This document shows, piece by piece, positions 1-64,000 of a stretch of DNA of 64,000 bases (position 1 is its first letter; every line of letters starts with the position of its first letter). The notes beneath the pieces were generated by a model, which saw nothing but the letters and a program-made list of their open reading frames with translations, was not told the origin of the DNA and did not search any database. A program made the position numbers and the translations under genes. This stretch comes from Takakia lepidozioides. Lineage: Eukaryota > Plantae > Bryophyta. The stretch spans positions 14,136,001 to 14,200,000 of the forward strand of contig CM060731.1 in the NCBI GenBank assembly GCA_030704615.1, given 5' to 3'.

Positions 1-507
1 TAGAAGCCAACTACATCTGGACTGCTTTAGTTTTCACAGTTGACGTGATAATGTTGTGTGAGAAGCAGGGCTGCTGGAATTTCAATATACATAGATGTGC
101 AACATCATCGTTTTCTCTCTAGACTGAGTTCTCTCACATTGTGCAACCAAGTTTCACACGAAATACTTGTGGGCTCGTCGATTTTGCAGGTGTTCTACAG
201 TAAGTCCGAGCCAGTCTGGACTGTGAGCAGTCTTCAAGATGTCAACAGCGCTTATGCTCACAATCAAAGGAATGTCCCTAATGTTACCCATCAACCCCGC
301 CGCATTCTGCCGGTAAACTTGTGGGCATGGTTTCTTTTCGCGTGATTAAGCTGCCTAACCCGGTCTAGTACTTCTTAGCTCATAGATTGGACGTTGCAAA
401 CGGACGATCAGTTCTTCAAACAAGTGGGCTGTTGTAACGTTTATTTAACCTACTGCACTGTGGAAAACTTGAAAGTCGGATGTCGTTGGTTGGTTGTCCT
501 TGTACTC

Positions 508-1188
508 ATGGGTGTGCAGACCATCGAACTGAGTGTACCCATGTGCTGCACGAAATGCGAAGAAATAGTGAGGGAATCTCTTCTGGATATGGAGGGTAAG
601 AATCTCCAGTGTCATGTTTTGTCAGCGAAATGATGGATCTATCTAGGATGTAAGTGTGAAGAGCTTGCATATGTAGGTAGCGCATCAAGTGTTCACTTCA
701 CGCCAGGGTGAGTTGATTTAGGCTGAAGAGCTTCTGGTAGTCTTTTCGAGTGTATTGAATGTCTCCAAAATGGATTACAGCCAAGTGGACGGATGGTGGA
801 AAGTGCAGGTGTTGTGGGGGTGACTTGTGATCTGTGGAATCAAAAGGTGACTGTTACTGGTCATACGGACCCGCTACGCGTGCTGAAGAAGATGAAGCGC
901 GTGAAGAAAAGGTCCCAGTTTTGGTCTCGATCAACCTCCAGTCAGTATGAGAGGGCTAGTCAGTACGAGAGGGCGGGCACAGCTGCAGAGAAGTCCAGTA
1001 TTCGTTTTGGCGACCATAGATCAGCTTACAACCAGCACCCTGCATATGGATCAGATTATAGGCCCTCTTACAACCAGTTTACTCCTGCGTACGGAGAATC
1101 TTATATCCACTCCTATGGGCCTTCCTACAACCAGTACAGTCATCCCCTTATCACGAATCCAAACTATCTGAAGCACATTCAGTACTAA
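508..1188 (+). CDS. HMA-domain (HPP-type, no CaaX) metallochaperone-like protein 1; exons ~508/520-595 and 809-1188
   Basis: TIELSVPMCCTKCEEIVRESLLDME|GVVGVTCDLWNQKVTVTG...VLKKMKRVKKRSQFW: HMA fold with CCxxC. GT donor at 596, AG acceptor at 807-808, in frame. Tyr-rich C-tail. The true first exon may lie upstream. Confidence 0.85.
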
Positions 1189-3954
1189 GTGCAGATGCAC
1201 ATCGCAAGTCCACATTGTGTTCATAGTGCCTCTATAATATGGGCATTGGAATTGGTGCATGCGAAGCTGTTTGGTCGGAATCGTCAGTCTAGTGCCTCAA
1301 CGACCGATCTTCTACATCGAGCAGGTCAGCAGCAAGCAGTAGTCCATCAAGCTGTCTAATCCCCATGGTCAATGTGGCAGCATGCACACTGTGTTGTTTT
1401 TACTTAACTTGTGAAGGCTTTTTCCCTGTGAGCCTCGCAGAACGTATATTTTCAGTTTCCCCGCTATATCTGGTGGCAGGATGTTCTCAGGGTCTAGAGC
1501 TGAAGAATGTGCACTTTTTCCCGATAGGTAATCTGTCGTGGTCACTATAAGGATGATGGAAGGAAGTGTCCATGGGCTCGCGGGGTTTACTATCGGATGT
1601 GTAAACTGTATGTAAATAAAATCAATCCCGCTTGTAAATGTATTTCCACCTGTAACTTACGTGCTGCCCACTGGTTCATGTTGGGGGAAGCTGCCACAAG
1701 AGCAGGCATGCGGTCTGCAAATTCTGTTGCGCAATCTCTTTAGTATACCAGTCTAGAGAAGACGTACATCCCATCTGCTATCTCCTAGTTCCTGCTCGTG
1801 CCAGTAATACTTGCTCATGATTTGAACATCAGTCAACATTGTGGCTTTTGAGGTGTGCATCTCAGGGATCATAAAACCGATTAGTTCACAGAGCTCTCAG
1901 CAGGAATGTGAGGGTATGTGATATAATTACCCAAACATAACCAAGCTGATATCGAACCCAAACGCGGGCTTACAGTCTAAAGGTCTAAACATTCCCAAGC
2001 GCATACTTAATATTAAAAGTTACAGAACAGATTAGTCTACCTATATGATGTACACTCTTCCCTGGTATAGATCCGTCTTTCGTACATCATAATCTGCTCA
2101 TGATCAGAAAATTATAGGCAGAATGCCAGAAATGGCTGGAATGGAGATCTGCCTGGAATTCATTACTGTTCGAGATACATCTGCACACAACTGTTGACGT
2201 TAGAGATCAGGCTTGGGCTGGCTCGGCCATATCAGCTTCACATGTAGTATCGATACTCGTCTTGATTGCTTTCTGTGGCATCCATCACGTCCTAGCCCAG
2301 GCTGCAGCTCCCGCATGCGCACGTGTGGTCGGCCATAGCAGCATCAGAATCAATCTCCTGCTAATCTTCTGGATCCTGCTGACATCCGCTCTTACATCCT
2401 CAATCACTCTGCAGCTGTCCAAAATTCTCCTTGGCAGCTGGCCAAGCCCTGCCTTCTTCAGTCAAGCACCTTCTTCCCTCGCAATCTTCTGACCTTCCTT
2501 CAAATCTTCTGCAAACTAATCACCGGGCCCAGTCCAAGGAAGCGGGTCCTCCACAGGAGCTTCACTCGGAGATGTACTTCGCATGAGATCCCTGCGAGAC
2601 CTCAGAATCCACACAGGGAAGCTCGTATGGAGAAAGAGAGAGAGAGAGAAGAGTACGTTGTTCAGCGCTTGCGGTGGATGAACCCCGATTTCTGTCCATC
2701 GAGTACAGACTGCATCCACAGCGGACGACTGGAGTCCACGAGTGGATGTACTGGACATACGTTGATAAAGTGCAAGGGATGGATGAGAAAAGCCCCGTCA
2801 ATAGAATAGAATCGCCTTGGGGCGAGAAGCCGATCTGAGGAAAGCGACCCAAATATATCCTTTTCAAACTGCGCAGTTTGGGACTTTCGATATGGGATAA
2901 TTCGAGAACAAATATAATGTCGCGACTCGCTAGCTAAGGTATAGCTACCTTGTTGAACGGACGGTCCGACGGATTGTTGGAAAAGAAACCGGCGGCTGTA
3001 TGAAATAAATGCCCCAGCCGACCGTTTCTGGGGCAAATTCTGGGAAAATGTGGGGGGGAATTATCCCATAATGTTTGGCGGGGTTGGCAGGGCGGACGGG
3101 TATTTAAGAGGGCCGTCTAATCATTCAAGGCTCAAGTGCGTCAGGGCTTTGCGGTACAGTGCGACTGTACTGCTCCGGAAGACGTAAAGGCCCAAGTGTG
3201 TGGGTGACGGACGGCCGTCACCGTATTATCACCGTATCCGATGATCTAGGGAGAAGAAAGGCCTGCAAGGAAATCCGCGAGATCTCTAACGTTGTCCACC
3301 ACACCGTCCTCTCCGTCTCGCTGTCCCGAGGAAGCGATGGTGTGAGGTGAGCCGCTGATGAATCAGTTGCTATAGAGTCACAGTGGGAACCGAGAAAGAT
3401 CTATTCAAGTTGTGAGTTGGGAGCACCTGTCTGCAGCGCTCGATCGAGTCTGGCTGAGTTGAGCTGTCGTTTGACAGTGTGAAGGAAGGAGGGGGAGAGA
3501 AGTGAAAGTGTGAGGACGATGATGTCCGTGGGTGATGTATGACTCTACTACCTTGCAAACTCTCGTCTTCCTCCCTACTAGTGGCGCACATTCGTGCAAT
3601 TTGCTTGTTTGTTGTTACCTTGGTTTGAGCTCCTCTTGCCAACCTCTGTTGTGACGGTGGAGCGTTGTGTTTGTAGCTGTTCTATGGCGGGAGAGACACA
3701 AATCATCAGCCTCATTACATGATGTCGGTATGTTCCTGCGTGCTACCCCAAATCTCCGCACAATTCCTGTGCTTGTCAAGCAGCTTTTCTCCATAGCTTT
3801 GTTGATTACCTGTTTCACGGCTTGCTCATGCACCCATATGACGTCCATATTTTTGATTGAGCTAAGTTGCGCTTCCCAGTCCAACAGGCCACACTTGACT
3901 GATGCTTGCTATGTGCGGGTAGCTCATTTTCTTTGACCTGTATTATGCTTGTAG

Positions 3955-4582
3955 GCTATCGAGCTGAAGGTTCCTATGTGCTGTTCGAAATGCGAAGACA
4001 AAGTAAGGAAAGCTCTTTTGGATACGGAGGGTAAGCTTCAAGGACCCAGACTAAAGTTGCAGTAAGCCTTTTGCACCACTCTCAGGAAGAGGAGACGCGT
4101 AGAGTAGGTCGTCGGATATCTCCGATGTAGTGCTGAATTGAAGGTGCATTGTAAGCCTCTTCCTTCTGCTTCGTTGTGTGGTTGAGATGTCGCGTCTCCT
4201 GTGGTAGTTACTAAACCGTCATCGAAGTGAATGTGCAGGCGTATATGAGGTGACAACTGACCAAGTCAAGCAGAAGGTGACCATTGTAGGAAATATGGTT
4301 CCCGAGATTGTCCTGAATCGAGTGCGCCGCATCAAGAAGCGCTCTGATTACTGGAACCGCAGCAGCAGTTATCATAAGTGGAGCTCCCACAGCCATGGCG
4401 ACCACTCAGCCGTCTACAGCCCTTCTCAGAACGAATCCTATTATGGCCAGTACAATCCTCCCTACATGGAATCATCTTTTGATCGAACATCGTACAGTCA
4501 GTCTGCCTTCGGCCCCGCCTACATCGAGACCACTTACAGCGAGCAAACGCCCTCCTACAACCAGTTCTACGACCCTTACTAA
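3955..4582 (+). CDS. HMA-domain protein 2, paralogue of gene 1; exons 3955-4030 and 4239-4582, start exon not located
   Basis: AIELKVPMCCSKCEDKVRKALLDTE|GVYEVTTDQVKQKVTIVG...RRIKKRSDYW. Same intron position and phase as gene 1, GT-AG sites present. Confidence 0.85.
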
Positions 4583-6159
4583 CTCCCTCTTCAACTGCTG
4601 GCACATGCTATGGGCGGGCCTGTGGATGTAGATTGCCCCTGGAAAACGAGCAATACTTTGTTTTTGCCAGTCTTGCAGCTGCCCTCTGATCAATTTTGGT
4701 GTCTTAAGGTGGTGCGCTTCGTGGGTAGAGCCAAGCAGCAACATGTCCAGTTTTAAGCTGGTGGGGTCCATAGCAGCTGTGTGTACCTTCTCACCAAGTG
4801 TGTGTATATACTCCAAGAGAGCTGTAGAGTGGAATTGGTCTGGAATGGAGCCCTGCAGTGTACAGTGGACAAACCACCCTCATTTTGTACTCTCGACCGT
4901 CCAATTCAGCTCGTTTACCATACGTGTCCTCTACGTGTATATATCCTGAGGGAGAGTGAATTGTCAGACTTATCTTGAATCCACTGCAAGGCATTTCAGG
5001 TCTTTGAATTGAAAAGCAATCTACGAAAAAAGTGTTGCCTGTTGCATTGTGCAGTCCGATTGATTAAGAGTGGGATGATTGAAAGCTTGCATCTCCCTAG
5101 ACCTGTATGTTATTGTGGGCTCGAAGCTAATTTGTGATCAACATGATGTTTTAGCATACGGGCACACTGCACACATCGAGATGCAAACAGCAAATTGGAA
5201 TGTCCGTTATACATAAGCGACGTGGTAAATGCTAAGCTCATTGAAAGATTCAAAGATGGGCTTTTCGCTTGTTGCACACTTGAGCAAAACGGAATATTCT
5301 ACAATTTAGTAATATCCCAATGAAGCAGCGAAAATATTGTCAGGCGAGAAAAATTGCAAAACTTTTGAAATTATGTGCTCGCGACAGTACACGTCGTCCG
5401 GTACTTGAAATACACTCCCTGACAACAAATTTTCAAATGAACGTTGCCTGAAAAAGTAGTTGTTGAATCTTTGGACGACTCGTATGTTGTATATTTAGCG
5501 ACTCTTTCCTGATATTATAAGCGGAAAAAATTAACTAATTGTTATATAGTATATATTTCTAATTCTGTATTGCACGCAATCAGTGTTTATTTTTGCAGGG
5601 CACGTTAGACTTGCATTTGCAAGTTCCTTAAAAAATTTGCCCATCATGTTGGAGGGCTGTAATTTTGACACCCCTTCATTTTTTTTGGCGGCCATTCGGC
5701 GAGCATGCATGTAACATAAAAATAATTTTGCTGTACAATACACATGAAATGAAAGTCTTTTTACCTCCACGTATGATAAAATTATGAGAGAAATTCAATT
5801 TGAATCTATTTCCAATGGAAAAGCTCTACGGTTCTTCATGCTCTACGGTTCTTCTACATAAAGAAACCCGCATGAATGCATCCTCAACTTCAATGTATTT
5901 CTACTTCAATGTATTTCTTTTTTTATCTTTAAATAAAAAGGGGAGGAAGCCCTTTAAATCATATTAATAAAGGATTCTGGAATAAATAACAGAACAGAAG
6001 GCCATAATTTGACGGATTGGATATCACCCTTACTGCCCACCAATGAGTATGGAAATGCCCCATCCAACCAACGGGGAGAACCGGCAGCTAGTTACATGCT
6101 AGCCGACTGATTCCGAGGATTTCCGAGTGAAAATTGAAACCTTCGGAAATTTACCGAGT

Positions 6160-6830
6160 ATCCCGAATGTGCTTGATTAAGGTGTCGTCAACGACATCTT
6201 AATTCACAGTTCGAGTTGGCACATGACAATTCATGGAAAAACCAAAAACCCCAAAAATTCACCCAAAAAATTTCAACCCAAAAAAATCTGATGGCGAACA
6301 GCCTTGGCGGTAAGGCGGTGTGTGTGCAGGTGCTAGGGATTAAGGTGTCGTCAACGACATCTTAATTCCCAGCAAGTTTTCAATAAAACAAATAAAACAA
6401 AAAACAAAAACAAAAAAACAATTTTTTATTTTTTTATTTTTTTTCCCCCGAATGTGCCAGATTAAGGTGTCGTCAACGACATCTTAATTCCCAGTACGAG
6501 TTGGCACATGACAATTCATGGAAAAACCAAAAACCCCAAAAAAATTCACCCAAAAAATTTCAACCCAAAAAATTCTGATGGCTAACAGCCTTGGCGGTAA
6601 GGCGGTGTGTGTGCAGCTGCTAGGGATTAAGGTTTCGTCAACGACATCTTAATTGCTAGTACAAGTTGACACATGACAATTCATGGAAAAACCCAAAATC
6701 CCAAAAAAATTCACCCAAACATTTCAACCCAAAAATATGATAGCGAACAAGCCTTGGTGGTAAGGCGGTGGTGTGTGTGCATGTGCTAGGGATTAAGGTG
6801 TCGTCAACGACATCTTAATTCCCAGTACGT
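6160..6830. repeat. Tandem array, ~165-bp unit, each with a 28-bp near-palindrome
   Basis: ATTAAGGTGTCGTCAACGACATCTTAAT at 6176, 6339, 6461, 6626 (variant) and 6792; the intervening sequence is itself repeated. Confidence 0.9.
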
Positions 6831-7756
6831 GTTTTGAAACGTTTATTTATAAAACACGAGTTCACCTCTCTACCTTCTTTAGATTTGGGTGTGAGCCTCT
6901 CTCTCAACCTTGGATACCTGGAAAAATGACAAGTAACCCCTCCTCAATTAACAAAGCAATGTGGATTCATTGTTGGCAATATACAGTGCACTTTCACAAT
7001 TGATTTGTAAGCAAGACTAGCATGGTTTAAAGGATTTCGGAGCTCGAGGGATTTGGGAGCCTACTACTACAAAACAACTTTATATTATTTCATTCATCCA
7101 TGTCTCATTCATCATACATACATTCATCCGCCATTCATCCCTCATTCATCCCAGCAACATCCATAATCGAGCTTGTAATACTGGTCACTCTGCGCAGTAA
7201 TAGGTCTTCTAAGTCGAGTAGGCGTCCGCGGTTATAGGTGGGCAGATCCTGAAGCGTGAGCAGATTTCTGCTCACGGAATTTTTTGCTCGCGGGATCTGC
7301 TCACAGAAGAGCATCCCCCCTCTAAGAGGGCATTGGTCTCTTGGGCCTAGCTCTGAATACCTTTGTTGTACTCTACCAACGATGCATAGATTAAACAAAG
7401 CACACAATCATACACAGAGGCTCCAAGTACACATTGCTTGGAGGCCAACAATATTGTATTATATAAGATAAGTTGCATACACTCTCTGGTACAAAAGGCT
7501 TGGTTCATAGCTCACATGCTCTCAAGCTAACCCTGAACTCTAAGCTCCAAGAAGCAACCATTGATGATGCATTGACACACACACACACTAAACTAAGAGA
7601 GACAAGAAACTACTAAAGACCTTGGTACCAGCTAAGTTGGGAACTGGCAGTAACAAGAAGTCATCATTCATTGCCTGCATTGTTGTATGCTTCTCCTCTA
7701 TTGATGCTATCAGCACCGTGATGTACTGCTCTACTCTACTATGTAAATATGAATAC

Positions 7757-9745
7757 AACAACCTCGAAAAGAAGGCGGTCTTGGTCTAATAGACCCTTCC
7801 TTGCAGATTTCTGCTCTCCTTGCTAAATGGATTCCTAAGACTCTACATTATGGGAACAGCCCCTGGTGCATCTTGGTGAGAGAGCATCTAGTGAATACCA
7901 TACCTTCCAGCTCAGCTTCATGGGCTCCATCCTCAAAATGGCTGGTCCAGGGGGTCTGTTCAATCAAAGAGTAAAGGCTCTGTTGCTTGGAATTCCATTT
8001 GGGATGCATGGAATTCCATTAGGCCGCATTTGACTCAAAGGAAGGCCTCCTACTTCGAGGAAGCTATTCGCCAGCCATTATTTGGCAATCTCAATCTTGG
8101 CTATGAGCCCTTGGCCACTTTGAGCAAGAAATGGGCTACGTGGGAATCCAAATGGCTCTCGCATGTGGCCAATGTCTAGGAGAATGGTGGTTTCCTTGAA
8201 CCCCCTCTCCTTTCCTCCATTCTTTCAGCTTCCTCCATTCAAAATGGTTGGGATCATATTATGCAAGGAGTCTCATATGTGCTACATGTATTAATAGAAG
8301 GAGGATGCACTACCCTTCTGGGCTGTTGGTTTGGCAGATCCAATGGAAACACGCTCAACGCTCTATTAACTATTTCATCCTCCGACACACATTGGCTATG
8401 TCTACGTTTCAAGTCCTTGCCAAATGGGTTGCTTACTCTCATTGGGTCGGGAGATCTGCATCATGATGAGGCGAACAGAATTAGAGTCCTGGATGCGCTT
8501 TTGGATACTCTAGACCCCATGCCGCCCTCTGGTGAAGAGTTATGATGGGCTCTTAGAACTCCTCTCGTTTGGTTCTTTCGTTTCCCTCTCAGCAGATTGC
8601 AACTGGACCCTGGAGAATGGAGGTGGATGGACAGCTCCAAAACCCCATTTTTGGGTTACACCGTCAAAACAAGGTATATGATGTTGTTGGGTCAAGCTTG
8701 CTTCCAAGCCAAATGGAATAGGAAATGGAACATATATTTGCCTGCCCAAGGTTGGAACTGTGTGTGGAAAGACATTTGGGCCAAGCATCATTCAGCGAAA
8801 GTCAGTGCGTTTTTATGGAAGCTTGCTAACCGGATCCTACCTGTTGTTGATACCGTCACTGATCATGACCCCTTTTGCCTGGCTTGTAATTGTGGGATAA
8901 GAGAGACAATCGAGCATTGTCTGCTACACTGTCATATATCCTCAAGGGTTTGGCATTATGTTCACACTTTCTTTTCCAACTGGAGAACTCTGCCACCCTT
9001 GTCTGCTTCTTTGTTACTTCTCAACTTGCATAATGGGTCTTCTTGGATTAGTTGTCCGATTTGGGCTTATCTCAGAGCTCACTCTCTCTAGTCAATTTGG
9101 AAGGCTAAATATTCCTTGGTTTTCGAGGGAAAGCGCCCCAGCATCAGATCTATTCTTTGCAAATTGTTTGTGGATATGATGACTGAGGGGCGTAAGGCTT
9201 GGGTGTCTCTTTGGAGGAGCCTAATGTCTGATGACGCCCGTTGATGTGGGGAGCCTCGGACTCAGCAGGCGATTTGCCAATCCCTGGGGAGGTCGTCATG
9301 CCAAGCGACTCTAGATTCAAAGAGCCTGGAGCAGAGGAGGTTGCCCTTAGCCCATGTGAGATCAATTTCCGAGAACAACTGTTGGTTCCTTCATTCACTG
9401 CACCTAAAAAGTCAGCTTCATTTTGGGATTTGAGTTCCCACTGGAGCCTGGGTGGCGTCAAGCTGGCACCCTGTCAGTCTCTTGCAATGCGCTTGCATCT
9501 TATTTAGCTCTGCCTTATGTACTTGGCAGCTTGCTCTTGCAAACTCCCGTTTGTAGGCCGCAGTCCGGCACCATCGCACTTCTCCCCCACCAGTCCCTTT
9601 TGGTTCTGGGCATTCCCCATGTGCTAAGCTTTTATGGCCTTCCCGGAGGTTATTTTTTCCTCCTCTCTGTTTTTTTTTTCCTTTATTAATAAAGTTGATC
9701 CAGGGCCTAGGCTGTCCCCTGTTCTCTAAAAAATAAAAAATAAAA
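7757..9745 (+). mobile_element. 5'-truncated, decayed L1-clade LINE (post-RT region, zf-RVT, A-rich tail)
   Basis: PRKEGGLGLID at ~7760; ORF 8597-9091 WKDIW...KVSAFLWKL...CLAC...ETIEHCLLHC; AATAAA then A-rich tail at 9728-9745. Confidence 0.8.
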
Positions 9746-10339
9746 TCTTGGTCTGCTTTCAAAAACAAACGGTTAGTATGGTTCCTCTTTGCGAATAGTG
9801 AAATCTACTTTCATCTATAAGAGAGCTGAAAATTTATACATTTATTTTTTTATAAATTGTTCAATTACAAAGATGTTATCCGATGGAGGTATTACCTTGA
9901 GAAGCATACCAAGAATTAGTTTTCAGCAAAGAAAGGAGGTAACAATTGGGAAAGGCACAACATGGGCTTAGCAATTGTTGACATGAGACTACCGTCCTTG
10001 GACAACCGTTTAGGCGATAGTTATTCAAAATGAAAGTGCCTAATGCATTCTGGGAATTTTTCAGATTTTGGCCTAATTGTTTGGAAACTATGGGACCAAA
10101 GTGCCTAAAGCCAAAAAATTCCAGCAAAACCTTCGGCATACTGGAGTGGGGCACATAGTTGTAGAGGACATCGTAGGTTACAAGGTCCACAGCGGCATCA
10201 ACAAGACGACGAAAGCCTACCGAGAGTTTAAGGGAGGCTTACACGCGCATGAGGCGATTGATAAATGTAACCCAAGGGGTTACGGAAGCTCAAGCAGTCC
10301 AATTTTGGTATGGGAGGTAAATCATGGTAACTTCCAGTA

Positions 10340-13300
10340 ATATGGTAATTTGATAATTTCTGGTATTTACTCCTGGTAAATTCCTCTGGGCTATGTCCGT
10401 GACATCACCCCCTCCTTTAGCGCCGAGTTCCTCGAGGAGCGGTAAAATCTTGGACTTGCTTAGAGTTGGAGAAAATCCAAAATCCGGCGAATGGTACTTG
10501 CCAAGTATTCGGCTATTTGTTCTTGACTCAAATGAATTATAGGTCCCTTCAACCATCGATAGTGTCCAACACCTTGAACTTGGGACCACGTAGTGATTTG
10601 AGCATTCTGATTTTCGAAGCTGCCTTCAAATATGATTTTGTTACCCTCTGGGTCCGAAGCCTCAACCTCTAACAGAATTATCAGACTTCGAGTAGGCTCC
10701 ACTTGCCTAGTTACTCGCTTTGATGCGCGCGCCTGACTCCCAACCTGGCCGCCGGGCCAACTTGAAGCTTCGGCTGTTCACCGGGGCATAACGGTCCCCC
10801 TTTGTTCTCCCAAAGAACCCTCCACCGATTTGGAACCAGCGGGAATTCCCTTTGGTAGTTGGCAGTCCGGAACAGCTCCCCACTCTTTGGTCGCTTTCCG
10901 GCTCGCTCGCTTACTCACTAGTTTTTGGTCACCAACGGGCTTGCACCGTTCTCGGGGTTACTACTCCCTATATATACTTCTGTAGCTGTCCGCGGGGGTT
11001 TCACAACCAGCCATGCCATTTTATGGCGAACCACCACGAAAACCCTCGACTCCCGGTGATGAGTCGCGGTGAGTCTTGGCCCACTCACCACGGCCCCTAT
11101 GGACCGTGATGAGTCCCAAGACTCCCCACGACTCCCACCACGAGGTCTCCGCCCCACGGTGAGTCTTATGCCACCCCCACTAAGTCCCGCTAAGCTACCA
11201 CCACCCCTTGTGGAGCCACCCCCACCGCAACCCGGTGTGCGGGGCTCCACCTAGTGAGCGCCTCCGCCTCATTGAGTGCCTTGGGCACTCAAGGGTGCTT
11301 CAGCCAGCCCCCCATACCTATCGCTGCCGCTGCCCCCACCACAGGGGCAGCCCCTCATGTGTCCCGACCCCCCTACCCTCAAGGCAAAGGGCCGCGACAT
11401 GTGGTGCTGCTCCCTCTTTAGCGTGTATCAGGTACATTGAATGTGGAGTATTCACTTTGAAGCTAACTTGGCTGACATTATCGTTGTGACGTCTTATTGA
11501 CGTGTAGCTCGGGGCTTAGCTGGATATTGTTGATGAAACTCTTGGACTTTGTCAGATGCATTGGCGAGGTTGGATGAAGGTTCCCACGTTCGTTCGCTGA
11601 TGTCGTAGCTTTTCCAATGTATGAAATACTCAAGACGTTTATACTTGATGCGAGAGTCTAGGACTTCATCGACTTCATATTCAATTTCCAGATTGACTTC
11701 GATTGGTGGAGGTGGTACGGAGACTCTTCTTGAAATATTCGATGGATGATACAACTCTAATAATGAAACATGAAAGACTGGATGGATGCGCATACTTCGT
11801 GGGAGTTCAAGCCGAAAACTGACCGGATTTATTTGTCGAATAATTTTGAATGGTCCCAGACATTGATAATCCAACTTCCTTGATGGTCGCAATGTTTGTA
11901 TGTCCCGTCGAAGAAGCCACACACGATCTCCGACCTTGAACTGGGGTTGGAGTTGGCGACATTGATCTGCGTACTCCTTGTATTGTTTTGAGCTTCTGTG
12001 AGGTGGAATGTAAGCTCCTTGTGAATCGTAGCGAGATGAGTAGCAAGGTTTCTGCAGCAGGGTTTCCAACAGTCTTCATGTGGAAAGGGTTTGCTCAAGG
12101 ATGATGACCATAATTAGAGAAAAATGGAGTTTGCTTGGTCGAAGAATGTATAGTGTTGTTGTAGGCAAACTCAGCTAATGACAAAAGGTCCGTCCAATTA
12201 TCTTAGTGATAATTTATCATACAGCGAAGATACTGCTCCAAAATCTGGTTTACACGTTCGGTTTGACCATCAGTCTGTGGATGATTAGCTGTAGAGAGGT
12301 TGATCTTAGTATCCAATATGTGAAATAATCCCCTCCAGAAATTCGATATGAACTGTGGTCCTCGATCAGATACGATGTCCTTCGGGAGTCCATGAATGCG
12401 GTAGATATTATTGAGGAAGAGTATTGCAGTTTCCTCGTCGGTAACCGTCTTATTACATGGAATGAAATGTGTCATCTTTGTAAAACGATCTATAATAACA
12501 AGGATTGAATCGGTGGTCTTGGAAATTGGAAGGTCCGTAATAAAGTCCATAGACACGGACGACCATGGACCCTTGGGAATGGGTAATGGTTGAAGAGGCT
12601 GTAAGGTCGATGTCGTGGTCCCTTCGCTCTAGTACACGTGTCGCAAGATTTTATAAATTCTTTCACGAGTTTCCACATCTGCGGCCACCAATAGTCCCTG
12701 GATATCAATTCCATTGTTTTGTTGAAGCCGAAATGTCCTGCAGCCGGAAGATCATGACATGTTTGAAGAATTCAAAGTCGTGTAGGTCCTGGAGGTACAT
12801 AGAAAAGTCCCTTGAAATAAAGTAAGTCATCTTGGAATTCGAAGTCGTTTGTAACATGTGGGTTGTCTTGAGGTCGATTTAGTTGACTTCGTAGTGTCGT
12901 GGCAAATTGGTCGCTCTTCAGTGCTTCCTTAATCTTCTTTATGATCTCTACATCATCATAGGTGGACATGGATAGCATATTCACTTGGAGATTTGCTGGT
13001 TTCAAGATGATGGATTTCTGTTGGTCAAAAGCTACATCCCCTTCTTTTGGCGCAAGATACGATCGTTGAGAACAAGCATCTGGTTTTCCTTGAAGATGTC
13101 GGGGACGGTAGGTAATAACAAAATCAAACCTTGCTAATGACATACTCCATCTCGCTTGACATCGATTCAAAACACGAGCACTCATAAAATACTCGAGGTT
13201 TTTGTGATCTGTATAGACTGTGACACGATGTTTAGCTCCCTCCAATAGATGACGCCACTCCTCAAAAGCATTGATAATCGCTAGAAGTTTTTTGTCATGG

Positions 13301-16300
13301 ATTTCATAATTGATCTCCGCAGCGGAAAATTTGCGAGAACGAAAACCAACAGGGTGAAGTCGGCCATCTGTACCGTATTGAGAGAGTACCGCGCCATGTG
13401 CAAAGTTCGATGCATCTGCTTCCAAAAAGAATGGTTTAGATGGGTCTGCATGTACCAATATTGGAGCCGTTGTAAATACCTGCTTCAGCCTTTCAAATGC
13501 TTGGTCAGCCTTCTCGTCCCATATAAATTTGTCCTTCCCTGTGAGTCGTGTCAATGGTGCAGCAATTTTCAATTTGCAACTGCACAAAATAGGATAGAAC
13601 TGGAATATAGTGTACAAAGGTGCACATCCTAAACCTAGAAGTTGATTTTAATCCACTCGATGATGGTTTGTATTTTCATTTGTCGGAAATAATGTAGCCC
13701 AAAAATTCGACTTCAGATTGGTGGAAAAGACATTTTTCCAACTTAGCATATAGTCCTATTTCCCTCAATTTATCAAGGACAAGGCGTATATGGTGACCAT
13801 GTTTTTCTTCATTCTGTGAAAATATCAAAATGTCGTCCAAATAGATGACTACAAAGTCATCTAAAAATGTCATTCATCATGTGTTGAAAAATTGCTGGAG
13901 CATTTGTAAGACCGAAAGGCATAACATTGTATTCGAAATGTCCGTACTTTGTGCGAAAATCAGTCTTCCATTCGTCTCCTTCTTTTATTCGTACAAGGTT
14001 GTAAGCTCATCTCAAGTTGATTTTTGTGAAAAAATTTGCTCGTCCAAATTGTTAGAGGAGTCCGGAAATCAGCGGTAGTGGGTAACGATTTTTTATAGTG
14101 ACTTTGTTGAGCCCACGATAGTCCACACACATGCGTAACGATCCGTCCTTCTTTTTCATAAATAAAATAGGTGTTCCCGTGGGTGATTTCGAATGTCGAA
14201 TGAAATTCTTTGACAAATTCTCATCAATTGATTCGCGTAAAGCAGCCAGCTCTGTCTGAGATAAATTGTAGATCGGGCCGAATGGTGATTGAGCTCCTTC
14301 TTGCAATTCAATTGCACAATCATAAGGTCGATGTTCTGGCAACATATCTGTATTTTTCTTCTCGAAGACATCCTTGAAATCTTGATATTGAGTGGATAAT
14401 GTCGAAGTACCTTGGTCTGTTGTGGTTTTGATCGGAGTCGCATAAAGTGCAAATGTCACGTCGTTCTTCGTAGCTCGCATGAAGGCTCTAGCTCCAAGAA
14501 ACAGGGGTTGAATACCTTTGGTACTTTTGCATTTTTGTCTTGCCGAAATTTTTCATGATTGTCAGTCGATGTCAAGATTATGAAGTACAAACCAGGGAAA
14601 TCCAAGAATCACAGGATTCGTTGGAGACTGGATAACATTGAAAACAATCTGTTATGCTTGATTTTTAAGCTTCACTTCAAGGGGTTGAGTTTCATGGTCA
14701 ATATTTCCTGATGCTAATGGTTGTCCATCGATGACTTCAACAGGGGCCGAGAATTTCTTTCTTACGAGCGTTAAATTGTGTTGCTTCACAAAGTCTTTGT
14801 CAATAAAACACGCTGAAGCGCCCGAGTCCAAAAGTGCTTCTACGGAGATATCTCGATTTTGCATCCTGATCTTTACTGGAACTGTGAAACAAGGTACAGG
14901 GTCTAGAGGTAGAAATTTTTTTTTTTTTTTTGAGGAATTTGAGGTGTCCAGCCGCATGGTCCCTACTGTGACTGGACATCTTCGTTTTCCGACCTCCTCG
15001 TATCGAATACTTGAGTTGTGCCCCGAGCTTTGAATCTTCTCCTGTTGGGGTAGTTTAATGCTATGTGATCATCTTCTCCGCAATAAAGACATAATCCATT
15101 CGAGCGCCGTCTTTGTTTTTCTTGTGGCATCAATGGCTTGAATCGGACAACACCAATCTGCATAGGATCATTACCGGATATCTGATGGATCGTTGTGTTT
15201 GGTGCCGTAGTAGCAGCGGCATGGTACGTTGTCGACCATCCAGATCACTTCTCTTGACGTCTTTCGAACAAACGATTATCACATGCAATGACTTGGGTGA
15301 TGAATTCGCTCAGTGTACTCACGTTTGACATTGTCAGCAACAAATCTTTAACATCATCTTTTAGGCCACATCGAAACTGACTCATGAGACTCTTCTCATT
15401 TCAGTCGAGGTCGCACGCAAGTTGTCGAAATTCAACAGCATAAACGGAAGCTGGACGTGCTCCTTGTTGAAGATTTCGCATCTTTGTCTCTGCAACTCTC
15501 TCTCTCTCATTCTCTCCAAACGTTGTAGTGAACTCGGACATGAATGCTTCAAAATTATGCAAAATTTTCTCTAATAGCGGTGCAAACCAAGATAGGGCAG
15601 TGCCGGATAGAAGGGTGCCCACAAATCCCACTTCAATACCTTCATCAGGGTAGCGTTGTGGATGTAGTCGTAGGAACAATCGTACTTGTTGAACAAAACC
15701 GCGAAATCTTGATCTCGTCCCATCAAATTTTTCGGGAATGCTGACCTTTGGTTCCCTTGTAATCTGTTTGCAGATTTGGAGGAACCGTTGCATTAGAATT
15801 TGTTGTAGTAGGGACTCGTAAGGTTGAAGATCCATTGTTCGAATCCTTCAACTCTGAAATTTGTTGTTGCAAATTGTTGAGAGCGTTGTCAAGATCTTGA
15901 GACTGATCAGTTGCAGTTGGGCAGTAGAGGCACGAAGTTCTTCCATCTGGAGCTGAAGACTTTGCAATGTGGCGACCATTTCCACAAATGTGCCTTCCAA
16001 ATTAACTAACTAAGGAACAAACTTTAGTCTCGCCAAACTGTCAAGGATGATAACATGACTGAACACCAACCAGAGATCAGATTAGAGGTACAAGACTAGA
16101 CAAGAAGTCAAGGCCGGCGTGGCCAAATGCATGATGAATAAATAGGAATCAAGACGATCTTTATAACAATGAACAAAAGTACAAGATATTGGAAACTGGG
16201 CTAGGGTACTGGGAACTGGAAACAAGAGTAGCTTGAACTGGTGTTGGCAAGACTGAAGAGTGTCCAGTCTCGCCTCCTATATATACTGGCTACTAAGAAG

Positions 16301-16539
16301 CTTCCCTAAGAAGCTTCCTCTATTGAGGTTGCTTGCTGGAGCAGTTTCCAAGATTAAACAAAGGTTTCTTGATGGAGAAGCTTCCTTAAACAAAAGAGGT
16401 ATCTTGATGGAGAAGATTCCTCCAAAGGAAGCTTCCTGAGCAGTTTCCCAAGTTATTCTTGGTAATTTGGTAAACTCCCGGTAACTTGGTAACTTCTGGT
16501 ATTTACTCCTGGTAAGTTCTTCTGGGCTATGTCATGACA
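10340..16539 (-). mobile_element. Ty3/Gypsy chromovirus (Tcn1-like), decayed; 5' LTR 16039-16539, PPT 10405-10418, first part of 3' LTR ~10340-10404
   Basis: gag PEKFDGTRS and CLYCGEDDH, protease [19 protein letters not shown] and YLDDILI, RNase H EADAS/YTDHKNL, integrase SMDFI/VSDRG/QTDGQTER, GPF, chromodomain EYEVDEVLDSR...TWEP. LTR is TG...CA. Confidence 0.95.
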
Positions 16540-16844
16540 GTTGGTGGATAAGTTGCCCAAACAGTCCTGCTGATTAATCCCTCTGCAGTGTAAAAATTGA
16601 GTGAGACCCAAAGCTTTGGGATCAACAGACACAGATAAGGGTAAACAAGTTCACGGTCGATCTGAGCAAGCCAATTGTTTTCCAGGTTAGACTTCAAACC
16701 TTAAATTGCAGACCTATTCACGTAATTTCATCGTGACATCTTTGCTGGATCATCCATTGTATGGTAAATTAGATGTTGTACGATCGATTACACCAGTCTC
16801 CTGGAAGTTCAACTTTGTTACATGTCCGGAATCTTAGGTACTAA

Positions 16845-17072
16845 TAGTGGGTTTGGTAGGGAGGCTTTGGAGACCTATGAGCAAATGAAACAAGAAAGAA
16901 ATTTCTTTTTGTTCTTAAGGCCTGTGCCAATGTGACCAGGCTACAATTGTTTGCGTTGTTGTCAATGCATATGCAAGCTTGGCAGCCCTGGAGAAGGGCA
17001 AACAAGTCCGTGCTGACATAATTAAAGCTGGAATTGTTCTAGATATCATTCTGGAAAATACCCTAGTCGACT
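16845..17072 (+). pseudogene. PLS-class PPR fragment
   Basis: GFGREALETYEQMKQE...AYASLAALEKGKQVRADIIKAG...LENTLVD; related to the 19410-19790 copy. Confidence 0.65.
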
Positions 17073-17535
17073 TACTTACCATTACTTACCAAGTTATCAG
17101 AAGTTTACCAAATTACCAAGAGTAACTTGGAAAACTGCTCAGGAAGCTTCTCCATCAAGATACCTCCTTTGTTTAAGAAGCTTCTCCATCAAGAAACCTT
17201 TGTTTAATCTTGGAAACTTCTCCAGCAAGCAACCTCCATAGGGGAAGCTTCTTAGGGAAACTTCTTAGGGAAACTTCTTAGTAGCCAGTATATATAGGAG
17301 ACGAGACTGGACACTCTTCAGTCTCGCCAACACCAGTTCAAGCTACTTTTGTTTCCAGTTCCCAGTACCCTAGCCCAGTTTCCAATATCTTGTACTCTTG
17401 TTCATTGTTATAAAGATTGTCTTGATTCCTATTTATTCATCATGCCATTGGCCATGCCGGCCTTGACTTCTTGTCTAGTCTTGTACCTCTAATCTGATCT
17501 CTGGTTGGTGTTCAGTCATGTTCTCGTCCTTGACA
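17073..17535 (+). mobile_element. Displaced, inverted remainder of the chromovirus 3' LTR
   Basis: Reverse-complement match to 16039-~16495. Ends TGACA followed by CCAAC, the reverse complement of GTTGG flanking the 5' LTR. Confidence 0.9.
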
Positions 17536-17917
17536 CCAACCACTCTAAGTACCCTATCTGTAGCAAGCAACATCCCCTGCATTCTTACCACCAGAACCAA
17601 CAAGACCAGACTTTCACTAAAACAAAGGTTGTTTGAATAAAAGAGGCAGGGGGAGTGCCCAGTGCGCAGGAAGCAGATATGTACTGGACTAGGAAAGTAA
17701 AATTACACACACAATGGCCCAAACCGATTACAAAAACAAAGAGAGATATTTACCTCTAACACCCAAAATCTTCGCAGAAACTATGATGATGGGAATCTTT
17801 CCTTCTTGCCTCTGTCACATACATTCACCCCTCTCTAACATCATGATTCAGTCCATTCGCATCTACAAAGTAAAGCCAAGGAGGTCAACCAGTTAAGAGT
17901 TTCACAACCGACACACA

Positions 17918-18030
17918 AAAATGACGACGATGACATGGCTAACGACGGTGACATGGCGTGACGACGATGACGTGGTGACGATGACGTGTCTACGATGACA
18001 TGGTGACGATGATGTGGCACTATGACACCC
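17918..18030. repeat. Short GACGATGAC(A/G)TGG tandem motifs
   Basis: Repeated gatgacatgg/gatgacgtgg units. Confidence 0.7.
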
Positions 18031-19194
18031 TATATCTGCTCTACGCTAAAGTAGCTCTCCACCTTCGGTCGTCGCTAGAATTCAACACTTTGCGGCACGT
18101 ACATGATGATGTCTCCAAATTGCAGCTCCAAACTTGAAGAATATGGGAGGGTTGATTTGCAATATATATGTGAAAATAGGTGGGCTAAAATGACCAATTT
18201 CTCCCAAAGCAAATAGGGGCTCTCATAAGATTTTGAAGTTTGGAATCATATTTAATCATATGGTCAGTCTTTGCAGTGCAAGCGCGACATTTGATGTGAA
18301 ATTTCATGAATATTCTTGTCATCGCCAAATTCAAGCAAAATGTTGCAGCACATTGGGTGGGTCCATTGCACCTGCGACGTGGGCAAGTCAACACCCCTCG
18401 GCCATATATTTTATGACCCTGACCACCTTTGATTCCTACATGGTCAAAGAGGAGTTGTAGGAGGATTTGAGCCCAGAAAATAAAACCCCTGAGAAGCCAG
18501 AAGGCAAATAGAATATTGATGCGTCAGAAAAGGAATAAAATCACATACATGGTCTATTTCTATTTTATTGGCTCCTCTTTAGAGCAAGCCTCAAATTGCA
18601 ATGGGCTCTCTTGCTTTGGCAAAACATAAGAGGAAGGGAAAAAACTAGGGAGCATGACTTAGCACAACACACCAATCGCAGCCTTGACATGATATAAGGT
18701 CATTTGACCATATTTTCTCAACATGATGTGTACCGTCCTTGGACAACCGTTTAGGCATTTTTGCGCCTAATAATTATTTAAACCAAACAGACTGCTTAGG
18801 CACGTTTCTCAAACCATTTCTCACATTAGGCATCTTCATGCTATAAGTTTTTTGTATTAGGCACATGAGAAGAGAAAACATTTATTTTCTTAAGAATAAA
18901 AATACAAAATGCAAACCCAATGTCTATGTGTAGATGTCTTGCAAATCTGCACATTGAAAATGAGGATATCCCTGATCTCAATGTGGTGGACGAGGTAGAT
19001 GGAGATTAGTGAGGAGGATGAATATGATGACATTGTCCAGTCCATGCATTGTTCAGCTCTTGCAGGGGCCTTTCGAAGTTACATGGAGCTCTCACAAATA
19101 GATTGGGATTTCTAGGAAGTTATTTCCGCACGCATATATTTGTATTAATTGTTTTTCAATGAAATTTTCATCCTATTACAAACAACATGAGAAG

Positions 19195-19405
19195 AGGTTG
19201 GAACTCTTGCAAGCTCCGCAATTTCTCCGTCCTTATCCCCTGGTAGTTTCTCCTTAACTCCTCAAAGAATTCCACAACTGGGTTAAAGTCAAGCACGGGT
19301 GTTGGTGCTACAGCAGGAGCTTGGGTGGACTTCCTAGCTCCTGTTCCACTTGACATCCCACTGCTGCTTGCAGAAGCTGCGGGTGTAGCTGCCGATGTCA
19401 CCACT
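19195..19405 (-). mobile_element. Gag fragment related to the DNMT-carrying Gypsy element
   Basis: FNPVVEFFEELRRNYQGIRTEKLRSLQEFQ versus FNPVVEFFQELRRNYQGVRTEKLRSLQDFQ at ~41.6 kb. Confidence 0.85.
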
Positions 19406-19409
19406 GCCC

Positions 19410-19790
19410 ATGTGTTTATGCCAAATGTGACAGCCTTGAAAATGCAAGTCTGGTGTTGGGCAAAATGACTAGACAAATTGTGGTCTCATGGAGTGCAATT
19501 ATCGTAAGATATACCCAGAATGGGTTTGGTAGGGAGGTTGTGGAGACCTATGAACTAATGATAGGGGAAAGGGTAATGCCCAACCATGTCACTTTCATTG
19601 GTGTTCTCAATGCCGGTGCGAGCCTGGCAGCTCTGGAGAAGGGCAAAGAGGTCCAGGCTGATATGAGGAAGGATGGAATTGTTATATATATATATATATA
19701 TAGAGTGGACATGTATGCCAAATGCGGTAGCATAAAATATGCAAATCAAGTGTTCAACTATATGGCTCTTCTAATCTGGCTTGTCGGATG
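19410..19790 (+). pseudogene. PLS-class PPR fragment with (TA)n disruption
   Basis: VVSWSAIIVRYTQNGFGRE...PNHVTFIGVLNA...ALEKGKEV...VDMYAKCGSI..A..VF. Confidence 0.85.
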
Positions 19791-20699
19791 AAGAGCACAT
19801 TTGGCAGTGATGCATTAAGGGAGGAAGAAAGTGATGTTGAAATGGATTTGCACAACAGTGACAATATTATGATAGGAGACACAAATCTTTATTGCATTCA
19901 GGTTGCAGTTTATCCTTCACTAAAGGCAACTTGTGATTTTTCTGCTCAGATAAATCCAGATACTTCATCTACAGTCTTGCTTTGCTTTTCATGATAGATT
20001 ATGTGTTACATGTGCGCTGTTTTGGTTTGGTTAGCTGTTGGGTCCTTGAATTCTGATCTTGATTTTTTCTGACACAAGGGGAGGATGGATGAATCAACCA
20101 TGTTTGCTTGTTGCTATGGATTGAAAGTACCAGACCTAAATATTGAGGGGAATGGATACTGAGGACCGTTTGCACTATTTTTGGTGTTTTGGCATGATGT
20201 AATGCAGGTTGTACCAGGAGAATACATATTCTAGAACTCCCTTGGCAAATATCCACATGTTATTCTGCCAATATTATAGGTGTCTACAGTATATATTTTG
20301 ACAAAAATATCATATGGACCTTCTGGCAATGTCAACGGTAACCATTGGACCAGCATGGGTTGGGTTTCATATGATTTCATTCTTCAAAGCTAGGCCTTCA
20401 TGTGATCAAAAGGCCTGTTGACAAACCACCTGTGGGAAACCAGTTACTTCAAGCAGTGGATGGGTGCCCACATGAACTGTCTTCCAAAACTGTATTTTCA
20501 ACATGTTTGGGTTCTGCAGAGTGTGACAAAATTGATTCTTGTTTCAACTTGTTCCTGGGAAAGAGCAGAGAGGAGCTCAGCAGCTATAGATCAATGCCTT
20601 GACACTACTTTAATTTTAACTCATGGTGGGGAGTCTACTTTTGAACAATAAGCGGATGCAGAGAGGAAAGGGAGATTGTCAGAGCCCGGTGTGCAAACG

Positions 20700-21000
20700 G
20701 CTTGAAGACGATATCCATTTTATGTTACAATGTCCTCTTTCTTATGTTTTTCCATTTTGTCCATAAGCTCTTTGAGCTTTCTGTGGACATTACAAGTTCC
20801 ATTTCATTTTGTTCTCTTTCTTTTCCTGCAACGGGTCTATGCCTAGCTTGCACCAGGCGCAACGAGGATATTGAAACTGAAGAACACTTCTTCTTTTAGT
20901 TCCCTCTGTATTATGAGATATGTGGGAGATTCCACTATCTATTCCGTGGAACTCAATCTCTCATTGAAGTCTCCATTATGAGGATCGGAAATGCTTGGCA
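20700..21000 (+). mobile_element. Possible LINE 3'-end remnant
   Basis: CLACT...ETEEHFFF*FPLYYEI resembles the C-terminal zinc finger of non-LTR ORF2. Confidence 0.35.
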
Positions 21001-21529
21001 GCTTACCTGCACGAACGAAGGTGTTAGCCAGCGATAGGCACAGTCCCTTGAAACCATCTCTTGGTCAAACTTTCCCACCTGCTGCCAAGATTGCTGCAAC
21101 AACGGAGGGCTTGTGCGAGCTCCTGCCCTAAGGAATATTGTTTGAGCATACAGTGTGGGACTTGAGGCTGCCATCTGCGCACTAGGATTTCTTACTGATG
21201 TCTTTCTTACTGTAAAGCACTTTGGTCTCAATCTCTAGCCGGAGTTGCACGGTCAAAGTGATGAATTCTAAACCAATAAATAATAAAGATGAAAAGATGT
21301 CATATAAACAACATTCAAAATCCAAATGTACTTGTTATCAAACTTGGGGGGGCTTATTATCAAAACGAGCCAAGAACCTCTCATGTTGCATCTTGTTACG
21401 GGACAAAGTACACCGATCAAATTAACATAAAATAAAACAATTGTAATGGTCTCTCTTGCTTTGGCATAACATAAGAGGAAGAGAAAACTATGGAGCATGA
21501 CTCAGCACAACACACCCAAGCGGTGCCTT

Positions 21530-22590
21530 GAGATAAAAGATGAATTGATTACTGAGAACTCTTTAGGTGTCTTTGCAGATATTGCCTTATTAGGAAGTCG
21601 ATTACGGAGATATGGTGCAGTCGCCACTGCTTCTTCCCAGAAACGTGGTCCAACCTCATGTGTTGCAACATACACCTCACACTTCTAACAAGCGTTCGAT
21701 TCTTCCTCTCTGCAACTTCATTCTGCTTTAGCGTATATGGTGTGATTGATTGTTTCACAATACCATTCTCCTTACAGAATTGATTAAAATTCCTTAAGAT
21801 GTACTCACCACCGCCATCACACCGAAGTGTTTTGATCTTTTCTCCAGTTTGATTCTCCACCAAAGCTTGAACGCTTTGAACCTATCGAGAACTCCAAACT
21901 TATTTTACATCATGTAAAGAAATATTTTCTTGGAGAACTCATCACTGAAGGTCAAAAAATACTTTGCACCTCCATGAGATTCGGACGACATATGACCACA
22001 TAGATCAATATGCACCAGCTCAAGAACTTTTTTTGTCGAGAACCTCCATCTTTTGAAATGAGTTGCGATGGTTTTACCATACACACATCCGTCACAAAAA
22101 CTCAAGATCGATCTCCTGTAAGATCCATTCCTTCACCATATTGTTAATTGACATGAATGCCAAATTTTGCATTGAGATATGTCCAAGTCTTTGATGCCTG
22201 AGGTCATTATGCTTGAGAGTGTATTATAGTCCACATGTAAAGCCTGGACAGCCCCAACTAGCTTGTACAATCTTGCATCTTAAACTACTCAGCTCAACCA
22301 ACAATGATTGGTAGAAACCTCAACCGTAAGACCTTGCTCAGTTAGCTAACTAACTGACAATAGGTTCTTTGTCAATCTATGAACATAGAGAACATCTCTG
22401 ATCTCTTTTGACACTCCAGATGATAATTCAAACACAATAGTACCTTCCCATGGATATCAAAACTAGTACTGTTGTCCAAGATACACCTTGTGTCCCACAA
22501 AGAGTTCTTTGAAAGTTGATAATGCTTCCTAATGGCTTCCACATAAGATATGCAACACTCCATTTCAAAAGTGTCACTAATCAAATCTGT
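21530..22590 (-). mobile_element. Ty1/Copia fragment (GAG-pre-integrase and integrase) joined to a short LTR piece
   Basis: FCDGCVYGK...LELVHIDLCG...KIKTLRCDGGGEY...QNEVAERKNRTL; 21530-21562 matches LTR sequence at 33314-33345. Confidence 0.85.
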
Positions 22591-24007
22591 GAGCAGCCCC
22601 ACCAAGAAGGCCTCCAAAACCGCAACCAATGTCCGCAAAGTGGACCTTGACATCTCTCCCATCTGCCACAAGGCACATACAAACACAAATCAAGAATACC
22701 CTTTCCTTGGACAAATTAGCATCATCTCCTGCATATGTGCATTGCTCAGATCCTGCTCAGAACATTGGGGAGCACCAAGCACTTTTTGAAGCATAATCTG
22801 AGTGACTTTTACTCCCTATAGACCCAAAGGATACAGTATTCAGATAAATACATCTCTCTCAGACTACACCTGTATCAACACATTTTGAGTATATGTCCAA
22901 TAACATCTGGTAAGACCGCATCCTCAGCTCCACACCGTAGAACGAGAGGTATCAGAATGAGACATTAATGACTATTCCATTCCTGCCCACAATTTAGAGT
23001 TTCCAGAAGCATTAAACTACCGAAGACAACCAGTAACTGGGTTAGAGGAGCATATGCCATTCAACTGCTGGTAGTACAAGGGGACTGACCAGGTTCAGCA
23101 GAACGTGCCAGGACACCACTTGCTGCATCTTCTTTCTCCGAAGTATCCAAGGTGAAGTCTGGGACTTCATCACTGGCTGGTTCATTGTCATGCAAGAAGG
23201 CTGGAAAGTGCTCTGACCAATCAAATTCATCAGGTTTTATAGGCCTGCAATTGCACTGTGTATCCCGCTGATTACCATTTGGAGGATAAGGGGTTTCCGG
23301 TGAGCGGGACCAGGATAAAAGAAGAGTTGGAGAAACAGAGCACCTCAAGCTTTAAGAAGGCCCGGATACATCAGAACACTCTAATGCAGCATATAATTCA
23401 AGTCCAAAATGCAATAGCAACAGTGCTATAGCAAGCTGCACTCCGGTTGATCTAATATAAGAACTTGCATAGACAAAATACTAGAAGCATAATGTTCACA
23501 GTAGCACCACTACTGTACCCCTCCACCTTTTAGCACTGGGTTTAGGTGTAGGGCTTAGAGAGTCTCAATAAACTTTGCTTGACTTAGCCTGGTGGCCAGA
23601 GAGGTCGCACCTGATGTGTGCGAAGGGGTAAAATTGGAGAGAATAATGAGGAGGAATGCAGAACCCATAATTCAGAACAAGGAGAGTTCCAGATATTTCC
23701 ATTGTGTCCAGAAATGACAGATTCTTGCAAAAATAGGTGCTTTGACATTTTTTATGCGTTTTGGGAATAGTCCCATGCACGACACTACTGCAGAAGAAGA
23801 GGAGGGAGGACCATACACAGGAAATTGTGAATCACTGAGAGGATTGCTGTGTGCACGTGCGCGGTAGAACCGTTTCTTTGGAAGGCCTCTATGCTTGCCT
23901 GAGGCAGCCTGTACTTGCTGCTCTGCTCTTCTCTTTCCCTTTACAAAGTCCCCAGCGGTTGCTTCGCCTGGAGAAGCTTTGATACGGCTACAAACTTCAC
24001 CTGCCAT
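22590..24007 (-). pseudogene. TRM8: tRNA (guanine-N7)-methyltransferase TRM8/METTL1, 5' exons only, truncated in exon 3
   Basis: Exon 1 LPKKRFYRARAHSNPLSDSQFPV; exon 2 PIKPDEFDWSEHFP; exon 3 (~22662-22600) DGRDVKVHFADIGCGFGGLL, then homology stops. Downstream motifs (e.g. FPDPHFK) not found. Confidence 0.8.
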
Positions 24008-24518
24008 TATTTCCCTTCCCCTTCCCTCCTCAAGTTGTACACAAAAAACCCTTGCAAAACTCCCTTTGTCTGTGGTCCTTCGCACCCTCCTTTCAAAAAC
24101 CGACGTGAAAAATCACTCTTCTAGCTGTTATCCTTGTTGCTCTCCTGCCCACAACCCAACTGTAAACTCTCCATCCAGAATGCATGCAAGCTGTGAGGAA
24201 GACTCCATTCTCTGCCTGCAGAGAGCTCATGCTCTCTCTCACAGTTAGAAAGACTGGACATTATACAAACATATGTAGTATGCGAAGATCATACTAAAAA
24301 TCCAGAATCGTTCATTGATATTTTTTTCTTGTATTTTCATGACAGTGAGCCGTAAAGTAAAATCTAAAGTACGGTTTGAGATTTTAGGTTAAAGCCTAAC
24401 ATCCACTGTGGTCACGTGATGGAGGGACGCTGTAATGAGAACGCAGACAAGATTCTTCTCTGTATCAAGCGTTGACGCTTTCTTCACAAACAAGGAAGAC
24501 GAGCCTCATTGTAGAAGC

Positions 24519-27500
24519 ATGGCGGGATGGGTGAAGGGAGCCCAGCTGGGCGCATTGCAATTCTCAACCAGCGATCAGATGTACTTCCCAAAGCACAGGG
24601 CCAATGCAGGTGGGCTGTTCCCAGCTTTCCACATGTATTTCGGCCTGTTTTGCTTACTTTCAGTGTCGGTATCTGAGTTTCTATCAGCTCAGCTCATGAA
24701 CAGCCTCAGATGTCTATGATATGGTTCACTGGTTGTGATTAGGACTAATGTCGATTATGGGGAGCATAATAAATTGAAGAGTTTACAGTCCAGTTCAGGC
24801 ATTTCTCTTTGTCACTTTGTCACTGTTTCAATTGCGTATTTGTGTGCTAGGTGACTATGTCTGCATTTGTACTTGACATTTAGATTGTGCAGAATGAGCT
24901 GGTGCACAATTGGAAAGAATCCGCCTGTGTCTTTTGCGCGGGGCTAGTATTGTAGGCACTCTCTGACGGCCAACCGATTTTTACGCACAGGTGGAAGGCT
25001 TCTCCTCACCAGAAAACCCCTGTGCATCCGAGCTTCACAGGTCAGGCTTATGACGTCGTTGTCACATTGCATTATTCGAAGTGTATTCATCGGTTTTTGG
25101 TGGGTCATCAGTACTTGTTCACAGGCTCTGCTTCAGTCCTCCTCTACCCTTAAAGCCACCGGAGTTGGGCACTGAATTGAGGGTGACTAAGAAACCCGCT
25201 AACATCGAACCCCTCATAAGCGACCACAGAGGGTATCTTGAAGTACCTGTGACTTCTCCTGCTTGATTGCAGTTTTTGTTTGCTATGCTTTTGAGGTGGA
25301 ACATTTTTGCAGGGTTTAAGGGTGGCATGTTGGCTGGGCAAGGCCAGCATGTAAGCCAACATAAAGATGTTACAAAGATTGGACCAACACACATGTGGAT
25401 TTGCAGTAGTTGGTCCTGTTCTTGAACGGATCATTTTAAATTACTTGTTAGTAAATCACAAACCATTGTGTGCAATCCTCAGTGTGCAGACAGGGAGGGT
25501 TCCTGTGATGTCAGCGAAGACCACAACAATACCAAACCAACAGAATGCGGACATTGGGACACGTAGTGAGATTCAACGGATTACCCTTACTCAACCAGAT
25601 GATTGGCATCTCCACCTTCGTGATGGTGATGGTCTTGCCTCTGTGGCACCTCTCAGGTATGCCACATGGCCATTGCCTCTTTTCTGTTTGTGCTATCTCA
25701 ACTTATCTTTGCAGTAAATTATAGTGAGTTCTTGTTGATGGTTGGTAAACATGAAAGGAAGTTATGTACCTGGCAGTTGCTTACCAGTGCCATGCCAGTG
25801 TTTTAGGGTCAAGTCACATAGTGCATAACACAGTTACTTGTTTTACTTATAGTGTTTCTGGAGGTTACAAGCTACAAACATGACATTCCAAAATGTGAAC
25901 TTTGAACCTCCAAAAACTTCTCTCGGAGAGATTTATTTTTGTGATCAGATGGAATACTTTCTGGTGTTCCATGTTGTACCTCCCTGTGAAAGATACAATT
26001 ATCTTATCATCTAGTCAGTTCTTTGGGTGGATCTCATCCAACATTTAAAGTAATTATGGTGTTTGTGGTGCAGTGCGGGGGTGTTTAAGCGAGCCATAAT
26101 TATGCCCAATTTGAAGCCTCCTGTCACAAGTGTGGTCGCAGCAGTTTCATACAGGGAACGCATCCTGAAGGTTCTGCCTTCGGACAGCACTTTTGAGCCA
26201 TTGATGACCCTTTATCTCACAGATGTCACAACCAGGGATGAAATCCGACGAGCTAGTAAGTTGATCTACTAAACACACCTTGACCATGCAAAGACTCAAA
26301 TTAAGGAACATTTATTTCATTGGCCCTACAAGTGAAGAAGAAATTATGTTCTCTCCACTTCACATGTGGTAGAATTTGGGGAATTCCGATCCTCCATTAA
26401 GTGGTAGCTTGTGCCATCTTCTCGTCTCGACCGTAAAGTGTGAGAACCAAGTTGCCCACAGCCCTTGTGAGAGATGTGGAGAATTTAATGGAGAGGCAGG
26501 AAGTTATGATAAATAGGGTTGTCTAGGATGACATGGGAGATGTCTATATAGAATGGTTTTTTCGGTGTGAGCTGGCCGGTGCAAATGGAATGTTTGTGGA
26601 TTCTCTCTCTTATGACAGTCTGTTCCTGTCATGCTTGGTGAGGGCATGGGGAGAGGATATACTCATAAGCTGTAGCCTTCCCGCCATAGACCCTGCGCCC
26701 AGTTTTGGTGGAACAAGAGGGAACAGACACTACCTTTGTGAGGGGCTCGCTCCAGTAGTGGAACTTACCTTGGTTTAGACATTTAGTTCGGGCTTTCCAG
26801 ATTCCTCTAGAAACCCTTCACACAAGCCTCAAGTGAACTGCCCAGCAATAAAGGTAGGGGGCGAGAGGGAGGAAAGAAAAGTTACTATATCCACTGGGAA
26901 GGGAAAGGGAGGGTAGTCACAAAATTGAAACTACTGGGTGGATTGGCAGAAGATAGCGGGGTGGTGAAGGCTGTCAAGTTATATCCTGCTGGGGCTACCA
27001 CAAACTCACAAGCGGGTGTTACTGATTTGTTTGGGAAGTGCATGCCGGTGCTTGAGGAAATGGTGGAACAAGGGCTGCCTTTACTGGTAATACTAGTCCA
27101 ATTTGCGTAAGTAAACATCAGCAGCATTCAAGTGCAAGTATTTAAAGTCACAGGAAGGCAGTGATATGATGTGCAAGTCATTGACTTACCATACATTGTG
27201 AGTCAGTCCCATGGGACAATGTCCTTGCTTGTTACAATTAGCCTTATTGTTCTACAGGTTCATGGGGAGGTCGCAGAACCAACTGTTGATATTTTTGATC
27301 GTGAACGGGTGTTCATTGCCACGGTACTTGCCCCCCTTCTGAACAAGCTACCTCAGCTCAGAATAGTCATGGAACACATCACTACTCGAGATGCAGTGGA
27401 GTTCATTGAATCGTGCCCAGACGGTATGAGACGAACTTGCTTCAATCCATGGCATTTCAACTTACAATGAGAATAATAGTGGTTGGATGCTTGTTTGTAC

Positions 27501-28431
27501 ATTTTAGGATTGTACTGACTAGACTTTACTGGGAGTTTTGAGAGAGCGACATGATACACAAACATCTGATGTTCTGTCTATGCCTTGGTTCCCTTTGTTT
27601 GGCAGGTATGGTTGCAGCTACTGTGACTCCCCAACATCTGTTGTTGAATAGAAATGCTATATTTCAAGGTGGACTTCAACCTCACAACTACTGCCTGCCT
27701 GTGCTCAAGCGAGAGCTTCACAGTGGGTTTCTCTCATCCTTTCTGTGTGTGTGTATCCTCTTAGCTCGTCATGTGTGGCTGAGATTAATGACAAGTAACA
27801 AGGAGGTGACTTCCAAACAGCTGCAGGACTGTTCGTGCGATACGTTCTCCCAATCCAAACATACATGGAGTATTCCACAGGAAAGAATTTCTGCTCTTAA
27901 TGTCACCTCTTTATGGCTATGTGCTAGGGCAAGCCCTGTTAGCAGCAGTAACAAGTGGGAGCCGGCGTTATTTTCTGGGGACAGATAGTGCCCCTCACGA
28001 GCGACACATGAAGGAGGCCCCATGTGGCTGTGCTGGGGTCTTCAGTGCGCCACTCGCTCTACCCCTTTATGCTGAAGCATTTGATCAGGTACATTGTGTT
28101 ATATGAGGAAGAAAAATAGAGTTTTGAGACGGTATTTCTGGGGGTGGCCGTTTTTTCAGAATGCATGCGGTGGGCCCTGTTCCATGTGTTGTCCGGAAAT
28201 TATTGTGTGTGTGTGCTTCACTTTGAGATGGGGCTGTTTCAGATGGACGCACTTGACAAACTGGAGGCATTTGCGAGCTTCAATGGACCAGATTTTTACA
28301 GGCTTCCGAGAAACTCTAGTACAGTGACTCTTGTAAGAGAGAAATGGTGCGTGCCAAAACAGTATGGATTTGGGTCTGGATGTGTAGTGCCAATGTGGGC
28401 AGGAGACTCTTTGAATTGGTCATTCGAGTAG
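24519..28431 (+). CDS. PYR4: Dihydroorotase (type II, with N-terminal organellar extension), ~9 exons
   Basis: [72 protein letters not shown] in order with GT-AG introns. 5' exons less certain. Confidence 0.93.
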
Positions 28432-28955
28432 ATTGGGGCTATTGTAGTTTGTATGAAATATAGAGATTTTTGTCGCGAGGACATTTCTGCAGTAGGTTGA
28501 ACAACAAGGTTTGAGGTTTTCCAGATGTCAAATGCTAACTTATAACCCACAGTGACATGTTAAAGCTGGAGATTTCCTCACCACTAGACATTTGGCTAGC
28601 TCTGAGAGATTGAAAACCTCTTGGGGTGGTGACTGCTCTCACATAATTCTATCCCATCTTGAAAGTAACATATCAAAAACCTGCTGGCAGTCGGGTGCAA
28701 AGTTCACACTGGATATTGCTAGTGGGTCAAATGGAACCCTGGGGCTCGCTAGTCATCAATTCCGACGCTTCTTCTTATCTCTGTCTTAATCCTCTTATTA
28801 TTGAGATATGAGAATATTAGTAAGGTTAACAAGCTGCTCATCACTCCCAACTTGTCGGGGTGCAAGTACATGTACTCAAATATGTGTGAGAAAACCTCCT
28901 GTAAGAATAGGTAAACAACAAACACTTGCCAACACTACTTCATAGTGAGAGCTTG

Positions 28956-31900
28956 TCAAGTCCCATGTAAAGCATTAGTGATGGCTGCAATGGTGTTTGG
29001 AGTTGTTCGGCAGCATCCGCCAATAAGTTGAGCGCCTGCATCACGCCAATCCGGAACAAATGACACAAAGTCTGTATCTGAAACCCCGGTAGATTCCTGC
29101 CATTGGCAACATGCACAACGTGAGAGAATGGATGTCCTGAGAAAATTACCACCTCTGCAACTTTCTCTCAAACTTGACTGCAACTCATATGGATGTTGTG
29201 ATGCAGACGGTTGTGAATTCATTCCTTTAACAATTAGATTTTCATTGTAGGGAAGGAATGAGTCAACGGAAGCTGGAATCATACAATCCACTCCTTCTTG
29301 TCGGCGTCCCAGCGTTCTCCACTGTTTGGATAGATCACTATAGTTTTTGATGTCACCTGTTTATTCACAGAAAGAAAAACAACAATCTTCATTAAATGTA
29401 AGCAATTCAGAGGAGTGCACGTAGAGTTATACAGAAAAAAGGGGAAGCTGTCCGAGGAAGACAATGGAGCCATGCAGTGAGAGTGAAAGTTCCATCTGTC
29501 ATCCATGTCTTTTTTCTCCTGTGAGTTCAGTATCAACTATAATTGGGTTCTGCAATGCAATCGTACTTACAGCACTACTTGGTCCAGTAATGGGAATTGA
29601 TACCTTGCGAGCAGCGCGAATCAGGTCAAGAATGAAACGGGGTGGAGTGCAATTGATGCCCACAGCAACCACTTTCTTACAGTTATCCGCCAACCTAACA
29701 CACTCAGCTAATGAGTCTCCTTTCACCACATTGATGCCATCTTTGGAGTTGAAAGAAATCCATGAAGGAATTTTGATGTCTTCTTCCTCCAGCAGCTCAA
29801 TCAGGCCCTGCATACAAATCGAGGATGAAACCTCCTGTTGTAAACTGCTTCATTTAAGTTTGACACTCCTCTGGTGAGCTCATGTTGATTATCGAGCCCC
29901 CAAACATCTAACATAAACAAGAAAAGCCAAAATATCCTGTCTCTTTCATATGGCCAGACAGTGCAAAGGGGTTGCCATGCTCCTCACCACTACAGTCTTT
30001 GGTAGCCACTGTAATCTGATCCATTGATACCTGAAACTTCATCTCTGAAAAGTGTTTAAAAGAAAGCAGACCTGGGCTTCCTGTTTGCACGGGATGGTTT
30101 CAAGGGCCAGCAAATCAGCCCCTGAATTAGCAAGCACCACCAGGCGGCCACGGTGGAAGTCCTTCAGCTTCTCTGTAGTCATATCTGGTCCGTAGTCCCC
30201 ACTGCACCCACCCTTGACCATTACTTTCAGTTCAAGTACGACCATAATCTCTAAGATTTTAGAGATCTGTCCTAAAGAGAGAGAATAGCACTAAATGTTA
30301 CTCTTCCAGCTGCAACTGTGTTCACTTCTTGCATGAATGCATCAGCGCAAATTAGACCCTGGAGTTAATAAACCTAATACATCGACAATCCACCTATGTT
30401 TACCTGCATTCCCATGGTTTGTCCTTTCTGTCATCATCTAACTAAATATAAATGGTAAATTTGATAAAGACTACATTCAATTGAAGCAATTAACTGCAAG
30501 AAAACTGATCTGCCCAGGACTAGAGTGACTCTCCTCAAATTATGTCGAGAACTATTACAAGAGCATACCTATATTCAGAGCCATCAGCCAAGTAAGCCCC
30601 ATAGCTACCAATGGAGGCACCGACAAGTGCGCGCCGATACTTCCTGAACTCCACACTCCCATTCTGCAATTGTTGCTGATATTCCGCCCAAAATCGATCC
30701 CGTTCCTCACAGGTGATGGTGATACTACTGCGGAGTAAAGCCTCTCCTTCCTCTTGTGACAATCCCCTAGATTGAAATCCCTGTAAGGTTGCCTGATAGA
30801 GATAGATAAAGGAAAGAAGAATATTTTAGAACAATCTCCAAGAAAAGGCTGGCCTGTCTTAGAAGTGAATAGCATAGCATAACCGATGATAGGGAGACAA
30901 GAAGGCAAACCTGGTAAGAGGCTGTTGCCAGAATCTCTGCACCTGCTTCAAGATATTCCCTGTGCACCTGTCAATCATTAAAATGCAAGAATCTTCTTAG
31001 AAGAAGCACATAAGACTACTTTAAAAGTGAATGCCACTCATCTATCAGTTCCCATGGATACCTCAGGTGGAGAGGACATGTAGGGCTGGTGCTATGACAG
31101 TCTCCGTTTGAAGTTTCCGTTAATTAAAGAGGAGTCCAGTGGCAGGATTGATGATTTGCATTGGACACAAGTCTGCTTCTATTCCTGCTGAGGTGGTTTC
31201 CAGGAATGTACCCGTTTTCACTTCCTTCAAAGTATACGCATTACTAGACACTTGTTTGGAAGAGAATGATGTTGCAGGCAGCAGTGTGAAACCAAAGGAC
31301 TTTAGAGGTCTTGAAGTAAGTAATTGAGGAGCAGCTGCATGGGATACATGTGATGCATTTAAGAGTTTGTTACTTCCATTCTAATCATGAGGGACTCTGT
31401 TTGTAATTTTCTGGAAGTACTTACTATCAAATAAAGGACGTCTAGTATTGGAGACGCAAACACCTTTCTCTCGCACATAAGCAAAATTTGGCAACTGTAC
31501 GCACAAGTGAAAATTGCGGGGATTGTGAACAACACCGTGATCCATGTGCATTGTAAATCCTTCTATTACAAAGAGGATCAAGAAGTTAGAATGTAATGTA
31601 TATGTCCAAATGAACCAGCTGGATATCAGAGATGGTGCGAACGATCCGTTATTCACGGAATGACACATTATGCAGAAAATGCGATACTGTGGAAGAAGAA
31701 GAATATCCCTGAAACATTGCTGGAAACGTCTGTCATCCACGGAAAATATTTGCGTTCAACAACAGTGGAGGCAGGGAGAACAAAGAAACAGCTTACAACT
31801 TTCCGGACACAGTGAATTGCCTTCAATTCCCCCATAAATGAAGGATTTCAACGACAAAATCCTACGCCATTTTAGTCATGAAGAAAGCAACCTACTCGAG

Positions 31901-32107
31901 AGTAAATACCTTGCGTATGAGGTCGGGCATTGTAATTAAACACAGCGCGCTCCACAGCGGGTCTTTGATGTCCGCGCCATGTCGTTCCAACTGCGTTGCC
32001 AAGCCCCCATCGATCACTACACACCCTCCCGCCTGCTCCAGCAATTCATCGAGCCTATTGAAGGCATCATCGCACTCCTTCTCCGCATCTCTGTGCGCTT
32101 CTCCCAT
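28956..32107 (-). CDS. HMT: Homocysteine S-methyltransferase, 7 exons
   Basis: [77 protein letters not shown] (Zn-binding Cys). Confidence 0.95.
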
Positions 32108-32589
32108 CCCGGCCTCTGCACTGCCTGCTGCCTCGTGAGATGCATGAACGACATGCTGGCCACGTGCCAGCCTGGTGCTGTCTGACGTGGCGGGTGTGGG
32201 ATGAACGTATCAAGCTGGCTTACCCCTGAGAACATTCATCCATCTGTTATCCGTTCCGCATGCACTGCGGGGGCCAGTGGAGTAGGTCGCAGCTAGTAGA
32301 GAGAGAACACGTGTTTGTCTTAGTGATGGCAAAGCTGTACGTACAAGGTGGAGCAATGCCAAGTGGCAGAGAGATAACAGGTTCTGGTTATCACTATCAC
32401 TCTCTCTCGGTCGAGAGAATTGAAGCGAGATCTCAGGGAAATGGAGTTGCTATGGTGTTTCGCACTGTAGAAGTGTCTAGAAGAATACCGAGCATGTCTG
32501 CTCAAAAGAATCCAGATTGTAGCGAAATGAAACGTCATATGTTGAGATGCTCTCTAATCAATGATTCACCACACATCTCTACAACTCAG

Positions 32590-33623
32590 AGAGATTGACA
32601 AAACTACGACAAAAAATTCAGTTCTGTCAGTCATGATTGCTGCTGAAACTTCACTCTGTAACTTCTCTTTCTTCTCATCGTCTAGCTTTTTCTTGAAGCA
32701 TTCATATGCATGGTGACCTTTCATGCCACAAAAGAACAGACTCTGTGTTTCTTCTTCGTGAAATGAACTTCATTCCTCCATCTTACAACTCTTGGTTAAG
32801 ATAGAGCCGATTGACAACATGCTTTCTTTCAAAACTGACACATAGATTGAACCATGCTTCTCGAGCAGTTTTAGCATGTGCAACATGATGAAGTATTGAA
32901 CCTACTACATTCAACACCATGGTTCATCAAGCTAAACTTATCTTTCTTTTCAGAAAGTCGTTGCTCAAGAGTGATCCCTACGGCTATGACCTCTCCATCT
33001 TCAGGCTGCAGTTGAACTGGTGCAACCGCTTCTCCTGATGTGATCTCCCACAGATCTTTCTCATGAAGAATGAATTCCATCTTAATCTTCTATGTATGAA
33101 AAATTGTTAAACCATCTCACTTCTCCACTCAGGTATGATCAGCAAAAGATGCCTTGATGATAGTTTGATGTTTTGCCAAATACAAAACACCCTCAAACTT
33201 TCAGATCTAATACCAAGCACTCAAGCCTATAGGTTGTAAATCAAATACTCATCTCCCTCTATCTCTTAGACAAAACCTTGCTCTGATATCATGTTGGAAT
33301 TCGACAGAGAGTAGAGATAAAAGATAAATTGATTACTGAGAACTCTCCACCCAACCATAGGACCACAACAAGCTGTGTCCACCCTCCGAGCTCTCCCTAT
33401 TTATACTCAAAGTCTAATCTAGGAATAGCTGAGATAACTATAGCATAATTCCATGCTTTTACTTAAGTTATCTCCACCTGCTATTCTGGTACACTGACTT
33501 GAGTCACTAATAACTCAAGCTAACTTTAGTTTTTAGCTTGTCAGTACTGCTATTATGGAAGCCCGACTTATCATCACAGTAACTTTGAGTAGCAATAACT
33601 TGGTAAAGAGTTGATTTCCAACA
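32590..33623 (-). mobile_element. Ty1/Copia 5' end: LTR 33292-33623, tRNA-Met-type PBS, gag remnant
   Basis: LTR TGTTGGAA...TTCCAACA; PBS TGATATCAGAGC; MEFILHEKDLWEI and CGMKGHHAYEC knuckle. Confidence 0.85.
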
Positions 33624-34339
33624 CAATCCACCCTTGGTATCACAAAAGTGTCCATCTTCCTAGCGGAAGGTAGTAACCCTCTGGGGTGAAGAGACATTAT
33701 AATTTACGCTTCCTTAGAGGCATCAAATATTATAGCATTCTCATAGGAAAAGTCTACAACACAACACGTGACAAATCCCTCATCAAATTACTATTATTAT
33801 TATTTTCCTTTAAGGATACCTGGGAGAGGGCCAATTTTTGGGAGATAATTTAGAATATAATTTTATTCTCGTCGACTGTTATTTTTTGGTTTAATAAAGT
33901 TAATAAGTTAATAAAAAAAAATTCTTAAGAAAAAGTTATCCGTTAAATCGAGGGGAATTCGGCCAGTTTCGCCAAAACAGAGGATGAGGATGAACATCCA
34001 TGAATATTCAAAAGAGAGCGGGCCCACAAGTACAAGCGGACAAAAATGGAAGGCGAAACTCAAAATAGCAAAATTAGGCAGCTCAAACGCATTTGCTCCC
34101 ATCTCCCTCGGCGCGGCGGCCCAACCATTGGACACGTGCACGAGCATGAGGCGACGCCCACGTTGCCATCACGTTGACCCTTCCCACTTGGCACACGGCC
34201 TGTATGAAAAAATTCTTCTCCTCCTGTCGAGTTACTTGATTACGTTAAAAACATGTCGTGCGCATACATATCGCTACACAACTACATCGCTGTCCAAACC
34301 ACACCACACATATATGCACAATAAAGTAGTCTGCCAAAA

Positions 34340-34774
34340 TGATAGAAAACCAACGAACACACTGTTTACACAAAACATGAAAACCAAACCATCACTTTTA
34401 GAAATAGTAGTCGAGCCAGGGGCACCCCAAGCTATGGGGACTCCACCCCACAACAACCTATACCCCTACATAAGCACACTAAAATCTAACCGCATGCAGG
34501 AGCTTGGTCGCGCAGGCTCAACTCGAGAAAGATGAGCCGCGCGACTGCCGCTCTCGTGAAGATAAGACGGACCAGGTGTCAAACTAAACTTGACACCTGA
34601 TTTAACACTTGACCTAAATCCAAGTGTTAAATACAAATAACTAGTTTTATTCTAGCTGTTTTCACACTGTGCTTATTTAACTTGACAGCTGTCGTGCGCA
34701 TACATATCGCTACACAACTACATCGCTGTCCAAACCACACCACACATATATGCACAATAAAGTAGTCTGCCACA
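34340..34774 (-). repeat. Full 3' LTR of the DNMT-Gypsy (TGTGG...CTATCA)
   Basis: TG...CA ends, adjacent PPT; 34340-34645 duplicated at 45686-45992 and 34690-34772 duplicated at 34254-34336. Confidence 0.85.
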
Positions 34775-35032
34775 ATCGTCCCCCTAGCTGTGGATAGGTC
34801 CTCTACCTCCAGATAGCTACAAGATGTAATAGCCACAGCCGTACTAAGTCCTCTATCACTGTCCCTATTGTACTCAAACTCTATAGACCAAGAGGCCGGG
34901 TACAAGAGTAGCCCCCATCGTTAGTCGCCGTCTTGCAATCTGTGAACTTGAGCCAGGATCTCGTGTGTTCAAGGTCTCCTAGTAGCTGGGCCTTGCGTTT
35001 CTTGTTAGCCTTCCATGGTTGTATCCACTCCA

Positions 35033-36416
35033 CTATCCAATGCAATGTGGACATAACCAATCCCCATCCGGAACCATCTCAAGAGGTGGAGTCAAGCATC
35101 CCATATGCCAACCTCTAGAGCATCGATCACACACCAGCATGGTGGCTGCCCCTTTAGCAGACCCACACAACATGCACCTCAAACCTGCAGATACCACTGC
35201 CAGGTTTGGGTCAATCCTGCCATCGACATTCGGAAGGTGACATGGCGCACAATTACGCACATGGTCCTTCCAAGTTATGCCATCCCGACCCTCCAAGACC
35301 AAGACGCCTGGGCAAGACCTCTCGAACCCTCAAAATAACACGTCCTGCAGTCACATCCAGGTCGTAGAGCAGTCTGCTGCAGATAGACATAGTCACCAGG
35401 GTTGAATCTCCGAACCCCAGGACGATAGCCCCCCACCACGTATGGTAGCATACCTCAACGTATCACGGTGTTGTGCAATGGCAAGGTTCTCGAAAGCCAT
35501 GGGCATGACTTTCTTGAACAACTCTGCACGCTGCTCACATGCACGTGCCCACACGTCCGGATCGTCAAGGTTAAGAACTGTAGCAGCTTCTCTGCGAATG
35601 GATGTAGGCAAATCCGGCTCTCGGCCAAAGAGAAGAAAGTATGGTGAGAAGGAGGCAAGTGATGCTTGCTTGCTGAACCTGTAGCCCATGGCTAACCAGG
35701 GTAACTGAAGGTCCCAATCTCCTAGGTGTCCCTTCTGCAAGCCATACTTGCGCAAACCCCTCTTTACTGTCTGAACAACTCTCTCTGCCAAGCCATCGGC
35801 CTCAGGGATGATCCCGAGAAGTGGTGCGGTGGTCTATCAAGGCCTTGTCACACAAAGCCTGAAACTCCCCCAAGAACTCTCTCCCTTGGTCCGTGAGTAC
35901 CTCAGCTGGAGCACCGAATCGGCTAAGCACACAATCCAAGAATGCATACGCAGCTCCCTCACTAGCCTTATCAGGCAATGGAACCAATTCAATCCACTTG
36001 GAGAAGTGCTCCACCATCACCAACACGTACTTGTTGTGGCGCATGGTCAGTGGCAACGGCCCTGCGAAGTCAAGACTCCACCTGTAGCCCAATCCCATGA
36101 TCGGAAGAGGGTGCAATTGTGGAGTAGGGGCGTTGAATGAAGCACGCACCCTGTCACACACCATGCACCTAGCCACAAATTGTTGCACCTCTGTGTGCAT
36201 ACCACGCCACCAATACTGCCCCTGCAGTAGACTATGAGTGCGTCGCACCCCAAAATGCCCCAACTCCTCATGGGCATGCCGCACTAACCGTGCCCGCTGT
36301 GTTGGGTGAGGCACAATCCTCACTCGACCATCCTCCCACACTCGGAGCAGGTGTGTCCCCTCCCACTTGAACCTCTTGGCTCGTTGTAGGATCCGATCCC
36401 TCTCCTTGGCAGTCAC
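35033..36416 (-). CDS. DDE integrase with C-terminal PHD finger (frameshifted)
   Basis: HAHEELGH...CMVC (HHCC), WSLDFAGP, LTDQGREF, ERVVQTVK; PHD CMLC...CDRC...WHMGC...WLCPHC (C4HC3). Confidence 0.92.
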
Positions 36417-36599
36417 AGTGGCTGCGTGTCTCCAGTGCGGAGGTAGTCCAACACAACTGAATCCTCATGTATATCTTTGGCGCCACCTTGCTCATTGCTG
36501 GCCTCAGGGTCCTCAGACACTTGATCTACAGTCATCCCTGTTGCAGGTCCAACCTGGCCTTCCGCTGCCAAGATACACAGAAATGCAGATGCATGCCAT

Positions 36600-37960
36600 C
36601 CGGGCACCATCTCCTCGTCCGTCTCACCATGCCACCGAGCTCCAGTGTCATCCTGTTGGCTCGTGCATGGATTGCGACTCAACCCATCTGCATTGCGATT
36701 GACCAAACCCGGTCGATGCACCACCTGAAAGTCATACTCTTGAAGGATGAGTGCCCACCGTGCAAGCTTCCCCGTAAGCTTGTCTGACTCCATCAACCAC
36801 TTGAGTGGTTGGTGATCCGTGACAAGGGTGAAGAGATTGCCGTATAGATAGCACCTGAAGTGTGCCACGGCCCACACTGCAGCTAAGCATTCTCCCTCAT
36901 ATGAGCTATACTTAGACTCTGCAGCATTGTTCGAGCGGCTAGCATAAGCCACTACGAACTCTCTTCCCTCATCATCCACCTGTGTGAGCACCGCTCCAAG
37001 CCCCAGCATGCTCCAATCTGTATGCAGCTGAAAAGACGCCCCCTGATAGGTCGTCTCAAGATGGGCGCCGAGGTCAACCTCGCCTTGAGCTCTTGAAAAG
37101 CTTGTTCTTGCTCATCTTCCCACTGCACTCCCTGGTCCACCTTGGTCAGCTTGGTTAGAGCCTTTGCAATGGCACTAAATCCCTTAACAAACCGTCTGTA
37201 ATAGTTTGCTAACCCCATGAAAGCTCGAACTCGGCTCACATCCGTGGGGCGTGGAACCTGTGCAATGGACTCTACCTTAGTCTGCTGTACCCCCCAATCC
37301 TCCAGGATATATCATGTGACCCAGATACTCAATCTGGTTGTGGAAAAACTTGCACTTGCCCGGATGTAACTTCAATCCGTGCGTCCTCAAGCGCTCAAAT
37401 ACCCCCTGAAGGTGTCTCTCATGCTCCTCCACCGTAGCACTAAAGATGATGATGTCATCTATGTAGCACCGAGCAAACTCCACCCCTGCTAGAATCCTGT
37501 CCATGACTCTTTGAAACTCAGCGGGAGCGTTTTTAAGCCCAAATGGTAAGAACCGCCACTGGTATAGGCAATCCTTCCCGTGCTCATTGATCCCCCAGAA
37601 TGCCGTCTTTTGCTTATCCGCCTCCTTGATCGGCAACTGGTGATATCCGGATCGTAAATCCAACGTGCTAAAGACCTTGGAATGCCCAATGGCATCAAAG
37701 ATCTCCTCTGGTGTTGGCATGGCATACCTATCGGACTTGGTCTGACGATTTACAGGCCGGTAATCACCGCACATACGTCTCTCTCCGTCCAATTGCCATA
37801 GACATCCTTCTTGCTGGCATCACTGTGGCTGAAGCATACTCTCCACCAGAGAGCTCCACCAAACCTGCCTCCCAGAGATCTTGAGTCCTCATCTGAATCA
37901 AAGACCTCTCCATGTCACTGTATCTATAGGGTCTCCGAAAGATTGGCGTGTCAGTGGCCA
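36600..37960 (-). CDS. Reverse transcriptase and RNase H (frameshifted)
   Basis: RMCGDYRPVN, STLDLRSGYHQ, LPFGLKNAP, CYIDDIIIFS, YLGH, FMGLANYYRRFV, ECLAAVWAV, VTDHQPL, NADGLSR. Confidence 0.95.
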
Positions 37961-38479
37961 ACTCAATACGGATCTCTTGACCCTTCAGTGCTCCCAAGTC
38001 CTTCAAACTGAAGGCAAAGCAATTCCTGTAAGCCCTCAGGAACCGCCGTATACGTCGTCTCTCTCCTCCGGTGACAATGGGTCCAATGTCAGGCTCCCAA
38101 TTGTCCTCCGTAACTGCAACCTTAAGTCCAGTGGGCTTAGAGGTAGAGGACGCGTCCCGTGGTTGCTATGCTGCAACCTCTTGAGCAGTACCCCCTTCCT
38201 GCTCAGTCAATGACAAGGCCTCATCCTGCCCCATCATCTCATCATTGAGAACCTCCTCAACCCGAGAAAAATCCCCAACCTCATCCATCACAGCTGCCTT
38301 GGCTGCCAACTCCCTCTGAACCTCGAGCACCTCCCACGTGTGCCATGGATGTCTACACCCCGTGGTCCTCACCGGCTCGCCCCCACTCGCTGCCTGTACC
38401 GTCTCGGTAGGCAGAGAGACCATGAAGGGAAGTGCACTCCGCACTCTACGTTGCTCAGCCATAGCCAAGCTGATAATCC

Positions 38480-39430
38480 AGGTCAAGCAATTGAGATCCA
38501 TTGCTTGCCCCAACACCTGACGACGTGATGCCTCAGAAAGAGAAGGCACCGCCGTGGTCCAGTGGAAAACCCCATAGCCCGCTCTCGCTCGTCGGCATTA
38601 GGCTCCACTAACTGCTGCAACTGAGCATCCCACAGGAGGCCAGGTCCACCATCCCGAAAAGCATGGGATCCTGGGAAGCTGAGCAGTGTAGGTAATGCTG
38701 CTCGTGGTTGACCCACCCTGTTGACCACTGCCAAAGGCGAACGGTCATCGTGTCTCACACGTTGAGACTGCCTCCCTGTGTCCAAAATGCCATCCACGGT
38801 GAGTGTGCTGGCCGCTGCACCCCCATCAAATGCACGCTTGAGCAGTGCGGGTGGCATCAAGTTAGTCCACCAAAGCCGTGGACGATGAGCCCGTGACCCC
38901 ACTGCAGCTGCATCCAGCAACACTGCTGACCCAAGCCACGACCGGACTTGATGCACACTGGCCATCACCCTGGCCCGAGAATCACCCATCAGGCACATTC
39001 TCCAAGATGTATGCTGGAGATACAGCTTGATGAAGCTGCAAGTGGCGCAAAATCCGCACCATCTCCCAAAACAGACCCGTCCTCGAGTCTCGCAATCCAT
39101 TGCCATGCCCGGCTGATGAATGCCCTTGGCAGGGCCAACCTGCCACTACCAGATCAATGGAGCCAACCTGCTCCAAATCCTGCGCCCCCAGCAACGAAAT
39201 GTCTGCTGGCAAGGCTTGTTGGTATCCACGAACTGCAGACACTGGCAACAAGCAGGGTACTGCTGTACCAACTGAGCAACATGGCGCAGTGAGACGCGTC
39301 GTGCAGTCTCATCCCTCTCCACATACAGGTAACGTCGACCGTACACCTGCCTGTAGCACAGCAGCCAATCCGGTGCTGATCCCGCCAAACAAGTCCAGAA
39401 GGCAAATGCCTTCATCCGGATACTGCCACA
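38480..39430 (-). CDS. C5 cytosine DNA methyltransferase domain (DNMT3-like) within pol
   Basis: I LLDLFGGISTG, II YVERD, IV LVVAGWPCQG, VI ILENV, VIII AHRPRLWWTNL, IX ERERAMGF, X RRQVLGQAM; spread over frameshifted ORFs 39309-40493, 39146-39511, 38982-39251, 38483-39106 and 38166-38549. Confidence 0.9.
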
Positions 39431-39839
39431 CAATAGGTGTGGTATCCAATGGTGACAACTGAGGTGGTCCTGGTGCAATACCCGCACTCTCCTCCTCTCC
39501 TGACGGTACAAAAGCCTCTACCCAGGCTTGTTGCACCCGTCGATCAGCAACCTGCTGCAAATCCTTGCTCGTACCCCACAATGGAGTGTGAGCAACCATG
39601 GCAGGCAACTCCGCCATACCATGCATGTCATCCTGCTCTGCTGGAGGTGGCACATCCTCTGCATGGGCATTGCCTTCCAGCAACTCTCCAGGCCAACTAA
39701 CTGCAGCTGTAAAGGCGGCTAGTGTTGGCATCTTGCCCCGCTGGGCAGCCGCATACCCCCAATGAATGTCACAGGGAGCTGTGCACGACCATCCCTGACT
39801 GCCATCCAGGCCTGTAGGATGCTGACTCCTCCCAAAAGT

Positions 39840-42348
39840 CCAGGGTGAAGCCCATGGGTATAACACTGCCCCACCAACGAGGACATCGTAAGAGACCGCG
39901 TCTGTCACAATGGCCTTGGCTCGCATCACTGAGCCATCTATAGGATGATCCGGCTGCAGTCTAATGGCCAACTGATGCCGTGTCATGCCCCGAGCCTGCT
40001 CTGATCCTCCCAGAGATGTCTGTATCTGGAAAGGACAAGGCTCCATATCCGCCTCCATGAGGCCCAAACCTGCAATAGCAGCTCTGCCCAACATCAGTGG
40101 CTGAGCTCCCGAGTCCAACAAGACCCGCAGTGGCCGGTACTTCTTGCCTGCCGGTCCACTCAAAGTGAAAATGCCTCCCTGGTTGTCTAACAAGACAACT
40201 CCAGGTGTCACCATGGCGCGCTCAAAGGCTGGCCTAGCTGGCAGCTCCGTCAACCTGGCAGCTGCAGCTTGCCACGCAGCCGTGGCAGTCTTGACCCTCA
40301 AATCCGAGGATCCCTCTGCCACTACACCTTCCACTAACTCCGCAGAAGATGAAGTGACCTCCCCACTCTCACAGAGTGTTGCTGCTAGTCTGAACACTGC
40401 AGCTGGTCTTACCCCCGGCGTCGCAATCATGTTGCCGAGAACAGTGGGCCTGACACACAGAGGTGGCTGCCCCCAATAACACACCGGCTGCACTAGCCTT
40501 GGTAGCAGGTGTCAGTGCTGCACGTGTAGCTCTCCCCAATGGCATAGTAACCTCCGCCTCGGTAACAGTCGGGCGAGAACTAGGTGCCATGGATGGCGTC
40601 GACACAGTCTCCGCCAATGTGAATGACTGAGGAAGCCTCGCCTGACGGCTTGCCTCCCCACGCTGTGGATCCAATTCCACCTCTGCACCTCGTGGCTCAG
40701 GAACTCGTGCTGCTCCTCGAGTCACGGCTGCAGCAGACTCCACCTGCTCTAGTGGTAGTGCTGCTCCGCACATGAATCCCATGCCTCCCATATCTCCTCC
40801 CTCAGGAGCAGGAGGTGGACCATCCCGCCTGGGAGCCGGTACCGCCTGAGCTATAGCCATGGCAGCGAGCCTCTGCTCTAGCTGCTGAAGCCGGTTGGCC
40901 ATGCCTTGGTCAACACCCCTGACCTCCGCGTCCTTGGCCATGTGGAGCTTGCCCTTGGCCTGCACCTCGTGCCCGACCACCTCGTCCTCTTGGGCTGGTC
41001 CACCTCGCCCCCGGCCACCATTGTTCCCTTGGAACTGGCCTGGGCGCAACTCAGGATGCAAGTCATAACACTGGGCATCTCCATGCCCATACTTGCCACA
41101 ATGCCCACACTGCAACTGTGCAGGCTGTGCTTGTGCCGGCCTTTTGCCACTCTCTGGGCAATCTCTCTTGACATGGGGTCCTCCACATGTCCAACATATC
41201 ACCCCTGGTTGCTGTTGGCCTGCAAAAGATGCCACGGGCCTCTGCACCTGAGGTCCCTGTAAGCTCCATGGAACTTGGGCTGGGCAACCTTGCCCCCCTG
41301 ACCACGCTGTTGGCAGTCCTTGTGCCTGTGGGCTGGCAGCTGCGCCTCGTGCAGGCATGTCCTTGCCAAATCCAATGGTAACAACTCGCTCCTCCACCAT
41401 GTTGAGCTCAATCCGCTCAGCCAGCAGAAACACATCTGCTAATGTGGGTTGGGCTGCTTGTAACAGGGTTGCATCTCGCACCCTTCTCTGAGCTCCTTGT
41501 CCAGAATTCCATACCAAAACTGGATTGCCTGAGCTTCAGTAACCCCTTGGGTCACACTTATCAAGCGCCTCATACGAGTGTACGCCTCTCGCAGGCTCTC
41601 ACTGGGTTTGCGCTGGAAGTCTTGCAAACTTCGCAGCTTCTCTGTCCGTACACCTTGGTAGTTCCTCCGCAACTCCTGGAAGAACTCCACCACCGGGTTG
41701 AATCTAGGCACATGTGTTGTAGTCGTGGCAGGAGGAGTAGTAGCACACTTTTGAACTGGTACCACCTGCAGAAGTACCAGCACTACTTGCTCCACTACTA
41801 GTGCTGGCAGTGGGAGCTATTGGTACTGATGCAGCTACTGGTCGCGTCGTGCCTCGAGTAATGGAGACGTAGTCAGGTGACCAATACATCCTCCACTCCT
41901 CAATCTCTGCTTCATGTCCTCGCCTGAACTCGTGGTAATCGTCCATAGGCGGGCCTTCCAAATGCTGGAACAGTCCCTTCCACGCCATGAATGGGGTGAA
42001 TAGCTGTGGATTGCGCATCTGCTGCAAATCACACCAGCTGTCGAACTCCTGGATAAAGTCATCCAACTCGATTGTGCCCACAGCTCCAGAGTACCTACGA
42101 GGCCCCTTGGTAGCTCCATACATCTCCTCCATGTCGTCCCACAACAATGGCGAATGAAAGTGCACACCTGTTGATGAAGCCTCCGAGTCTGTGTCTGACT
42201 CTACAGTAATTGAGGGTGGCGGTGAAGGTGGTCTGAACCGAATACCTCGTCTTGTGAACCCACTCTCACTGTTACTGCCTGTAGCCGTACTCCCCTCAAA
42301 ACCCTTGGGTAACTCCGTAATGACACTCACAATGTGCACCTCCTCCAC
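39840..42348 (-). CDS. Gag (two CCHC knuckles) and aspartic protease
   Basis: Retrotrans-gag-like helical region, CWTCGGPHVKRDC, CGHCGKYGHGDAQC, protease VLLDSGAQPL. Confidence 0.88.
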
Positions 42349-42865
42349 GTGACACTATAAGGCTCTAGTACTAATCTAATAGTGACACGGGTGGGCACCT
42401 GTTGCAGTTTAAGGGTCATATCCCAATGGCTCAGGGCACCTGCACCTGCATCCACCGCAAGAACTCCTATGGTTGGCTGGTCATCAACCCAGCCTCACCA
42501 TAGAAGAAACACTGGTGGTCTTGCTGGTCATCACTCCAGCCTCACCACCGACAGCATACTCTAGGATTGACCGGTGATCAAATCCGGCCTAATCCCTATG
42601 AAAGCAAGCGCCCACACAAAACCAACATGGCGCACAGTCAAGCATGCAGGTGTTGGGGGGGATCCAAACACAAGAAATCAAAACATCAACACCCCCACAC
42701 CAAAATCCAGCTGCAATGCTGATCCTGCAGAATATCCCAGCCCAAAACCCCGGACTGACTGGCCTCACCAAGAGAGGCTTTGGCAACTACAAGTACAAGG
42801 TAATGAAAATAGTACAGAGATGGAGGGAAGAATAGAAGCCCGCCCAAGCAAGATCTAATCCTGAT

Positions 42866-43614
42866 CTATGCTATCAACTGCCAGACTTCTCTCAAAGTGC
42901 CTCGCTCTGCATGATGGTAAGGTGTAGGAGGTATATCTATGTCCAGAAACCTGCCACTAACCTTGTCCCAAGCTACAGTAGCTCGCTCTAACCAACCCTC
43001 CTCCTCTTTCTGCCAGGTAGAGACAAAGCAATACTCCCCTATCTCCCGCTCACTGAACACTAAAGAAAACAAAGGTAGGGTCTGATAGTCTCTCAACTCG
43101 AAAGCTTTGAGACGGTTGCGGGTGTCCTCATTGCGAATGACTGCATCTCCTTCACGCACAACAAACATGTCATTGCTATGAACCCCCGCTCGTGGTTGCC
43201 CTGTGCAGAGCGTATCCGGCTGCAACCATGTCTGATTGCACAAACTTGTGTAGCTCCTGCTCCTCTGCTCCAGTACACCACGGCCTTGTGGCTGAACACC
43301 TTGGTCCCCGGGGCTGTCTTTGGCTGTGTTCCAAGCCTAGCTTTCACCCACTTTGGTATTTCACCTACAGCTGCAGAACTGCTGGCTCCAACAGAGTTCT
43401 GACTGTCCAAGGCGATATTGAGGCCCTCAATGCCAACTACAGCAGTCTGTTGTCTACTGCTAATGCCTGACTCCCAGTATGCAATCAACTCGTCCAACTG
43501 TTCTCCACTCAAATCAGTCTGAGTTCCTTGGGAAACATAAATCCTGTCCCCTTGTGTGCACAGGCTAAGAGAAGAGACCTGCCCTTCAATTACGTCCTCA
43601 TTTCCCCCAGCCAT
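42866..43614 (-). CDS. Unknown ~250-aa ORF (one frameshift) upstream of gag inside the element
   Basis: ATG-initiated ORF 43093-43614 overlaps ORF 42866-43243 on the same strand as gag; no recognised motif. Confidence 0.5.
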
Positions 43615-45685
43615 ACAAGGAGTACATCCACAATTTGTCTCTCATATAGACCACACACAGGTTCTAGAGACAGGATTGTGGATCTTTCATGGCACACTCA
43701 CACTCTAAAAATTCCATAGATTTTTAGCAGAGTCCCAAAAAAAAAACCAGGTCTAGATAGGTAGATTTCCCCTTTCTGCAGCTATCCCTCAAAAACTGAG
43801 TCAAACGGAGCTCATTTGACAAAGATATGACCAACCAGGCTCTAAATCACTTAAATTAGATCAAAATGGCTTTTTTTTTTTTTTTTTTAAAAACACCAAA
43901 ACTTTTTCGCCATTAAAAACTGCTCCCTTCTCCATTGCTTTTCTGCAGTGCACAGGTGCCGACATGTTTTCATCAATATCTTTTGTCTTCTTCGCTTCGC
44001 TTCCTTGCTGTAGCTGTTTCGATGGCGTTTGTAGCAGGTTACTCGAAGGCTTTGAAAACTGGTTTGGCGGTAGACGCCAGAGAGGCATCGTCAGCAAAGG
44101 CTTCGTCGAGCCGAGCTCCAGTAGATGCAGTTCACTTGACGGAGGGCTTACTTGGGAGAGCCAGCTTCATCATCCACAGGAAGTCGTCTTTCTCGCTCTC
44201 CTTTTGTAGAGCCATCACTGACGGGAACCTCTGTCTGTTTTTCTAAACCTGCCAGGCACAGTCTAAAACCTTCATGTGCGATTGCCAAGGCTTTTGCTGG
44301 GGAAGAAACCCGGACTGGAATGACGATGACTATATTGTGTTAGGCTTGGCTCACTGCTTTCAAAAGATGATGATGGAAAGCGCAAGGACGCATTGATTGT
44401 GGAGCCCGTTACTGCTGGGACCTTTGAGTGTATGGAGAATGTGGGTAGAGCCCCCAATGGCCGCATTCAACCGGCTCTTCACCTCAGCTACAAGCCAGCT
44501 GCCCCCTAAGCCAGGTTGGCACCAATTATAGACTAGGTTGCACACAAAAACATCGGAGGAGTGAACTTCGTTCCTTTACTCAACTGAGCATCACCAGTCG
44601 CAATCCATAGCAACAACCCTTTCATAAGGAACAGAGACACAAGTCTCCAAAGAGCACATGAAACCACATGCAGGTGAAGGTGATCTGCCTACAATTTGCT
44701 TGTCACAACTTTGCTGCAACAGACACAGCATACCCATTAGACGGAGCAGAAATGGTCCTGTGCATTTCAGAGCTTTCCTGGAGAACTCGTCTGACCATCC
44801 TTCTGCTACAATTGTGTATGTTGTTTGTACTAGATTGTCGCAGAAGCTACCTGCAAGTGAACAGAGTGGCATTTAGCATTTGCAGCTGACCCTACAACCT
44901 CGCAAGCATCTTGTCCAGAAAGCTGCTGTATTCGGTAAAGCCACGTTGCTAATGTGAACTGCCTCCACAGCTGAGCCTCTGTTGCCGTCTCAATGTCATC
45001 CCCTCCACGCTCCCGGCATGCCCACCAAATGAACCTGGAAACAATATCGATCACCCGGCAACGTAACCTTGCAGTTTAAGCGACTGTCGACCATATAACG
45101 GCTAGCCAGTCAACGCAATGAGCTCCGCCCTGCTCTGATCTGCCAAAGAATCTTCACCTATTCTTATCCTTTGCACTCCCAGGGTAAGACGAGACGAGCT
45201 AGTCCGTGGCCTGGGCTCCCTCCGCTTCAGGATTGTTGATCAAATGCAGCACCTTGGTTGTTGACCGGTCATATTCCCCGTGTCCTAGTTTGGACTCCAA
45301 GACTGCAAGAGTGCAGGTATCAGCGTTCACAGCTTGCCAGCGCTACTCCATGCTGCACGGTAGAGCTTCTCTATAAGCTTACTGGGGAAACAATCATCCA
45401 GCTTCAAGGATCACGCATAGGTGCCAACTAGCATTTGCTGCTGCATTTTTAAGTCTCTCCTCGTGTACTCCAAAGCCTCTGGTGACTTGGTAGCTTTAGC
45501 GACTGCAATAACAGTGGCGGCTCCGGCATCGTCATCCTCCAGGCGTTTCAGGGCACGCTGAATCTTGTGATCATATTCAATGATATGCTTCTCAAACTAA
45601 GCACTACTTTCACACAGGTAATCTTGCAAGTGCTAACCCTCAACTCCTACCTTGCACTCACAGGTAAGAGATCATCTTTCTCGAG

Positions 45686-45992
45686 TGATAGAAAACCAAC
45701 GAACACACTGTTTACACAAAACATGAAAACCAAACCATCACTCTTAGAAATAGTAGTCGAGCCAGGGGCACCCCAAGCTATGGGGACTCCACCCCACAAC
45801 AAACCTGTACCCCTACATAAGCACACTCAAATCTAACCGCATGCAGGACCTTGGTCGCGCAGGCTCAACTCGAGAAAGATGAGCCGCGCGACTGCCGCTC
45901 TCGTGAAGATAAGACGGACCAGGTGTCAAACTAAAACTGACACCTGATTTAACACTTGACCTAAATCCAAGTGTTAAATACAAATAACTAGT
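45686..45992 (-). repeat. 5' LTR of the DNMT-Gypsy lacking its first ~130 bp; PBS at 45672-45685
   Basis: Direct repeat of 34340-34645; PBS complementary to 45868-45882. Confidence 0.9.
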
Positions 45993-46202
45993 GGCGCCAA
46001 CACTCATTCCTCAATGGCAGTCTGCAGGGACAACAATGTTTGCATGAACAGAAGGGTGGACACAACGATGGTGTTAGTTACTACTGGGCTAAGAGTCAGC
46101 TAACAATTGTCGGACAATAGAATGTTAGCCACACAACAATACTGAGCATAGCTTGATCGAGGATTAGAGGGTTTTAAGTAACACCAAATCGCAACTCAAG
46201 AA

Positions 46203-47983
46203 ATGCAAACACCTGACATTTGGTGAAAGCCTACGAACCCAGGGTTGCATTGGTGTTCCCTTAGGTCTGGTTTGCTTGCAAGCTAGAGAGGAAACATCTG
46301 CTCAAGTAAAGTTTGAGTCCATCTTATGCTTGGATGGCAGGCTGGAGGGGAAAGTAGCAGTGATAACAGGAGCAAGCCGTGGCATTGGAGAGGCCACAGC
46401 CCGGTTGTTTGTTGCACACGGAGCAAAGGTGGTGATTGCTGATGTGCTAGACGAGCTGGGTCAGAGTTTGGCAGAGGAACTCGGAGCAGATGAAGCACGC
46501 TATATCCACTGCGATGTGCGCAAGGAGAGTGATGTTGTTGCAGCTGTGGACTTGGCTTTATCCACATTTGGGAAGCTTGACATCTATTACAGCAATGCAG
46601 GCATAATAGGTCAGCATCTCTATCTATGTTTGACAAGCTGACATATACTACTTTCATGTTCAAAGCTATCTGACTCTCCTTGCAAAAGTGAAGAACTATC
46701 ATGTGATGTGGCATCTCTTTCCTTAGCAAAGAGATCAAAAACTCTCTACCACTCCTAGAGAGATTAGAGTGTGGTGGGTATTCCCTAGAGCGAGGTCCAT
46801 TGAAGGCAAAGATGAAAAATTGCACATCTCCTACCACCGAATCTTAAACCCTTTGTCTCTCCATTTTGTCTAGAAAGTACCCAAAATCTAGAGAAATACA
46901 GAGTCAGTTCCTAGAGACGTTTGCCAATTGCAGAGACTCACTTCTCTCTCTCTTCCTCCTCCCCCAAGTGGCATGTTCAACTCAATTCTGCCTCTAATGA
47001 TAACATTTCTAGACATCTCTCCCTTCTCGATGTGACACATCCAACTCATTTCTACCTTTGGTTGGCGCCTTCAGTCTCAGTAGCTGGGTTTGCAGACTTG
47101 AACATCGACGATTATGAGGCAGTATTTGCAGTGAACGTGAGGGGCACAATACTGGGCATCAAACATGCGGCAAGGGTACTGAAGGCAAGCAAGCATGGAA
47201 GCATTATTCTAACAACAAGTATAGCTGACGTGTTGACTGCCTTGGGACCAAGCGCCTATTCCATTACAAAGCCGCCGTTGTTGGTGGGTGCTCTCCTTTT
47301 TTCTGTTGGTTATGATATTATCAGTAACAAGCCTGGGGTGTGGGTGGGTCACACACACCAATGGACTTCTACAGCAACCACCGCCCCTTGTTTGTTAGAA
47401 ATGAGATTGCCACTCTAAAACTCATGAATGAGGTGTTCTTTTGCCCAACAGAAAAGTGCGTCGACCTTCCTATCAGCTCCAACGTATCAGTATCTAATGG
47501 AGTCTCATTTTATCCACAGGAATAGCTGGGTCAGCGGCGTTTGATCTACGGGGGCACGACATTCGCGTTAACTGCATTTCACCTGGTGGCTTACCAACCA
47601 CACTGTCACTTAATGCAGTGAGGTCAGTGAGGAAAACTTTCATTTCAATTGCCATGGGAATTCTATCACCTTGGACAAAAAGGATGCTGATAAGGATAGT
47701 AATGTTTCTTAGAGATCCTTCTATTTGTGTATAGCCCACTAAATGTAGGTGGGGGTGATACAGGGAGTTCGACCCAGGCATGACGATGCCTATGCTGGAG
47801 GAGAAAACCGCCAAAGGTAATGAGGGGTCTCTTGCTGGCAGTAATTTTCAGGTGAAAACAGTTGCAACTACTGCAATGTTTTTGGCCAGTGACGAATCGT
47901 CATTCACAAGCGGCCACAACTTGATGTTAGATGGCGGGCTCACTAGCTGTCGAACGATAGAATCACACAGATGGAATGAGTAA
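46203..47983 (+). CDS. Classical short-chain dehydrogenase/reductase (ABA2/TS2-like SDR110C), 1-bp frameshift near 47270
   Basis: RLEGKVAVITGASRGIG, CDV, NAG, VNVRG, YSITK, IRVNCISPG, FLASDESSFTSGHNLMLDGG. Start exon uncertain. Confidence 0.85.
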
Positions 47984-49149
47984 TGGTGGAGGACAATATT
48001 GTGTGTGGAGGATTTGGTCATTTTGTTCATACCAGCGAGAAGGTGACCACCACACGCAAGACACCAGGCTGTTTGGTGTACGCTGCTAAAGCCAGGGTTG
48101 TATTTCCCCAAGCCAGAGTGGCGCCTGAACGAAACATATCACAGTCCATAAAGGGGATTCCACGATTGAGATAAATCAATGGAGAGAGTATGGAGAGGAT
48201 GTTGATTCTTTCCCCGGTTCACAAGACTTGTTTGTCATGCTTTTCATGAAACGTGAGATGTTGGAGATGCTTGTCAGAAACCTGATTTCTCCGGGCCTAA
48301 ACTTACCACTAAGCATACAAAGATGGGGTTCTAGCATTCTGAAACAGTCAAATCTACCTGGCAGAGGATTGCTAAAGACTGTTTTGGTTCCACCAAGAAA
48401 TTACACATTAGTCTGGCCTTCTGAACTATGTCACCCGCTAATTATTCTCTACTAATCATCAAATCATGTCTGCCACTAACGTAGATTGGTGTTATGAAAC
48501 AAGTCATCTCTAACAGATCCGAGTAGGCTGAAGAAATTCTTTGAGCTAGCAATTGCCTTATCTGCAGGATGAAAGACACCTATCTCTGTATTATCCTCCA
48601 GAGGAAGGATGTTGGAGTGACAAGAGGAAAGAGTCATGGCTTGTCAGGGGATCAATTTCCCAACCTTGACTTTTTTAGTCCCTACAGAATGTTTTAGTTT
48701 GGGTCAAGTGGGAAGATGACATACAAAACCCAAAGTTGCATCCTTGTACAATACCTGACCTACAGGCATTTCAGAAGCTGAAAACCCATGCAGAACTGCA
48801 TCAAGCAAGTGACTTGAGCATATTTTCTGCATCAGACACTTCAAATTCTGATGGTTTCTTTTCCACATTGAGGACTTTGATGTTCCCATTGTCCACAAAT
48901 AATGCGTACCTGTAGGCACACATGTGACATGTTAGCTGCAAATTGTCCGAGCTCTAAAGGCAGTTATACTTTTCTTGGCAAGTGAACTCTTCGTATCAAG
49001 CCAATGAGAAAACTCCACTCGATAAAATTAGGAAAGGCGACGCTATGAATCTTTGAACATTCATTGAAAACAATCGTAAGGTACACGAAGGCCATGCCAT
49101 AATATTTACATAAATTTAATTTCTTTAATGCCACGCGCAAAGATAAATC

Positions 49150-52100
49150 ATGGTAATGGAAACGTTGAATTTGTGTGAGAAAAATGGTAAATAGGAAGAT
49201 GATCAGGTAATTTACATGCAAGGTATATGGGTTATGGTTTGTCCAATATGCTTCTGTGGATCCTGATTGACAACCATTAACAATTGCATTGGTCCAGATG
49301 TGGTCTAATTGAGAATCATAATCTGTTGTACTATTGGAAAAACTAAGTTCAAGGTTATAATGTTTCATATAATCTTGGAGTTTCTTGGATTCGGGGGATA
49401 GTTGCAACATATCTACACTGAAATCCCCAATAAAAATCATGGGACAAGATCGAGGAGCTTTGATGTAGAATTTAGTCAAAATGTGAAGGAAATCTTCTAA
49501 GTGCATTCTTGGAGGTTTATAAATTGCTATGACACGTAATGCTTTTCGTGTATTGAAGTTGAATGAAGCTGCAATAAATTCAGCACCATTATGTGTGCAT
49601 ATTTCATGGTGTGACAAAGTCATACTTTTATCATACGTTGTCATTGTGCCATGATTATCGTAACAATTAAATTTATCAATATTTATCAAATGTGACCAAT
49701 TTGTTGAATTATTTGAATTATTTATGCGGGTTTCGTTAAGGCATAGTATATAGATGCTTGAAGGTTATAATCTTTTGTTATATCATCATGATGTTGTTGA
49801 AGGGATCGAGTATTTAATGATTGCACAATAAGATATGATCCTATGAGGTGTTTGAAAATAGGTATGGTAATTCGTATTTAGCCGATGTCCGCAACCTTTT
49901 CATCTCATCAAGTACCGACTTATCAACTTGAAAATTCTTTGATTCCAAACGATTTAACAAGTACAAATTTTCTTTTGTGCGAATCCTAGATAATGCGGTA
50001 TAAGTTAAACCATGTTTTGTAACACCGGTAGGATCAAAGGCTAAACGGTCCAAAGTTAGTCCTTGAGCACGGTGAATTGTTTGGGCTGCTGCTGGTTGTA
50101 TGGGAAATTATATGCGTGTAATGAGATGATTAGGATTTTCTCCTACTTGTATTTCTTTTGCTATTTTTGTTAAAGGAGTCCATAACCTCTCAATGTTTGG
50201 ATGAAGGCTACATAAATTGTTATGTTTTATTCTTGTATATTGACCTATCCGAGGTAAAATAAAATCTATCCAAACAATTGATATTATAGATGAAATTTTT
50301 GTATAATTCTTGAATATACCTTCAGCACCGTTGACAAGTCCATCTTGAGTTTCGTAATTTCCAGCACATAATTCCACTAGCATATTTATTTTAAGTTGTA
50401 TCTCTTTATGTAAATCTGCAGTGTTACTTTGGATTATCAGACAAGATAAAACATAGAGGACATGTGTCGTGTGGAATATCTGTAGCTTTGAAAATCTGCA
50501 CCTCACCTGGAGTTTTATAAAAAAAAAATCATATTATGTTTACGAGTGTTATCATTTGTATAAAACAAGTGTGGGAATTTTGGATCAAATGGTGGTTGTC
50601 TATAGCAAGTTTTATTAATAAAATTGATGTCATTTTCTGTTTGTTGAGCTGTTCGAAATCTATAATGAATTTAATATCAGTTTGTCGCATAACTTGATGG
50701 AGTTCATAACATTTTATTTTTTCTTGCCAAAAATCTATACCTACAATGTCGAGACCAATTCTTTTAGATTTAAATACCCATGAATCACGAACAGGCGAGA
50801 CTTGATGGAAGTCGACTGTTATAATTACATCAAGATTGCCAAAAAAAAACATTATGAACACGTTTGATTATTCTTAATCTTCTATCTACAAATGCAAGCA
50901 TCCTATGACCTATAAGAGAAATTTCATCAAGCAACAGTAACTTCAATTGATCATTTTTTTTTAACGAGTGCGTCCTTTTTTACATCACTTAAGGATGTAA
51001 GTTGATCAAGACTCCTATTGATTGGTATTGCCAAACTTGAATGTATAGTTGATCCATCTATATTGAAAGCAGCTTTCCCAGTATAAGCCATTTTGAATAC
51101 TTTTGGTCTCAATGGATCCATTATTTTATCTTGTTTGACATAAAATCGCAATAATGCTCGAATGATAATTAATAATGTGAATGTTTTACCAGTAGCCCTA
51201 CCCCTGTGATAAATATATGCAACGGTTCATCAGGATGTTTGTTCTTTTTGTATAAAATATCATCAAATATGGCTCGTTGTTCTTCGTTTTAACTTCTTAC
51301 CATGAACGCAAAATTTTCAAAAGGTAAAATATCTTCGGTCATTTGTAATGGGTCCAAACATAACATATTAAAGTCAATGGTTTTGGTTTGTTTCAAATTC
51401 TCGAATGAAAGATCATATGGATCAACTCCGGTTGTATTTGTTTCCAATGAATTGTCCACAATTTCAATGTTTGGTTTTAAGCAATCCTCACGTAATATAG
51501 AAGGAAAAATGTCCATCCAAATTTGATTGTTATTCTCATTTGCTAGGTTGTTAGCCACTCCTTGCAATTCCTCCCATTCATTAGTATATTTGTTGTCACT
51601 TGAAAATTTGTACACATATTGACTTCGAACGATATCAACTTTTATTTTATTTTCTATATATGCGTCATGTCACGTTGAATATGAACATTTTTGTGAAATT
51701 TCTGAAATACGGAATGGAGAAAACAAAAGAAGTTGTTCTCTATAGTGATTTTTCGGATCACAATAACATTAAAATTAACCCAACGTAATATTTTTGGTTT
51801 TTTTACATCTTTTGTTGTTTTTCATATTGTATTGCCCAACAAATTATGATAATGATAGGTGTTCCAAATTGTCAGGTCTTCAAATACGTATCGATGCATG
51901 AACTGCATTTTACATCCGTGGAATCTAATGGCAAATCACGTAATATTATATGAGGTTTTAATACAAAAGATCTATTTTGTTCTTGTGATGTATTTATGAA
52001 ATTGAAGACCTTGAAGTATGATGAAGAGGCAATGATAATATAATGTAAACAGCAAGTTGTGCCGGCATTTGTTGAGCATTAAGAAATGCATTTCCCATTT

Positions 52101-55100
52101 TTTTAATTCGTTGTGATGCCTCAGTTTGTTCGTATTTACATTTGTCATTTTTGTAGCATATTTTGCATTTCACATGTTACAGTTTTGTCACTTTTGTTAA
52201 ATACAAAGTACAATAGCTTGCAGCAGCATAAGGATCCAAAATGAATTGTGCATCAGTATTAGCTTGCCATAATGGTCCAGATAATTTTCCAAAAGAATTT
52301 GTCCTAATATCACTCACTTTTTTTTTCAAGAATATAGAAGGTTTTCTCAATTTGCTTCTCAATGCCATTATATACATTTCTTCATCCATTAGAATTGACT
52401 CCAAAAATTCATCGAATGATATATCATGCCCAATTTCCATGGCATGTAAAGTTTGAAAAATATTTGTGGTGTCTTTTTCAAAAGATTGATTTTTTTCTGT
52501 TTCAACAAGTGGTACAAAGAATTTTTGTTTTGCGCATAGGTGGTAAAGGAAAATGAAAACGACATATTGGCTCTCTCTTTTTTCGACATGATTGTCTATG
52601 CCGATGTGTTTGAGCTTCTCGAAGAGATGGGTCCAAAAGAGAAAGATCACATGTTATGTATTTGTCAACAAAACATTCAATTTCATCATTTGTAGATAAA
52701 TCATATTTTGGTGCATTCGCAATCCATATTAATCCATGGTCGTGTTCACTAACTCGACTTTGAAATTCTGTAACAAAAAAATAATCAGTGACTCAAACAA
52801 CACATCATTTGACATTTGTTCATCAAAAGAGAACAAATCTATCCAATTCTTTTTTATTGAAATGTTTGCTTTTTCATAAAGCGAAGTTTTGCACAGATCT
52901 ATCAAAGCTTTTATAACCATATTTGGACGAACATATCCAAATACATAAACATGTTTGTACTCTAATTTTCTTTTGATATAAACAGCAATATTTGAATCAT
53001 CATGGGGGAGTCGTGACAAAATAAATTGCATTTTGTCAACATCGGATGGTGTACAACACTACCTCGAATTCCATATTGGCCAAATCCGCTTAGTTGATGG
53101 ATTTGTGCAAATGCTTGTCGTGGAGCCACAAGCCGTTCTTCCAATTTATTCAAACATTATACAGAAGGTATTGACAAGTTGGTATTGGATGTATGGTCTC
53201 GCATATTTAAATTGGGTTTATCACCAATTTCAATTAAATATCGGCAAGATTTGCAAATTAATAAAGATGATGAATTTTGTGTCTTCTTTACAACAAGTAG
53301 TACGTTCAATTATACAAATGTAAGATTTTGAAGCAAATGTTGTTTGATAATGAAAGAATAATCGTCGACAATAAAAGCAAAGTCGAAAGGCAAGAGTATT
53401 TTGGTGTATCTTTTATACTTTTTCTGAAATTAAGTACTGATTTTTCGTTTTTGTCACATGTTTTTGTCGCATGGTTTTTGTTCTTTCTTATTTGGATCTG
53501 GGATTGATTCTGTAGTAAGAAGACATGATGAGTTATTTGTAATAGTGTTAGATTCAATTGTGAATGATGGTCAAGAAATGATTTCGTAATATTTTTCTAA
53601 GTTATTGTATTGTTATTTTTAAAAATTTGAAAGATGTCTTCATTTAATTGTTTTGTCCAATGAAATCTACGTTTTTTGTTGGATTTGATTTTAGATGAAA
53701 AATTTAAAAACATTATTACTTAATTTTGAATATGAGGTATTAAATGTGTTGGAATTAAAAGTTTGAGCTTCAATTGATTTTGACACATAGTCGTTTTGGC
53801 GCATTTTATTATTTGTAGTATAAACTCTTGGTTCAATTTGTTGCATTGTTTTTGCCATATGTAGAGTTGGGTTCACTGTTTCACATGAGGATCTTCCATA
53901 TAATTAATATTAGCACTAAATTGCAAATCAGCTATGTGTTTTACATCTTTATTTGATGATTTATGGAATTTCATTTGTTTATTGACCGTTTCTTTCATAA
54001 ATTCAGTAGATGGAATAATTGGAGTTTGAATATTTTTGGAGTGTTTATCAAACTGTAGATATGTTTTCTTTATCAGAATCTTTGGTCAAGTTTTGATGTG
54101 TCATGACTTCTTTACGTTTTCTAGAAATTATATTATCAAAATTTGGTAGTTTATTGGACGTGCTTCCTTTTATATTGGAATTGGAAGTTAATATTTGATA
54201 CTCTGCATTGTATTGTTTATTTACTTTCACAATAGAAATTACATCTTCAGAAGGCTTAATTTGATTACTTTTCTTTTTGCGTAAATATTGGGCATGCCTT
54301 GAAATTTGAGAAACTGTCAAATTTAAGTAACTGTATTTTTGTTTAAATAAATTAGCAACATATACAAGTGTTGATTTAGGGTTATTATGCATCAAATTTA
54401 ATAATGAAGAATCCAAATCTTTTTTCCAAAAGAATCGAATATTGGTTTTATTTTCATTTTCATACACATTTGATGTCATTTTTACCTTTAGTTCTTCTAA
54501 TTTTTATTTTATATTGGAAGATTTTGCATGATTGTATTCATTATTCATGTCAAGTTTAAGGTAGTTACACTCAAATGTGAGCGCTTAAGCAGATATGCCC
54601 ATACAATTGGTGCAGTAAGGGAAAAAATTATATGACTGGATGAGCAATTGAACAAACAGCTTGTGGTTTGAATTGCATGAATTTTGGACGAAGTGGCTAA
54701 TTGGTATATATTATCAAAGTGGCAGGGCACAAAAATGCTATGCCTCAGCTATGGAGGGTACCATAACTCACTGAAATATTATCTAATATGAAGCCTACAT
54801 GTGACCTGATATGCACTTGAAATGGCCCAATAACTCACCCAACAGCTCGGCCCACAAGAGCAAAAGGTATCCTATAAAAGGCCTCCATTTGGCAAATACG
54901 CTGGTCACAGTATTCAGTACGTTTTTGTTCATCTCATGTCATGTCATGTCAGGTTTACAGTGAATAATATTATTTGTGATTTTTTTTACTTTTAGGTCTT
55001 CAATAACACATTCACTTGAAGAAATAACACCACATGTATTGTTGTTATCTTTTTCAATTGGTTCAAAATGACTATTGCCAAAGGCTATATGAAGTGGATC

Positions 55101-55300
55101 AAGGAGATACTCTGCGCCACATTTACACATAATTCTACCATTTTGTTTATTACATACGTTTAAGATAATCAGATATCCAAAATATTGCAGTAAAATCCCC
55201 CTACAAACCTCCTGAAGTAGCACTTAGCGACATTGTCATGACATAATCATTCTCATTACAAGCGCCACCACTATGTAAATCAAACAAAAAATCGGGGTTC
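49150..55300 (-). mobile_element. Decayed Helentron/Helitron2-type rolling-circle element: possible OTU remnant, DUF6570-like region, HUH Rep, PIF1 helicase, AP-type endonuclease
   Basis: EFQSRVSEHDHGLIW, HRHRQSC...CRFHFP, WQANTDAQFILDPYAAASYC, AYTGKAAFNIDGSTIHS, LLDEIS, LHQVMRQ, TIHRAQG, YTALSR, LNTRSL/LNET/IYKPP/GDFSVD/LDHIW. Termini not identified. Confidence 0.88.
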
Positions 55301-56284
55301 AACTCATTGAGTCGACATTGTTGAGCTTTAGGTGTATTTAATATTAAACATTGGTTTAAATATTACATGCTATTGTGTCTTATTGATAATGAAAATTATG
55401 CATATCCTAACAAATATGAAATTGAATAAAAAAAGACAATCACCAACGATATAGGGATATGAGGAATTACGTCGTAAATGCAATTTTTTAATAGCTATAT
55501 CTATTAAGTCATTATTAAATGTTCCCATTTTATAAAATTAAGAAAATTTTATTTATTTTTCAATGGTAAATCAATATTACATATTTATAGTTTGAAATAC
55601 AATGCTACAAACATGAAATTCGTAATTAATATATTCAAAATCGAAATTATCAAAATATCACCAAAATGTCACCAAAATATCATAAATTGATCCATCAAAA
55701 TTGTCACCAAAGTACTTTAGACAATATTGAAGCCAGAATCCATCTCGTAAAAAGAAATGGTTATGTACTTCAAATTTCTAAAGTCTCTCACTCTATCTCA
55801 ACACTGCCTTCTCGTGGTGTCTCCAAATCTATGATTTTGAATCCCACTACTTCTCCACTAATGCCGATATTGAATTCTCCAATGTATCTCTGAATTTCCT
55901 GGTGTAAAAAGTCCTTTGATTACTATACCCTTCCAATGTAAGAACGGGAAATCCTAGAATAGCAGTAATCCAAGATGCCTTCAAAATGCAAGGATTGGTT
56001 GTATCATCCTCAGTTGTGGTTTTGCAGTGAATGACACACTCTTTGCACTGTTCCACGAACGGATTTGCAAGTATTGCAATAGTACCGCACATACCTAGGC
56101 ACAAGAAATAGAAAATGTTAGATCACAGTGCAAAAAATTCACAGTGGCACTTCCGGAATCGTACCCGTAACGGGACATTATAAATCCCTCGAAGCAACCA
56201 CCAGTCGCCCTCACAGTAGAAATCTCATCACTAGACAGAATCAAATTCACTTTGGCCTTTTTGGAGGAAGATTGATACAATGCC

Positions 56285-56520
56285 ATCTTGATCGCAACAA
56301 GAACTATAAGCAGTACACGAAGAGAAAATAAAGAGCCTTTGTTCACCTAGTTAACTGCAACTCTCTTTATTGCAACAGGAACTACAAGCACACTAAAAAG
56401 AAAACAAAGAACCTCTATTCACTGAGCTCACTGCAACTCTCTTGATCGCAACAGGAACTACAAGCACACTAAAAAAAAAACAATGAACCTCTGTTCACCG
56501 AGCTCACTGCAACTCTCAAA
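56285..56520. repeat. ~75-bp tandem repeat (2-3 copies)
   Basis: actgcaactctc...gcaacaggaactacaagcacactaaaaa repeated. Confidence 0.75.
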
Positions 56521-56699
56521 CTTACCAAGTTCAACCAAGTTCACGAGTTCATCTCCACAAACGGTTTAAAAGCGTAGATGATACAACTTAACTTAATAGA
56601 AGAACTAAGAAGCTGTCAACTTTCTCTTATATCCAACAATTTATCAGATACCTCTATCTTCACCTGTTGGATATAACGGTTTTAGACCATGATATTAAC

Positions 56700-56955
56700 T
56701 TAGCAGTGCTAAAGATGGATGGTGGTTGTGCTTCATCCCAGGTGGGTGATGCATAGATTGACCATGGATTGAGATAACCAATGATATAGTGGGCAAGGCT
56801 AATGACGGCTTGTGGATTGATAAATCTAGCAGTGCTATTTAGATGGATGGTGGTTGATTTAGTACTTCATGGGTGGTGCTTAGATTGACCATGGATTGAG
56901 ATAAACAACGATATACTGGGCAATACTAATGATGGCTTGTGGATTGATAAATCCA
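56700..56955. repeat. ~125-bp tandem duplication
   Basis: tagcagtgct...tagattgaccatggattgagataa...ggcttgtggattgataaatc occurs twice. Confidence 0.8.
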
Positions 56956-57119
56956 GTTATCTTAATTGGTAAAGCACTGTTTAAGGTAACCAAGATGATA
57001 TATTCATCATGTATACAATATTGGTATTGATATTGATAGAATGAGAGGTATTAACCCTCATTTGAACCTTTTTTCTAGATTGATATTCGTGGGTGGATAT
57101 TTATGGGCCACAATGTATA

Positions 57120-57670
57120 GGCGGAGATTTGAACCTAATACCTCTAATCTTAGGGTCTAAGCTACTTTTAGCCAAGCGAATTGCAAAACCTTTGCTTTGG
57201 GGATTGAACCCACAACATCTAATCTCTAGGTCCAAGCTACTTTTAGGACTAAGATACTTGTAGACCCAAATCCAAAAAAAAAAAAAAGCTTTGGATTGAA
57301 CTCGCAACCTCTAATCTTAGGGTCCAAGCTACTTTTAGCCTTAAGAAACCTGTAGACCCAAGCGAATGCAAACACCTTTGCCTTTGGGGATTGAACCCAC
57401 AACCTCTAATCTTTAAGGTCCAAGCTACTTGTAGGGCTAAGATACTTGTAGACCCAAGCGAATGCAAAGACCTTGCTTTGGGGATTGAACCCACAATTTA
57501 ATCTCAAGGTCCAAGCTATTTTAGCCTTAAGGTACTTGTAGATCCAAACGATGCCGTTGGGGATTGAAACCCACAACCTCCTTCAAATCCAAAAGGCCTT
57601 AAGGTCCAAGATACGTTTAGCCTTATAGCCTTAAGGTACTTGTAGACCCAAGCGAATGCGAAGACCTTGC
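57120..57670. repeat. ~60-95-bp degenerate minisatellite
   Basis: ggattgaacccacaacctctaatc...ggtccaagctact...cttgtagacccaagcgaatgc repeated about six times. Confidence 0.85.
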
Positions 57671-58391
57671 CGGCCAACAAAGTGGATGTAAGGTGTTTAG
57701 AGAGGCATTAGGTGTACTGCTCATCCGAGGTTGAGGAATCTGCCCCTTCTTCCAAAGCCGAAGCGGGTCTGCATGGCTTAGCATAACTCCAGTCCCAGCT
57801 TCTTGTGGTCAAGGGATACAGCTCTAAAACAAGCGCTTGGTGTCCATTTGGAAATTGAAGAGCTATATTCTAACCGACATAGTCTCACCAGCTAATAATA
57901 ATTGTGCACCAGCTAATAATAGTTGTGGAGAATGAAAGTACCTTTGAGAGCGATGCCCAAGAAGACATCCTGTCAAGTTTAGACTTAGACCCAACGACTT
58001 ATGAAACTTGCCATCGAAGTCTCTGTAGAATTGTATCTGCCTCCACAACATGCACTGGCAATGTCAAGCGCACGACGGGCAAACTTTTCAACCCTTTCGT
58101 TTTCAGTTTCAACTCTTCAACAACATTTTTTTTTTTTAGTACCTTCAGATGAAAACTATTTGAATATTGTGGCATATGAAACGATAGATGTTGGTGTCAG
58201 TACTAGCATGCCTCAGCATTCACTCGCAATAAGATTCTTCCAAACAACTCTACGACTGCATGTACAGCAACAAATAGTGTTTGATCTAATAACCATATTC
58301 ATGCTACGGACATTTATTAAGCTATTGAGGCTTGCAATAGCTATAGCAATTCCTCATGATGTCAAATCCAGGACCAAAGGGTGAGCCCAAC

Positions 58392-58766
58392 GGTTTTTGC
58401 ACCTAACTTCTCGGCCCAAGCAATAATCGTAAATGGGTCATTCATAGCACAACAGATGATGGATTGAACACATTTATCCTTGAAGGCGTCGGCATACTTC
58501 AAAAAATTAGGTACGTGTTGTTGTGAGCACACGCTTGTGTACGCCCCCTGCACTCATTTCTCTCCAGCTGCACCACAATCAAACATTTCTCTAAAAAAGG
58601 TTGGTTGTATGTAACAACTCCCACATACAAAAAGCTGAATGCTAACGCATTTGTAATCACTTGTCCTTCTCCCCTCCACTCCTACCAAGCCACTCAAAAC
58701 TAAAGCAGTTGAGCATTTACAGGAAGGCCAAAGACGACGATCTTCTTGCCCTTCAGAAAGTAAACC
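58392..58766 (-). pseudogene. Type II peroxiredoxin (PrxIIF-like) internal fragment with intron
   Basis: FLKGKKIVVFGLP|GAYTSVCSQQHVP...CCAMNDPFTIIAWAEKLGAK; other exons not seen. Confidence 0.8.
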
Positions 58767-58992
58767 ACACGAACCAACAACACACAAGTTGTGATTAGTG
58801 CATTCCAATTTCGAAACTGCGCTTCAAGCTTTCCTAACTTGAACATGGTTATCGGCTTGGGGCGAGAAACCGATCTGAGGAGGCGCGTGGAGAAGCGACC
58901 CAAATACAGTCGACCTTGGCTAAATGTGCCCTCTTGATGTGTTATAAGGGGTGTATTTGTTATCTTTTTTTACTTCCTAAAATTTTATACTA

Positions 58993-59269
58993 CCGTAGAG
59001 TCCTTCGATGTCCGGCGCATTGCTGCCGAATATTTAATTATTTCAGAGAAAGTAGGTCCGGCACCTAAATTTAGATTTTTACAATTTTTGAACAAGTTGG
59101 TCACATACATTTAAATTACCTCTAGGGAGGTAATTGGGATATATCCTCTAGAGGATAACCCTAATGCGGAATTTCTTTATCGCTTTGACATTGAGGTCAT
59201 TACTTTTCTGAATATTTCAGATAAGCAAAATTTGAATTAATAAACGCCAGACATCGAAGGACTCTACGG
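58993..59269. mobile_element. MITE with ~25-bp TIRs and TA TSD (Tc1/mariner/pogo-type)
   Basis: TA|CCGTAGAGTCCTTCGATGTCCGGCG ... CGCCAGACATCGAAGGACTCTACGG|TA. Confidence 0.85.
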
Positions 59270-59390
59270 TATGCTGCAGTAGGGATGTTATAGTCTATCT
59301 ACGTTGCAGGTTGCAAATTGTCGACATACCACAGTTATTTTCAGTCGATTTGACATGTAACTCCAAGGCGTAACAATAAAGGAGGGTCGA

Positions 59391-59754
59391 TAGTTTGGGA
59401 CTTTCTACTCGAGGACAAATATAATGTCTGTAGCTAAGTCATAGCCACCTTGTTGAATAGATGGATTGTTAATTTGTTGGAGAAGAAACTGGCGGCTGTA
59501 TGAAATAAATGCCCCCGCCGACCATTTCAAGGGCAAATTCTGGGATATATACTTCAGGAGAGCTGTAGAGTGGAATTGGTCTGGAATGGCTGCAGTGTAC
59601 ATTGGACAACCACCCTCATTTTGTACTCTGAACCGTTCAATTCAGCTTGTTTCCCATATGTCGCCTCTACGTGTATAATTTGAAGTAGAGTGAATTGTCA
59701 GACTTATCTCGAATCCACTGCATTGCATTTCACTGAACGATTGGAGGTCTTTGA
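59391..59754 (+). repeat. Dispersed copy of the HMA2 flanks (2874-3045 joined to 4805-5007)
   Basis: Direct sequence similarity with the junction at 59545/59546. Confidence 0.9.
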
Positions 59755-61324
59755 TGAGGAGAAAAACATAATATGAGAAGAATATGAGTGGCACCCCGTG
59801 ACACCCCAAAGATATACATAAGGTTGAAAGGAGGGTGCGCCGCCCTGTGACAGATATAGCTAGCTACAGTGAATCTAATCCCTAAAATGTGGGCACAAAA
59901 CAAAGCTGACAAGGCTAACTACAGGATAAACAATAAAGACCTGCAAACTAATAAGTCTATGCAGATATAGCTAATCTAACCAGTAAAGATAGTAAGCCTG
60001 ATTGTCCTCATTTACAACACCCTCTCTATAGCCAGGCGCCAGAAACAACAGAGAGATGAGATAAGGATCGAACACCAATAAAATGACGATGCTTCTCAAA
60101 CAATTGTCTGCCTACAGATTTTGTAAAAATGTCTGCATGTTGTTCGTCGGTGGCAACATGTTTGAGTTTCACCTCGCCTTCAAGTATTCGTTCTCTTATG
60201 AAGTGATGTTTTGCTTCTATGTGCTTGGTACGTGCGTGAAAAACGGGATTGAGTGCCAATTTAATATAACCTTGATTGTTGCAATTCAAGTGAAGATCCT
60301 ATAGGGTAGGAATGGAGGCCTTAGAGAGATCCGATTGGATTTGCACATTTTTGCATTCGAGTGAGACTGCAGTGGTAGATAAAGCCTTTAAATATTCTTG
60401 TAATAACCTTCTAAGATAGATTGCTTCCTCTGTGGCTTCAGACAAAGCTTTATATTCGGCTTTTGTAGTGCTGTCTGAAACGGTGGTTTGCATTTTGCTT
60501 GACCATGAAATTGCCCCAGAAGCCATGATGAATCACCACCGGTAGAGCGTCGAGTCTCTAAGCAACCCAAATAATCAGCACCTGAATAACCAGCAAGAGT
60601 TAGATTGGGGCTGTGCTGGAAGTAAAGGCCGTAATCCATTGTTTTCTTAACATAGTGTAGAATGTGATATACTGCTTCCATATGTTGTTGTTGCGGTTTT
60701 GACATAAACCGAGCCACCAATCCGACAGCATATGAAAGGTTTGGGCGAGTGTTAGTTAAGAACAACAATTTTCCCACCAATTGACAATACTCAGTAATTC
60801 AACCGGAGCAGTGTTCGTTTCTGATTGAGTTACAAATCCGTGGGGAAGTGGTGTGTGCTCGATCCTGCATTCTTCCATGCTTTGGTCCTTCAGAATATGT
60901 TGAGCATATGTACGTTGATGCATTAGCATCCCTTGATCTGTGCGAGCAAACTCAACGCCAAGACATTTAGTGATCTCACCGAGATCCTTCATCTAATATT
61001 TATTTTGAAGTTGTTGTTTTACCTGAGAAATTTTTGAGGCATCATTTCCTGTAACCAAGAGATCATCGACGTACAGCAGCAGGAAAACAACAGAGGATCC
61101 TTCTTCCATATAGTATAGGTTAGGGTCTGCGTCACTGCGGATCCAGCCTTCAGTTCTCAGAAATGAGTCAATCTCGTAATACCATGCAAGTGGAGATTGC
61201 TTTAGCCCATACAAAGATTTCTGTAACTTGCATATCAATGTTCAAGTCTTTTTTCTTCAAAGCCCGGTAGTTGCTACATGTAAATTACCTCTTCATTTCT
61301 ATTAAGAAAAACAGTAACAATGGT

Positions 61325-61884
61325 CACTACAACAGATCGCCGTAGTTATGACTGCCAACCGCCGTAGTCATGGTTTTTCCTGACTTTGACCATGACTACA
61401 CCATGTTTTTTTATCTGAAATTGACCTCCCGCAGTCGTTTATACGACTGTAGTCATATGGACGACGATGTAAGTAGTCATCTGTATTACTACATGGCTCC
61501 GGAATGGGCGGAAGGCTGATCAACGACAATTGATCAGATTTAGTTAACCACTCATAGTCATTTTCATGACTACAGTGCACATGGATGAGGTTACATAGTC
61601 ATGAGGACTACTGGGGATTTTGTAATTTGGTGTGTATAATACAATTAAAACACCATATGATCACATAAATGAGTAATGGGTGTATTGGTTAGCAGGTAAT
61701 GAACTAAAATGTTATAACAAAGAGGTTGCAGGTTCAAACTCCTTCAAGTACAATCAAATTGATAAGATGACCCTAGGGTTAGTAGGCGAGCTAGGAATAG
61801 CACGTGACACACTACATAGGCTGTCACGTGGTTTTTATTATTATTATAAAAATGCATTATGCCACGTAGCGCAACGCGGCGTCT

Positions 61885-61931
<47 letters not shown>

Positions 61932-62176
61932 TTTTTCTTTTTAAAATCAATTGCGTCTTGCCACATGGCGCGACAGCGGCGACTGTAGTATGGTATATAT
62001 GACTGCAGTGAGAGATGTCACTTGGTTCATCTGACTGTAGTCATCCGGACCGTACCATCTTATACTCATTGTATTCACTTGGTTTGCACGACTTACAGTC
62101 ATATAAGTCATATGTATCATTTATGAATGTAAAATAGTCATATATACAGTGACAAATACTGCGATCAATTGTAGTG
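61325..62176. mobile_element. Non-autonomous CACTA element nested in Copia RT
   Basis: CACTACAA...TTGTAGTG termini, many GTAGTCAT/ATGACTAC subterminal repeats, near-match 3-bp TSD, internal (TA)n. Confidence 0.85.
61888..61929. repeat. (TA)n microsatellite
   Basis: About 20 TA units. Confidence 0.95.
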
Positions 62177-64000
62177 TGTCCATGTGTGAATTGGCCACCC
62201 AGCAGCACCTGTCATCGCTATGATAGCCCTCAAAGTTGACTAGCAAAGAACTGGAGCAAAAGTTTCTTTGTAATCAATCCAGTGTTGTTGCTCTATGCCT
62301 CTAGCCATAAGTCGTGCTTTGAGACGAGTCCTGGTTGGATTGTTGAGGTCAATGATGGGCTTAGCGCTATAAATCCATCTGGCCGACAGTGGAGGTCTAT
62401 CCGATGGTAACTCAGTCAGTTCCCAAGTCTTGTTCTTCAGCAAAGACTCAAATTTTTCCCGCATTACAGCATTCCAACCCCATCATTGAATGCCTCAGAG
62501 AAAGTGATAGAATCAGTCACGGGGTCACTAATTTCCACAACGTACAGTTCCATGTCATCTGGTAAGTAGAGCTCAAAATCATTGTATTTGTTCAGAATTT
62601 TTCATCTTGAAGCCCTATTAAAACGGTGAGTAGGCTGCATAGGCCGTTAGCTAGTATTTGACGTAGAAGCTTCATTGGTGGAATCAATCTGCCGCTGAGG
62701 TTCCAATGAAGGTCTGTCCTCATCAGTAGCAGCTTCAAAGTGTTGCTCTAGTTCAGGCTGCTCATGCTGATGATGTTCTTGGGCAATCTCATTCTCTGGC
62801 TTACGAGGGTGAGGCTGATCTGGACCAAGAACAAGCAACAATTCATCGAAGAATGTGGGAGGATGAGGTACATGCTGGAAATCCCCAGGCGCGTCTTCAA
62901 CAAAGTATTCGACGACGAAGTGGATCGTAGTACCAGGAGCCTTTAGTTTAAGTATCTTAACCAACAAGAACTGCCTGAACTGCCTTAGTATGAAGTTTGG
63001 ACCTAAATTGAGAGGGAATATGGACAAAGGCAATACATCCGAGAACAAGGAGATGATAAAGGTTGGGTTTATTACCGTCGAGTGCTTGAAAATGGGTTTT
63101 AAGATGTAGAGCCCGAGTACAACAACGGTTAAGGACGTAGGCAGTAGCACGAATATCTTCCATCCAGACGAAACTGGGGAATTTGGAGTCTATGAAGATA
63201 GCACGAGCAGCTTCGAGCAAAGTCCGATTCTTCCGCTCAACAACACCATTTTGATGTAGGGTGCTGGGAGCAGTCAATTGCGACGAATTCCATGGTAGTA
63301 GCAGTATTGAAGAAAGTCATGAGACATGTACTCGCCACCACGGTTTGTCCTCAGACAGGAAATTCTCGACTGGAATTGACTTTCAATCATGGCCTTGAAC
63401 TCCTTAAAACAAGCAAAAGTTTCACTTTTATTAGCGAGAAAATACACCCAAGTAAAGCGAGAGTAATCGTCAATCAATGTTAAAACATACTTGGCAGAAA
63501 CAGTCATTTTACTGGTCCACATAAGTCCGAATGTATCTGCTGAAATGGTCGGGTTGTTTGTTGTTTGGAATTCTTTCGCGATGCTACTTAGCAATTTATG
63601 CAAGAGGTGCATGTTCGTTTGGCCAATGGAAGTTTGGGAATCCATGTGACTAGCTTCTTAGTCGTCATATGATAAGCCGATTGGAAATTAAGATGACCAA
63701 GCCGCATGTGCCAAAGATCGACCACATCAATATCGGTTTGTGAATTTTAAGAACTTGGGGTGGTTTTGAAACAACCTCGTGTAACAGATATATGTGGATG
63801 ACAATGATTGAATGAAGGAAGAGAAATGATACCTCGTGAATATCGATGCGCGTGTTGGCCAGGCAATGCAGCAGAAAGACGATACAAGTTGTTACGTGGA
63901 TTTCGAATAGCTTGAAGAGCAACAAGCTGAGGATTATCTTCATCAAACAGTACGTAACAAGCTTTGGAATAAAAAAGAATAAGATGCCCAACATGATCTG

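Follow-up and report, generated by a model that had tools for sequence, protein, structure and literature searches.

The window, by which we mean the whole 64,000-nucleotide stretch of Takakia lepidozioides DNA analyzed here, contains an 11.7-kb Ty3/Gypsy element on its minus strand, with repeats spanning 34254 to 45992 and the order gag, protease, DNMT, stop, reverse transcriptase (RT), RNase H, integrase, and PHD finger. The gag region (40369–42354; PF03732, a weak match at E = 2.4e-4) is frameshifted, carries two zinc knuckles (41173–41196 and 41083–41109), and is 45 to 78% identical to that of the Marchantia protein P0005, the product of Mp_4g09160. It is followed, always on the minus strand, by an aspartic protease (39750–40190) with weak Pfam matches and conservation in homologues, a DNMT3-like C5-cytosine methyltransferase (38460–39400), a frameshifted RT (37280–38165; PF00078, E = 8e-34) with its YIDD motif at 37454–37465, RNase H (36600–37111; PF17917, E = 3e-36), a DDE integrase with an H2C2 zinc domain (35430–36340; PF17921 and PF00665), and a C-terminal PHD finger (35036–35180; PF00628, E = 1.4e-11). 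No tyrosine recombinase matched in the scanned frames of the window; the rve integrase is there instead, with its D, D, and E residues present (36060–36074, 35883–35897, and 35774–35791). Likewise, Pfam found no chromodomain after the integrase of the window element but the PHD finger, whose nearest solved relatives are CHD4, PHF12, KDM5A/B PHD1, ATXR5, DPF3, and PHF21A.

Upstream of gag, the leader has open frames in a high-copy part (42866–43641, minus strand, ~250 amino acids in total, at about one-third of the depth of pol), which matched nothing in Pfam, the related loci, or the stored proteins and for which the best Atlas score, 0.83, was not informative. A further minus-strand stretch with decayed frames (43900–45650) is low-copy, at a depth of 0.5 to 22 thousand versus 230 to 670 thousand on its flanks. 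It had no Pfam, locus, or stored-protein match and is missing from related loci; it is a candidate insertion or minority variant. Long contigs of run X7 match this stretch in part and then diverge. A true 5' end near 43850, where depth drops, was considered and rejected because depth recovers over the left repeat and the primer site after that repeat is conserved.

A short-chain dehydrogenase gene (46330–47418, plus strand) lies ~340 nucleotides from the left end of the element, and a host gene for homocysteine S-methyltransferase (28956–32209, minus strand) lies on the other side. The best named matches of an 80-residue exon of the latter were Ceratodon (68%), Sphagnum (67%), Calypogeia (65%), and Marchantia (64%), with Selaginella and seed plants ranking below the mosses and liverworts; a single exon of this kind points to a bryophyte-like land plant and no further. 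Elsewhere in the window are two gag relics of the DNMT-bearing Gypsy family (10210–10313, plus strand, and 19198–19302, minus strand; 82% and 69% identical in amino acids to Marchantia P0005) and a chromovirus-type Gypsy relic (11494–15847, minus strand; chromodomain PF00385, E = 2e-14) without CpG depletion, which served as a CpG comparator. Long inverted arms at 16039–17535 (280 nucleotides at 96% identity, plus inner arms) surround a PPR-like sequence that is found again near 19500; this is possibly a gene-carrying DNA transposon. An AT-rich Helitron-like relic (48964–54503, minus strand) gave a weak PIF1 helicase match and, by eye, an endonuclease-like frame. We also noted a Copia relic (60388–63657, minus strand), a LINE-type zf-RVT fragment (8546–9091, plus strand), a dispersed repeat in pieces at 2974–4998 and 59474–59732, and short tandem arrays at 56320–57670.

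The methyltransferase domain resembles DNMT3

The sequence-only reading had proposed a C5-methyltransferase between protease and RT, and every motif that it quoted was found there, on the minus strand and in the proposed order. Beyond the protease motif LLDSGA (40104–40121) come motif I (LFGGISTG, 39369–39392), motif II (YVERDE, 39308–39325), motif IV (GWPCQ, 39126–39140), motif VI (ILENV, 38994–39008), motif VIII (AHRPRLWW, 38867–38890), motif IX (ERERAMGF, 38567–38590), and motif X (LGQAMDL, 38493–38513), so that the order I–X is unpermuted and the catalytic PC, ENV, and RxR are kept. The motifs are intact in a domain with at least four frameshifts, near 39338, 39253, 38990, and 38557, and no premature stops; an additional indel at 38820 was seen relative to most other copies. 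The single-frame piece 38985–39308 alone matched PF00145 above the curated cut-off (E = 2.2e-13). With an X placed at each break, the window domain was identical to an unbroken homologue, P0002, at 241 of 322 positions (75%).

Fold comparisons were done on P0002 and not on the broken copy of the window. By sequence, its best PDB matches were DNMT3A (E = 6e-12), DNMT3B (1.4e-9), DRM (1.2e-8), and M.HaeIII (3.5e-4). An AlphaFold model built from an 84-row alignment (pLDDT 93) gave DNMT3A as the top Foldseek match, and in VIA-align DNMT3B (Z 28.8, rmsd 2.6 over 279 residues) and DNMT3A (Z 27.6, rmsd 2.5 over 269) ranked ahead of M.MpeI (Z 25.1) and M.HhaI (22.6), the margin over the bacterial M.MpeI being modest. 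P0002 is closer to DNMT3 than to DRM, DNMT1, DNMT2, DNMT5, or bacterial enzymes, and the DNMT3-like identity first proposed from motif wording holds by both sequence and fold, as a label based on best matches. At the sequence level we consider it confirmed that the window carries a DNMT3-like methyltransferase integral to a Gypsy element.

The window copy itself appears to be young. Its repeats are 98 to 99% identical. Compared with homologues, its Gag-protease-DNMT frame has 14 frameshift calls, some of which may be artifacts in the poorly conserved linker, and no premature stop, and the region from RT to integrase has seven frameshifts and no stops as far as the reference stays in frame. Decay is more advanced in the related loci, with stops in 29 of 31 DNMT copies. 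Contigs of X5 differ from the window by 0 to 1 substitutions but by 1 to 3 gaps per 240 to 450 nucleotides, and 6 of 12 listed indels fall at runs of at least four equal bases, versus 6% by chance; many of the breaks may be long-read assembly errors.

The domain is shared, selected, and abundant in the family

Sequencing-run contigs and metagenome loci served to assess the copies of the family. Twenty-seven proteins matched the DNMT piece, 26 of them from this Gypsy-DNMT family, and the named homologues were 12 from Marchantia polymorpha and one each from Sphagnum troendelagicum and Calypogeia fissa. We kept 80 of 82 metagenome loci found, and in the long loci the domains again run gag, protease, DNMT, RT, RNase H, integrase, PHD; the locus counts are not independent, because several loci are repeated assemblies of one place. 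Together with Closterium relatives, which share the DNMT-before-RT order, these copies show that the domain is no one-off insertion. That the window holds a DNMT3 gene captured once from the host, or a chimera made during assembly, can be regarded as refuted. Such an origin could account for the many indels of the window copy, but the domain is identically placed in Marchantia, Sphagnum, and Calypogeia and at dozens of loci, and it has no introns and no DUF3444. A contig from another organism also spans DNMT to PHD. This contig, from run X9, which bears another organism label, is 5009 nucleotides long, covers 34800–39718 at ~96% identity, and may reflect a close relative, a transfer, or a mislabel.

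Among 31 single-frame DNMT copies, the catalytic motifs are kept (WPC in 28, ENV in 30, and RxR in most), and the dN/dS ratio, far from the value near 1 that the sequence-only reading had named as refuting it, had a median of 0.18 in 56 deep pairs. Shallow pairs gave 0.50 to 0.62, as expected for dead copies, versus 0.34 to 0.52 for RT at equal depth. The pairs are not independent, and 30 of the 465 were saturated. In addition, across 84 divergent homologues, conservation is at least 90% at each of the P0002 residues C140, E183, and R225. This conservation bears on whether the domain is kept for a noncatalytic role, or as a brake on transposition that benefits the host, an idea raised in the accessible text of de Mendoza et al. 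(PMC5890265). The same text reports that the Klebsormidium Gypsy enzyme gave no methylation in yeast, a result that its authors call inconclusive, and such an enzyme without detected activity fits a brake or a noncatalytic role. The conserved catalytic residues and the strong amplification of the family in its host stand against both, and we regard them as quite unlikely.

Run X1, from the host species, shows the amplification: 95,697 of its contigs fall on the element. The summed depth was 1.05 to 1.06 million over DNMT bins and 0.91 to 1.11 million over RT bins, some 10^4 times higher than over the host gene beside the element (79 to 160). Summed depth is not copy number; it indicates that the family is very abundant in the host.

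A full-library search gave 269 clusters at E below 1e-30, in two layouts. In bryophytes and Closterium the DNMT comes ahead of RT, and in Scenedesmus, Haematococcus, and Cymbomonas the order is RT, RNase H, DNMT, integrase, PHD. The second layout was seen in P0154, P0199, P0332, P0338, and ~90 other proteins, sometimes with Tudor or G-patch domains, and the accessible portion of the literature searched contained no description of it. Quick trees of RT (96 rows) and DNMT (64 rows) both split the two layouts, the DNMT support of 90 being unstarred, and both grouped the window with bryophyte sequences (99). The DNMT tree had the second type thinned at random to 35 and contained element domains and one bacterial-type outgroup only, and the RT tree, a quick version with one outgroup, is of no use for the root or the order of events. 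The named matches included no vascular-plant homologue, most matches bearing no name, and no Klebsormidium-named protein was among the 30 looked up or the named search matches. A single weak match on a viral contig (L081, 39% over 64 residues) was set aside as probably an ordinary phage methylase.

A conserved stop ties the methyltransferase to the Gag frame

The methyltransferase had been described as lying inside pol. It does lie between protease and RT, but an in-frame stop separates it from RT and places it in the Gag-protease frame. In the window, this frame ends at a TAG (38166–38168, minus strand) about 100 codons past motif X, beyond which RT follows without a change of frame. With the following CAA CCA (the site spans 38160–38168), the stop matches UAG-CAR-YYA, a known readthrough motif (PMC3542737), and is a predicted readthrough site; L028 has the same sequence. 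A stop was present at the corresponding site in 43 of 46 loci having both sides. The context TA[G/A] CAA C[C/T]N was found in 37 of the 46, a decayed or shifted stop in six, and three were uninformative. The Marchantia proteins P0005, P0010, and P0012 and a further protein, P0018, terminate 78 to 82 residues past the DNMT. In some distant relatives, such as P0161 and P0339, DNMT and RT share one frame.

At most other loci the sequence is CAA CCC and then ATG, which is not the full CAR-YYA motif, and a restart is possible there. We favor readthrough over restart because the ATG, present in most moss-type loci, is missing from the window and L028. The conserved stop after DNMT and before RT puts the DNMT at the end of the Gag-protease product, and with leaky termination there, the methyltransferase would be as plentiful as Gag and would outnumber RT and integrase.

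The element has split, permuted repeats

The name LTR retrotransposon, used in the sequence-only reading, fits a Gypsy-type element but not its ends, which are split, permuted repeats and not plain LTRs. Read along the coding strand, the layout is A-coding-B-A-B, and in place of two complete terminal LTRs the copies have the ends A ... B-A-B or A ... B. On the minus strand, the left repeat A1 (45686–45992) is without the first 42 nucleotides of a full A, has six other nucleotides (45993–45998) instead, and is identical to A2 at 300 of 307 columns. Contigs of X5 and X6 run past 45992 into the part that A1 is missing, as loose ends that may stem from internal A copies. A2 (34340–34687) is the full unit and starts TGTC, and B1 (34690–34775) is identical at 85 of 86 positions to B2 (34254–34339), which forms the right end of the element and finishes GACA. 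A candidate 4-bp target-site duplication (45999–46002, identical to 34250–34253) is only suggestive in the window, because the left end is damaged. Related loci begin TGTCA and finish GACA, and among the seven with both ends, five have exact 4-bp duplications, one has a duplication with one mismatch, and one has none. The TGTC starts, the GACA ends, and the exact duplications together argue that these are true integrase ends. None of six duplications fit an NCGN target. The notion that repeat A is a small Helitron, with a hairpin and CTAG, was rejected, as related loci hold A in the corresponding two places.

A polypurine tract (34776–34789, minus strand; conserved as AGCTAGGGGGG in related loci) lies directly before B1, and the joints between the tract and B1 and between A2 and B2 begin B at the identical base. 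The primer-binding position right after A1 (45672–45685, minus strand) is not tRNA-like; it pairs with A, predicting Tf1-type self-priming. The predicted RNA 5' end that would serve as self-primer (45869–45882, minus strand; second copy at 34522–34535) forms a 14-nucleotide perfect complement with the site, versus 10/15 for the best control. Across 15 loci, pairing was 14 to 15 of 15 in four, 11 to 12 of 15 at the corresponding site in four, and above controls in none of the other seven. The eight loci that pair keep complementarity with a sequence different from that of the window, and a TATA-like box lies ~26 to 30 nucleotides upstream in loci with the pairing.

Between A2 and B1, the right-end motif abuts the left-end motif 2 bp apart in a palindromic junction, GACA-GC-TGTC (34684–34693), which is a predicted internal attachment site. 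The junction contains a CAGCTG palindrome next to a CpG, and the GACA-NN-TGTC spacing is shared by L004, L037, L051, L056, L064, and L073. A second element, at L030:16672–17324, has unrelated A and B repeats, again in a B-A-B layout, with a GACA-GT-TGTC junction. Within one copy the A and B pairs have aged alike, their identities being 98% and 99% in the window, 92% and 94% in L056, and 89% and 88% in L051.

The long form A-coding-B-A-B was found in six loci and the window, the short form A-coding-B in eight distinct loci, and the mirror form A-B-A-coding-B in none of 15 distinct left ends. Self-priming and the position of the polypurine tract imply that standard reverse transcription would give a repeat B-GC-A, of which the inserted form would be a circular permutation opened at the palindrome. 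On sequence grounds, the permuted ends, target duplications, and internal junction suggest integration from joined or circular cDNA. The simplest two-repeat circle model is left wanting, because it predicts the mirror form that was never seen, and retroviral integrases act on linear DNA, the circle-junction model having been abandoned for them (PMC11054761). We consider it very improbable that ordinary LTR elements gave rise to the long and short copies by recombining or inserting into one another, without any special route of integration: the eight short loci could derive from recombination between B1 and B2, but the copies have the integrase ends and exact duplications described above, and the long layout recurs across the six loci, the window, and Klebsormidium nitens.

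CpG depletion and the likely substrate of the enzyme

At four-fold sites of the element, C was found before G at 23 of 326 sites and before H at 153 of 587, a ratio of 0.27 (p = 2e-13). Two comparators in the same window, one of them small (34 sites), gave 1.01 (the chromovirus relic) and 1.05 (the Copia relic), and CHG showed no special depletion at four-fold sites. The decayed loci show a weaker signal, with CpG ratios of 0.77 for DNMT, 0.77 for RT, and 0.24 for RNase H. The depletion fits, without proving, the sign expected if each cDNA generation were CG-methylated; the same loss could result if host MET1 methylated a high-copy family. We think it somewhat better than an even chance (about 0.55) that in this family the enzyme is packaged and places CG methylation on the newly made cDNA of the element. 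The SymbioDIRS-Dnmt3 domains have been reported to perform de novo CG methylation in yeast (accessible text of PMC5890265).

The enzyme might instead act on host chromatin, at the insertion site together with the integrase-PHD protein or in trans. The element PHD resembles readers of unmodified H3 tails, which we take its nearest solved relatives to be; for animal DNMT3 that reading role is played by the ADD domain, and a Gag-level product could reach the nucleus. However, the stop and several protease sites separate the DNMT from the PHD finger, the CpG loss is found in the element itself, and the K. nitens methylome is described in the accessible text as ordinary and plant-like despite such elements (PMC5890265). 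Action on host chromatin is unlikely in our estimation, though we keep it in view.

We assign a slightly smaller likelihood to methylation governing a step of replication, such as which GACA-NN-TGTC is cut or the protection of joined cDNA, or to RNA being the substrate. Split-repeat ends and a DNMT co-occur both here and, in the accessible description, in K. nitens, DIRS elements of equal repeat layout are likewise described as carrying methyltransferases, the junction palindrome sits beside a CpG, and the missing mirror form demands some asymmetry. Against an RNA substrate, the fold of P0002 resembles DNMT3 more than it does DNMT2, which acts on RNA (Z 28.8 versus 21 to 22).

Discussion

The results above describe a Gypsy-type element of a land plant with an integral DNMT3-like domain in the interval from protease to RT, akin to the charophyte elements that the sequence-only reading had mentioned. 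The closest known system is KnitGypsy-Dnmt3 of Klebsormidium nitens (de Mendoza et al. 2018, PMC5890265), which, from the accessible text, shares with the window the Gypsy domains, an intronless unpermuted DNMT3-like domain, purifying selection, and the A-coding-B-A-B layout. The window family has a land-plant host and is far more abundant, K. nitens having 33 DNMT genes in all, and the Pol ORF of KnitGypsy-Dnmt3 is described as containing the DNMT together with RT and RNase H, whereas a conserved stop separates the DNMT from RT here. Self-priming, an internal junction, target duplications, and a PHD finger are not mentioned for KnitGypsy-Dnmt3 in the accessible main text. From sequence, the window element is well supported, as a structure, as a land-plant variant of this kind.

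Other systems share single features. SymbioDIRS-Dnmt3 and DIRS/PAT-type split-repeat elements are described as sharing with the window a DNMT3 domain in a retroelement and A-coding-B-A-B ends, but they use a tyrosine recombinase, whereas the window element encodes a DDE integrase and its family makes 4-bp target duplications (PMC5890265, accessible text). EpiLTRs of Cymbomonas and Euglena (bioRxiv 10.64898/2026.05.21.726589) are, from the accessible part of the preprint, likewise LTR elements with a cytosine methyltransferase and a chromatin reader; their DNMT is sister to DNMT4 and accompanied by DAM and a chromodomain, whereas that of the window is DNMT3-like and accompanied by PHD. The Chlamydomonas element Gypsy-7a_cRei has a Gypsy polyprotein with a PHD finger and no DNMT listed in the accessible text of PMC9940879, which cites REM1 among the PHD-bearing Chlamydomonas Gypsy elements. 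Host DNMT3 genes of nonflowering plants have an unpermuted DNMT3-type domain like that of the window, but they have a C-terminal DUF3444 and provide CHH methylation in moss, whereas the window domain is without DUF3444 and forms part of a polyprotein (Yaari et al. 2019, PMC6453930, accessible text). Finally, Phygy and Selgy share the 4-bp target duplication and Tcn1 shares self-priming (Neumann et al. 2019, PMC6317226). Phygy, however, has a tRNA-Trp primer, NCGN targets, and no extra domain, in place of a self-complementary primer site, Tcn1 has a chromodomain, and the accessible part of that paper lists all three without DNMT or PHD.

We envision the following cycle. The RNA would start in mid-A and prime itself at the site after A1. 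Most ribosomes would stop after the DNMT, and a minority would read through UAG-CAA-CCA into RT, RNase H, integrase, and PHD, leaving the DNMT in excess; the protease would then release it inside the particle. Reverse transcription from the polypurine tract would yield cDNA with the repeat B-GC-A, the ends of which would be joined (the A2-B2 joint), and integrase would cut the internal GACA-GC-TGTC and insert a permuted copy, with the PHD finger directing insertion via histone H3 tails. The new copy would arrive CG-methylated, host MET1 would keep the marks, and the lineage would be left with CpG decay. Taken as a whole, we offer only tentatively, and with the odds against it, the picture of an old green-plant Gypsy lineage, active in bryophytes with thousands of recent copies, that would prime itself, pass through joined or circular cDNA cut at the palindrome by a DDE integrase, package a DNMT3 via a leaky stop, and insert copies already CG-methylated, with a chlorophyte sister group bearing the enzyme between RNase H and integrase.

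DNMT-carrying retrotransposons have been described in dinoflagellates and one charophyte (PMC5890265, accessible text), and an opinion paper holds that land plants such as tracheophytes have no DNA methylases encoded by transposons, these having been lost in the move to land (PMC6338049). The accessible literature, outside of which lie most subscription journals, Repbase, and theses, contained no description of bryophyte elements of this kind; later papers say "streptophytes," and the accessible part of bioRxiv 10.64898/2026.05.21.726589 treats "streptophytes (Gypsy-DNMT3)" as already described. None appear in the accessible passages of reports on Marchantia methylation (10.1101/363937, PMC5784723, and 10.1101/2021.02.12.428880), hornwort chromatin (PMC10952607), the Apopellia genome (PMC12885004), Sarre 2025 (PMC12344493), and chromatin evolution (10.1101/2021.11.30.470311), though figures and preprint supplements may list bryophyte members. 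Against what could be read, several features are new: the family occurs in bryophytes and is highly abundant, a stop ties its enzyme to Gag, the element is predicted to prime itself and has an internal junction, and chlorophytes have a second layout.

These findings add unannotated DNMT3-like genes to bryophyte inventories, and with Marchantia polymorpha as a genetic model with methylation mutants, the use of the enzyme to the element becomes testable. The placement of the stop predicts the abundance and packaging of the DNMT, and the ends of the element point to a DDE integrase acting on an internal junction, a route that was dropped for retroviruses.
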